NCBI GenBank assembly: GCA_002269645.1
Contig: NIVC01001599.1
Location: forward strand, 18,813 to 82,812
Origin: Macrostomum lignano
Lineage: Eukaryota
Direction: 5' to 3'
Length of the DNA stretch: 64,000 nucleotides
Positions 1 through 64,000 of this stretch are shown here, piece by piece; positions within the stretch are counted from its first letter, which is position 1, and the number at the start of each line of letters is the position of its first letter. The notes beneath the pieces were generated by a model, which did no database searches, was not told where the DNA came from, and saw nothing but the letters and a program-made list of their open reading frames with translations. Made by a program: the position numbers and the translations under genes.

Positions 1-149
1 GAGTTTCTACTTTTGACTCAGTTTTTATTGATGCTCACGCTGTTCTGCGTGTCTCTGTGTAGCCTTGTACCAAATCTGTTTTTGATTTTTCTATTTTTGG
101 TGCGCTCTCGCGTATTCTGAAACTGCGGTCTTGCTGATTGGCTGGGTAT

Positions 150-1845
150 CCTGCCTGTCCCTCTCTTGTCTCTCCCTCCCTTGTCTGTCCTTCCCTTGTC
201 TGTCCTTCCCTTGTCTGTCCTTCCCTTGTCTGTCCTTCCCTTGTCTGTCCTTCCCTTGTCTGTCCTTCCCTTGTCTGTCCTTCCCTTGTCTGTCCTTCCC
301 TTGTCTGTCCTTCCCTTGTCTGTCTCCCCCTTGTCTGTCCTTCCCTTGTCTGTCCCTATCTTTTCTGTCTCTCCCTTGTCGTCTGTCCTTCCCTTGTCTG
401 TCCCTCCCTTGTCTGTCTCCCCCTTGTCTGTCCCTCCCTTGTCTGTCCCTCCCTTGTCTGTCTCCCCCTTGTCTGTCCCTCCCTTGTCTGTCTCTCCCTT
501 GTCGTCTGTCCTTCCCTTGTCGTCTGTCCTTCCCTTGTCTGTCTCCCCCTTGTCTGTCCCTCCCTTGTCTGTCTCTCCCTTGTCGTCTGTCCTTCCCTTG
601 TCGTCTGTCCTTCCCTTGTCTGTCTCCCCCTTGTCTGTCCCTCCCTTGTCTGTCTCTCCCTTGTCGTCTGTCCTTCCCTTGTCTGTCTCCCCCTTGTCTG
701 TCCCTCCCTTGTCTGTCTCTCCCTTGTCGTCTGTCCTTCCCTTGTCTGTCTCTCCCTTGTCGTCTGTCCTTCCCTTGTCTGTCTCCCCCTTGTCTGTCCC
801 TCCCTTGTCTGTCTCTCCCTTGTCGTCTGTCCTTCCCTTGTCTGTCTCCCCCTTGTCTGTCCCTCCCTTGTCTGTCCCTCCTTGTCTGTCCCTCCCTTGT
901 CTGTCTCCCCCTTGTCTGCCCCTCCCTTGTCTGTCCCTCCCTTGTCTGTCTCCCCCTTGTCTGTCCCTCCCTTGTCTGTCTCTCCCTTGTCGTCTGTCCT
1001 TCCCTTGTCGTCTGTCCTTCCCTTGTCTGTCTCCCCTTGTCTGTCCCTCCCTTGTCTGTCTCTCCCTTGTCGTCTGTCCTTCCCTTGTCGTCTGTCCTTC
1101 CCTTGTCTGTCTCCCCCTTGTCTGTCCCTCCCTTGTCTGTCTCTCCCTTGTCGTCTGTCCTTCCCTTGTCGTCTGTCCTTCCCTTGTCTGTCTCCCCCTT
1201 GTCTGTCCCTCCCTTGTCTGTCTCTCCCTTGTCGTCTGTCCTTCCCTTGTCTGTCTCCCCCTTGTCGTCTGTCCTTCCCTTGTCTGTCTCCCCCTTGTCT
1301 GTCCCTCCCTTGTCTGTCTCTCCCTTGTCGTCTGTCCTTCCCTTGTCTGTCTCCCCCTTGTCTGTCCCTCCCTTGTCTGTCTCTCCCTTGTCGTCTGTCC
1401 TTCCCTTGTCTGTCTCCCCCTTGTCTGTCCCTCCCTTGTCTGTCTCCCCCTTGTCTGTCCCTCCCTTGTCTGTCCCTCCTTGTCTGTCCCTCCCTTGTCT
1501 GTCTCCCCCTTGTCTGTCCCTCCCTTGTCTGTCCCCCCTTGTCTGCCCCTCCCTTGTCTGTCTCCCCCTTGTCTGTCCCTCCCTTGTCTGTCTCCCCCTT
1601 GTCTGTCCCTCCCTTGTCTGTCTCCCCCTTGTCTGCCCCTCCCTTGTCTGTCCCTCCCTTGTCTGTCCCTCCCTTATCTGTCTCCCCCTTGTCTGTCCCT
1701 CCCTTGTCTGTCTCCCCCTTGTCTGCCCCTCCCTTGTCTGTCCCTCCCTTGTCTGTCCCTATCTTTTCTGTCCCTCCCTTGTCTGTCCCTCCCTTGTCTG
1801 TCCTTCCCTTGTCTGCCCCTCCCTTGTCTGTCCCTCCCTTGTCGC
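150..1845. repeat. 15-bp minisatellite (TTGTCTGTCCTTCCC and 15/18-bp variants)
   Basis: 15-bp period seen directly; the + strand has almost no A, so no stop codons, which explains the long spurious ORFs. Confidence 0.95.
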
Positions 1846-2259
1846 CATTCGCAAGCCACTGACCAGAGCTGCCATAAAAGTTCCTCGTGTCAAGCTGGAT
1901 TGCCGGTTTGCTAAAATTTCCCAAATTTGACTTCTCGTTACTGTTTTGTGTTTTTGACCTGTCTGCTAAACGCCTGTCAGAATTCTGTTGCATCATATTC
2001 TATTTATTTTTTTCTTGGCGCAAATGGATTTTCGAAATTTTTTACGAGAAAATTAATTAAACTTTTTAATCTTATTTGATTGTTTGGTTTCTTTTTTAAT
2101 ACTACTGTTAGTAAGCGATTTGATCAGTTGCGGCATATGTAAACTATCGGCGCTTATCTGTCTGTCTATACAATGTCCTGTTTCGTTTTACATCAGATAT
2201 TTGTGAAGCTTTTGCACCAAAATTAAATAAATTCTTTGGCGTGCAGAATGTTTGTTATA

Positions 2260-4495
2260 CACCATTTTACCCTCGCTTTTGAGCAGGCTCCGTTTCACTT
2301 TGGACAGTCGGAACTTCAGTTTAGAAACTTTTAGACTGGAGCCCCGAATCTACATTCACTATCGACAAACTCCGTTTCAGTATCGACAGCTAAGCTTTGT
2401 GCTGCTACACTTCTATCTATTTACATAGGCAAGTACGGAAACGCACATCCAGATCTAGGCGAAACTCCCTTTCACTTTCGACAAACGCCACTTCTCCTTA
2501 AACAGTCTATGGTCTAAGCTGCTGAAACTCCGTTTCACTTTAGTCAACCAACATTCAAGATAGACAAGGTACATTCACTTTAGACATGAACTCACACGGG
2601 AGGTGTGTAAAGGTTTATTAAGCATGTTCATGGAAATTTCCAAGGTTTAAAACTTTCATTGTAACAGAAGATGGCGTGCATGGAGGATTTTTTATCAATA
2701 AACAGTTAGCTTGGCTGCCTAATTTAAAAGGCATTTGAGAATTCAGGACTTCCGAAAAATGTTTGTTTAACAGCGTCGTGATTAAAACGGCAAAGCCAAC
2801 AGAAGCGAAGCGATAGTTCAGCGATGGGTTCTGATTTCCATTAGCCATCAATTGGCTGAGACGCCAAGCACCGTGGCAGATACCTGAAGCAATGGCTGAG
2901 CCACCGTGCCACCTTCTCTGGAGTGATGCAGTCGGCGGTGCCGTCCACCTCACGAGCTGCTGCTCGGTCGGCCTGATGAAGGAATCTTGGATCGCCGACA
3001 GTCGACGCTTCAGAGCCGCCTTCCAGCATGATATCGCGTTCTCAACTGGGGTGAGAAATGGGCTGTAGGGTGGCAGTCGTCTCACTTCCACAGCGTCTTC
3101 GACCTCGTAGCTTTCGGTGTCATTGTGGCTGCTGACGTTGTCTATGACAACACTGATGCTGCTGTCCGGAAACACGCTGTGGAAGTTGGCGATTGTGATT
3201 GTGAGAAACTCGCCGAATCTCTCCTTTGTCATGCCGCTGTCGTATGACTGGAAGTGCACGATTCCAGCAGCCGGGCTTACTACCAGGCAGACGGTGATGC
3301 GCTGTCCCTTCTGTCCAGAAACCTGTTGGTACACGCGCTGTCCACGAAGAGATCGTCCATAGGATCGCCGCATCCATGTGTTGAAGCCAAACTCGTCAAT
3401 AAAGATCTTCTCTGTGTCAGATGCTTCGGGCGAGCACATCCACTGAGCAAATTGCTCACGAGCGGCTACAACCCTTGGCGAGTTGCGCTCAGCTGGAAGA
3501 TCTCGTGCCAGCTTCGTTGTGAACAGTGCACCGTCGAGTTTTATGCTCAGTGTCTTTTCTGAGACATGCTGCTTCTCAGGAAAAGCTTGTCTGAGCATGG
3601 TGTTCATCTCTTTCAGAGTCAGCAATGGATTCTGCTCCACGATTGCGCACAAATATTCTTGCATCTCACCATCCCACTTCACGTTCTTGGCTCCGCCGCA
3701 CGAAAGCTTCTCCACTCGTCCACTCCTCACAATGGAATATGCGGTCGTTCTCTTGATGCCAAGTTGAGAGGCCAGTAGGATAAAATCTTCGCCCTTCTGG
3801 TAAGCGGAGAGAAGTCGCTGCCTGTCATGGTTGCTCACTGGCTGTCGCTGTTGCGCTGGAGCCTGCTCTTCAAAGTTGCTTTCACTTTCGTCTTCGTAAC
3901 CAGGCTCCTCTTCTAGGTACGAATCTTCACTGTCCTCCATATTTTTCAGGGCTTGCTTTAGCGAATATATTTAGCGAATAGGCTTCAGTGTTTGGAGCGA
4001 AGGGAGAGTAGGCTGAGACTTTGGTTCGGAAGTTCGGAAGGTCTGGCCGGCGACCCTGCCACCCCACACTGTTCAAAGGGGCGAAAAAGGTGTCTTAAAA
4101 GGTATCTATGGTCAAAACCCCTCTTTCAGCCAACACTTAGGCGTAAACAAATGACGCATCTAATAATCTGTCTAAAGTGAATGTATCTTGTCTATCTTGA
4201 ATGTTGGTTGACTAAAGGGAAACGGAGTTTCAGCAGCTTAGACCATAGACTGTTTAAGGAGAAGTGGCGTTTGTCGAAAGTGAAAGGGAGTTTCGCCTAG
4301 ATCTGGATGTGCGTTTCCGTACTTGCCTATGTAAATAGATAGAAGTGTAGCAGCACAAAGCTTAGCTGTCGATACTGAAACGGAGTTTGTCGATAGTGAA
4401 TGTAGATTCGGGGCTCCAGTCTAAAAGTGTCTAAACTGAAGTTCCGACTGTCTAAAGTGAAACGGAATTTGTTCGGGGGTGAGGGTAAAATGGTG
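2260..4495 (-). mobile_element. IS630/Tc1/mariner-superfamily DNA transposon, 2236 bp, with 327-bp TIRs and TA TSD
   Basis: TIRs 2260-2586 and 4169-4495 (terminus CACCATTTTACCCTC; about 4 mismatches plus one divergent 14-bp patch); TA at 2258-2259 and 4496-4497; internal DDE transposase. Confidence 0.93.
2841..3940 (-). pseudogene. IS630-like DDE transposase, frameshifted near 2950
   Basis: Motifs IFIDEFGFN, VIDNVSSH and LPPYSPFLTPVE; the family-like C-terminus (ITPEKVARWLSHCFRYLPRCLASQPIDG, stop 2841-2843) is in a different frame. Confidence 0.88.
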
Positions 4496-4559
4496 TATTA
4501 ATTTGTTACTATCTCACTTTGTTTATGCTTTGATTGGTTTCAATGCCATGTGTGCTACT

Positions 4560-4945
4560 CTACCCTCTTCTCTCCCTCCCCTCTCCCCTCTCTTCTCTCC
4601 CCTCTGCCCTCTCTTCTCTCCCTCCCCTCTACCCTCTCTTCTTTCCCTCCCCTCTACCCTCTCTTCTCTCCCCTCTGCCCTCTTTTCTCTCCCTCCCCTC
4701 TACCCTCTTCTCTCCTCTGCCCTCTCTTCTCTCCCCTCTACTCTCTCTTCTCTCCATCCCCTCTACCCTCTTCTCTCCCTCCCCTCTGCCCTCTCTCCTC
4801 TCACCTTCTGCCCTCTTCTCTCCCTCCCCTCTGCTCTCTTCTCTCCCTCCCCTCTATCCTCTTCTCTCCCTCCCCTCTGCCCTCTCTTCTCTCCCCTTCT
4901 TACCTCTTTAACCCCTCCACCCTCTACCCTCTTCCCTCTCTACCC
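4560..4945. repeat. CT-rich degenerate tandem repeat
   Basis: Nearly pure pyrimidine CCCTCT/CTCTT-type units. Confidence 0.9.
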
Positions 4946-5048
4946 ATTCACCTACAAGTAGAACACTGTGCACTCTACTAAGTAAGTAGTATAAGCGGAG
5001 CTATTGCGCCTTAAAGAATGAACGCTACCGACGCGCCGCTCAAACTTG

Positions 5049-5549
5049 ATGCCGCTGCTTCAGCAAGACGCATCGGAGAGTCCTGCCGCGGACCTGCTGA
5101 CCGCCATTGCCGCCGTGCGGGTGAGCTCGGTGCTGAACAGGAACAACTCCGAGTTCGGCAAGCGGCACCTCACCGATCGCAATCCCGAGACCTGCTGGAA
5201 CTCCGATCAGGGCGCCGGGCAGTGGATTGAGCTGGCCCTGGCCCGGCCCTCCCGGCTGCTCAGCCTGCAGCTGCAGTTTCAGGGCGGCTTCTCCGCCACC
5301 CGCTGCCTGGTGGCCGCTCTTCCAGGCGATGGCGAGCCTCAACTGCTGGCGGACGCCCGCCTCTCCGACTCCAGCCAGTTGCAGTCGCTGAACTTGGCGC
5401 CGGGCGCGCCGCCCGTGCGCGACCGGATTCGACTCACTTTCTTAGAAACTGCCGATCCTTTTGGCCGGGTGACAGTCTACCAGCTGGGGGCACCGTGCTC
5501 CCGTGCTGACTCACACGCCTTAGCTAATGATCCCAAATCCCTTAGCTAA
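5049..5549 (+). CDS. NR2C2AP: Nuclear receptor 2C2-associated protein (TRA16) homolog, intronless
   Basis: VRVSSVLNRN..FGKRHL...ETCWNSDQG...QFQGGFS...DPFGRVTVYQL matches the family motifs; ATG at 5049; the stop lies inside the downstream minisatellite. Confidence 0.9.
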   Translation: MPLLQQDASESPAADLLTAIAAVRVSSVLNRNNSEFGKRHLTDRNPETCWNSDQGAGQWIELALARPSRLLSLQLQFQGGFSATRCLVAALPGDGEPQLLADARLSDSSQLQSLNLAPGAPPVRDRIRLTFLETADPFGRVTVYQLGAPCSRADSHALANDPKSLS

Positions 5550-6737
5550 TGATCCCAAACCCCTTAGCTAATGATCCCAAACCCCTTAGCTAATGATCCC
5601 AAATCCCTTAGCTAATGATCCCAAATCCCTTAGCTAATGATCCCAAATCCCTTAGCTAAGCATCCCAAATCCCTTAGCTAATGATCCCAAATCCCTTTGC
5701 TAAGCATCCCAAATCCCTTAGCTAAGCATCCCAAATCCCTTAGCTAATGATCCCAAATCCCTTAGCTAAGCATCCCAAATCCCTTAGCTAAGCATCCCAA
5801 ATCCCTTAGCAAAACATCCCAAATCTCTTAGCAAAGCATCCCAAATCCCTTAGCTAAGCATCCCAAATCCCTTAGCTAATGATCCCAAATCCCTTAGCTA
5901 AGCATCCCAAATCCCTTAGCTAAGCATCCCAAATCCCTTAGCAAAACATCCCAAATCTCTTAGCAAAGCATCCCAAATCCCTTAGCTAAGCATCCCAAAT
6001 CCCTTAGCTAATGATCCCAAATCCCTTAGCTAAGCATCCCAAATCCCTTAGCTAAGCATCCCAAATCCCTTAGCTAATGATCCCAAATCCCTTAGCAAAG
6101 CATCCCAAATCCCTTAGCAAAGCATCCCAAATCCCTTAGCTAATGATCCCAAATCCCTTAGCTAAGCATCCCAAATCCCTTAGCTAAGCATCCCAAATCC
6201 CTTAGCAAAGCATCCCAAATCCCTTAGCAAAGCATCCCAAATCCCTTAGCTAATGATCCCAAATCCCTTAGCTAAGCATCCCAAATCCCTTAGCTAAGCA
6301 TCCCATATCCCTTAGCAAAGCATCCCAAATCCCTTAGCTAATGATCCCAAATCCCTTAGCTAAGCATCCCAAATCCCTTAGCTAAGCATCCCAAATCCCT
6401 TAGCAAAGCATCCCAAATCCCTTAGCAAAGCATCCCAAATCCCTTAGCTAATTATCCCAAATCCCTTAGCTAAGCATCCCAAATCCCTTAGCTAAGCATC
6501 CCATATCCCTTAGCAAAGCATCCCAAATCCCTTAGCTAAGCATCCCAAATCCCATAGCAAAGCATCCCAAATCCCTTAGCTAATGATCCCAAATCCCTTA
6601 GCTAAGCATCCCAAATCCCTTAGCTAAGCATCCCAAATCCCTTAGCTAAGCATCCCAAATCCCTTAGCTAAGCATCCCAAATCCCTTAGCAAAGCATCCC
6701 AAATCCCTTAGCTAAGCATCCCAAATCCCTTAGCTGA
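5519..6737. repeat. 22-bp minisatellite (CTTAGCTAATGATCCCAAATCC / ..CTAAGCATCCC..), about 55 copies
   Basis: 22-bp period seen directly. Confidence 0.95.
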
Positions 6738-6958
6738 GCATGGTGACACTTTAGTTCCTTGGCACCAGTTGCCAGCAGTTGAAATGCGAAGTCTTTTGTC
6801 AAGTAGTTATGTACGCCTGTGCCATGAAATATATTTTATGAATTTTATCATTGGAGCGAGGTATTCATGCCTCGCTGTATTTTACAGACATGTATCATCA
6901 CTGTACTGAGCGTAAAATGAACGAAATCACCACGTATTTTTACGTTATCTCAATGAGT

Positions 6959-7315
6959 GACGGACAGTGGCCGTAGCCCAGTGGTCTAGCGCAGGCTCTG
7001 GTGTGCCAGCGGTCCAGGCTCGATTCCAAGTGCAGTCACGTTAATTTGGGGCTAAATTGGATTCTCGGCTTGGCTCTGCTCGTGCAATCAACGCCCTTGA
7101 GGGCCAACCCCCAAGGCACGGTGAAGTGTACTTGCCTAACGATAAAATAAAGTTAGGGCCGCTGTCCACTCCTTGCACTTGCGCTTGCGCTTGTGAGCCT
7201 ACTCAGGGGAGTCTGCGGAATGGGCAGTAATGCCTCTCGCCGGTTGTGTGCCTATGTCGCTTAAAGTGCGCCAAGGTGCACACAACGGCCCTGCCTCTTC
7301 TACCTCTAATAAATA
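6959..7315 (+). mobile_element. tRNA-derived SINE
   Basis: A-box-like TAGCCCAGTGG (6974-6984), B-box-like GGCTCGATTCC (7017-7027), A-rich tail TAATAAATAA, candidate 7-bp TSD AATGAGT (6952-6958 and 7316-7322). Confidence 0.7.
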
Positions 7316-7352
7316 AATGAGTTAGGGAATGAGGATACGCTTGAGTCTGAAA

Positions 7353-9095
7353 ATTGGATTGGATGGGGTCAGGCAATTGGGTTGGATGGGGTCAGGCAAT
7401 TGGATTGGATGGGTCAGGCAATTGGGTTGGATGGGGTCAAGCAATTGGGTTGGATGGGGTCAGGCAATTGGATTGAATGTGGTCAGGCAATTGGATTGGA
7501 TGGGGTCAGGCAATTGGATTGAATGTGGTCAGGCAATTGGATTGGATGGGGTCAGGCAATTGGGTTGGATGGGGTCAAGCAATTTGGCTGGATGGGGTCA
7601 GGCAATTTGGCAGGATGGGGTCAGGCAATTGGGTTTGATGGGGTCAGGCAATTGGATTGGATGGGGTCAGGCAATTGGGTTGGATGGGGTCAGGCAATTG
7701 GATTGAATGTGGTCAGGCAATTGGATTGGATGGGGTCAGGCAATTTGGCTGGATGGGGTCAGGCAATTTGGCTGGATGGGGTCAGGCAATTTGGCTGGAT
7801 GGGGTCAGGCAATTGGGTTGGATGGGGTCAGGCAATTGGATTGGATGGGGTCAGGCAATTGGATTGGATGGGGTCAGGCAATTGGGTTGGATGGGGTCAG
7901 GCAATTGGATTGAATGTTGTCAGGCAATTGGATTGGATGGGGTCAGGCAATTGGATTGAATGTGGTCAGGCAATTGGATTGGATGGGGTCAGGCAATTGG
8001 ATTGGATGGGTCAGGCAATTGGGTTGGATGGGGTCAAGCAATTGGGTTGGATGGGGTCAGGCAATTGGGTTGGATGGGGTCAAGCAATTGGGTTGGATGG
8101 GGTCAGGCAATTGGGTTGGATGGGGTCAGGCAATTGGATTGGATGTGGTCAGGCAATTGGATTGAATGTGGTCAGGCAATTGGGTTGGATGGGGTCAGGC
8201 AATTTGGCTGGATGGGGTCAGGCAATTTGGCTGGATGGGGTCAGGCAATTGGGTTGGATGGGGTCAAGCAATTGGATTGGATGGGGTCAGGCAATTGGGT
8301 TGGATGGGGTCAGGCAATTTGGCTGAATGGGGTCAGGCAATTTGGCTGGATGGGGTCAGGCAATTTGGCTGGATGGGGTCAGGCAATTGGATTGGATGGG
8401 GTCAGGTTGGATGGGGTCAGGAAATTTGGCTGGATGGGGTCAGGCAATTTGGCTCGATGGGGTCAGGCAATTGGATTGGATGGGGTCAGGCAATTGGATT
8501 GGATGGGGTCAGGCAATTGGATTGAATGTTGTCAGGCAATTGGATTGGATGGGGTCAGGCAATTGGGTTGGATGGGGTCAGGCAATTTGGCTGGATGGGG
8601 TCAGGCAATTTGGCTGGATGGGGTCAGGCAATTGGGTTGGATGGGGTCAAGCAATTGGATTGGATGGGGTCAGGCAATTGGGTTGGATGGGGTCAGGCAA
8701 TTGGATTGAATGTGGTCAGGCAATTGGATTAGATGGGGTCAGGCAATTGGGTTGGATGGGGTCAGGCAATTTGGCTGGATGGGGTCAGGCAATTTGGCTG
8801 GATGGGGTCAGGCAATTTGGCTGGATGGGGTCAGGCAATTGGATTGGATGGGGTCAGGTTGGATGGGGTCAGGAAATTTGGCTCGATGGGGTCAGGCAAT
8901 TGGATTGGATGGGGTCAGGCAATTGGATTGGATGGGGTCAGGCAATTGGATTGAATGTGGTCAGGCAATTGGATTGGATGGGGTCAAGCAATTGGGTTGG
9001 ATGGGGTCAGGCAATTGGATTGAATGTGGTCAGGCAATTGGATTGAATGTGGTCAGGCAATTGGGTTGGATGGGGTCAGGCAATAGGATTGAATG
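7353..9095. repeat. 23-bp minisatellite (GGATTGGATGGGGTCAGGCAATT), about 75 copies
   Basis: 23-bp period seen directly. Confidence 0.95.
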
Positions 9096-9478
9096 GTGTC
9101 CTTAAACTCCCGATTCAAAGGTTGTTAATTAATTTTCTCAGATGTATATTTCACTGTGACGAGCCGGCACATCTGGATATATGCGCTATATACAGTATAT
9201 CTTATTATTACTATAATATAGGTATTCATTACTTGCGCAGTAAAATGATATGGTGACTACTGTAATGCTAGATGCATTGCTTCGTTTATCTTATTACAAA
9301 AACAAATTGTCTTCAACAATTGCCAACAGAAAGTTTTTTATCTAATCTCCCTATTGCACAAGCGCGTGCATAAATATCGTTTTATAGCGTCCGTCTGCCT
9401 GTCCGTCTGCCTGTCCGTCTGTCTGCCTGTCCGTCTGTCTGCCTGTCCGTCTGTCTTCCTGTCCGTCTGTCTGCGTCG

Positions 9479-10220
9479 CTACTTCCGCCAGCTGCCGCTC
9501 TGAAAGTGAAAATTAAAAACACTATAATAATTTGTTTTAAATTCAGCAACATAAACACACTATACTGCTTTAAGAAGTTTCATCAGTAGAACAATCTGCG
9601 CATGAAAATTGTTTGTTTCATGGTCGACTGTATGCAAATGTACTTGTAATATTTATCTCACCTTCTGAGACCTCTCAATTACAAACTGTGCAGGTACATG
9701 TACATTTGTACATATGTGCTTTGCCAATTAGTGAAAACTGCAGCTTCGCTCACCGTGTGGATTTCGTAGATGCAGTTGCGCAGCCGGCCGCCGCAGAACT
9801 CGTCCCGGTTGCCGTTGCAGCGCAGGTTGCACTCCCGTTCGCTCTTCTGTCCGTACAACCCGTAGGTGTTGCCGCAGAAGCACAGGCGCCCGTTCTGCAG
9901 CCCGAAGTACCGGTAGCGGAGCCTGTCGCACTCCCTGTAGCAGAACTCTACCGACATGCGGCTGCGGGCCACGTAGTTGGAGAGGTCCCGCCGGCTGGTG
10001 TCGCCATAGCAACCAATGTAGGAGTACTTCGGCCCTGCGATCGATAGGAGAATGGAAAAAATAACCCCAGTTCAGTTGAAAGACAGACAGACAGACAGAC
10101 AGACATACATACAGACAGACAGACAGGCAGACAGACAGACAGACGGACACTAAGACAGACAGACAGGCAGGCAGGCAGACTGTCAGGCAGACAGACAGAC
10201 AGACAGACAGACAGGCAGGC

Positions 10221-10263
<43 letters not shown>

Positions 10264-10377
10264 GACAGATGGACACTAAGACAGACAGACAGGCAAGCAG
10301 ACAGAGCAGACAGACGGACAGACAGAGACAGACAGACAGATGGACACTAAGACAGACAGACAGGCAGGCAGACTGTC

Positions 10378-10414
<37 letters not shown>

Positions 10415-10565
10415 GTCAGACGGACAGACAGGCAGACAGACAGAGACAGACAGACAGATGGACACTAAGGAAGACAGACAGACAGACAGACAGAGCAGAC
10501 AGACGGACAGACAGAGACAGACAGACAGATGGACACTAAGACAGACAGACAGGCAGGCAGACTGT

Positions 10566-10600
<35 letters not shown>

Positions 10601-10759
10601 ACGCACAGACAGACACTAAGACAGTCAGACAGACAACACAAGGAATCAAAACAGGCAAATTGCCTGTCAAATAGATGCCTTACGGTATTGTTCAGCAGTA
10701 CAGCCAGCTATGAAGAACAGTGCTGCTGCAGCCAGATACAAAATGGTTAATTTCGACAT
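9479..10759 (-). CDS. Small secreted single-WSC-domain protein, 125 aa; exons 10759-10684, 10034-9754, 9499-9479
   Basis: Signal peptide [22 protein letters not shown]; WSC pattern YIGCY..CYREC..YFGLQNG..CFCG..ECNLRC.G...EFCGG; GT-AG introns with matching phases (1, 0); CDS 378 nt ending SGSWRK*. Confidence 0.88.
10080..10635. repeat. (CAGA)n compound microsatellite in WSC gene intron 1
   Basis: Seen directly. Confidence 0.95.
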
Positions 10760-11586
10760 TTGCAATTTGTAGATACAGTAATTCAGCTAGATATAGTAGA
10801 CAACTTTAAAAGATCTGTAGTCAGTTGTTGACGGCTGAAGTTTTAAATCTTGCTAAGCAATTTATAAACATTATGCCCAAACAACTCAGCATGAGTCCCA
10901 ATTCGAAGGCAACCCCGCTAGCTACAGCAGATTAGATTACGCGAGCGACGCGAGCCTTTATGCCCGCGGTTTTTAAAATCTACGGGTCGATTTCTGCTCT
11001 GAACAGCAGTACAGATTGTCGGCATGGCAACTAAGGAAAGTAGAGACGACCTCTGCATTTTTTGGCATTTATGTGGTGCTCACATGGTAAAGATAAGCTT
11101 TTTATTTCATTATTTTACAAGATCAACGTTAAGTCGAGCATTTTACTGTGTAATTTGTGTGTCTGGTAAAATTGTGATGCACAGCTGTATAGAGATTTTA
11201 CCAGCTGACTGCATCCGTTGCAGGTTTGTTAAAAAACCCGGCCTGTTAAAAAAAAACAATTAACAGATCAGACTCAAGACTCGCTCATAACTATATACAT
11301 GTATTAATTTACATGTAAGTACATATCATGGACATGCAAAAATTGAAAGTGTGCCTGCACGTGTGTTACATATGTGTACATGCATTTTGGTAGGTGAAAT
11401 CTGCATTTGCATGTACATTTCCGTGTAGTACGCAAAAAATTGAATCTCACGAATATATTATTAATATATTACAAATTTATGTACATGATACCTACACATT
11501 TATAATCTTGAGGTACTTCGAGAACAATTTATACATGTACATATATGCAGAGCAATAAAACAGTCAAACAGTCATATGTTGCAGTA

Positions 11587-11979
11587 CCCCCTAGAGGACA
11601 TTCTGTTTCTCAAACTTAGCAGAACTAGTCTCTGTGCCATTCTTAGCAGATCTTCTCAATCTGCTCGGTTCTTGCAGGATCTTCTACGATGGGAGGTACA
11701 TTTGTTTTGTTATTCATTTGGCTAAGTGTTCTGCTGAACTATATTTGATTTTATGACAAAATGGGACAATAAATTTAAGAAAATATGCGATTCGAAGCTA
11801 TAAAAGGACATAAAAGATAAGATCTTATACGATGTAGCAAGTCGCCCAGATCTGGTAAGTTTACCTAAGTATTTATTATAGTAAAGATCTTGCACGTTTT
11901 TGCAAGTTACTTGCGCAGCAACCCAAGAAGCTGATAGACAAGATCTGCTAGAATCAACAAGTCAATGTCTTCTAGGGAC
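11587..11979. mobile_element. MITE-like element with TA TSD
   Basis: Imperfect TIR CCCTAGAGGACATT / AATGTCTTCTAGGG; subterminal inverted TAGCAGATCTT / AAGATCTGCTA; TA at 11585-11586 and 11980-11981. Confidence 0.6.
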
Positions 11980-14900
11980 TAATATATGTTGTTGTATTGC
12001 TATTTTGTGTCGAAAAATATACGTCTGTTTAAAAATGCAATTGCATTTTTATGTTTACGTCAACTACATGTAAATGTGTATGCCAGTGTGCACATTTTTA
12101 ATTCCCAAGTCGATCATACTTGTATTTTTTGAGCCAACAAAGCCTAAAAAATTCTTCAAAGTTTTCCTAACTATTGTACAGCACCGCATATGCAGTAGAC
12201 ATATGATACATCTACCATGACTGTCAATGTCTGTCAATCCAACCTTATATACATGCTTGTACATGTGCCAAATTGTATTTTTTTAATGTTACATGTAGCA
12301 CTATAGCTTAGCTACCGATTCATCTTCACCCAGCACAACTCCTGGGGAAGAGGTCGGCTTCTTGTTCTAAAGTGACCTTCATTTTTATTATATTTTTTGC
12401 GCTCTCAAAAGTCCGACTTACTGGAACTCTAAAAAGACCATTGCGTGAGCCCGCATGCGCCTTTCAGCAGTTTAAACAAAAATTCACAGTTCTCATTTAT
12501 ATGAGTGATAAAATCAACGTAAATCCATAAAATATCTTGTAAAAGTTACAATTTATTACTTTGCTTTGGGTAAAAATGTGAATTTAATATTTTCATATTC
12601 ATGGGGAATTTTTAACTTAAGGAGACGATGCCAATTTTTAGATCCTTGTTAACTGTTGTTCAACTACATATCCGTGTGCCAATTATTTCAAAGGCTGTAT
12701 AAATTCTTTAACGGCTAAATGCTGAATCAATAAATCAAAGTAATTTGAACCTTATAGTATAACACTTTATGCCAACCTCATCTCATCTGAATCGTCTACT
12801 GATTTATTTAAATTCAATTTATTCAGTTGTCATCACCTTACCTAAAGTAAAGACCAATTTTCTAGCCTCCTAGCTCCAAAGCATAAAGCAAGCACAAAGT
12901 AGTTAGCTACTTTGCTAATTAAGCTATATTTAATCCAGGCTTTCTATATTGAAAACTTGAAAATGCATTAAGTATGGATGATGTAGGCCTGATTTTTTAA
13001 GTAAAATTTAGAAGCCTGATGGCGATGCTTTAAAGCAGAAGTTATGAGTATGATTTTTGTTTGTTGCATTATCCTTCTGAATAATTTTCAGACAGTCACT
13101 TTAAAATTATTGAAAAAGCTATTGCTAATCTAGTAAGCCTATTGTAATTTTTAAACTAGAATTTCATCAACATGTATACTATATTATATATATAGTGATC
13201 ATCCCATTTGGCATTAATACTGAATATTATTTGTTAGTATCTCATAATCTTTTACTATACTCCATTGCCATTTTATAGACTATAAAATCTAATATGAAAA
13301 AATAAATTTATAAGTTGCAATTTTGTAATAATAAAATATATTAAAATGAAATAATAGATAAAATAAAAAGTTTCAGTAAGGCATAACTGCCATTGAGTTT
13401 CACTACTACAAATTTTTTTTTCTTTGACCTAATCTATATCCAATCCATAGGTGTACCTAGATTTTTCTTATAATAGTCTGACTACTATGAATATCCATAG
13501 TTAATTAATATCCCTAGGCTATAACCTATAACTTGATATCAATAATTGAACTTATTACTTATTAATAATGTCTCATTTAATTACCTTAATATATAAGAAG
13601 AATGTCTAAACTTGTATTGTTTGAACACCTGACCCTAGGGACTTTAGAGTTCCCTTCTTAAAAGCTACTGGCAAAATTTATTCATTTCTATTGCTTTACC
13701 ACCGTCTGCCGAAGTGGCCACCATGTTGCTACTATTGCGCGTTCAGGGACGCCAACACGCACAGCCACTTTGCTAGCACTTTCATCACTGCACTTGGTGG
13801 CAAGCGTGGAGGTGCTTAGTACGCGGAGGTATGCACTGCAGTTTGAGCCACCGCGGAACAAGCAGTCCTGCTAATGCGACCAGCCTAGAGAGAGCAGCCG
13901 GTATGGCGAGCCGACCCCGCAATTTGGCAAGCGAGGGAAGAGCTGGAGAGACACCGTTTGAGCAGGCGACCAACACGCGAGGCAGAGGAGGCTCTGCTGC
14001 TGGGCCCGATACCAGAGGCCGCGTGGCCTGGTCGGCTATCAATGCTCTGACAGGGCGAAAGCGGCGCATTCCGCTAAACCTGGCAGGCGACTCTGCGGAC
14101 GAGCGCAGGAACGAGCTGCGTGAGTTCTTCGACGCCGTTGTCAACGCGCCGCCACCCCCGCTGCCAGACAGTCTGACGCTGCCGCCGGAGATGTCGTTGC
14201 CGGCAAAGGAGAGCTTCAGCCTAGCACCAGTCAGCACAGCCGACGTTGTGAGGTTCGCCCAACAGTCACCGGGCGGGAAAGCGCTGGGTCCGGACGAGGT
14301 GCCCATCGAGGCGCTGCGCATCCACTGTGTGGCCAGTGGGGTCGCCAGCGTGATGAACTGCGTGCTTTTCGGTGAGGCGGCACCCAACGAATGGACCACG
14401 GCGCACATCGTCGCAGTTCCAAAGAAGCCGGGCACCACGAGGCTTGAGGAGCACCAAGGCATCTGTCTGCAGTCCTGTGCTGCGAAGTTGTTCAACCGGT
14501 TGCTGTTATCGCGGTTGCAGCCCGTGCTGGATCCGTACCTGCGTCCTGAGCAGAACGGCTTCCGGCCCCATCGCGGCACAGTGACGCAGATCCTGGCTCT
14601 TCGGCGAGTCATCGAGAAAGCACGGATACGTCAGTCGATCCTGATTGTTATCTTTATAGATTTCAAGAAGGCATTCGACTCGGTCGTCAGGTCTGTGCTC
14701 CCAAAGGTGCTCCGTGCGTACAACGTGCCAGAGCAGCTGATTTCCGCCATCATGGCGATGTACCGTGATACGAAAGCTGCTGTTTCAACACCAGACGGCC
14801 TATCGGACTTCTTTGAGACATTTTCCGGGGTGCTTCAGGGAGATACGCTTGCGCCGTTCCTGTTCGTTCTGGTGCTTGACTGGGTGCTGCGGACCGCTCT

Positions 14901-15569
14901 TCCTACCAACGATGACGGCTTTCTGTTACGGCGACGCGTCGGTCGACGTCAACCGGAGAGGCGGCTCAGCGTGCTTGGCTACGCCGACGACCTCGCCTTG
15001 CTGTCCTCAACTGTCGAGGGCGCCCAGCGACAACTGGACAAGCTAGATGATGTTGCGGCGAGTGTCGGCCTGGTGGTCAACACGCAGAAGACCATCGTGC
15101 TCTGCGTGCCAGACGACATCGAGGCAGCGATTTTGTGCCGAGGCGCTGATGGACAGGCGACAGAGCTTCCGCGTTGTCAGCAGTTCGTCTACCTCGGCAA
15201 TCTAGTTCCCGGTGTCCGCGAGGATTTGCGGCGTCGCCGCGGGCTCGCCTGGGCTGCCTTTCGTTCTGTGAGGGCAGCCCTGCAGTCCGAGGCCTTACCT
15301 GACCGCCAGAGGGCGGCGTTGTTCCAGGCGGTGATCGATACCGTCCTGCTGTACAACGCCGAGTCGCTGACGGAGTCGCTCGAGCAGCAAGTTGACGCGG
15401 CGCACGCTGGCCTGCTGCGCGCCGCCTTCAAAATCGGCGACAAGCGAGTGACCAACGCGGCTTTGTATCGCCGCGCCGGCCTGGTCCGTCCAAGCGACCT
15501 GCTGCGCCGTCGGCGACTCCAGCTGGCAGGCCACATCATCCGTGCCGAGTCGAACTGCCCAGAGCCGGT

Positions 15570-15956
15570 TCTTCTTCATTCTTCTTCTTCATCTTCGGGT
15601 CACGGACATTGTAGCTAGACGATGTAGCTAATAGGACCGGGTGCCTAGCACCATGCAGTCGGGGCGCTGACTCCGCGTGGGCGGACAGTAGATGGTAAAA
15701 TCCAATTTGCGGCCTGCGGCGGGTGGCCAGAAAGCAAGGGAACCCGAGTCCCGGTGCGCAGGGCTCCTCCGCAGACCGACTTACGCTGTAAAAAGCGCCA
15801 CCCACCGCCAACCTAATGGTGAGGGACAGCTCCAGGCTGCATACCCGGAGGTGAGACCAATTCGTCACCCCGTCGATGGCAGGGACGGACGGAGCTCCTG
15901 CCACATTGGCGGGGTGTCCAGGGGCGCGACGTGGATGCTGGTCTCGTGCCACCCCC
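15570..15956 (-). mobile_element. 387-bp non-autonomous retroelement nested antisense in the LINE
   Basis: TSD AGAGCCGGT (15561-15569 and 15957-15965); (GAA)n-type tail on the minus strand at about 15570-15595; no ORF of note. Confidence 0.88.
15853..15956 (-). ncRNA. HDV-like self-cleaving ribozyme (nested double pseudoknot)
   Basis: P1 GGGGGU/GCCCCU, P2 GAGACCA/UGGUCUC, P3 GCA/CGC (one mismatch), L3 UCCACGU, P1.1 CC/GG, P4 CACCCCG/CGGGGUG, J4/2 ACGAAU with catalytic-type C at 15864; G1 coincides with the 5' end of the element. Confidence 0.85.
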
Positions 15957-16399
15957 AGAGCCGGTGCAGGTGCTGCTGCTGACGCTGCAGGCACCCTACC
16001 GGCGGGGACAGGAGCGCGCCCTGTGACGCTAACCTGCGTATTCTATTGTTGTTGTTGTTGTTGTATTGCTTTACCCTTCAAGCATAAAATCAATGGCTCT
16101 AATAGTCTTTTAGTGGCCAATAATATTAAACACAGGAACTGTATATCTTCTTGCAACTTTCCATAGCCATACCTGCTGCTATGGTAGAGTCAAATATATT
16201 ATCAAATAATTATACTCTTTAAATACGAATAATAGGCCTATATCAGTTCTCTAAATTAAAACTGCAATTAGCTATGGAGTTATATCATTATGCTTAGATT
16301 TTATTTTTGTATAAAAATGTGTCATCTATAAGCAGACAAAGCCATTATTGGGCCTGACAGATTCTATTGAAAATAATACAATGATTTCAGCCAACAGTC

Positions 16400-17644
16400 A
16401 TGGCATCTGAAGACAATTACTATGCCATCCTTGAGATCAACCCAGACGCTTCTGAGGCTGAGGTGCGCAAAGCCTACAGGCAAATGGCACTTCGCTGGCA
16501 CCCAGACAAGAATCAGACAAATCCTGATGAGGCTGAACGCCGGTTCAAACTCATCAGCGAGGCCTACGAGGTATTGAAAATTCACGTTGATATATGTATG
16601 TTTTGCTATTATAATTAATCATCGCTTGACTCTACTGCTCTCAGTAGAAAAATTAGCACACGATAGAATTTTTATCAGAATACGTTATATTACTAATAAT
16701 AGTTGCTTGACTCTACTTTTGTCAGTAGAAAAATTAGCACACTACAGTTATTTTTTAAGAAATAAGAAATAATCCGACCAAATATCTGCCAGGTTCTGTC
16801 CGACCCGGAGAAGCGGCGAATCTACGATTTCTACGGCAAGGAAGGCCTCGCTGAGGCGGCGGCGGCTGAAGAGGGTGAAACCAGGGCAGACGATTTCTTC
16901 CGCCGTCAGCAACAGCAGCAGCAGCAGCGCCAGCAGCAGCGACAGCAACGCAGCTATCAGCCGCGCCACGACAGAGATTGGTACGACCAGCATCAGTATC
17001 ATTTCCGCGATCCACGCGACGTATTTCGCGACTTTTTTGGGCCGAGCGACCCGTTCTCGCGCATTTTCAACCCGGACCCGTTCAAGGTAAGAACAGCAAC
17101 AATGTGATACGTGATATCGGATTAGTCGTAAGAATACTGCACAAATCCTCATTTTTCTACTTAGAAACTCTATATAAGTAGAGTGTTGCAGATATTCTTC
17201 ATATTTTTTAATTGGCATTGTCGGTTAAATTTCCAACCAACCCATCAGACGCTAGAGGAGTCGATGCGCGACATCGGCGACCGGCACCGCGCCAGCAACA
17301 ACATCGGAGGGCCCGGCAGCAACTTCTTTAACTTCGCCAACTTCAACCAGCACACCGGCGCCGGCTTTGCCTCGTCGTCCAATACGGCCGGCGCAGGCCG
17401 GTCGTCTAGAAACGCAGCCAGCAGCGGCCGAGGCGGCAGTCAGCGGTTCGCGCCGCTGCACTCCACCCGGGTGACGCAGACCTTCACAAACACGCGCGAT
17501 GGCAGGCGGGTGGTGGTGCACAAGGTGGTGGAGAACGGGGTGGAGACGGTCACTGAGACTGTGGACGGCCGGGTGACGAAGAAAACAGTGGACGGCCGTC
17601 TTGTCGCTGGCGGTGACCAGCAGCCGAGCATCCGGGTCAAGTGA
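16400..17644 (+). CDS. DNAJB6: DnaJ homolog subfamily B member 6-like co-chaperone, 286 aa; exons 16400-16570, 16793-17086, 17249-17644
   Basis: J-domain with HPD ([33 protein letters not shown]), [12 protein letters not shown] motif, DNAJB6-type C-terminal VVENGVETV; GT-AG phase-0 introns. Confidence 0.88.
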
Positions 17645-17819
17645 CCTCCCACTGGGAGTTCAGAGTTGAATCGGGCCTGATCAGTTTTTCCTTGAACTCG
17701 ACAAAGCGGCACTGCGGTATTAAAATCATAATTTCGAGCGTACTGCTCCTTAACCACTGAGAATTGCCCATAACCCCAAAAATCGTCTTTAAGATACCGA
17801 TAATCGCCCATACCACAGA

Positions 17820-18280
17820 TACTAAAATAACTAGATGGGCAACTCGGGCATATATACTTAGTAAAACAGCTTTCTACTTTCAGTGCAGTAGCAAAGAAGA
17901 ATACATAAGCTATTTTATAAAAATAAAGGCAGCTGAAATGACGTTGATAAGTTTAGAAGCCCAAAGCTTACAGGCGTAAACAACTTGCTAATTGGTCCAG
18001 CCATAATGTACATTTAGCCAGTCCACTGAAATGTACATGGCAGCTTTAGGCTGGAATTCCGAGAAAGGCAATAAAAATTGGGGCGGGGCGGGTGTAGTGT
18101 GGAAAGGCGCGTTTGGAGGGTGTTTTAAGCTGGAGAGGGGGCGGTTAGATCCAATAAATGACCCTTGGCTTTAAAAATGCTTCTGTTTTAGCTTCTGTTG
18201 CTAAAAAAGTTTAACTTACTACTGAACTGAAAGTAGCTTACACGCATATGTGCTGAGTGACCCATCTAATTATTCTAGTA
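17820..18280. mobile_element. MITE-like element with about 65-bp degenerate TIRs; relatives at 36850-37080 and 42255-42510
   Basis: TACTAAAATAACTAGATGGG..CTACTTTCAGTGCAGTAG is the inverse of CTACTGAACTGAAAGTAG..CCCATCTAATTATTCTAGTA. Confidence 0.65.
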
Positions 18281-18283
18281 CTT

Positions 18284-20398
18284 GCGCCTATAACGCACTG
18301 AGAATCGCCCATAACACACTGAACATCGCCATAACACACTGAGAATCGTTCATAACAGATAATCGCCCATAGGCCATAACACACTGAGAATCGTTCATAA
18401 CACACAGATATAATCGCCCATAGGCCATAGCACACTGAGAATCGTTCATAACACACAGATAATCGCCCATAGGCCATAGCACACTGAGAATCGTTCATAA
18501 CACACAGATAATCGCCCATAGGCCATAGCACACTGAGAATCGTTCATAACACACAGATAATCGCCCATAGGCCATAACACACTGAGAATCGTTCATAACA
18601 CACAGATAATCGCCCATAGGCCATAGCACACTGAGAATCGTTCATAACACACAGATAATCGCCCATAGGCCATAGCACACTGAGAATCGTTCATAACACA
18701 CAGATAATCGCCCATAGGCCATAACACACTGAGAATCGTTCATAACACACAGATAATCGCCCATAGGCCATAGCACACTGAGAATCGTTCATAACACACA
18801 GATAATCGCCCATAGGCCATAACACACTGAGAATCGTTCATAACACACAGATAATCGCCCATAGGCCATAGCACACTGAGAATCGTTCATAACACACAGA
18901 TAATCGCCCATAGGCCATAGCACACTGAGAATCGTTCATAACACACAGATATCGCCCATAGGCCATAACACACTGAGAATCGTTCATAACACACAGATAA
19001 TCGCCCATAGGCCATAGCACACTGAGAATCGTTCATAACACACAGATAATCGCCCATAGGCCATAACACACTGAGAATCGTTCATAACACACAGATAATC
19101 GCCCATAGGCCATAACACACTGAGAATCGTTCATAACACACAGATAATCGCCCATAGGCCATAGCACACTGAGAATCGTTCATAACACACAGATAATCGC
19201 CCATAGGCCATAGCACACTGAGAATCGTTCATAACACACAGATAATCGCCCATAGGCCATAACACACTGAGAATCGTTCATAACACACAGATAATCGCCC
19301 ATAGACCATAACACACTGAGAATCGTTCATAACACACAGATAATCGCCCATAGGCCATAGCACACTGAGAATCGTTCATAACACACAGATAATCGCCCAT
19401 AGGCCATAACACACTGAGAATCGTTCATAACACACAGATAATCGCCCATAGGCCATAGCACACTGAGAATCGTTCATAACACACAGATAATCGCCCATAG
19501 GCCATAACACACTGAGAATCGTTCATAACACACAGATAATCGCCCATAGGCCATAACACACTGAGAATCGTTCATAACACAGATAATCGCCCATAGGCCA
19601 TAACACACTGAGAATCGTTCATAACACAGATAATCGCCTATAGGCCATAACACACTGAGAATCGTCCATAACACACTGAGAATCGTCCATAACACACAGA
19701 TAATCGCCCATAGGCCATAACACACTGAGAATCGTTCATAACACACAGATAATCGCCCATAGGCCATAGCACACTGAGAATCGTTCATAACACACAGATA
19801 ATCGCCCATAGGCCATAACACACTGAGAATCGTTCATAACACACAGATAATCGCCCATAGGCCATAACACACTGAGAATCGTTCATAACACACAGATAAT
19901 CGCCCATAGGCCATAACACACTGAGAATCGTTCATAACACAGATAATCGCCCATAACACACATATATAATCGCCCATAGGCCATAGCACACTGAGAATCG
20001 TTCATAACACACAGATAATCGCCCATAGGCCATAACACACTGAGAATCGTTCATAACAGATAATCGCCCATAGGCCATAACACACTGAGAATCGTTCATA
20101 ACACACAGATAATCGCCCATAGGCCATAACACACTGAGAATCGTTCATAACACACAGATAATCGCCCATAGGCCATAACACACTGAGAATCGTTCATAAC
20201 ACAGATAATCGCCCATAGGCCATAACACACTGAGAATCGTTCATAACACAGATAATCGCCTATAGGCCATAACACACGGAGAATCGTTCATAACACAGAT
20301 AATCGCCCATAGGCCATAACACACTGAGAATCGTTCATAACACAGATAATCGCCTATAGGCCATAACACACGGAGAATCGTCCATAACACACAGATAA
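18284..20398. repeat. 49-bp minisatellite, about 43 copies
   Basis: Unit CACACTGAGAATCGTTCATAACACACAGATAATCGCCCATAGGCCATAA; 49-bp period seen directly. Confidence 0.95.
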
Positions 20399-20861
20399 TG
20401 ACAATTTTGACGACCCGAGAATTGATTATCCATTAATTCGATTTGCGGAAGCCAAAATTTCAATTTTTTTCCAGTGCTAATTTTCAGTTAAAAATATTTG
20501 TAATAATTATTTGTGCAGTTGCTACCGTGCTCCATAAATGCAGATATCAAAACGATTTGATTTTTTTCCTGTAAAGTGTTTTTTTCTAATGCTATTTAGT
20601 ATTCACCCATCATTTAAAATGACGACCCTGTGATGGAGCCGCAGGCTTTGATCAAGTATTATCTAGAACATTTCATTTCCTAGCTTTTCATTCCAGTTAC
20701 AAGTTAAATCAGCTTGTCACCCATTAAATATAATATATTTGAAATCTGTATCCAAGATACCTGCATTAAACCGGAAAATATTTTATTTAATTCAATAGTA
20801 GCTTGCAAACTATCTTTGCTGATTTTCAGTACATGTACACTGCCCTAACAACTGCCAAGGC

Positions 20862-22310
20862 TACTCAGAACCTGGAGTGCCAAGGGATCAATTCAGCATC
20901 TGGAGTGCCAAGGCAATTTAGAATCTGGGAATTCAGCACCACTTGGAGTACCAAGGCAATTCAGCACCTGGAGTGCCAAGGGAATTCAGCACTTGGAGTG
21001 CCAAGGGATTCAGCACCACTTGGAGTACTAAGGCAATTCAGCACCTGGAGTGCCAAGGGAATTCAGCACTTGGAGTGCCAAGGCAATTCAGCACCTGGAG
21101 TGCCAAGGGTATTCAGCACCTGGAGTACCAAGGCAATTCAGCATCTGGAGTGCCAAGGAAATTTAGAATCTGGAGTGCCAAGGCAACTCAGCATCTGGAG
21201 TGCCAAGGAAATTTAGAATCTGGAGTGCCAAGGCAATTCAGCATCTGGAGTGCCAAGGAAATTTAGAATCTGGAGTGCCAAGGCAATTCAGCATCTGGAG
21301 TGCCAAGGAAATTTAGAATCTGGAGTGCCAAGGCAACTCAGCATCTGGAGTGCCAAGGAAATTTAGAATCTGGAGTGCCAAGGCAATTCAGCATCTGGAG
21401 TGCCAAGGAAATTTAGAATCTGGAGTGCCAAGGCAATTCAGCATCTGGAGTGCCAAGGAAATTTAGAATCTGGAGTGCCAGGGCAATTTAGCATCTGGAG
21501 TGCCAAGGCAATTCAGCATCTGGAGTGCCAAGGAAATTTAGCATCTGGAGTGCCAAGGCAATTCAGCATCTGGAGTGCCAAGGAAATTTAGAATCTGGAG
21601 TGCCAAGGCAATTCAGCATCTGGAGTGCCAAGGAAATTTAGAATCTGGAGTGCCAGGGCAATTTAGCATCTGGAGTGCCAAGGCAATTCAGCATCTGGAG
21701 TGCCAAGGAAATTTAGAATCTGGAGTGCCAAGGCAATTCAGCATCTGGAGTGCCAAGGAAATTTAGAATCTGGAGTGCCAGGGCAATTTAGCATCTGGAG
21801 TGCCAAGGCAATTCAGCATCTGGAGTGCCAAGGAAATTTAGCATCTGGAGTGCCAAGGCAATTCAGCATCTGGAGTGCCAAGGAAATTTAGAATCTGGAG
21901 TGCCAAGGCAATTCAGCATCTGGAGTGCCAAGGAAATTTAGAATCTGGAGTGCCAGGGCAATTTAGCATCTGGAGTGCCAAGGCAATTCAGCATCTGGAG
22001 TGCCAAGGAAATTTAGCATCTGGAGTGCCAAGGCAATTCAGCATCTGGAGTGCCAAGGAAATTTAGAATCTGGAGTGCCAAGGCAATTCAGCATCTGGAG
22101 TGCCAAGGCAATTTAGCATCTGGAGTGCCAAGGCAATTCAGCATCTGGAGTGCCAAGGCAATTTAGAATCTGGAGTGCCAAGGGAATTCAGCATCTGGAG
22201 TGCCAAGGCAATTTAGAATCTGGAGTGCCAAGGCAATTCAGCATCTGGAGTGCCAAGGCAATTTAGAATCTGGAGTGCCAAGGGAATTCAACACCACTTG
22301 GAGTGCCAAG
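20862..22310. repeat. 25-bp minisatellite with higher-order (50/175-bp) structure
   Basis: Unit GGAGTGCCAAGGCAATTCAGCATCT alternates with GGAGTGCCAAGGAAATTTAGAATCT and two further variants. Confidence 0.95.
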
Positions 22311-22943
22311 TGGTATCTGGGCTAGACTTGTATCTGCAACAATTGAGCAAACAATCCGAAAAAAGTAAAGGCGTGCTCAAGAAACCAGCCGGACTCCTGG
22401 CAGGCGTTCAATAAACAACAATATCAGGCTCAAGAAGTCCGTCACTCAGTTATACAATAATAACAACTGCAATGGACAAGGCTACACAGGACTCGTATAT
22501 TCAAGCAGCTATGAGACAATAGCGTGATTATTGCAACAATAAGCATTTCAATGTCAAGCAGCAGCATTAGAATAGGTGGTAAAGAAAACAAAGACAAAAG
22601 TTCATATCAACTCAAAATAACAAAAAAGGAACGGAGGAAAAGCAAAACAAGATTTAGAATAGAAGTGTAAAGAGAATAACAGTTCCATTGAAGTATTGCT
22701 TTGCAGTCAGCAATAAACCTGTCAAAAATGATGCAATCAGTTAAATTGAAACGGCGGTCTTTATTGCTCGAAGGTTCAATGAATCGTAAACCAAATAGTT
22801 TATTTACATAACAATTAAGAAGACATTGGAACTGGCCTTGCCAGCGTTAAATAACAGAAATACGAGTTAATGAGGACTTGCTGCAGTCTGCACTTTATTG
22901 TCAGAAACTGCAGGATTTACGAAGCACTTTTAAAACCACCCCA

Positions 22944-23305
22944 TACCTGCAGGGATAGATTAGCAATCCATTCTTTTCAATACCTGCAGGGATAGATTAG
23001 CAATCCATTCTTTTCAATACCTGCAGAAATAGATTAGCAATCCATTCTTTTCAATACCCGCAGGGATAGATTAGCAATCCATTCTTTTCAATACCTGCAG
23101 GGATAGATTAGCAATCCATTCTTTTCAATACCTGCAGGGATAGATTAGCAATCCATTCTTTTCAATACCTGCAGGGATAGATTAGCAATCCATTCTTTTC
23201 AATACCTGCAGGGATAGATTAGCAATCCATTCTATTCCCTAACTGCAGGGATAGATTAGCAATCCATTCTATTCCCTAACTGCAGGGATAGATTAGCAAT
23301 TCATT
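22944..23305. repeat. 37-bp minisatellite, about 10 copies
   Basis: Unit TACCTGCAGGGATAGATTAGCAATCCATTCTTTTCAA. Confidence 0.93.
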
Positions 23306-23489
23306 GCAGCACTTAACAAAATGCTACAATAAAAGTTGACTTGCACAGTTCAAATAAAACAATGTAACGCAACAAGATGTTAATCTTGAATAAGCAAGCA
23401 AAACAAACAGTTGGAGAGTGATTAGAATTAAGATGCGAGCGAGAACGTCTTCCCCTCCCCCCCAATCAAAGGAATCAAAGCTGAATGAG

Positions 23490-23624
23490 TTAATAATTGC
23501 CATTTCCGCTAGCTGTGTACCAAGCCGGGTAAGACTGCTGCTGGAGCTGCTGCTGGTGCACGTAGCCACCGGGGCCGCCGCCCCCGCGCGCCTTGCATGG
23601 GGCCGGTGGAACTGCTGCTGGTTG

Positions 23625-23656
<32 letters not shown>

Positions 23657-24937
23657 ATGCGGCTGGCGAGGCAAGTAGAAATTGCGGCCACCCCGGCTGC
23701 CGCTGAACGGAGGCCGGACCTTCTTTTCGTTCTCGTCGGCGAAGCGGATCTGCGCGGCAACGGGAGAACGCCGAAAGCATATATACAGTATAATATATAT
23801 GTACATGGTAAATTTCAGATCTCACATTCTAATCGTTAATCCTTTTAAATGCCTATGCCAGATTCCACACACCCATTTCAAATATCCCATATTTCATTCA
23901 GATCCCACATCCCAATGTAAAATCCATATCCCAATGTCAGATCCCAAATCATAATTTCAGATCCCAAATCCCAATTTCCGATCCCAAATCCCAATTTCCG
24001 ATCCCACATCCCAATTTCAGATCCCAAATCCCAATTTCAGATCCCATCCCAATTTCAGATCCAAATCCCAATTTCAGATTCTAAATCCCAATTTCAGATC
24101 CCACATCCCAATTTCAGATCCCAAATCCCAATTTCAGATCCCACATCCCAATTTCAGATCCCAAATCCCAATTTCAGATTCTAAATCCCAATTTCAGATC
24201 CCACATCCCAATTTCAGATCCCAAATCCCAATTTCAGATCCTAAATCCCAATTTCAGATCCCACATCCCAATTACAGATCCCGAATCCCAATGTCAGATC
24301 CCACATCCCAGTGTCAGATCCCCACATCCCAGTGTCAGATCCACATCCGTGTCAGACCACACATTCCAAGTTCAGATCCCACATCCCAATGTCACCTGCA
24401 CAAGCTGCTGTTCCGAGTTGGCAGCCGAGTCGCCAGATGCAGCAGGCCAGGGCCTGTTGTGCAGGGCATCCAGAGCGGCCTGGGCCGAGCTGTGAGTTTC
24501 GAACAAGCAGAAGCCGAGCAGACCGCGCGGAGCCACCGCCGGCTGCTGCTGCTGCCCTGCAACAAGCGGCAGTTAATAATCGGACCGAATCTTCCCAGCA
24601 CCTGTTGCAGAGCCTCCTCTGTGATGCCGAACGGCAGGCAGGAGATGTGCAGCTTGCAGTTTCTGGTCTCCTCGCTGCGCAGGCGGGCGAAGGCCACTTT
24701 AATAGTTTTCCTGCCCAGCTGGTGGCCGTTCAGGTTGTCTATGGCCCGGGCCGCGGCCTCGTGCGAGTTGTAGTCGCAGAAGCCGTAGCCGTAGCTGTAG
24801 CCTGTGGCGTTGTTGCGGCAGATCTTCACCGACTTCACGCCCGGAGCCAGAGAGTCGAACAGCTTATGGAGCTCGTCGTCTCTAAGCTCCTGCGGCAGGT
24901 AGTTCACGATTAGGTTCGTGTCGGAGTACTGAGCCAT
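23490..24937 (-). CDS. Sxl: Sex-lethal-like/ELAV-family 2xRRM RNA-binding protein, about 267 aa; exons 24937-24396 and 23749-23490; two apparent 1-nt deletions
   Basis: RRM1 TNLIVNYLPQ..TGYSYGYGFCDY..KVAFAR; RRM2 PRGLLGFCLF..AQAALDALHN lies in a shifted frame; QIRFADENEKK spans the splice; Q-rich tail; orthology to Sxl is inferred from motifs only. Confidence 0.75.
23935..24390. repeat. 20-bp minisatellite (ATCCCAAATCCCAATTTCAG) in the Sxl-like intron
   Basis: Seen directly; abuts the donor site at 24395. Confidence 0.93.
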
Positions 24938-25099
24938 GCCTCTGATTGGCTGCGTAGTCAACAGTGAGTGAGCCTTTAGCAGCGAGGATGGCGACAGCAT
25001 GAAATGTTGGATAGAATAGAGCAGCTTGCTTACTAGTGTGATTTGATTACCTGTGGCATCTCAGTTTTGGATCAGTGTTCAAGATTACAGAAGAGACTA

Positions 25100-26700
25100 T
25101 GGGATTACGGTTTGGGATTAGGGATCAATGATTACGGTTTTGGAATCTATGATTACGATTTGGGATCTATGATTACGGTTTGGGATCTATGATTACGATT
25201 TGGGATCTATGATTACGGTTTTGGGATCTATGATTACGGTTTTGGAATCTATGATTACGGTTTGGGATCTATGATTATGGTTTTGGGATCTATGATTACG
25301 GTTTTGGGATCTATGATTACGGTTTGGGATTTATGATTACGGTTTTGGGATCTATGATTACGGTTTGGGATCTATGATTATGGTTTTGGGATCTATGATT
25401 ACGGTTTGGGATCTATGATTACGGTTTTGGGATCTATGATTACGGTTTGGGATCTATGATTACGATTTGGGATCTATGATTACGGTTTTGGGATCTATGA
25501 TTACGGTTTTGGAATCTATGATTACGGTTTGGGATCTATGATTATGGTTTTGGGATCTATGATTACGGTTTTGGGATCTATGATTACGGTTTGGAATTTA
25601 TGATTACGGTTTTGGAATCTATGATTACGGTTTGGGATCTATGATTATGGTTTTGGGATCTATGATTACGATTTGGGATCTATGATTACGGTTTTGGGAT
25701 CTATGATTACGGTTTTGGAATCTATGATTACGGTTTGGGATCTATGATTATGGTTTTGGGATCTATGATTACGGTTTTGGGATCTATGATTACGGTTTGG
25801 AATTTATGATTACGGTTTTGGGATCTATGATTACGGTTTGGGATCTATGATTATGGTTTTGGGATCTATGATTACGATTTGGGATCTATGATTACGGTTT
25901 TGGGATCTATGATTACGGTTTGGGATCTATGATTACGATTTGGATCTATGATTACGGTTTTGGATCTATGATTACGGTTTTGGAATCTATGATTACGGTT
26001 TGGGATCTATGATTATGGTTTTGGGATCTATGATTACGGTTTTGGGATCTATGATTACGGTTTGGAATTTATGATTACGGTTTTGGGATCTATGATTACG
26101 GTTTGGGATCTATGATTATGGTTTTGGGATCTATGATTACGATTTGGGATCTATGATTACGGTTTTGGGATCTATGATTACGGTTTGGGATCTATGATTA
26201 CGATTTGGGATCTATGATTACGGTTTTGGGATCTATGATTACGGTTTGGAATCTATGATTACGTTTGGGATCTATGATTATGGTTTTGGGATCTATGATT
26301 ACGGTTTTGGGATCCATGATTACGGTTTGGAATTTATGATTACGGTTTTGGGATCTATGATTACGGTTTGGGATCTATGATTATGGTTTTGGGATCTATG
26401 ATTACGGTTTTGGGATCTATGATTACGGTTTGGGATCTATGATTACGATTTGGAATCTATGATTATGGTTTTGGGATCTGGGATTACGATTTGGGATTAT
26501 GGTTTTGGAATCAGGGATTATGGTTTTGGGATCTGGGATTACAGTGTTGAGATTTTATATTACGGTTTTAGGATCTAAGATTGCGGCTTTGGATCTGGGA
26601 TTACAGTTTTGGGATCTGTGATTACGGTTTAGGGGTCTGGGATTACGGTTTTGGGGATTAAGATTGCGGTTTTGGTACATGGGATTATTTTGGGGATTTT
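25100..26700. repeat. 20/21-bp minisatellite (GGGATCTATGATTACGGTTT[T])
   Basis: Seen directly; degenerate at the right edge. Confidence 0.95.
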
Positions 26701-27106
26701 TGGTCCAGAACCCGAAGATACTAACCTAGATCAGCCTCTGAGCCTCTTTAAGTGTAAAAAATTAGTAAACACGTAAAGAAAACGACATGACAGAATGAAA
26801 ATTTGATAAGTTCAGGCGTAAAAGTAATAACTGCGGCTCGTTTTTGTAATAAAAATGCTTACAACTATTGCACAATAGATTAATATTATTACTATTTACA
26901 TGATAGCACCAACATGAAAAAAAAACAAATTACGTTAGAAAATAAAAATTCTATGCTCGAGAACATTATTGGGCAGCAACAATTTTAGCATTAAAAAGCT
27001 GCATGAATGGTTAGCAGACTACTCATAGTAGCAGCTGCAAAATATTAAATACAAAGTGATATATAATGCGGCTATGGGGTCAAACAGGCGACTTCCTAAT
27101 TTTCAA

Positions 27107-27375
27107 GGGGCGATTCGAAAGGGGCGGATTGGGGCGATTCTCATGGGGGTGGATTGGGGCGATTCTCAAGGGGGCAGATTGGGGCGATTCTCATAGGGGG
27201 CGGATTGGGGCGATTCTCATAGGGGGCGGATTGGGGCGATTCTCATAGGGGCGGATTGGGGCGATTCTCATAGGGGGCGGATTGGGGCGATTCTCATAGG
27301 GGGCGGATTGGAGCGATTCTCATAGGGGGCGGATTAAGGCGATTCTCATAGGGGCGGATGGGACGATTCTCAAGG
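27107..27375. repeat. 26-bp minisatellite (GGGGCGATTCTCATAGGGGGCGGATT)
   Basis: Seen directly, about 10 copies. Confidence 0.92.
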
Positions 27376-27419
27376 GTTTCAGAGGTTCCAGCTGACTCTC
27401 AGGGCGCCAGGCCGCAGTG

Positions 27420-29435
27420 TCAGTCGCACTCGTCGCCGAACGCAGCCAGGAACTGCACCAGGGTGTCGGCAGGCAGCGGCACCAGCGCAGAGTCGCCGGC
27501 CTGGCCGCGGCCGTCGAATTTCAGCCTGACGAGGCCGTGGTCGCGGAACTCGCGGAGGTGAGCCTGCAGAGTGAGCTCGGAGGTGACCAACATGCCGTCC
27601 CGGCAGGCCGTGTAAACCTCATCCAGCGGCCAGGGCTCACCGGGCCGCTCCAGCTGCCGCCTGGCCAGCATGACGAACAGCGACCTGGCGTTCTGCGTCA
27701 GCGAGGCCATGAGGTGCCGCAGGCTGGACAGCTGCAGCGCGACCGACACTTCGCCGCCGATGCCAACGGCGCCAGAACCGGCGCCGGCGGTTGTCGACTC
27801 GACGGCCCGGCCGGTGTAGGCGGCGCTGGCAGGCAATTCCTCGATATAGGGGCGCAGCGGCTTGGGCAACTGGCACCACAGGCAGGCCATGCTGGTGAGC
27901 TGGCCGCGGTCCCACAGCAACTGGCACAGCCGGTGATCCAGACTGGCGATCATTCGGACAGTCGGTGATGAGACCAGCGCCGTGATGGCCTCCGCGGCTT
28001 TGTCCGTGCGCAGCTGCGGCCCGTCAAGGCTGTGGAACTGAGGGCGGCGTATTGGGACTGGACTATGGGGATCTGAGAGATTTGGGAATCCAGTATGGGG
28101 ATCTGGGAGATTTGGGAATTCAGTATGGGGATCTGAGAGATTTGGGAAGACAGAATGGGATCTAGGAGATTTGGGAATGCAGTATGGGATCTGAGAGGTT
28201 TGGGAATTCAGTATGGGGATCTGAGAGATTTGGGAATGCAGTATGGGGATCTGGGAGATTCGGGAATTCAGTATGGGGATCTGAGAGATTTGGGAATGCA
28301 GTATGGGGATCTGGGAGATTCGGGAATTCAGTATGGGGATCTGAGAGATTTGGGAATGCAGTATGGGGATCTGAGAGATTTGGGAATTCAGTATGGGGAT
28401 CTGAGAGATTTGGGAATGCAGTATGGGGATCTGGGAGATTCGGGAATTCAGTATGGGGATCTGAGAGATTTGGGAATGCAGTATGGGGATCTGGGAGATT
28501 CGGGAATTCAGTATGGGGATCTGAGAGATTTGGGAATGCAGTATGGGGATCTGAGAGATTTGGGAATTCAGTATGGGGATCTGAGAGATTTGGGAATTCA
28601 GTATGGGGATCTGAGAGATTTGGGAATGCAGTATGGGGATCTGAGAGATTTGGGAATTCAGTATGGGATCTGGGAGATTTGGGAATGCAGTATGGGGATC
28701 TGAGAGATTTGGGAATTCAGTATGGGGATCTGGGAGATTTGGGAATCCAGTATAGGGATCTAGATTAAAGACCCGAGATCATGAGGGGTTGGTAGGTTGG
28801 GATTAAGCCTGAGGGTTCAAGTTTGTGAGGTTGACAGAGCTGAGGTCAACCAGTCTCACCACAATGTACAGAGTGAGGCCGACAGTCTCCAGAGTAGAAG
28901 CAATCAGCCTGGCCATGTCAGGCAGCGACTTGGCAGAGCTGGGCGTCACCTCGCCGATCAGTTCCTCAACAAGCGCCGTCAGGATGGCCTTGGGACCGGC
29001 CTCGGGATGGAAGCCGTCAATCTCGGCGCAGAGCTGATCGCCGAGGCAGGCAGACTTGAACTGGCGCAGCAGGTGCCGCTTGGACCCCAGGCCATACACT
29101 AGCAGGCTGAATCCGCCCACGCGAAGGCGGCGCGACCAGTCAGCAAAGTAGATCCGGGCGCACTCGGCCTCGGCTGCGGTTGGCGAGCTGGCCGCAGCTT
29201 CGGTGGCTTCGATGTACTCTTCGGCCAGGCGCAGCGAAGTCTCCTCGTCCGGCCGGTTGGCCAGGGAGGCGAGCGTGGCTGGGCGGGATCTACTTGCCGA
29301 TTTATTCTTGTTATTCTTGTACTTTTTATTATTATAATTCGACTTTAACCTGGGCGCCGATGCGGCATTGAAATATCGATCAGTTTCTTCGGCAGCTTGG
29401 CGAATTGCATCATCTCGGTTGGCTTCTAGGGGCAT
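27420..29435 (-). CDS. ORC2: Origin recognition complex subunit 2, 397 aa; exons 29435-28860 and 28037-27420
   Basis: GFSLLVYGLGSKRHLL, IDGFHP, FHSLDG..LR, IASLDH..LLWD, LSSLRHLMASLTQNAR, LVTSELTLQAHLREFRDHGLV; phase-0 GT-AG intron. Confidence 0.93.
28055..28765. repeat. 30-bp minisatellite filling the ORC2 intron
   Basis: Unit CAGTATGGGGATCTGAGAGATTTGGGAAT(T/G). Confidence 0.95.
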
Positions 29436-30302
29436 TTTGATTGGCTGCGGGTGTATGGTTAGGTTGGAGCTGTGTAGCATTGGGGAGATAACTTACGAGT
29501 ATAAGGCTCAAACAGAACTCAGAACTATAATAGGCCTCTATTTTAATTTTACAGGTTATAAATTTCTATGCTGCAGGACTCTTAGTACTACTACGAGTAT
29601 AATTTTTACTATTTTTAGTACAACTACGTAGTATACTGTGAATAGTATTACTATTATTATTAGTATCCCTAAGCTGCATCACTTAACTCCTATCTTTTAT
29701 TATGGTATATCTTGTATATGTGGATTTTATTCTTAAAATATATGCTTCTCTCTCTATTTAATTGTTAATATATTCTTTTAGCATACATGCACAACACCTG
29801 GCTAAGCTGGCCTAGATAAGTGGATAGCCAAGACAGATATGTTGCAAAACTGATTAACTAAAAACAAAAATGGTACAGATAGTACATAGGACAAAAAGAA
29901 TAAATGGGATTAATATATAAAGTGAGAAAAAACATGGAAAATGAAAAATGGGTCTAAAAACTATCATTCCAATGGTACAATGATGACAATTTTCTATATC
30001 TATAGATTAAGATAAGATACTCCCGATTTGGCTTATCTAATATATTTCTAAGCTTTATAACTTTGTATATTAATATTATATATAATAATATATATACATA
30101 TATAAATGTAGATTATTATGTATTCAATGTTTTGTTTTTTGAATTATTAAAAAAATACTCATATATTGATTTTAAGTTCGCCCTGGCTTATATGATCATA
30201 TAAAAAAAGCTTATTTATTGTAACAGGTAGTATTCTGTGTCTTGTCGATAACAAAGAATTGAACTTGAAGCACAGCATTCCTGGACCAAGGCTACTGCTG
30301 TC

Positions 30303-30569
30303 CCCTATTGCAGCCAATGGCCATTTTCGTGGACGGCGTCCGGCGCGGATTGGACTGGTGGCGGCGTGGCGCGCGGCGGCGGCGCGGCGCGTGGCGGCGG
30401 CGCGCGGTGGCGTGGTGTGTGGCGGCGGCGCGCAGCGCGCGGCGAGCCATTGACTGACTAATTGAACCAAATCACTGATCCTGGGGACTGGCCCTGGCGC
30501 AGTACGGGTAGATGTCTGGCGCGGGAAAGGGGGGCGTCCGGCGCGGTTCAGACCTTGGCTGCAATAGGG
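30303..30569. mobile_element. 267-bp GC-rich MITE with perfect 15-bp TIR and 8-bp TSD
   Basis: TIR CCCTATTGCAGCCAA (30303-30317 and 30555-30569); TSD CTGCTGTC (30295-30302 and 30570-30577). Confidence 0.88.
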
Positions 30570-31399
30570 CTGCTGTCTATAGCCCAACTAAGGCAATGGC
30601 CATGCCTTTGGGCCAATAGATGTAGGCAGGAGAAAAGTGAAGCAAGGGCCTCCACTGTCTCTCCTTTTTATTTAAAACACTGAAGAACAGGCACATAGGA
30701 ATGAAAATTCTTATAAGCTACACAAAACAAATGCAAATTATACATCAAGTTTTAGGTGCAGCCATCCTTTGCAAATATGACTATATTTTATGCAGCTTAT
30801 TTTTATGACTCATGAATTTAAATTTGCAAATAAAAGATTTGATAGAAAATAAATAATTAGTTTATCTTTACAAGTATAAACTACAGCCCTCATTGACTAC
30901 ATAGCTGCAATGATTACATTTATATTTTGCAAATGAGTCACAGACAATTAGCAATAGATAAAATAACTATCAACCCTTGTATGCAATAGCATTTATTAAT
31001 TGAGTCTACAATGGTTTATGTTATTGATGATAACAAACTGATCAAACTCCAAAGTATATAAATTGGCTAGATAACAAAGTATCTTATCTTTAAAATAGAT
31101 AATAAATATAGGCCTAACTTATAAGATGACAAAGTTGCAAATATAAGAATAAGATAATACTTGTGTCTAGAAACTATTATAGCCTACTCATTGGCCTAGG
31201 CCTATTATTACTAACTTATTTACTAACAAAAGTAAATGCTAGTAATTTATTTTTAATTTACCATTTTTTCATTTTATTTAGTTTAAATTAAGTTAATTTA
31301 ATTTACTTTTGTTGTTTTGTACCAAAATGTATAAATGTTAGGCCCTAGTTGCATATGATTATATAATCAAACCAGCTAATGAAGGCCACAATACAAGGA

Positions 31400-31590
31400 T
31401 TAGGCCTAGCCAAGGTGTTGGACTTATAATTTAAAAGGTTCTAAGTCTAAAAAATTATATTCTTGAGCAAGAGTAGACCTAAGACATTTAACTCTACATT
31501 GCTTTAGTTCACCCAGCTATAAAATGGGTGCTTTGCTTTGTCTGCTTTAGTTTACTAGTATTAGCTAGAATAATTGAATGTAGGCCTATA
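31400..31590 (+). mobile_element. Decayed copy of the CORE-type SINE at 37451
   Basis: 31481-31531 aligns 47/51 with 37539-37589. Confidence 0.75.
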
Positions 31591-31701
31591 TTTGGTTCTT
31601 GGCTATCTTCAATTATACCACACAATAGCTATGCCTATGGCTAAGCTGTCAATTGCATAGGCCTATGCTATACTGCATCTACCTATTGCCATTGGCTATC
31701 A

Positions 31702-32154
31702 GGCCAGCCATAGTTAGGAAGGTGGCACAGTGTGCGCCGGAACTATTTTGATGGCTTTTGAGCACTGTGCGCCGTGAAGAAGAAAAGTTTTTATGTGCCG
31801 CAGCGTGCCATGATAAGGTAAGTCTAAGGTAAGGTACGGTAAATTTGAATTTACGGTAGACAAATTTGAATTTCATTAACGTATTTTATATCGTGATTTA
31901 CGTAATTTTAGTATTCTTTGATAGTATAACATCTTATTTTACGAATTATGGAATTAGGCCTGACACTATATATTTTGCAAAGTATAACGAAGTGTAGGCC
32001 TAACTATATATTTTTTTAGCGCCATGCGCCATGTGCGCCGCTAGAGCATTTTCAATTTTTCCTTGTATGCCGTGTGCACCGTGTGTGCCAAAAAAGGGCC
32101 AATTTGCACCAGAAAATTCACCAAAAACTGCCACCTTCCCAGCTATGGCAGGCC
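31702..32154. mobile_element. MITE-like element with 26-bp TIR
   Basis: GGCCAGCCATAGTTAGGAAGGTGGCA versus the inverse of TGCCACCTTCCCAGCTATGGCAGGCC (3 mismatches); subterminal GTGCGCCG repeats; no TSD found. Confidence 0.7.
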
Positions 32155-33066
32155 AGAGCACTTGTAATCAACAAAAACAATTACTTACTAAATAGTAGCC
32201 TAATCCTAGGCTCTATTCCATAGCCCAATGCAGATTCGGATCTAGAATTTGATTTTGGGAAGCCAACCTAAGGAAAAAAACCTAAGATTAAGAATAATTA
32301 CCTAAGCTAAGGTAAACCAAACTTAGCCAAGCCAACTAGTCTTTACTAGCCTAGGCCTACCTCTTCTCTTACAAATCAGCAGACCCACCAAAGTATTGTC
32401 ATTTCATAGTCATAGATAGGTCATAGATCCAATATATTCCAATAATCATTGAAACAAAGCAATAGATATTTCGATTTTTAGTAAAAAAGGCCTATGGAAT
32501 GGAATTAATAAATAAATTAAATATTTTGACCATAAGAGATGCCTGGGAAGGTGTCATGGCCCCATGGCCATAACCCCTCTCTTATATCCGCCACTGCCAT
32601 TGGCCACATATATACGTAAGGGGTAGGCCTAGGGCTAGGCGTGGCGTGGCTTGGCGTAGCTTTCTTTATATGACAAAAAATTACAAAAAATAAATACAGC
32701 TTTGCTGTCAAACAACCACCATAAATATAATCTGACAATGTTAGCTTTCGGCTAATAAACTAATTAAAGCACGCATAAAAATTGTAAATGACTTATTATT
32801 TTCTTTTAATTTTTTATGCAGTAATTAAAAAGGTTACACAATTAAAGTACTTTGTTGAAACCATTTACGCCGTTTTAAAGTCTTTTTTTCTTTGAAACTC
32901 GGAAACCAAACTTTTGAAACTGTTTGAAACTTCTTAGAAAAAATATTTGTGCATTTTTTATTCAAATAAGCTTTGATAGGTAGTAGTGCGTTGGTTTGGT
33001 CTTAATTATGTCTTGCAAGTTGCTAATTAGAGTATTTTTCCTATTTTACATCTTAAGATGTAAAAA

Positions 33067-33189
33067 TGACAAATTTGGTGTAATACTTTTGATTCATGCA
33101 AATGAGATTTCCTCGCGAGATTTCGCGAGAATCTGTGTGTAACTAAGATCTCATTTGCATGAATCAAAAGTATTACACCAAATTTGTCA
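33067..33189. repeat. Perfect 42-bp inverted repeat with 39-nt spacer
   Basis: 33067-33108 is the exact reverse complement of 33148-33189. Confidence 0.93.
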
Positions 33190-35560
33190 ATAGACCTTGG
33201 CTAAAGTTAAAATTGGAGAAAATTAAATCCACCAACAGTTAAAACAAGCTGAGCAAATTCTTTAACAACAAGATAGACTTCTAAAGTTGTTCCTTAATGC
33301 AATGACATAAATTTCTATAATTCAATGAGCAAAATATTGCCAAGGACAAGGACTTCAACATGACCATTGGCTTCATAAATATATATTCTAAATGCTATTA
33401 AAAGTGTGTAAATGTGTACAACTCAAAATCTAGGCCTAATAATTTAGGCAATCAATGCTATGTACATAATTCTACATTGTATTGTTTACTCAGTAACAGT
33501 CAAAAGTTCCACATGTACAAATCAGGCGTAGTTAGAGAGAAAATTTCTCATTTAAAATGCACAGTAAAAAGTGAATAAAAATATTCTTGCTTGGTTGGTG
33601 GGTGTAACTTTTGACTGTTGTTTGGTATATATAGTTAGCTATTTAAATACAAGTATATCAAGAGTCTATTGGGGTAGGCCTATAATGGTTTATGTACTGC
33701 ATAGTGCATTGCATATGCTTTATTACACTTTATTGCATCTTTTGCTTGAGTAAAGCAGTTCACTTTAATTCAAATTTAATCCTAAGGCTAAGTGTTGTTT
33801 ATTTCCTTTCCTTAACCATTAGTAAGGTTTTGTTTGAGTCTATAGGCCCCCTATGGCCTACCCTAGTCTAGATCATATTAGATCTAGATGCATACGTAGG
33901 CCCTAAAACCAAAATGGAATAGGCCTAGTTATAAATGCATATCAAAAAATTAAAGTGCATACCCTACCCATACTTTTGAATCTAGGCTGATATTGCAACA
34001 ATAAATGATCCTTTTTGGCTAATTATTTGGTTGTTTATTTATTTACGATTTATAAATATTTATTTATAGCAACAAATGAATATACATAAACATTTGTTTA
34101 AATACCTTATTGTGAACTAAAAAACTAGAAAGCTTGAAATTTATGCTTAAAAATAATCTTTTCAATCATTTTTATTTAATTCTTTTGTGTGATTTTTTAA
34201 AATACATACCAAGTATATATAAGCCCTACACTATTTTCTTTAGAAGTCATATATGCCAACTATGTAGGCCTAACTTTTGGCATGCAAGGCCAATACATAC
34301 CTATATTTTTGGATTCATATTAGCCTATATGATCTAGAATATGGATTTGAAGAATGACTTCAGATTTCAAAATTCATACAAAAATAGTTCTAAGGATTTT
34401 TTGGAATTCAATGAGTTTTAAATCTGTGGGTTTTAATAGCTCATTCTTAACAGGCCCCTAAAAATGTCAATTTTTAGCTTTTTATATAGAATATTAGTAG
34501 ACACAATAGCTATCTAAAATATTAGAGTTTTAATTTAAGGACTGAGTGGTGCAAACTCAAGTTTAATTGATTCTAAATGTTTTTTTAAGTTATACTAATT
34601 ATTTTAATTAAAGTAATAGCCTTTTACTTAGCCCAACAAAACTTAAACTTAACCCTAAAATTTATCAAGCTATGAAATAGTCTGATAGGTCTAGTGTAGC
34701 AATGTATATATAATTAAAAATGCAAAATCAGGGGCCAAAAGGCATCTGATTTTAAAATTATAAGAAAGATCTAGTTTATTTATAGCATAAATACATAGTT
34801 TAAGCAATATAATGCATGATTTTTGTATCTATCCTTAAAAGGCCATATCAAAGTTAAAACAAAAATAAAAAAGCAAATTATCTAGTTTTTTTTCTGTTTT
34901 GTCTTTTTTAAACCAGATGTCTTGAATATTAATTTAATATTTAATGTTTGCATAATGGTAGAACTAGAGGAGATAGGAAAAGGCAGTCGCCCCCTTCATT
35001 AGGCAAAGACCAGAAAAAATAAAGGTGGGGACTAAGCAAATTTTTGCTATAATCAAGAGCCACCCCTTCTTTCCCCATTAGAGCTTTAGGCTCTCAAATT
35101 GGCCTTTCCTCAAAAAAATTGCTTGCACTACTGTGCTTTCATTTCTATTTTTGTATTATAAAATGAGGTTAGGTATAGAGATAGGACAAATATTTAGAAT
35201 TGAATCAAATTGACCAAATATTCAGTTCAATTTGGAATAGAAAAGTTGACAATCCAAATACCAAATTTTAGATTTTATGTGTGACAAAGATTTGGAACAA
35301 GTCAAAAGTTGAGTATTAGTGTTGTGGCTTATAAATGAAATGAAGGGATTAGTGATAAAAAGGAGTTAGGGAATTAAGGACTAAGAAGTTTGCATTTTAA
35401 GAGATGAGAGTGTTTAGGGTTGTAAGCTTATGGCTCATAAAAAGTCTATCATCAGCAATATATTTTCAAGTTGCTATTATTTGGCTCAGCATTAATTCTG
35501 AGATGCTAGGTACCTAAATTTCAGTCTAGTCCAATTTCCCACTGCAGCCAATTTTGCATC

Positions 35561-36270
35561 ATGGGTGGCCAGTCCTCCAAGCCGCAGCAGAGGGTGCTGA
35601 TTGCTGTTGACGGCTCCAGCCACAGCCAGAACGCATTCGACTGGTACCGCACCAACCTGGCCACGCCAGGGGAGGATGTGATTCTCTTCCACACTGGCAG
35701 CCTGCCCAACTATCTGATGGCGCCCACTGGCATATCGGCATCCAATAGCGATGTTCAACGTGCCAACGAGAGCTTGAGAAAGCGGGTGGCCCAGCTGGAG
35801 GAGAGCATGATGGAGCAGTGCAAGCGGCACAGCATGCAGTGCAGGTGGAAAAACTGATGGGCAGGCGTTGAGGCAGACAGACATGTAGACACTAAGATGG
35901 ACAGATAGAGATAGACAAACCGTAAGACAGACAGACAGAAAGACACTAAGACAGGCAGGCAGACAACCTTAGACAGATAGGTTGGCAGACACTAAGACAG
36001 ACAGACACTAGGGCAGGGCAGGCTAACAGACAGTAAGACAGACAGACCCTAGGGCAGGGCAGGCTAACAGACAGTAAGACAGACAGACACTAGGGCAGGG
36101 CAGGCTAACAGACAGTAAGACAGACAGACACTAGGGCAGGCAGACACTGGGGCAGACACTAGGGCAGGCAGACACTGGGGCAGACACTAGGGCAGACAGA
36201 CAGACACTCAGACACTAGGATAGGTTGACAAACAGACAGACAGACAGACACTCAGACACTAGGATAGGTT

Positions 36271-36303
<33 letters not shown>

Positions 36304-36829
36304 GCTGGCAGACAGACACTAAGACAGGCTGGCAGGCAGACAGACACTCAGACACTACGATAGGTTGACAAACAGACAGACAGACACTAGGGCAGGTTGA
36401 CAGACAGACAGACAGGCTGGCAGACAGACACTAGGGCAGGCTAACAGACACTAAGACAGACAGACAGACACTAGGGCAGGCTGACAGACAAACACTAGAG
36501 CAGACATGCAGAAATAGTTACAGTCTCCAACTCTACAATATGTGCCCCACAGCGGCGCAGAGTGGCGCATTTATCGAGTAAGCCAATGAACTCAGTTGTG
36601 GGTGCGCGCGCACTGACTCTCGGCCGCCCGCAGGTGGAAGTACGCCGACTCGCTGAGCCCCGGCCCGGCCGTGGTGGACGCCTCAGCCGAGGAGAAGGCC
36701 GACCTGGTTGTCATGGGAACGCGCGGCCTCGGCACTATTCGCCGCACAATCCTGGGCTCAGTTAGCGAGTTTGTCATCTCGCACAGCCGCAGGCCCGTGG
36801 TTGTGGTGCCCCCGCCGCCTCAGCAGTAA
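35561..36829 (+). CDS. Universal stress protein (USP domain), copy 1, 159 aa; exons 35561-35844 and 36634-36829
   Basis: VLIAVDGSSHS..AFDWY; ADLVVMGTRGLGTIRRTILGSVS..SRRPVVVVP (G-2x-G-9x-GS motif); phase-2 GT-AG intron. Confidence 0.92.
35870..36510. repeat. CAGA-rich compound repeat in USP copy 1 intron
   Basis: Seen directly. Confidence 0.9.
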
Positions 36830-36849
36830 CTGCGATGACTGCAAATGCT

Positions 36850-37080
36850 ATGATAACTATATGGGCCGCTCAGGTAGCATAGCAGCTTATCTTACTGTCA
36901 GTTCAGTAGCAAGGAAGGATATGTAAGCTATTTTTTAAAAGAAAATGCCAGTTGGGTTTGTAGCCAGTGCAAATAAACGAGTTCTTTTGTCTTAAAAATG
37001 ATTAAATGTTTCTATTCAACGTTCTACTGAAAGTAGCTTGCACGCAAATGTGCCGAGTGGCCTATCTAGTTAAGTTATTA
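36850..37080. mobile_element. MITE-like element just 3' of the USP copy 1 stop (same family as 17820-18280)
   Basis: Degenerate inverted ends TAACTATATGGGCCGCTCAG.. / ..CCGAGTGGCCTATCTAGTTA. Confidence 0.55.
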
Positions 37081-37450
37081 CAGTATCCATGAATTGTTTG
37101 CATTGTTGCAAATTGTTCTGTAGACTTGTTATTTAGTGTTTTTAATAGCAAAAATCTCTTAATACCCACATAGCTAATTAATTTAATCGTGATCCAACAA
37201 ATTCTCTGTTTCAGCAAGTTTTTTTTACTGCAAATTCGGTTTTATCATCAGCCTATTGCTCTCTATCAGATCTATTCTCACTATCTTCTGCAGGCGTGCG
37301 GCACTGGGTCGATTGATACTTTTGCTTTATCAAGATTATTTGCCCAAGTAAATACATTTCCTATTACGCCTGGTGATTATCGAAATTACCTTTAGCTCCC
37401 AGGCAAAGTCTGAAAATATTCTCTGTTTTTGCGAGTTTCTTTTAATTATA

Positions 37451-37745
37451 GGGCTGTAGCCTAGTGCTTAGAGTAGAGCGTCGGACTCAACTTGAAGGCC
37501 AGGGGTTCGATTCCCGATGCCACTTAAGCACTTTGAGCAAGACACTTAACTCTGCATTGCTTCAGTTCACCCAGCTGTAAAATGGGTGCCAGCATTAGCT
37601 GGGGAAATTGAGGGTGTGTATGACGACCCCCCAGTCCTTGGACTGAACAGCCGTACGTAGCCTTCAGATGCGCCGCGCAATAGCTGCGGCTGAGCTGTCG
37701 GTTGCACATCTGGTCATTAGTGCAGGTGTAATCAATTATTATTTA
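37451..37745 (+). mobile_element. tRNA-derived CORE-type SINE
   Basis: A-box-like TAGCCTAGTG, B box GGTTCGATTCC (37504-37514), MIR/CORE-like TTGAGCAAGACACTTAAC..CTTCAGTTCACCCAGCTGTAAAATGGG, AT-rich tail; absent from duplicate copy 2. Confidence 0.8.
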
Positions 37746-37794
37746 TTTTAATTCTGATTATGATACTTTTTCTGGGAATGTTAACTTGCTTTCC

Positions 37795-40015
37795 TTTCCC
37801 TCACTTCCGGTCATTCTAGCTAGCTTCCCTTTCCCTCACTTCCGGTCATTCTAGCTAGCTTCCCTTTCCCTCACTTCCGGTCATTCTAGCTAGCTTCCCT
37901 CTCCGTCACTTCCGGTCATTCTAGCTAGCTTCCCTTTCCCTCACTTCCGGTCATTCTAGCTAGCTTCCCTTTCCAGTTTCCCTCACTTCCGGTCATTCTA
38001 GCTAGCTTCCCTTTCCCTCACTTCCGGTCATTCTAGCTAGCTTCCCTCTCCGTCACTTCCGGTCATTCTAGCTAGCTTCCCTTTCCGTCACTTCCGGTCA
38101 TTCTAGCTAGCTTCCCTTTCCCTCACTTCCGGTCATTCTAGCTAGCTTCCCTTTCCCTCACTTCCGGTCATTCTAGCTAGCTTCCCTTTCCGTCACTTCC
38201 GGTCATTCTAGCTAGCTTCCCTTTCCCTCACTTCCGGTCATTCTAGCTAGCTTCCCTTTCCCTCACTTCCGGTCATTCTAGCTAGCTTCCCTTTCCCTCC
38301 CTGTCATTCTAGCTAGCTTCCCTTTCCCTCACTTCCGGTCATTCTAGCTAGCTTCCCTTTCCCTCACTTCCGGTCATTCTAGCTAGCTTCCCTCTCCGTC
38401 ACTTCTGGTCATTCTAGCTAGCTTCCCTTTCCCTCACTTCCGGTCATTCTAGCTAGCTTCCCTTTCCCTCACTTCCGGTCATTCTAGCTAGCTTCCCTTT
38501 CCCTCACTTCCGGTCATTCTAGCTAGCTTCCCTTTCCCTCCCTGTCATTCTAGCTAGCTTCCCTTTCCCTCACTTCCGGTCATTCTAGCTAGCTTCCCTC
38601 TCCGTCACTTCCGGTCATTCTAGCTAGCTTCCCTTTCCGTCACTTCCGGTCATTCTAGCTAGCTTCCCTTTCCCTCACTTCCGGTCATTCTAGCTAGCTT
38701 CCCTTTCCCTCACTTCCGGTCATTCTAGCTAGCTTCCCTTTCCGTCACTTCCGGTCATTCTAGCTAGCTTCCCTTTCCCTCACTTCCGGTCATTCTAGCT
38801 AGCTTCCCTTTCCCTCACTTCCGGTCATTCTAGCTAGCTTCCCTTTCCCTCCCTGTCATTCTAGCTAGCTTCCCTTTCCCTCACTTCCGGTCATTCTAGC
38901 TAGCTTCCCTTTCCCTCACTTCCGGTCATTCTAGCTAGCTTCCCTCTCCGTCACTTCTGGTCATTCTAGCTAGCTTCCCTTTCCCTCACTTCCGGTCATT
39001 CTAGCTAGCTTCCCTTTCCCTCACTTCCGGTCATTCTAGCTAGCTTCCCTTTCCCTCACTTCCGGTCATTCTAGCTAGCTTCCCTTTCCCTCACTTCCGG
39101 TCATTCTAGCTAGCTTCCCTTTCCCTCACTTCCGGTCATTCTAGCTAGCTTCCCTTTCCCTCCCTGTCATTCTAGCTAGCTTCCCTTTCCCTCACTTCCG
39201 GTCATTCTAGCTAGCTTCCCTTTCCCTCACTTCCGGTCATTCTAGCTAGCTTCCCTTTCCAGTTTCCCTCACTTCCGGTCATTCTAGCTAGCTTCCCTTT
39301 CCCTCACTTCCGGTCATTCTAGCTAGCTTCCCTCTCCGTCACTTCCGGTCATTCTAGCTAGCTTCCCTTTCCGTCACTTCCGGTCATTCTAGCTAGCTTC
39401 CCTTTCCCTCACTTCCGGTCATTCTAGCTAGCTTCCCTTTCCCTCACTTCCGGTCATTCTAGCTAGCTTCCCTTTCCGTCACTTCCGGTCATTCTAGCTA
39501 GCTTCCCTTTCCCTCACTTCCGGTCATTCTAGCTAGCTTCCCTTTCCCTCACTTCCGGTCATTCTAGCTAGCTTCCCTTTCCCTCCCTGTCATTCTAGCT
39601 AGCTTCCCTTTCCCTCACTTCCGGTCATTCTAGCTAGCTTCCCTTTCCCTCACTTCCGGTCATTCTAGCTAGCTTCCCTCTCCGTCACTTCCAGTCATTC
39701 TAGCTAGCTTCCCTTTCCGTCACTTCCGGTCATTCTAGCTTGCTTCCCTTTCCCTCACTTCCGGTCATTCTAGCTAGCTTCCCTTTCCCTCCCTGTCATT
39801 CTAGCTAGCTTTCCTTTCCCTCACTTCCGGTCATTCTAGCTAGCTTCCCTTTCCCTCGCTTCCGGCCATTCTAACTAGCTTCCCTTTCCCTCACTTCCGG
39901 TCATTCTAGCTAGCTTCCCTTTCCCTCACTTCCGGTCATTCTAGCTAGCTTCCCTTTCCCTCACTTCTGGTCATTCTTGCTAGCTTCCCTTTCCCTCACT
40001 TCAGTCAATTTTGCT
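37795..40015. repeat. 35-bp minisatellite (CTTCCGGTCATTCTAGCTAGCTTCCCTTTCCCTCA), about 60 copies
   Basis: 35-bp period seen directly. Confidence 0.95.
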
Positions 40016-41088
40016 AGCCTCCCTTTACCTCACTTAACTTAATTCTTGGTACACCTATTTTGCATTCTATAATGATATGGTTAATAAATTCATTTTTGCA
40101 AAAATTAATACATACATAATTAGAAATAATCAATGTATGTCATATAGCAACCCATTTTTAATGAATTTTTGTTTCTTTATTTATTCGGATATAATGAAAT
40201 TTCTAGAAAGCCTTAATATTCAGACTAGGCCCATCTGATTTTTATATAATCTTATCTACTATACTTGTTTACTAAAGGTATGTTGCAAAATTGACCCCTT
40301 CAGAAAGGTATAAAAGGGCAAAAAAAGTAATATTGAAAGAGGAAAGAAGAGATCATATATTCCCAAACCTTATTAATTTATGCTAGCTATGCAACTTTGT
40401 TTCAACAAAGATGTACTTTCTTTGTTATTGCATTTTTCTCCTTCTGTTGTCCCTTTTTTCTGTTTTCTTTCCAACTCCATTATAAACCAAGTTTTTATCT
40501 AGAGGGTATGATGTCATATCTAGAATTAGGGTATAATTTTGAAGTTTTAAATAATAACTTGCACAAAAAACTTAATCATTTTTAAGAGGCAGTTTTGAAA
40601 TTTTGGGTGTTTTACATGTCTGTTTGCAGAGACCTTGGCTAAAAAAACTTTGAAAGAAATTAATGTAGTTAATAAAACTTATTTATGCTGGCATTTTCAT
40701 ATAAAGTCAAAGTGTAAATGGGTTATGATACAAATTCTCTTATTTAGTATAATATGCCATTAGCAAAATTGAATAAGTATTATTACTTCTTTTTATAATT
40801 TTACTAGAAGTCTAGCGGGTATAGATAAAATCCACTGAACTATGTGCTGACATGACCTTTTCTGCTTGTAACTATTCTTAAGCCTTTCATCTATATCATA
40901 GTTGATGTAGTTAGTGTACATGTACATGTATGACAGACAGTTGCTATAACCTGGCTTGGCATTAGTTTTATGATGCTGGGTACCTAAATTATGAAAGTTT
41001 TCTAATTGCTACAGATGGCTAGAAGTTCGTCTGCGTGGTCAGTAGTTTAGCCTAGTCCAATTTCCCCCACTGCAGCCAATTTTGCATC

Positions 41089-42233
41089 ATGGGTGGCCAG
41101 TCCTCCAAGCCGCGGCAGAGGGTGCTGATTGCTGTTGACGGCTCCAGCCACAGCCAGAACGCATTCGACTGGTACCGCACCAACCTGGCCACGCCAGGGG
41201 AAGATGTGATTCTCTTCCACACTGGCAGCCTGCCCAGCCACCTGGTGGCGCCCACCGGAATTCCGGCATCCGATAGCGACGTTCGACAAGCCGAGGAGAG
41301 CTTGAGAAAGCGGGTGGCCCGGCTGGAAGAGAGCATGATGGAGCAGTGCAAGCAACACAGCATGCAGTGCAGGTGGGCTGGCGGGCAGGCATTGAGGCAG
41401 AGAGCCAGATAAACACTAACAAAGGCACTAAGACAAACGCTAGAACAGACTGACAGGCAGACACTAGGGCATTCTGACAGACATAGACACAGACACTAGG
41501 GCAGGTTGACAGACAGACAGACAGGCTGGCAGACAGACACAAAGACAGGCTGGCAGGCAGACAGACACTAGGACAGGTTGACAAGCAGACAGACACTCAG
41601 ACACTAGGATAGGTTGACAAACAGACAACAGACACTCAGACACTAGGATAGGTTGACAAACAGACAGACAGACAGACACTCAGACACTAGGATAGATTGA
41701 CAAACAGACAGACAGACAGACAGACACTCAGACACTAGGATAGGTTGACAAACAGACAGACAGACAGACAGACACTCAGACACTAGGATAGGTTGACAAA
41801 CAGACAGACAGACACTAGGGCAGGTTGACAAACAGACAGACAGACACTAGGGCAGGTTGACAGACAGACAGACAGGCTGGCAGACAGACACTCAGACAGG
41901 CAGGCAGACATGCAGAAATAGTTACAGTCTCCAACTCCACAATATGTGCCCCACAGCGGCGCAGAGTGGCGCATTTATCCAGTAAGCCAATGAACTCAGT
42001 TGTGGGTGCACGCGCACTGACTCTCGGCCGCCCGCAGGTGGAAGTACGCCGACTCGCTGAGCCCCGGCCCGGCCGTGGTGGACGCCTCAGCCGAGGAGAA
42101 GGCCGACCTGGTTGTCATGGGAACGCGCGGCCTCGGCACTATTCGCCGCACAATTCTGGGCTCAGTTAGCGAGTTTGTCATCTCGCACAGCCGCAGGCCC
42201 GTGGTTGTGGTGCCCCCGCCGCCTCAGCAGTAA
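41089..42233 (+). CDS. Universal stress protein (USP domain), copy 2, 159 aa; exons 41089-41372 and 42038-42233
   Basis: Paralog of 35561-36829 with identical exon lengths (284 + 196 nt). Confidence 0.92.
41400..41912. repeat. CAGA-rich compound repeat in USP copy 2 intron
   Basis: Seen directly. Confidence 0.9.
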
Positions 42234-42939
42234 CTGCTAAGACTGCAAATGCTATGATAACTATATGGGCCGCTCAGGTAGCATTTCCAATATATAGTCA
42301 GAAAGAATACTCAAGTTATTCTATGAAAAATATGAGTAAGAGTAGTTAGCAGACAGATGAGAACAAATTGCTATTGCTGCAGCCGTAATGTACTTTAGCC
42401 AGCTCCAATATAGCCAAGTCGTGTCCTGAAAAACAATAAAGTGCTTAAATTTAACTTCTACTGAAAGTAGCTTACACGCAAATGTTCCGAGTGGCCCGTG
42501 TAGTTGGCTCGTGGACTTGTCGTTCAATTTTTTTTAATAGCTAAAATCCCTTAACTAACATAATTAATCTAATTATGCTCCAAGTAATTCTCTGTGTCAG
42601 CGAGTTTTGTTTTACTGCAAATCCGGTTTTTAACACCAGTCTACTGCTCTCTATCAGATCTACGCGTATTCTCACTATCTTCTGCAGGCGTGCAGCACTG
42701 GGTTTGTATTGCTGAAAATTCATGCAACAAATTTCTGCTTAAGCCGTTCATACTATTTATTGATTAAATTTCCTCGCCTAAATAAATACATTTCCTATGC
42801 GCCTGGTGATTGCCTAATTTATAAATTAACTTTAGCTCCCAGTATATAAAATTTGGGTTTTTCTGAACATACCGGCTGTTTATGAGTCTTCTTTTTATTA
42901 TGATTCTGATACTAATGGGAATGTTGACTTGCCTCCCTT

Positions 42940-43705
42940 CCCGCACTTCCGGTCATTTTGGCTAGCCTCCTTTTCCCTTTCCGGTAATTCTGTCTGGCCT
43001 CCCTTTCACTTCCGGTCATTGTGTATTGCCTCCATTTCACTTCCGGTAATTCTGTCTGGTCTCCCTTTCACTTCCAATCATTCTGTCTGGCCTCCCTTTC
43101 ACTTCCGGTCATTCTGTCTGGCCTCCCTTTCACTTCCGGTCATTCTTTCTGGCCTCCCTTTCGCTTCTGGTCATTCTGTCTGGCCTCCCTTTCACTTCCG
43201 GTCATTCTGTCTGGTCTCCCTTTCACTTCCAGTCATTCTGTCTGGCCTCCCTTTCACTTCCGGTCATTCTGTATCATCTCCTTTTCACTTCCGGTCATTC
43301 TGTCTGGTCTCCCTTTCACTTCCAGTCATTCTGTATCGTCTCCTTTTCACTTCCGGTCATTCTGTATCATCTCCTTTTCACTTCCGGTCATTCTGTCTGG
43401 TCTCCCTTTCACTTCCGGTCATTCTGTATCGTCTCCTTTTCACTTCCGGTCATTCTGTCTGGTCTTTTCACTTCCAGTCATTCTGTCTGGCCTCCCTTTC
43501 ACTTCCGGTCATTCTGTCTGGTCTCCCTTTCACTTCCGGTCATTCTGTCTGGTCTCCCTTTCACTTCCGGTCATTGTGTCTGGCCTCTCTTTCACTTCCA
43601 GTCATTCTGTTTGGCCTCCCTTTCGCTTCTGGTCATAATTTCTGGTCTCCCTTTCGCGTCCGGTCATTTTGGCTGTCTTTTTACATGTGCTTCACTTCCG
43701 GTCAC
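42940..43705. repeat. 31-bp minisatellite (TTCTGTCTGGCCTCCCTTTCACTTCCGGTCA), homolog of the 35-bp array
   Basis: 31-bp period; shares the CACTTCCGGTCATTCT core; syntenic position. Confidence 0.92.
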
Positions 43706-43770
43706 TATGCCCGCAATAGCTGCACTGTAGTGCTGAATTTTTGTGTTGCTGCCGCTGCCCCGTCAACCGC

Positions 43771-46700
43771 ATGACGTCACTGGCCCCGCAGCCGGCCGAC
43801 ATTTGGCCGGCCGATTGCGCCAGCTATTGGCGGATCGCCAACGCCACAGCCAGGTGCCAGTTTGTGCGTTCAGCTGAGGCGTGCGACGCCGAGTCCGGTT
43901 TGATTGCCTACCTGTCAGCATTTGTGTGCCAGGTGCCGGACTGGGCCAAGCCGCTGTACCTGGCCGCCTGCGCAATATGGCTGCTGCTCCTATTTGTAAC
44001 TCTGGCCACTACGGCCGACAATTTCTTCTGCCCGTCGCTCACGGTGATGTCTGACAATCTCAGGCTCAGCCACAACCTCGCCGGCGTCACCCTGCTGGCC
44101 TTCGGCAACGGCGCCCCCGACATTTTCTCGTCTCTGGCGGCCGTGCTGCAGTCCGACAGCGGCGATGCATCCTTAGCCTTTGGCGCCCTGCTTGGCGCTG
44201 GCGTCTTTGTTACCACCGTGGTTGCCGGCGTCGTGTCCGCTGTGCGGCCCTTTAAGGTGGGCGGCAGCTTAGAGCTGATTGAGAATCAATACTAGGTTGG
44301 TTGAGACCAGGTTAAGATGATAGAGACCAGGTGAGATTAGGAATGACAAAGACCAGGTGAGGTTAGGAATGACAAAGACCAGGTGAGGTTAGGAATGACA
44401 AAGACCAGGTGAGGTTAGGAATGACAAAGACCAGGTGAGGTTAGGAATGACAAGGACCAGGTGAGGTTAGGAATGACAAAGACCAGGTGAGGTTAGGAAT
44501 GACAAAGACTAGGTAAGATTAGGAATGACAAATACCAGGTGAGGTTAGGAATAACAAAGACCAGGTGAGGTTAGGAATGACAAAGACCAGGTGAGGTTAG
44601 GAATGACAAAGACCAGGTGAAATTAGGAATAACAAAGACCAGATGAGAGTAAGAATGACAAAGACTAGGTGAGGTTAGGAATGACAAGGACCAGGTGAAG
44701 CGGCCAGACAGGCATCAGGAAGCCTTTCTTCCGTCACAATTCTCGCAGGCAATGGAGCGGCCTCTTCTGAAAGACCTAGTATTTTACCTGGCCGCTCTCT
44801 ACCTCGCATTCTACGCGATCTACCGCGGCCGGATCAACCTGGCCGAGGCCGTCTGCTTTCTCGGCCTGTACCTGGCATTCGTAGTCGTCACCCTGGTTTC
44901 GCGGCTCATTCGCAGCTACGCCCGCCGGCGCCGACACGGCCACAGAAGGCCGCATCCGCACGGAGCCGCGATCGGCGTCAACTCGCCAGCCGATCAGCTG
45001 ACTGCGGCGGCAGCGGGCAGTTACGGCGAGCGGGCGCCCCTGCTGCACTCCTACGTTGCCGACGAGTTGCAAAGCGGTCGGGTTGGCGTCAGCAGCAGCG
45101 GCAGCGTCGGTGCTGCCACCGTCAACGACGGCCTGCTGTACACCGTTCGCTACGCCATCCAACACCCGCCTTCTGGGAGAAGGTGCGGCTCACTGAGAAT
45201 CTCCCTCAAGTCCACTGTCTATCTCACTGAGAATCTCCCTCAAGTCCACTGTCTATCTCACTGAGAATCTCCCTCAAGTCCACTGTCTATCTCACTGAGA
45301 ATCTCCCTCAACTCTACTGTCTATCCCACTGAGAATCTCCCTCAACTCTACCGTCTATCCCACTGAGAATCTCCCTCAACTCTACTGTCTATCTCACTGA
45401 GAATCTCCCTCAACTCTACTGTCTATCCCACTGAGAATCTCCCTCAACTCTACCGTCTATCCCACTGAGAATCTCCCTCAACTCTACTGTCTATCCCACT
45501 GAGAATCTCCCTCAACTCTACTGTCTATCTCACTGAGAATCTCCCTCAACTCTACTGTCTATCCCACTGAGAATCTCCCTCAACTCTACTGTCTATCCCA
45601 CTGAGAATCTCCCTCAACTCTACTGTCTATCTCACTGAGAATCTCCCTCAACTCTACTGTCTATCCCACTGAGAATCTCCCTCAACTCTACTGTCTATCT
45701 CACTGAGAATCTCCCTCAACTCCACTGTCTATCCCACTGAGAATCTCCCTCAACTCCACTGTCTATCTCACTGAGAATCTCCCTCAACTCCACTGTCTAT
45801 CCCACTGAGAATCTCCCTCAACTCCACTGTCTATCTCACTGAGAATCTCCCTCAACTCCACTGTCTATCTCACTGAGAATCTCCCTCAACTCCACTGTCT
45901 ACTCACTGAGAATCTCCCTCAACTCCACTGTCTATCCACTGAGAATCTCCCTCAACTCTACTGTCTATCTCACTGAGAATCTCCCTCAACTCCACTGTCT
46001 ATCCCACTGAGAATCTCCCTCAACTCCACTGTCTATCTCACTGAGAATCTCCCTCAAGTCCACTGTCTATCTCACTGAGAATCTCCCTCAAGTCCACTGT
46101 CTATCTCACTGAGAATCTCCCTCAAGTCCACTGTCTATCTCACTGAGAATCTCCCTCAAGTCCACTGTCTATCCCACTGAGAATCTCCCTCAACTCTACT
46201 GTCTATCTCACTGACAATCTCCTCAAATCCATCTTTTCCATGTTAATCCTAAACGTTATTAACAAGAGCGAGAGCAATGACTGTAAGAAACAAACTTTTC
46301 TCCGCCAGGTACGACCTCGACGGCGCCGAGTTGGACATCGATGAAGACGAAGACGACGTCGAGAATGTCGCTGAGTTCCGCGGCGGCCGCGCCGACGCCC
46401 TGTCGGCCGACGTCGCCGTCTCCCGTTCGCTGCAGTCGGTCGACCTCGCCACTCCGCCGTCGGCATCGCCCTCCGCCGGCCTCCTTGGTTGCGGTGGCGG
46501 CGGCGGCGGCTTCTCCGCTGACTCCTCGCTGCTGGTTCAGCTGGCGCGCCGCCTGGCGCCAATCGATCTGGTAGCCTGGCGCGAAGGCGGCCTCGCAGCC
46601 CGCCTGCTGGAGCTGGCGAAGGCGCCCTGCCTGCTGCCGCTCAGCCTGGCCGTGCCGGTCGTCGACGACGACCAGCCGTTGCGCGGCTGGTGCCGGCCGC

Positions 46701-47903
46701 TGAACTGCCTTCAACTGGCCGTCGGCCCGCTGGTGTGCCTGCTGGCCAGCGGCCTGTACAGCGTGCCGGTGCCCACTGCCGACTCTCAAGTGCTGCTGCT
46801 GTACATCTGCGCTCCCGTGCTGGCCGTCATCGCCATTGTGGCCCTGTGCAAATCTGAGACAGACAGGCCGCCTGTGTGGCATGACTGCCTGGCTTGGCTG
46901 GGCTTCATCACCGCTGTGCTCATCATCTACCTGGTGGCTAATGAGGTGGTGGCTCTGCTGCAGGTGCGTTTTCAGCATCCCGGATCCTCAGTTGCTGGGC
47001 CAGCCTCCGAGATCCTCAGTTGCTGGGCCAGCTTCCCAGATCCCCAGTTGCTGTGCCAGCCTCCCAGATCCTCAGTTTCTGGGCCAGCCTCCCAGATCCT
47101 AAGTTTCTGGGCCAGCCTCCCAGATCTGATCCTCAGTTGCTGGGCCACCAGCCTCCCAGATCCTCAGTTGGTGGGCCAGCCCCCAGATCCCCAGTTGCCG
47201 TGCCAGCCTCCCAGATCCCCAGTTGCTGGGTCAGCCTCCCAGATCCCCAGTTGCTGGGCCAGCCTCCCAGATCCCCAGTTGCTGGGTCAGCCTCCCAGAT
47301 CCCCAGTTGCTGGGCCAGCCTCCCAGATCCCCAGTTGCTGGGCCAGCCTCCCAGATCCCCAGTTGCTGGGTCAGCCTCCCAGATCCCCAGTTGCTGGGCC
47401 AGCCTCCCAGATCCTCATTTGCTGGGCCAGCCTCCCAGATCCTCAGTTCCCCAATTTCAAGTTTCAAGTTTCCCAATCCACTTCAGGCATTCGGCGTCCT
47501 GTTGAACGTCTCGAAGGCGACCCTGGGGCTGACCCTGCTAGCCTGGGGCAACAGCGTCGGCGACCTGATCAGCAACGTGGCCCTGGCCCGCCGCGGCTAC
47601 CCCAGAATGGCCATCTCCGCCTGTTTCGGCGGCCCAATGTTCAACCTGTTGGTGGGCGTTGGCCTGTCCTTCACAGTGCTGCTGGCCAGGCATCGAGCGA
47701 GCAGCGTGCGGCTGTTAGGCGACAGGCTCGACTTTGTGCTGCTGGGCGGCCTGGCGGCCAGTCTGTGCTTCACTCTGGTGTACTCGGTGTTCGGCCGGTT
47801 TCAGCTGGGCCGCGGCTACGCCATCGTGCTCCTGCTCATGTACGCTGCCTTTCTCACGCTGGCTCTGCTGGTTGAGTTCAGGCTGGTGCCGATCTTTGGC
47901 TGA
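43771..47903 (+). CDS. SLC8B1: NCLX/SLC8B1-type Na+/Ca2+ exchanger, about 663 aa; exons 43771-44256, 44749-45182, 46309-46963, 47487-47903
   Basis: alpha-1 AGVTLLAFGNGAPDIFSS; alpha-2 LGLTLLAWGNSVGDLISN..GYPRMAISACFGGPMFN; FFCPSL; junction phases 0/2/0 are consistent; start codon uncertain. Confidence 0.92.
44310..44700. repeat. 26-bp minisatellite in NCLX intron 1
   Basis: Unit GACCAGGTGAGGTTAGGAATGACAAA. Confidence 0.93.
45190..46220. repeat. 34-bp minisatellite in NCLX intron 2
   Basis: Unit CTCACTGAGAATCTCCCTCAACTCTACTGTCTAT. Confidence 0.95.
46975..47450. repeat. 28-bp minisatellite in NCLX intron 3
   Basis: Unit CAGTTGCTGGGCCAGCCTCCCAGATCCC. Confidence 0.93.
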
Positions 47904-47974
47904 TCCATCACCTGCTGCTGGCATTGGGATTGGCTAGAGAGATGGATTTGAGATAGTTGAATGGGCTTGTGAGT

Positions 47975-48770
47975 GCGTTGGGTGGGTCAGGATTCGGTTT
48001 GGTGGGTCAGGATTCGGTTTGGTGGGTCAGGATTCGGTTTGGTGGGTCAGGATTCGGTTTGGTGGGTCAGGATTCGGTTTGGTGGGTCAGGATTCGGTTT
48101 GGTGGGTCAGGATTCGGTTTGGTGGGTCAGGATTCGTTTGGTGGGTCAGGATTCTGTTTGGTGGGTCAGGATTCTGTTTGGTGGGTCAGGATTCGGTTTG
48201 GTGGGTCAGGATTCGGTTTGGTGGGTTAGGCTTCGATCAGGTGTGTCAGGGTTATTTTAAATGGGTTAGGATTACTTCATAGGTCAGGACTCAGTCACAT
48301 GAGTCAGGATTTAATCAGGTTCAAGATTCAGTCAGATGGGTCAGGATTCAATTAGATGGGTCAGGACTCAGTCAGATGGGTCAGGGTTTAATCACATAAG
48401 TTAGTATTAAGCCAGATGGGTCAGGATTGAATCAGGTTCAGGATTCAGTCAGATGGGTCAGGATTCAATCAGATGGGTCAGAGTTCAGTCAGATGGTCAG
48501 GATTTAATCAGGTGGGTCAGGAATTGATCAGATGGGTCAGGAATGGATCAGATGGGTCAGAAATTGATCAGATGGGTCAGGGTTCAGTCAGATGGCTCAG
48601 GAATTGATCAGATGGGTCAAGGATCAGTTAGATGGGTCAGGATTCAATCAGGTGGGCCAAGATTCAATTCGATGGGTCAGGATTCAGTCAGATGGGTCAG
48701 AATTCCATCAGATGGGTCATGTTCAGTAGAGGTAGATCAGGATTCAATCAGGTGGGTCCACAGACTAGCC
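47975..48770. repeat. 20-bp minisatellite (GGTGGGTCAGGATTCGGTTT) grading into degenerate GATGGGTCAGGATTCAATCA
   Basis: Seen directly. Confidence 0.9.
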
Positions 48771-49254
48771 AATGGGCCAAAATTTTGTCAGATAAGTTAT
48801 TTGCAAATCTTGTTTGTGACTCACTTTTATAAATGGAAAATCAGAGTTGAAAATCGATAGATGTCTTGCATTACAAAAAACAGCGCAGTGTGTCATAGGC
48901 GTGCTGCACTTATCATTCGCTGCATTATGACGTTGCTGTATGATTAGATTATATATTTTCTGAACTAATTGGACCACAGATTCGATCAATATTTATTGCA
49001 ATTTTCTGGATATTTCACAGAATATTTCTTTTGTTTATACCGAAAATTTATCGCGTTGAATCGAAATATTTTGTACCTCATCGGGTATTTTGCGTATTTT
49101 TTATATTTCTTGATTGCCAAATAGCTTTGAACCTATTGAGAATATGAAATTAATAAATTTTCGTACTCTGATAGCCCCTATTTCGGTTAGGTTTATCTTT
49201 CTGAAATTCTTGCCGCTTTTCTAAATTAATTTTTCTGGTAAATTTGTCCAGTCC

Positions 49255-49780
49255 AACACCCTAGAGAATCGCCCTGTAACACCCAAGGGAATCGCTCTGT
49301 AATACCCTCGAGAATCGTCCTGTAACACCCTCGAGAATCGCCCTGTAACACCCAAGGGAATCGCCCTGTAACACCCTCGAGAATCGCCCTGTAACACCCA
49401 AGGGAATCGCCCTGTAACACCCTCGAGAAGCGCCCTGTTACACCCCGAGAATCGCCCTGTAACACCCTCGAGAATCGGCCTGTAACACCCAAGGCAATCC
49501 GCCCTGTAACACCCTCGAGAAGCGCCCTGTAACACCCTCGAGAACCGCCCTGTAACACACGCGACAACGGCTCTGTAACACCCTCGAGAATCGCCCTGTA
49601 ACGCCCAAGGGAATCGCCCTGTAACACCCCAAGGGAATCGCCCTGTAACACCCCAAGGGAATCACCCTGTAACACCCAAGGGAATCGCCCTGTAACGCCC
49701 TCGAGAAGCGCCCTGTAACACCCAAGGGAATCGCCCTGTAACACCCTCGAGAATCGCCCTGTAACACTCTTGAGAATCCC
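49255..49780. repeat. 23-bp minisatellite with GAATCGCCCTGTAACAC core and two alternating variants
   Basis: Seen directly. Confidence 0.92.
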
Positions 49781-49804
49781 GTCACCTTCAGCCTGTCCGG
49801 CCCC

Positions 49805-50724
49805 ATGCTGTCCCGGTCGGCTTTCAACGAGGCGCTGCCGCAGCTCCTCGCCCGCCTCTCTGGCCGCCTCTCCTGGCCGATGCGCCTGGCAACCGTCGGA
49901 GCCGAATCCGACACGCCCGTGATGGAGCTGCAGACCAGCTTCCTGGTTGCCGGCCCTGCTGCTGATGCGTCCGATTCTGCTCCCGTGTTGGTGCAGGTAA
50001 ATCTCTATCTGCCAATCCGCCTCTGTCTCTATCTGCCAATCCGCCTCTGTCTCTATCTGCCAATCTGCCAATCCGCCTCTGTCTCTATCTGCCAATCTGC
50101 CAGTCCACCTCAGTCTCTATCTGCCAATCTACCTCAGTCTCTATCTGCCAATATGCCAATCCGCCTCTGTCTCTATCTGCCAATCTGCCAATCCACCTCA
50201 GTCTCTATCTGCCAATCTACCTCAGTCTCTATCTGCCAATATGCCAATCCACCTCAGTCTATATCTGCCTATCTGCCAATCTGCCGGCCCCAATTCATCT
50301 CAGTATCTATCTGCCGGCCTTCCCCTGCCAGATGCGACTGCACATTGGCTTCAGCTCTGCCTACGCCTGCCCGGTGCTGCACTTCTGCCTCAGCCAGCCC
50401 GACGGCGTCCCCCTGGCAGCCTCCGACGCCGCCGATTTCGTTCGCGTCAACGTGGAATCGTCGACTGGCGAGGCAGCCGGGCAGCTGGATCTGGCCTCGG
50501 TGCTGTCGCAGGTGCCGCATCCGCAGCTGGGCTGCCCCATGTACACCCTGCACCCGTGCCGCACCGCAGAGCTCATCGGCAGGCTGACGTCAGCCTCTGA
50601 AGCTGACAGAGATGGCAGCGGCGAAGTCCGCGACACGAATGCCGCCGCGCTGGCGGTGCTGAGCTGGCTGACTGTCTATGGCCGGGCCGTGGGACTGCAG
50701 GTGCCCCCAGAGTGCTTCCTGTAG
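49805..50724 (+). CDS. ATG10: Autophagy E2-like enzyme ATG10, 194 aa; exons 49805-49996 and 50332-50724
   Basis: HIGFSSAYACPVLHF..DGVPL, HPQLGCPMYTLHPC (catalytic Cys), SWLTVYGRAVGL; phase-0 GT-AG intron. Confidence 0.88.
50000..50320. repeat. TCTCTATCTGCCAAT-core repeat filling the ATG10 intron
   Basis: Seen directly. Confidence 0.88.
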
Positions 50725-51029
50725 CTGACTGACTGACTGACTGACTGACTGACTGACTGACTGACTGACTCTATCAAGCGATGCACTGTATCTTGTCTTT
50801 CATGTTTATATTCTTTACTATGCTGCTGATAATTTTGTTAAGTAGTATGATGTAAATTTTCTGTTTATTATTCGTAGCGAAAATGATGGCTATTTGTTCA
50901 CGGAATATTCGGGCCTCATGGCCCACGTCCTTTTTCAAAAGGCTGAACGCAGGGACTTCAATGTGTTGTTTTAATTTCTAATTCTAAACTTAATTCTTTT
51001 AAGGTCAAGTAATCTCTCATTCAGGGATG

Positions 51030-51360
51030 AGATTTTAGAGATCTCAAATCTCAGGGATAAGATTCTAGGATCTCAATCTCTCTCAAGACTCTAGCATGAG
51101 ATCATAGAATCTCAATCTCAGTGATGAGATCATAGAATCTCAATCTCAGGGATGAGATCATAGAATCTCAATCTCAGGGATGAGATCATAGAATCTCAAT
51201 CTCAGTGATGAGATCATAGAATCTCAATCTCAGTGATGAGATCATAGAATCTCAATCTCAGGGATGAGATCATAGAATCTCAATCTCAGGGATGAGATCA
51301 TAGAATCTCAATCTCAGTGATGAGATCATAGAATCTCAATCTCAGGGATGAGATCAAAGA
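51030..51360. repeat. 28-bp minisatellite (GATGAGATCATAGAATCTCAATCTCAG[G/T])
   Basis: Seen directly; related array at 54020-54490. Confidence 0.9.
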
Positions 51361-51460
51361 ATCTCCAGACCCAAAAGCCGCTGCAGTGCGGCGATCTCAA
51401 CCAGCTCCGATCTCTTCAGCCCGCAGCCCTGCCGGCCACCAAAGTGGCTCAGCAGTCTCC

Positions 51461-52093
51461 ATGTTCACCTCTCCGCGCCAGCTGGTCCGCCAGTCCGGCC
51501 CCTACGCTATCGGCCGCCTCGCCTACCTGCGCCAGCTCGTGTCCGAGTTCCGCCGCTCGGCCGGCCAGCCCGGCGACTCGGACAGCCGACGGCAGGTGCT
51601 GGCCAACCTGGCCAACTTCGCCTACGACCCCGTCAACTTCGATTTCCTCCGCCATCTCAACGTCGTGCCCGGCCTGCTGATGGAGTGCGCAGCCTCCCAG
51701 GCAGCCGCCCCGGACGCTGAGGAGCTGCGCCGATTTGCCTTGGCCGGCATCGCCAACTGCTGTCCGGACCCGGACAATGCCCGCCTGCTGTTGGCGGCCG
51801 GCCTGCTGCCCTGCCTGCGCCAACTCGTCATGGAGCCGCGGCAGCTCCGCGATGCCAGTGATGAGGCTTGGGAGATGCTGCGGCTCAGCCTGACCGTGCT
51901 GGCCCAGCTGGTCGTGTCCGAGAGCGGCCGAGAAGCGGCGGCTTCGGCGGCTGTCGTCGGCGATGCCGAGCTCTGCCAGAGGCTGCGCGACTTGCTGACG
52001 GCGGGCGCCGGCGACGACACGACCGGCGGGTGCAGCGGGCGGCTGGTGTCCAACCTGGCCAGGGTCATCTGCATAGAGCTGGGCGTGGGCTGA
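51461..52093 (+). CDS. ARMC7: Armadillo repeat-containing protein 7, 210 aa, intronless
   Basis: MFTS..GPYAIGRLAYLRQLVSEF, QVLANLANFAYDPVNFDFLRHLNV, FALAGIANCC.D. Confidence 0.9.
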   Translation: MFTSPRQLVRQSGPYAIGRLAYLRQLVSEFRRSAGQPGDSDSRRQVLANLANFAYDPVNFDFLRHLNVVPGLLMECAASQAAAPDAEELRRFALAGIANCCPDPDNARLLLAAGLLPCLRQLVMEPRQLRDASDEAWEMLRLSLTVLAQLVVSESGREAAASAAVVGDAELCQRLRDLLTAGAGDDTTGGCSGRLVSNLARVICIELGVG

Positions 52094-52139
52094 CGTCCGG
52101 CTGCTGCTGCTGGCGCACCATGCCTCTCTCTTCCTAATG

Positions 52140-53575
52140 GTGCTTCAATGGCGCCCTTAATGACCCCCTGAGCTTCAATGGCGCCCCCAATAACCGTCGG
52201 CGCTTCACTGGCGCCCCAATGACCCTCGGCGCTTAAATGTCGCCCCAATGACCCTCGGCACTTCAATGACGCCCCCAATGATCCTCGGCGGTTCAATGGC
52301 GCCCCAATGACCCTCGGGGCTTCACTGGCGCTCTCTATGACCCTCGGCGGTTCAATGGCGCTCCTAATGACCCCCCGAGCTTCACCGGCGCCCCCAATGA
52401 CCCCCCGAGCTTCACTGGCGCCCTCAATGACCCCCGAGCTTCACTGGCGCCCCCAATGACCCCCGAGCTTCACTGGCGCCCCCAATGACATCCCGAGCTT
52501 CACTGGGCCACCAATGACCCTCGGCGCTTCAATGGCGCCCCAATGACTCTCGGCGCTTCAATGGCGCCCCCAATGACCCTCGAAGCTTAGATGGCGCCCC
52601 CAATGACCCTCGGGGGCTTCACTGGCGCTCTCTACGACCCTCGGCGGTTCAATGGCGCTCTTAATGACCCCCCGAGCTTCACTGGCGCCCCCAATGACCC
52701 CCCGAGCTTCACTGGCGCCCCCAATGACCCTCGGCGCTTCAATGGCGCCCCAATGACCCTCGGCGCTTCACTGGCGCCCCCAATGACCCTCGGCACTTCA
52801 ATGGCGCCCCAATGACTCTCGGCACTTCAATGGCGCTCCCTATGACCCTCGGCGGTTCAATGGCGCCCCAATGACCCTCGGGGGCTTCACTGGCGCCCCC
52901 AATGACCCTCGGCACTTCAATGACGCCCCCAATGATCCTCGGCGGTTCAATGGCGCCCCAATGACCCTCGGGGCTTCACTGGCGCCCCCAATGACCCTCG
53001 GCACTTCAATGACGCCCCCAATGATCCTCGGCGGTTCAATGGCGCTTCTAATGACCCCCCGAGCTTCACCGGCGCCCCCAATGACCCCCCGAGCTTCACT
53101 GGCGCCCCCAATGACCCCCCGAGCTTCACTGGCGCCCTCAATGACCCCCGAGCTTCACTGGCGCCCCCAATGACCCCCGAGCTTCACTGGCGCCCCCAAT
53201 GACATCCCGAGCTTCACTGGGCCACCAATGACCCTCGGCGCTTCAATGGCGCCCCAATGACTCTCGGCGCTTCAATGGCGCCCCCAATGACCCTCGAAGC
53301 TTAGATGGCGCCCCCAATGACCCTCGGCGCTTCAATGACGCCCTCAATGACTCGATCGGCACTTCAATGGCGCCCCCAATGATCCTCGGAGCTTCAATGG
53401 CGCTCCCAATGACCCCCCGAGCTTCAATGGCGCCCCCAATGACCCCCCGAGCTTCACTGGCGCCCCAATGACCCCCGAACTTCAATGGCGTCCCCAATGA
53501 CCCCCGAGCTTCAATGGCGCCCCAATGACCCCCGAGCTTCACTGGCGCCCCCAATGACCCTCGGAGTTTCACTGG
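52140..53575. repeat. About 30-bp GC-rich minisatellite (GGCGCCCCCAATGACCC..GAGCTTCACT)
   Basis: Seen directly. Confidence 0.93.
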
Positions 53576-54019
53576 CGGCAGGAGATAATTGGACGATCAG
53601 AATAATCCTGCTTAATATTTACTCAACCAAAATTCGCGCACTCAACGTGTACTGCCTGTTTGCTTGCCTGCTGTCATGTCTTTCCGAGTCTTGCAAATAC
53701 ATCTGTCTTAGCATTTTTCTGTCTAAAGCTGGCGAAATGACAAATCATATTCTGCAGCAGATTTGCTTTTTGGATTTTTTTCTTTCGTATCAAATCGTTG
53801 CATGAAAATCTTATAAGAGATTTTTTATAAAATCTGGGATATTTATTGGCAGATGGCGTCTTTAGGCCGAGAAGATTTGGATTCTGTAAGTGGCAGACAC
53901 TTTGCACCCGAGTCAGTGCTGGGGTCCTTGATTCTCTTCCATTTAGTATGAAATTCTCTAAATCTGTGCTCCTAATCTTAGGGTAGGATTTTGGTGTTTC
54001 AATATCTCAGAATAATATT

Positions 54020-54490
54020 TGATAATAGGATCCCAATCTCAGGGATGAGACTATAGGATGTCAAGCTCAAGGATGAGATTATGAGATCTCAAGCTCAGCG
54101 ATGAGATTATGGGATCTCAAGCTCAGGATGAGATTATGAGATCTCAAGCTCAGCGATGAGATTATGGGATCTCAGCCTCGGCGATGAGATTATGAGATTT
54201 CAAGCTCAGGGATGGGATTATGGGATCTGAATCTCAGGGATGAGATTATGGGATCTCAATCTCAGGTATGAGACTATAGGATCTCAATCTCAGGCATGAA
54301 ATTCTGGACATCTCAATCTCAGGTATGAGATTATAGGATCTCAACCTCAGCGATGAGATTATGGGATCTCAATCTCAGGATGAGATTTCAAGCTCAGGGA
54401 TGATATTGTAGGATCTCAATCTCAGGGATGAGATTATGGGATCTCAAGCTCGGGCATGATATTATGGGATCTCAAACCCGGGCATGCTAT
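54020..54490. repeat. Degenerate 28-bp repeat related to 51030-51360
   Basis: GGGATGAGATTATGGGATCTCAATCTCA-type units. Confidence 0.8.
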
Positions 54491-54854
54491 TATTTCGAAA
54501 AATTCATGAAAACTTTTTACCTTCATTTTTGTCCTTCAAAGCCAGCCACTATCAACGATTACGTGCTGCCGAAATGTGCAGAATTCACTGGCTGGCAACA
54601 GTAATTTAGTTGTGCGAACTCTTAGTCTAATTGAAGAATGAATTTGCGCAGCAAGTGGCTTGCTTCCTTTGTCCACGATTTTCGTAATTAACCCGCCAAG
54701 ATGGCGCTTGCTGTGCCGCAAGTTTTTTGGGGCCATTTATCACCTGCTGCGGTTGCTGCGCAAATTCTAGGGGGAAGCGCAAATTGCAGCAAACTTCTTT
54801 GGGCCATTTTCCCGCTATTTAGGGAGGCGGTGCTGCGGCTGCTGAGGTGACTAT

Positions 54855-55750
<896 letters not shown>

Positions 55751-56199
55751 CATCTCTCTTTGAAGCCACACGGCCACCCAGCATTCTGCAGTCCCGTACA
55801 CAGACAGTGGAATTGCAGCAACTCTTACTGTTGGAATTGGCCAATAAATTTGAGCTTTTTGGAAACTAAATAAAGCGTTTCCTCTTACTTAAACATGCGG
55901 GTGCTTCTCTTACAAAAAGGCCAGCTTTGTCAGCAGACCCGGCCTCCTCAATAAAGAACCTCCTGACCCTGAAGCCCGCGCACTCGTGCCGCACGGCCAT
56001 CTCCCTCATCAGGCCCAGCCCTGCAAACTTTCTGTTCCTCCATCCCCTGTTGCTTATGCAGCAGCAGCAGAGGACCTTCAGCAGCAGAAGTCGCCCCACG
56101 AGATGGCTTATCCCTACGCTAGGCGGTATCCTGTGTCAGCCTGGGGGTTGCCGCTGAACTTCTTCTGGGACTCTGACAACTCCAGACCAACTGTTTCCA

Positions 56200-56206
56200 T
56201 CTTTCA

Positions 56207-56261
<55 letters not shown>

Positions 56262-56960
56262 CAGCGATTGTCCAGGTAACAAAGTTTAGTAGAAATCGGC
56301 ATCCTGTTTGGCCTTCGTTGCGGAGTTTCAACTAAATCTCGGCCGGCGGTTGTCCTGCACTTTCGAAATTTTATTTTTTTAATTAGAAAATGACCTAATG
56401 ATTGGTTGCTATGGGGTCTGCCGAGGCGCTGTTGTCGAGCGTTAAAATAGCCGTGTGCCAATTAGAAGCAAAGGCAGGTCTAGTTTGAAAAGTTCTGGAG
56501 AAAATATTAATTTTTTCAAGGTGCAACTTATAGATTAGAGAAAGGTTAGAGACTGAGAGATTAGACAGACATTCAGAGAGATTATGGGCTGGGAGAGATT
56601 AGAGACTGAGAGATTAGATATTGAGGGAGCTTGGCGGCTGAGAGAGATTAGACACTGAGAGATTAGCCACTGAGAGAGATTAGACACTGAGATATTAGAC
56701 ACTGAGAGAGGTTTGAGACACAGATTAGAGACTGAGAGATTAGAGACAGGGAGATTAGAGACTGAGAGGTTAGAGACAGAGAGTTTAGAGACAGATTAGA
56801 GACTGAAAGAGAATAGAGACTGAGAGACATCAGAGACTGAGAGACATCAGAGACTGAGAGATTGGAGACTGAGAGACATCAGAGACTAAGAGATAAGAAA
56901 CTGGGAGAGATCAGAGACTGAGAGATTAGAAACTGACAGAGATTTGAGACTGAGACAATA
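56200..56960. repeat. (CT)n tract (about 56200-56258) and degenerate GAGAGATTAGAGACT repeats (about 56530-56960)
   Basis: Seen directly. Confidence 0.8.
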
Positions 56961-57499
56961 GTCTAGTGGAATATATACTGAAATATCAGGAATTTTATGA
57001 GACACGATAGAGACATTGGAGTCGTGGAGTGACTACGATCGGAGTTCATTAGACTTTTGATTCGAAAAGCGCCACAGATGCTAGCGGGGACCGAATCTGC
57101 TGTTTCATACGTCAGACGTACCGGTACTAATGGAGCCGGGAGGCATGTAAATGTACTGCGCGTTTTCATAAGCAGATTTTTCAGAATGCGTTCAATCTAA
57201 TCAGGTTTTGCCACAGACAACTGGAGAGAACATGAGAGATCTGTCAACTTTCTTTAATGCTTCATTTGTCTTCGCCAGTTGACAAAATTTATCAGCCGAT
57301 AAATTCGGCCATTTTCAAAGTAACGTTTATGGCTGAAAGGCAAGTTAATGAATCAAAATAAAACCGGCTTCACCTTCTCATCGATCGTTGGCATTCTATC
57401 TATGGGTTCGATGTTCTGCTTGACTGGCTTCCTAGCACAGGTTCTGTGAGCATCAATTGTAGATGGGCCACTCCAGCCGCCTGGAGCTGCACCATCGAC

Positions 57500-58150
57500 C
57501 AGGGGTCGGCAAACTCCGGCCCGCGAAGCCATCGGTCCTTGGAACTGCACAATAGCAATCCGGCCCGCTTAAGGTTTGTGTCTCTTCTCTGCTCTCCTCT
57601 CTAATCACCTATTTTCTCTCCTCTCTCCTCTCCTCTCTCTTCTCCCCTCACCTCTCCTCTCCTCTCTCCTCTCCTCTCTCTTCTCCCCTCACCTCTCCTC
57701 TCCTCTCTCCTCTCCTCTCTCTTCTCCTTTCCTCTCTCCTCTCTCCTCTCCTCTCTCCTCTCCTCTCTCTTCTCCTCTCTCCTCTCCTCTCTCTTCTCCT
57801 CTCTCCTCTCCTCTCCTCTCCTTTCCTCTCCTTTCCTCTCCTCTCCTCTCATCTCATCTCCTCTCCTCTCCTCTCTTCTCCTCTCCTCTCTCCTCTCCTC
57901 TCTCCTCTCCTCTCCTTTCCTCTCCTCTCCTCTCCTTTCCTCTCCTCTCCTCTCCTCTCCTCTCCTCTCCTCTCCTCTCTCTCCTCTTCTCTCCACTCTC
58001 CTCTTCTCTTCACCCTTCTCATTTTCCTCTAGCCTCTCCTTTCTTTTATCTCTCTTCTCTGTTCCCTTTCCTCTACCCCCCCCCCTCTAGTCCGCAGTCA
58101 TACTTTAGGTTCTCTGTCTGGCCCTTGGGGTAAAAGTTTCCTGACCCCTG
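57500..58150. mobile_element. hAT (Charlie-like) non-autonomous element containing an expanded (CTCTC)n tract
   Basis: TIR CAGGGGTCGGCAAAC / GTTTCCTGACCCCTG; 8-bp TSD CCATCGAC / CCATAGAC (7/8 match). Confidence 0.85.
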
Positions 58151-58652
58151 CCATAGACTGTAGCTTTTGCTGCTCTGAAGCGCTAGCAGCAGCTGGTGTC
58201 TGTGGCCCAATCCCAGGGCCTCGGAGACGGCCGCTAAATACTTCGGCTGTCCGAAAAGTCGTGAGAATGTGTCAATTAGGCAAGAAAGAACCAGTTAATT
58301 AGCTGTTGGCATGGCGCACATATAATTTCAATAATAGACTCGTATATGTCTATGGTAAAAATTATTGGGGGCAGGGGCGAGCTTAATATTAATTTCTCAG
58401 TATCCAACAGTCTCCGAGACCTCGCTGACTTTTTGGAAGTTGAAAAATCAACAGTGCAGGAAGTATTTGCACCTTAATCTGGGTTCCGCATGCCCTATCC
58501 GAGGAGAACAATACTGCATGCTCGCATCAATTGTGCCAAGCAAATTTGCAGGCTTCTTTACAACGAGGGCATGGAAAACCGGATATCCGGAACCTGTGCT
58601 TCCCAGTGCTTAGAACTGAAACTGGGTGTTCAAATACAGCAATATGGATGTC

Positions 58653-63012
<4,360 letters not shown>

Positions 63013-63089
63013 CGGGGTTGCAGGTTGGGCTTCTGCGCTTGAAAGCTTATACTGCATATATTTACATCGGGCCGTGTCTAGTCATATTC

Positions 63090-63450
63090 TAATCCACATC
63101 TAATCACACTCTAATCTGCATCAAGTACACTTCAATCTGCATCTAGTAACACTCTAATCTTCATCTAGTAACACTCTAGTCTGCGTCTAGTCACACTATA
63201 TCTAATCTGCATCTAATCACACTCTTATCCTCATCTAGTCACACTATATCTAATATGCATCAAGTCACACTCTAATCTGCATCTAGTCACACTCTAATCT
63301 GCATCTAGTCACCTCTAATCGCATCTAGTCACACTCTAGCCTGCGTCTAGTCACACTATATCTAATATGCATCAAGTCACACTCTAATCTGCATCTAGTC
63401 TCACTATTTTAATCCGCATCTAGTCACACTCTAATCTACAGTCTAATCAC
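63090..63450. repeat. About 22-bp degenerate minisatellite (ATCTAGTCACACTCTAATCTGC)
   Basis: Seen directly. Confidence 0.85.
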
Positions 63451-64000
63451 ACTGCATTCCAGTGGATCTGGTGTCTGGTCCCATCCATAGCCTGAACTGT
63501 ATGAGCTACCAAAAATTCCGCAAACTGCAACATCCGATCTACAGGCAGCAGCTGGAGCACAGAGTCATTGGGTTACTCACGAGTGGACTCAATCATCTCG
63601 TATTTCTGCAGACGATTAGAAATTATCCCAACTGACTCTGTCTCAGAGTCCATGGCGCTGACATTGGAATATTATTGCTGAGCTGGTGGGACTGTCCAAT
63701 TTTTTCTGGGATTGGAATTCCCAGTTTTTTGGTCGGGGAAATTTATCCACCAATTTTTAAACGTTTCGGTTGGTTGGACACTTGCCATTGGGCATGGGGG
63801 GGCTGGCTCTGTCCTCGCCAGTTTTAAAACCAATAGAAAAGTCTTGCCAAGTCCCACACGAATATTCATGCCTATGTACTGTACTGGTACAATGCAATCC
63901 TTTGTGCATCTATCTACCTTTATTGATTCTTTATCCAGTCTTCACCCAGTCTTCATCCAGTCTTCATCCGTCTTTATCCAGTATTTATCCGGTCTTTATC

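What the first reader, a model, noticed from the sequence alone, without database searches (positions are those of the whole stretch)
15570..15956. Ribozyme-headed non-coding retroelement nested inside an RTE-like LINE
Seen: a 387-bp TSD-flanked antisense insert with a (GAA)n tail interrupts the RT ORF. Its first 104 nt (minus strand, 15956-15853) pair into all HDV-fold helices (P1, P1.1, P2, P3, P4), with L3 UCCACGU and J4/2 ACGAAU. The predicted cleavage G is the element's 5' boundary. The two imperfections (U in P1, A in P3) are both explainable as CpG transitions. Known: HDV-like ribozymes process the 5' ends of RTE, R2 and other non-LTR elements. Inference: this is a SINE-like family with no tRNA head, whose RNA is defined by self-cleavage and mobilised by an RTE-type RT. 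Whether the family is already described is unknown.
Basis: partly seen in the sequence, partly recalled or inferred. Interest (0 to 1): 0.85.

Follow-up and report, generated by a model that had tools for sequence, protein, structure and literature searches.

The report
Ribozyme-headed short retroposon inside a LINE
A 387-bp non-coding retroposon sits inside a LINE element of a probable Macrostomum flatworm genome, and its RNA begins with a convincing hepatitis-delta-virus-like self-cleaving ribozyme fold; this is a new example of a known design, in which a ribozyme sets the 5' end of a mobile RNA.

Summary
Window 15956..15570 (minus strand) is a 387-bp insertion with a 9-12 bp target-site duplication and a (GAA)n-type tail. 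It interrupts the RT ORF of a 5'-truncated, (TTG)n-tailed RTE-like LINE (13701-16063). Four related LINE copies run uninterrupted through the site. The first 104 nt form every HDV-like helix: P1 with G1•U37, P1.1, P2, P3 and P4, with L3 UCCACGU and J4/2 ACGAAU (catalytic C at 15864). My structural descriptor hits only here in the window. It gave 0-1 hits per 3 Mb of random sequence and none in 318 kb of RTE loci. Rfam's HDV_ribozyme model is the best of 4227 families on this stretch, but at 21.4 bits it is below the 50-bit gathering score. The predicted cleavage site falls within the 3-nt uncertainty of the 5' junction.

I found no second copy and no autonomous partner in any accessible collection. 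"Family" and "RTE-mobilised" therefore remain inference. None of the RTE relatives fetched has an HDV motif, a GAA tail or any similarity to the insert. The design is already known from R2 SIDEs, NARTc/SIDER and RTE/Baggins ribozymes. Verdict: real, most likely a short internally deleted (SIDE/SINE-like) element with an HDV-like head. It is a new member of a known kind and of moderate interest.

The parts
15570..15956 (-). Whole retroposed insert (387 bp): ribozyme head, non-coding body, 3' hairpin and (GAA)n-type tail
   Evidence: It is flanked by direct repeats, its removal restores the host ORF, and related LINEs have empty sites.
15853..15956 (-). HDV-like ribozyme fold (element nt 1-104); predicted cleavage 5' of G15956
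   Evidence: Pairs checked. It is the only descriptor hit in the window, against random controls. RF00094 is the best Rfam family at 21.4 bits.
15951..15956 (-). P1 5' strand GGGGGU. It pairs with 15920-15925 (GCCCCU), with G1•U37 at the cleavage site.
15920..15925 (-). P1 3' strand
15939..15945 (-). P2 5' strand GAGACCA. It pairs with 15853-15859 (UGGUCUC), 7 Watson-Crick pairs.
15853..15859 (-). P2 3' strand
15926..15938 (-). P3 (GCA/CGC, A21xC29 mismatch) enclosing L3 UCCACGU (15929-15935). C15934 and C15933 pair with G15918 and G15919 to form P1.1.
   Evidence: The L3 matches the HDV consensus at U-C-C-x-C-G in the Rfam alignment.
15918..15919 (-). P1.1 3' strand (GG)
15866..15916 (-). P4, a long bipartite hairpin (7 + 7 bp)
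15860..15865 (-). J4/2 ACGAAU; the putative catalytic cytosine is C15864
   Evidence: It aligns to GGCuAAu of RF00094.
15597..15852 (-). Non-coding body with no detectable relative
15612..15630 (-). 3' hairpin UAGCUA-CAUCGUC-UAGCUA, 15 nt upstream of the tail. It is a candidate RT recognition element (inference).
   Evidence: present in both the MFE and the centroid structure
15570..15596 (-). (GAA)n-type tail GAAGATGAAGAAGAAGAATGAAGAAGA
   Evidence: the only such run in the window
15957..15965 (-). Target-site duplication, 5' copy ACCGGCTCT. It extends to 12 bp if GGG at 15954-15956 is counted.
15561..15569 (-). Target-site duplication, 3' copy ACCGGCTCT, followed by GGG at 15558-15560
13701..16063 (+). 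Host: a 5'-truncated RTE-like LINE (RT ORF, (TTG)n tail) with its own 11-12 bp TSD at 13689-13700 and 16064-16075

Best explanation
The insert is a copy of a short, non-coding, non-autonomous non-LTR retroposon. It is of the SIDE/SINE-like kind but has no pol III head.

Proposed mechanism:
1. The element is transcribed as part of a longer read-through transcript.
2. The HDV-like ribozyme formed by its first 104 nt cuts immediately 5' of G1. This removes all upstream host sequence and defines the RNA's 5' end.
3. The RT/endonuclease of an autonomous LINE, not yet identified, recognises the 3' hairpin and the (GAA)n tail.
4. That enzyme copies the RNA into a nicked target by target-primed reverse transcription. 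This produces the 9-12 bp duplication.
5. The 5' junction is sealed at a GGG microhomology.

Shown here: the retroposition hallmarks, the empty sites, the complete HDV-like pairing scheme with the conserved L3 and J4/2 nucleotides, and its coincidence with the 5' junction.

Inferred: catalytic activity, read-through transcription, the identity of the helper LINE, and the existence of further copies. This copy lies antisense in a dead LINE and carries a P3 mismatch, so it is probably inert itself.
For: - Retroposition is shown by the TSD, the tail, ORF restoration and four empty paralogous sites.
- All five helices, G1•U37, L3 U..CC..G and J4/2 CGAA are present.
- The descriptor hits only here in the window. 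It gave 0 and 1 hits in 3 Mb each of random sequence and 0 hits in 318 kb of LINE loci.
- RF00094 is the best of 4227 Rfam families, aligned end to end and starting at 15956.
- There is no tRNA, 7SL or 5S head and no coding signal.
- The TSD length (9-12 bp) and a short-repeat tail resemble those of the neighbouring RTE-like LINEs: TSD 11-12 bp, tails (TTG)n, (ATGTT)n and (TAATA)n.
- Literature: P1 of 6-7 bp, P2 of at least 5 bp, a tolerated P3 mismatch and microhomology at 5' junctions in R2 ribozymes (PMC3774820); ribozyme plus 3' end is enough for a non-autonomous element (PMC3414825).
Against: - Only one copy is known, so there is no covariation and no test of 5'-end uniformity.
- The Rfam score (21.4 bits) is far below the gathering score of 50, and nothing was reported in the whole-window scans.
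- My descriptor was written after I had seen the candidate.
- The 5' boundary is ambiguous by 3 nt.
- P3 has a mismatch next to L3, and P1 has only 6 pairs.
- No LINE was found with the same head, the same 3' end or a (GAA)n tail.
- The MFE z-score of the head alone is unremarkable (-0.82). Nested folding ignores P2 and P1.1.
Confidence: 0.6

Rival explanations
1. A one-off remnant. [quoted passage not shown] On this reading the 387 bp are not a propagating non-autonomous family.
For: No second copy was found anywhere. The element consists of a 5' head and a 3' end with an unassignable body, which is what an internal deletion leaves.
Against: The deletion would have had to remove every recognisable codon of a roughly 3 kb ORF; no APE/RT remnant is detectable. 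The parent LINE was not found either. The accessible collections do not hold the source genome, so the absence of copies is weak evidence.
Confidence: 0.17
2. A retrocopy of the 3' cleavage product of a cellular transcript that carries an HDV-like ribozyme (of the CPEB3-intron kind), picked up once by a LINE reverse transcriptase.
For: Single copy. The body has no similarity to any LINE. The 5' end lies at the predicted cleavage site.
Against: A (GAA)n microsatellite tail with an adjacent hairpin is a LINE/SINE-type 3' end, not a polyadenylated mRNA end. No gene-like content was found.
Confidence: 0.08
3. The HDV-like pairing is a chance feature of a GC-rich retroposon, and its 5' end was set in another way, such as a transcription start or 5' truncation.
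For: The Rfam score is below gathering. The head's MFE is not unusual. The descriptor was post hoc. GC-rich sequence forms helices easily; there was one weak hit in 3 Mb of GC-rich random sequence.
Against: The expected number of chance descriptor hits in 128 kb is below about 0.05. The one hit has P2 and P4 well above the minimum, carries the conserved L3 U/CC/G and CGAA, and starts within 3 nt of the junction of the only such insert in the window. RF00094 alone gives about 4e-5 on this stretch.
Confidence: 0.05

Closest known systems
R2 SIDEs and R2/R1 hybrid SIDEs of Drosophila (Eickbush & Eickbush 2012, PMC3414825)
   Same: Short non-coding elements built from a 5' HDV-like ribozyme joined to a LINE 3' end. 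The RNA 5' end is made by self-cleavage of a co-transcript, and the element is propagated by a helper's TPRT. The hybrid SIDEs show that the ribozyme and the 3' end can come from different LINEs.
   Different: R2/R1 SIDEs insert site-specifically in rDNA and are pol I co-transcripts. This insert sits in a random APE-type target with a 9-12 bp TSD, has a (GAA)n tail, and has no known parent.
NARTc/RIME/SIDER with the Pr77 HDV-like ribozyme of the L1Tc/ingi clade in trypanosomatids (PMC3185411, PMC3383444, PMC4035085)
   Same: Dispersed, TSD-flanked non-autonomous derivatives of an APE-type LINE that keep an HDV-like ribozyme as their first ~77-100 nt.
   Different: They come from a different eukaryotic supergroup and LINE clade. 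Pr77 is also an internal promoter and the tails are poly(A). There is no sequence relation to this insert.
[quoted passage not shown] 2011, as summarised in the review PMC6765202)
   Same: An HDV-like ribozyme at the 5' terminus of promoter-less, randomly inserting non-LTR elements with short-repeat tails that are transcribed by read-through.
   Different: Those are autonomous LINEs and this one is non-coding. I could not read the primary paper, and the RTE-like LINEs sampled here show no HDV motif.
Twister T-variants at the 5' end of Perere-3 (RTE) and hammerhead-bearing Sm-alpha SINEs in Schistosoma (PMC8501958, PMC6765202)
   Same: Flatworm non-LTR elements whose 5' end is set by a self-cleaving ribozyme adjacent to the TSD, with short-repeat tails (GTAA).
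   Different: They use other ribozyme classes (twister, hammerhead). No paper in the searched library links HDV-like ribozymes to flatworms.
Hepatitis delta virus ribozyme, Rfam RF00094
   Same: It has the same helix order, G1•U37, P1.1 GG/CC, L3 UCCxCG and J4/2 CGAAU. RF00094 is the best-scoring Rfam family.
   Different: It scores 21.4 bits against a gathering score of 50. P4 is much longer, J1/2 is 5 nt and P1 has 6 pairs. The context is a genomic retroposon, not a viral RNA.

Membership tests
HDV-like self-cleaving ribozymes | Five helices P1, P1.1, P2, P3 and P4 in the nested double-pseudoknot order (PMC3774820) | tested here: met
   All pairs are listed. It is the only descriptor hit in the window.
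HDV-like self-cleaving ribozymes | Cleavage 5' of the first P1 nucleotide, with P1 of 6-7 bp closed by a G•U at the cleavage site and no upstream sequence needed | tested here: met
   G1•U37 and 6 bp. The P1 length range comes from PMC3774820. The G•U criterion is from my own knowledge of HDV structures.
HDV-like self-cleaving ribozymes | Catalytic cytosine in J4/2 and the conserved L3 G that forms a reverse wobble with an L3 U (PMC3774820) | tested here: met
   C93 (15864) lies in ACGAAU. L3 is U22-C-C-A-C-G27-U. Both align to the HDV consensus.
HDV-like self-cleaving ribozymes | Compensatory changes in the helices among homologues | tested here: inconclusive
   No homologue was retrievable, so there is no alignment to test.
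HDV-like self-cleaving ribozymes | Self-cleavage activity that depends on the J4/2 cytosine | not testable with these tools
   This needs a co-transcriptional cleavage assay with a C15864U control.
Rfam RF00094 (HDV ribozyme proper) | Score at or above the curated gathering threshold (50 bits) | tested here: not met
   21.4 bits, and no hit in the whole-window scans. I therefore file it as HDV-like, not as RF00094.
Non-LTR (TPRT) retroposon insertion | Target-site duplication, a 3' simple-repeat or A-rich tail, and a precise empty site in paralogues | tested here: met
   9-12 bp TSD and a (GAA)n tail. The ORF is restored on removal. Empty sites are seen in L001, L002, L085 and L088.
Classical SINE | A 5' head derived from a pol III gene (tRNA, 7SL, 5S) with an internal promoter | tested here: not met
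   No tRNA and no Rfam match to tRNA, 7SL, 5S or snRNA.
SIDE / non-autonomous LINE derivative | No coding capacity | tested here: met
   No Pfam, RTE C-terminal-profile or database homology in any sense frame. The one antisense ORF of the insert that was tested has no homologue either.
SIDE / non-autonomous LINE derivative | 5' and/or 3' ends shared with an autonomous LINE | tested here: inconclusive
   There is no similarity to 8 close RTE-like copies or 80 distant RTE loci. The source genome itself could not be searched.
SIDE / non-autonomous LINE derivative | Multiple dispersed copies, each with its own TSD | tested here: inconclusive
   One copy in the 64-kb window and none in the public collections scanned. 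Those collections do not hold the source genome.
RTE-dependent element | A 3' end (tail repeat plus adjacent structure) matching an RTE-clade LINE | tested here: not met
   The sampled RTE relatives end in (TTG)n, (ATGTT)n, (TAATA)n or A/T-rich tails. None ends in (GAA)n and none matches the 3' end.

The most novel reading that the evidence does not exclude
This copy may be the first seen member of an undescribed, multi-copy family of promoter-less retroposons in macrostomid flatworms. The only functional modules of such a family would be an active HDV-like ribozyme head and a hairpin-plus-(GAA)n 3' end, mobilised by a LINE that does not itself carry the ribozyme (a hybrid, as in the R2/R1 SIDEs). 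That would add HDV-like ribozymes to the twister and hammerhead ribozymes already known in flatworm retroelements. It would also show ribozyme heads moving between LINE lineages.
Probability: 0.3. Interest if true: 0.55.

Novelty: new member of a known kind. Interest (0 to 1): 0.4.

Why it matters
It is a clean natural example of the minimal design for a mobile RNA. A self-cleaving ribozyme makes an exact 5' end from any host transcript, and a 3' end borrows a LINE's reverse transcriptase.

If the family is multi-copy and its consensus cleaves, two things follow. HDV-like ribozymes would extend to free-living flatworms, where the searched literature reports only twister (RTE/Perere-3) and hammerhead (Sm-alpha) ribozymes. 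Each TSD-flanked copy would also record an in vivo cleavage event, giving a natural data set for ribozyme covariation.

It does not change current understanding. The principle has been established for R2, L1Tc/NARTc and RTE since 2010-2012.

Tried and rejected
1. Rfam over the whole window at gathering threshold, and over 701 nt at E<=10, gave no ribozyme hit. Only the 113-nt scan surfaced RF00094.

2. Other copies were sought in several ways, all with zero hits:
- blastn of the insert against the window;
- CpG-degenerate patterns from the ribozyme core, J4/2-P2 and the 3' end against IMG/VR, JGI metagenomes and GTDB genomes;
- protein-space searches with the fully open sense frame and the antisense ATG ORF;
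- an exhaustive phmmer search, whose only hit (P0121) is a tandem-repeat junk ORF.

3. The autonomous partner was sought among the full-length close relatives of the host LINE (L001, L002, L083-L087), the partial copy L088, and 80 RTE loci from metagenomes. None has an HDV motif, a GAA tail or similarity. A 20-nt match to the L086 3'-UTR hairpin (E 0.028) is treated as chance.

4. I tested whether the insert body is a remnant of an RTE C-terminus. Recurrent weak tblastn hits were not confirmed by a C-terminal profile or by Pfam.

5. Known ribozymes were not found at the 5' ends of the RTE relatives by Rfam.

6. Attempts to reach more of the source genome through exact-protein look-ups failed for the window's transposase and for a Macrostomum lignano protein.

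7. The primary papers Ruminski 2011 and Webb 2009 are not held.

Full report
THE INSERT AND ITS HOST

On the minus strand, window 15956..15570 reads GGGGGTGGCACGAG...GAAGATGAAGAAGAAGAATGAAGAAGA. It is flanked by ACCGGCTCT at 15965-15957 and at 15569-15561. Both repeat copies are followed by GGG, which in the upstream copy is also the first three bases of the insert. The duplication is therefore 9-12 bp, and the element's first base lies somewhere in 15956-15953.

The insert lies antisense in a plus-strand ORF with a Pfam RVT_1 domain. Deleting the 387 bp plus one repeat copy restores the frame...AESNCPEPV|QVLLLTLQAPYRRGQERAL*. Three full-length relatives (L001, L002, L085) and a copy that is 86% identical in DNA (L088) run uninterrupted through ...GAGCCGGT|xCAGG.... 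These are paralogous empty sites. The insertion is therefore a real retroposition event.

The host copy spans 13701-16063. It is 5'-truncated, ends in (TTG)n and has its own 11-12 bp duplication, (T)ATTGCTTTACC. Its closest named relatives are reverse transcriptases of the flatworm Macrostomum lignano at 67-88% identity. Full-length relatives are single-ORF APE+RT elements of 3.3-3.6 kb. This is consistent with the RTE clade, but I did not test it by phylogeny.

THE HDV-LIKE FOLD

I checked every pair:
- P1: G1-U6 with G32-U37, 6 pairs, including G1•U37 at the predicted cleavage site and a U6•G32 wobble.
- J1/2: 5 nt.
- P2: 12-18 with 98-104, seven Watson-Crick pairs.
- P3: G19-C31 and C20-G30, with an A21xC29 mismatch.
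- L3: UCCACGU.
- P1.1: C23-G39 and C24-G38.
- P4: a long bipartite hairpin, 41-47/85-91 and 54-60/74-80.
- J4/2: ACGAAU, with C93 (window 15864) in the catalytic position.

These values lie inside the ranges reported for active R2 ribozymes: P1 of 6-7 bp, P2 of at least 5 bp, J1/4 of 0-2 nt and a variable P4. A P3 mismatch is tolerated in an active Nasonia ribozyme. The L3 G that forms a reverse wobble with an L3 U, and the catalytic C, are among the few conserved positions (PMC3774820).

IS THE FOLD MORE THAN CHANCE?

I encoded the canonical features in a descriptor: G1•U, P1 of 6-7 bp, P2 of at least 5 bp, P3 of 3 bp with at most one mismatch, an L3 of 6-8 nt containing CC, GG for P1.1, P4 of at least 4 bp, and C-N-AA before the P2 3' strand.
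- It finds exactly one site in both strands of the window, 15956..15853.
- It finds none in 3 Mb of first-order Markov sequence of window composition.
- It finds one minimal hit in 3 Mb of sequence with the composition of the GC-rich LINE.
- It finds none in 318 kb of RTE-type loci.

The descriptor was written after I had seen the candidate, so these numbers are somewhat generous.

There is independent support from Rfam. When only the 113-nt stretch is scanned, RF00094 (HDV_ribozyme) is the best of 4227 families. The alignment covers the whole model (1-89) and spans 15956-15852 at 21.4 bits, E 0.18. That is about 4e-5 for this single, pre-specified family. The score is well below the 50-bit gathering threshold, and the match was not reported in the larger scans. 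I therefore call it HDV-like, not a member of RF00094. The covariance-model alignment shifts P1 by two bases, but its cleavage site still falls inside the 3-nt junction ambiguity.

Nested MFE folding keeps P1 and P4 but has an unremarkable z-score of -0.82. That is expected, because nested folding ignores P2 and P1.1.

That the only HDV-type motif in 128 kb starts within 3 nt of the 5' junction of the only (GAA)n-tailed insert is the strongest single argument.

THE REST OF THE ELEMENT

- There is no tRNA and no other Rfam family.
- One sense frame is open over all 128 codons. It has no ATG until near its end.
- That frame has no homologue in the word-indexed search or in Pfam. An exhaustive phmmer search of 1.84 billion representatives returned one hit, a tandem-repeat artefact.
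- A profile of RTE C-termini finds nothing in the insert.
- A 6-bp hairpin, UAGCUA-CAUCGUC-UAGCUA (15630-15612), sits 15 nt upstream of the tail.

The element is therefore non-coding: ribozyme head, anonymous body, 3' hairpin and microsatellite tail.

THE CpG ARGUMENT

T6 and A21 are indeed in TpG and CpA contexts. Old AT-rich DNA in the window is CpG-depleted (observed/expected 0.39-0.63), while the LINE and the insert are not (1.07 and 0.85). The explanation is possible. It cannot be tested without a family consensus, and U6•G32 needs no explanation.

FAMILY AND PARTNER

I found no second copy in any of the following:
- the window;
- IMG/VR;
- JGI metagenomes, which do hold an 86%-identical copy of the host LINE;
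- GTDB genomes;
- protein space.

The source genome beyond the window could not be reached.

The full-length close RTE relatives carry (TTG)n, (ATGTT)n, (TAATA)n or A/T-rich tails. None of them, none of the 80 more distant RTE loci, and not the partial copy L088 has an HDV-type motif, a (GAA)n tail or similarity to the insert's head or 3' end.

What does fit an RTE-type helper is indirect. The tail is a short tandem repeat that varies between families, and the TSD length is like the host's. The helper could equally be another APE-type LINE. The element could also be a hybrid, as in the R2/R1 SIDEs.

MOST LIKELY MECHANISM (confidence about 0.6)

1. The element is transcribed by read-through as part of a longer RNA.
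2. The head self-cleaves 5' of G1 and discards the upstream sequence.
3. A helper LINE RT recognises the 3' hairpin and (GAA)n tail.
4. TPRT follows at a nicked target.
5. The 5' junction forms at a GGG microhomology, as described for R2 junctions (PMC3774820).

This copy lies antisense in a dead LINE and has a P3 mismatch, so it is probably inert.

Rival explanations:
- A single full-length LINE copy later deleted in situ (0.17).
- A one-off retrocopy of a ribozyme-bearing cellular RNA (0.08).
- A chance fold (0.05).

COMPARISON WITH WHAT IS KNOWN

The design is established in several systems:
- NARTc, RIME and SIDER elements keep the HDV-like Pr77 of L1Tc/ingi (PMC4035085; PMC3383444).
- RTE and Baggins LINEs carry HDV-like ribozymes and depend on read-through transcription (review PMC6765202).
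- In flatworms, the RTE element Perere-3 uses twister variants next to its TSD (PMC8501958), and Schistosoma SINEs use hammerheads.

The searched literature holds no paper linking HDV-like ribozymes to flatworms or any ribozyme work on Macrostomum.

The finding is therefore a new member of a known kind. It is real and tidy but not surprising to a specialist, and I score interest at 0.4. The decisive test is a genome-wide copy census with 5'-end and covariation analysis, followed by a cleavage assay.

Noticed in passing
L001:30-120, L002:155-245, L085:100-190: Three full-length relatives of the host LINE share a 5' start, (A)AUGCCGC..CCUCC. Each has a perfect or near-perfect 8-10 bp hairpin of unrelated sequence directly upstream of it. 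This could be a covarying 5' structure, such as the P1 of an unrecognised 5' ribozyme like the twister variants of Perere-3, or a snap-back made at insertion. Rfam finds no known ribozyme there.
   Followed up: partly
window 13689-13700 and 16064-16075: The host LINE copy (13701-16063) is 5'-truncated and has its own 11-12 bp target-site duplication, (T)ATTGCTTTACC, after a (TTG)n tail. The locus records two nested retroposition events.
   Followed up: yes
L001, L002, L083-L088 3' ends: Closely related RTE-like LINEs (54-85% protein identity) end in different short tandem repeats: (TTG)n, (ATGTT)n, (TAATA)n or A/T-rich. Tail repeats change quickly within this clade.
   Followed up: partly
whole window, e.g. 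155-1843, 5518-6741, 7352-9100, 18328-20399, 37788-40035, 52142-53577: A large share of the 64 kb consists of dozens of unrelated minisatellite arrays with 15-50 bp units, each 0.3-2.2 kb long.
   Followed up: no
window 2618-3940 (-): An intact 440-aa ORF has a DDE_3 transposase domain and an HTH_32 domain. It is probably a DNA-transposon copy. The exact protein is not on record elsewhere.
   Followed up: partly
window 28803-29480 (-): An ORF matches the Pfam ORC2 RecA-like domain (E 1e-15). It is probably an exon of the host's ORC2 gene.
   Followed up: no
window 15572-15955 (-): One sense frame of the insert is open over its whole length (128 codons, first ATG near the end). About 2% of frames of this composition would be open by chance (my estimate). 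No homologue exists.
   Followed up: yes
window 15781-15800 (-) vs L086:3910-3929: A 20-nt match (90% identity, E 0.028 in a 25-kb database) links a small hairpin in the insert body (GCGCUUUUUACAGCGUAA) to the hairpin that immediately follows the stop codon of one RTE relative. It is probably chance, but it is the only hint of an RTE-type 3' motif in the insert.
   Followed up: no
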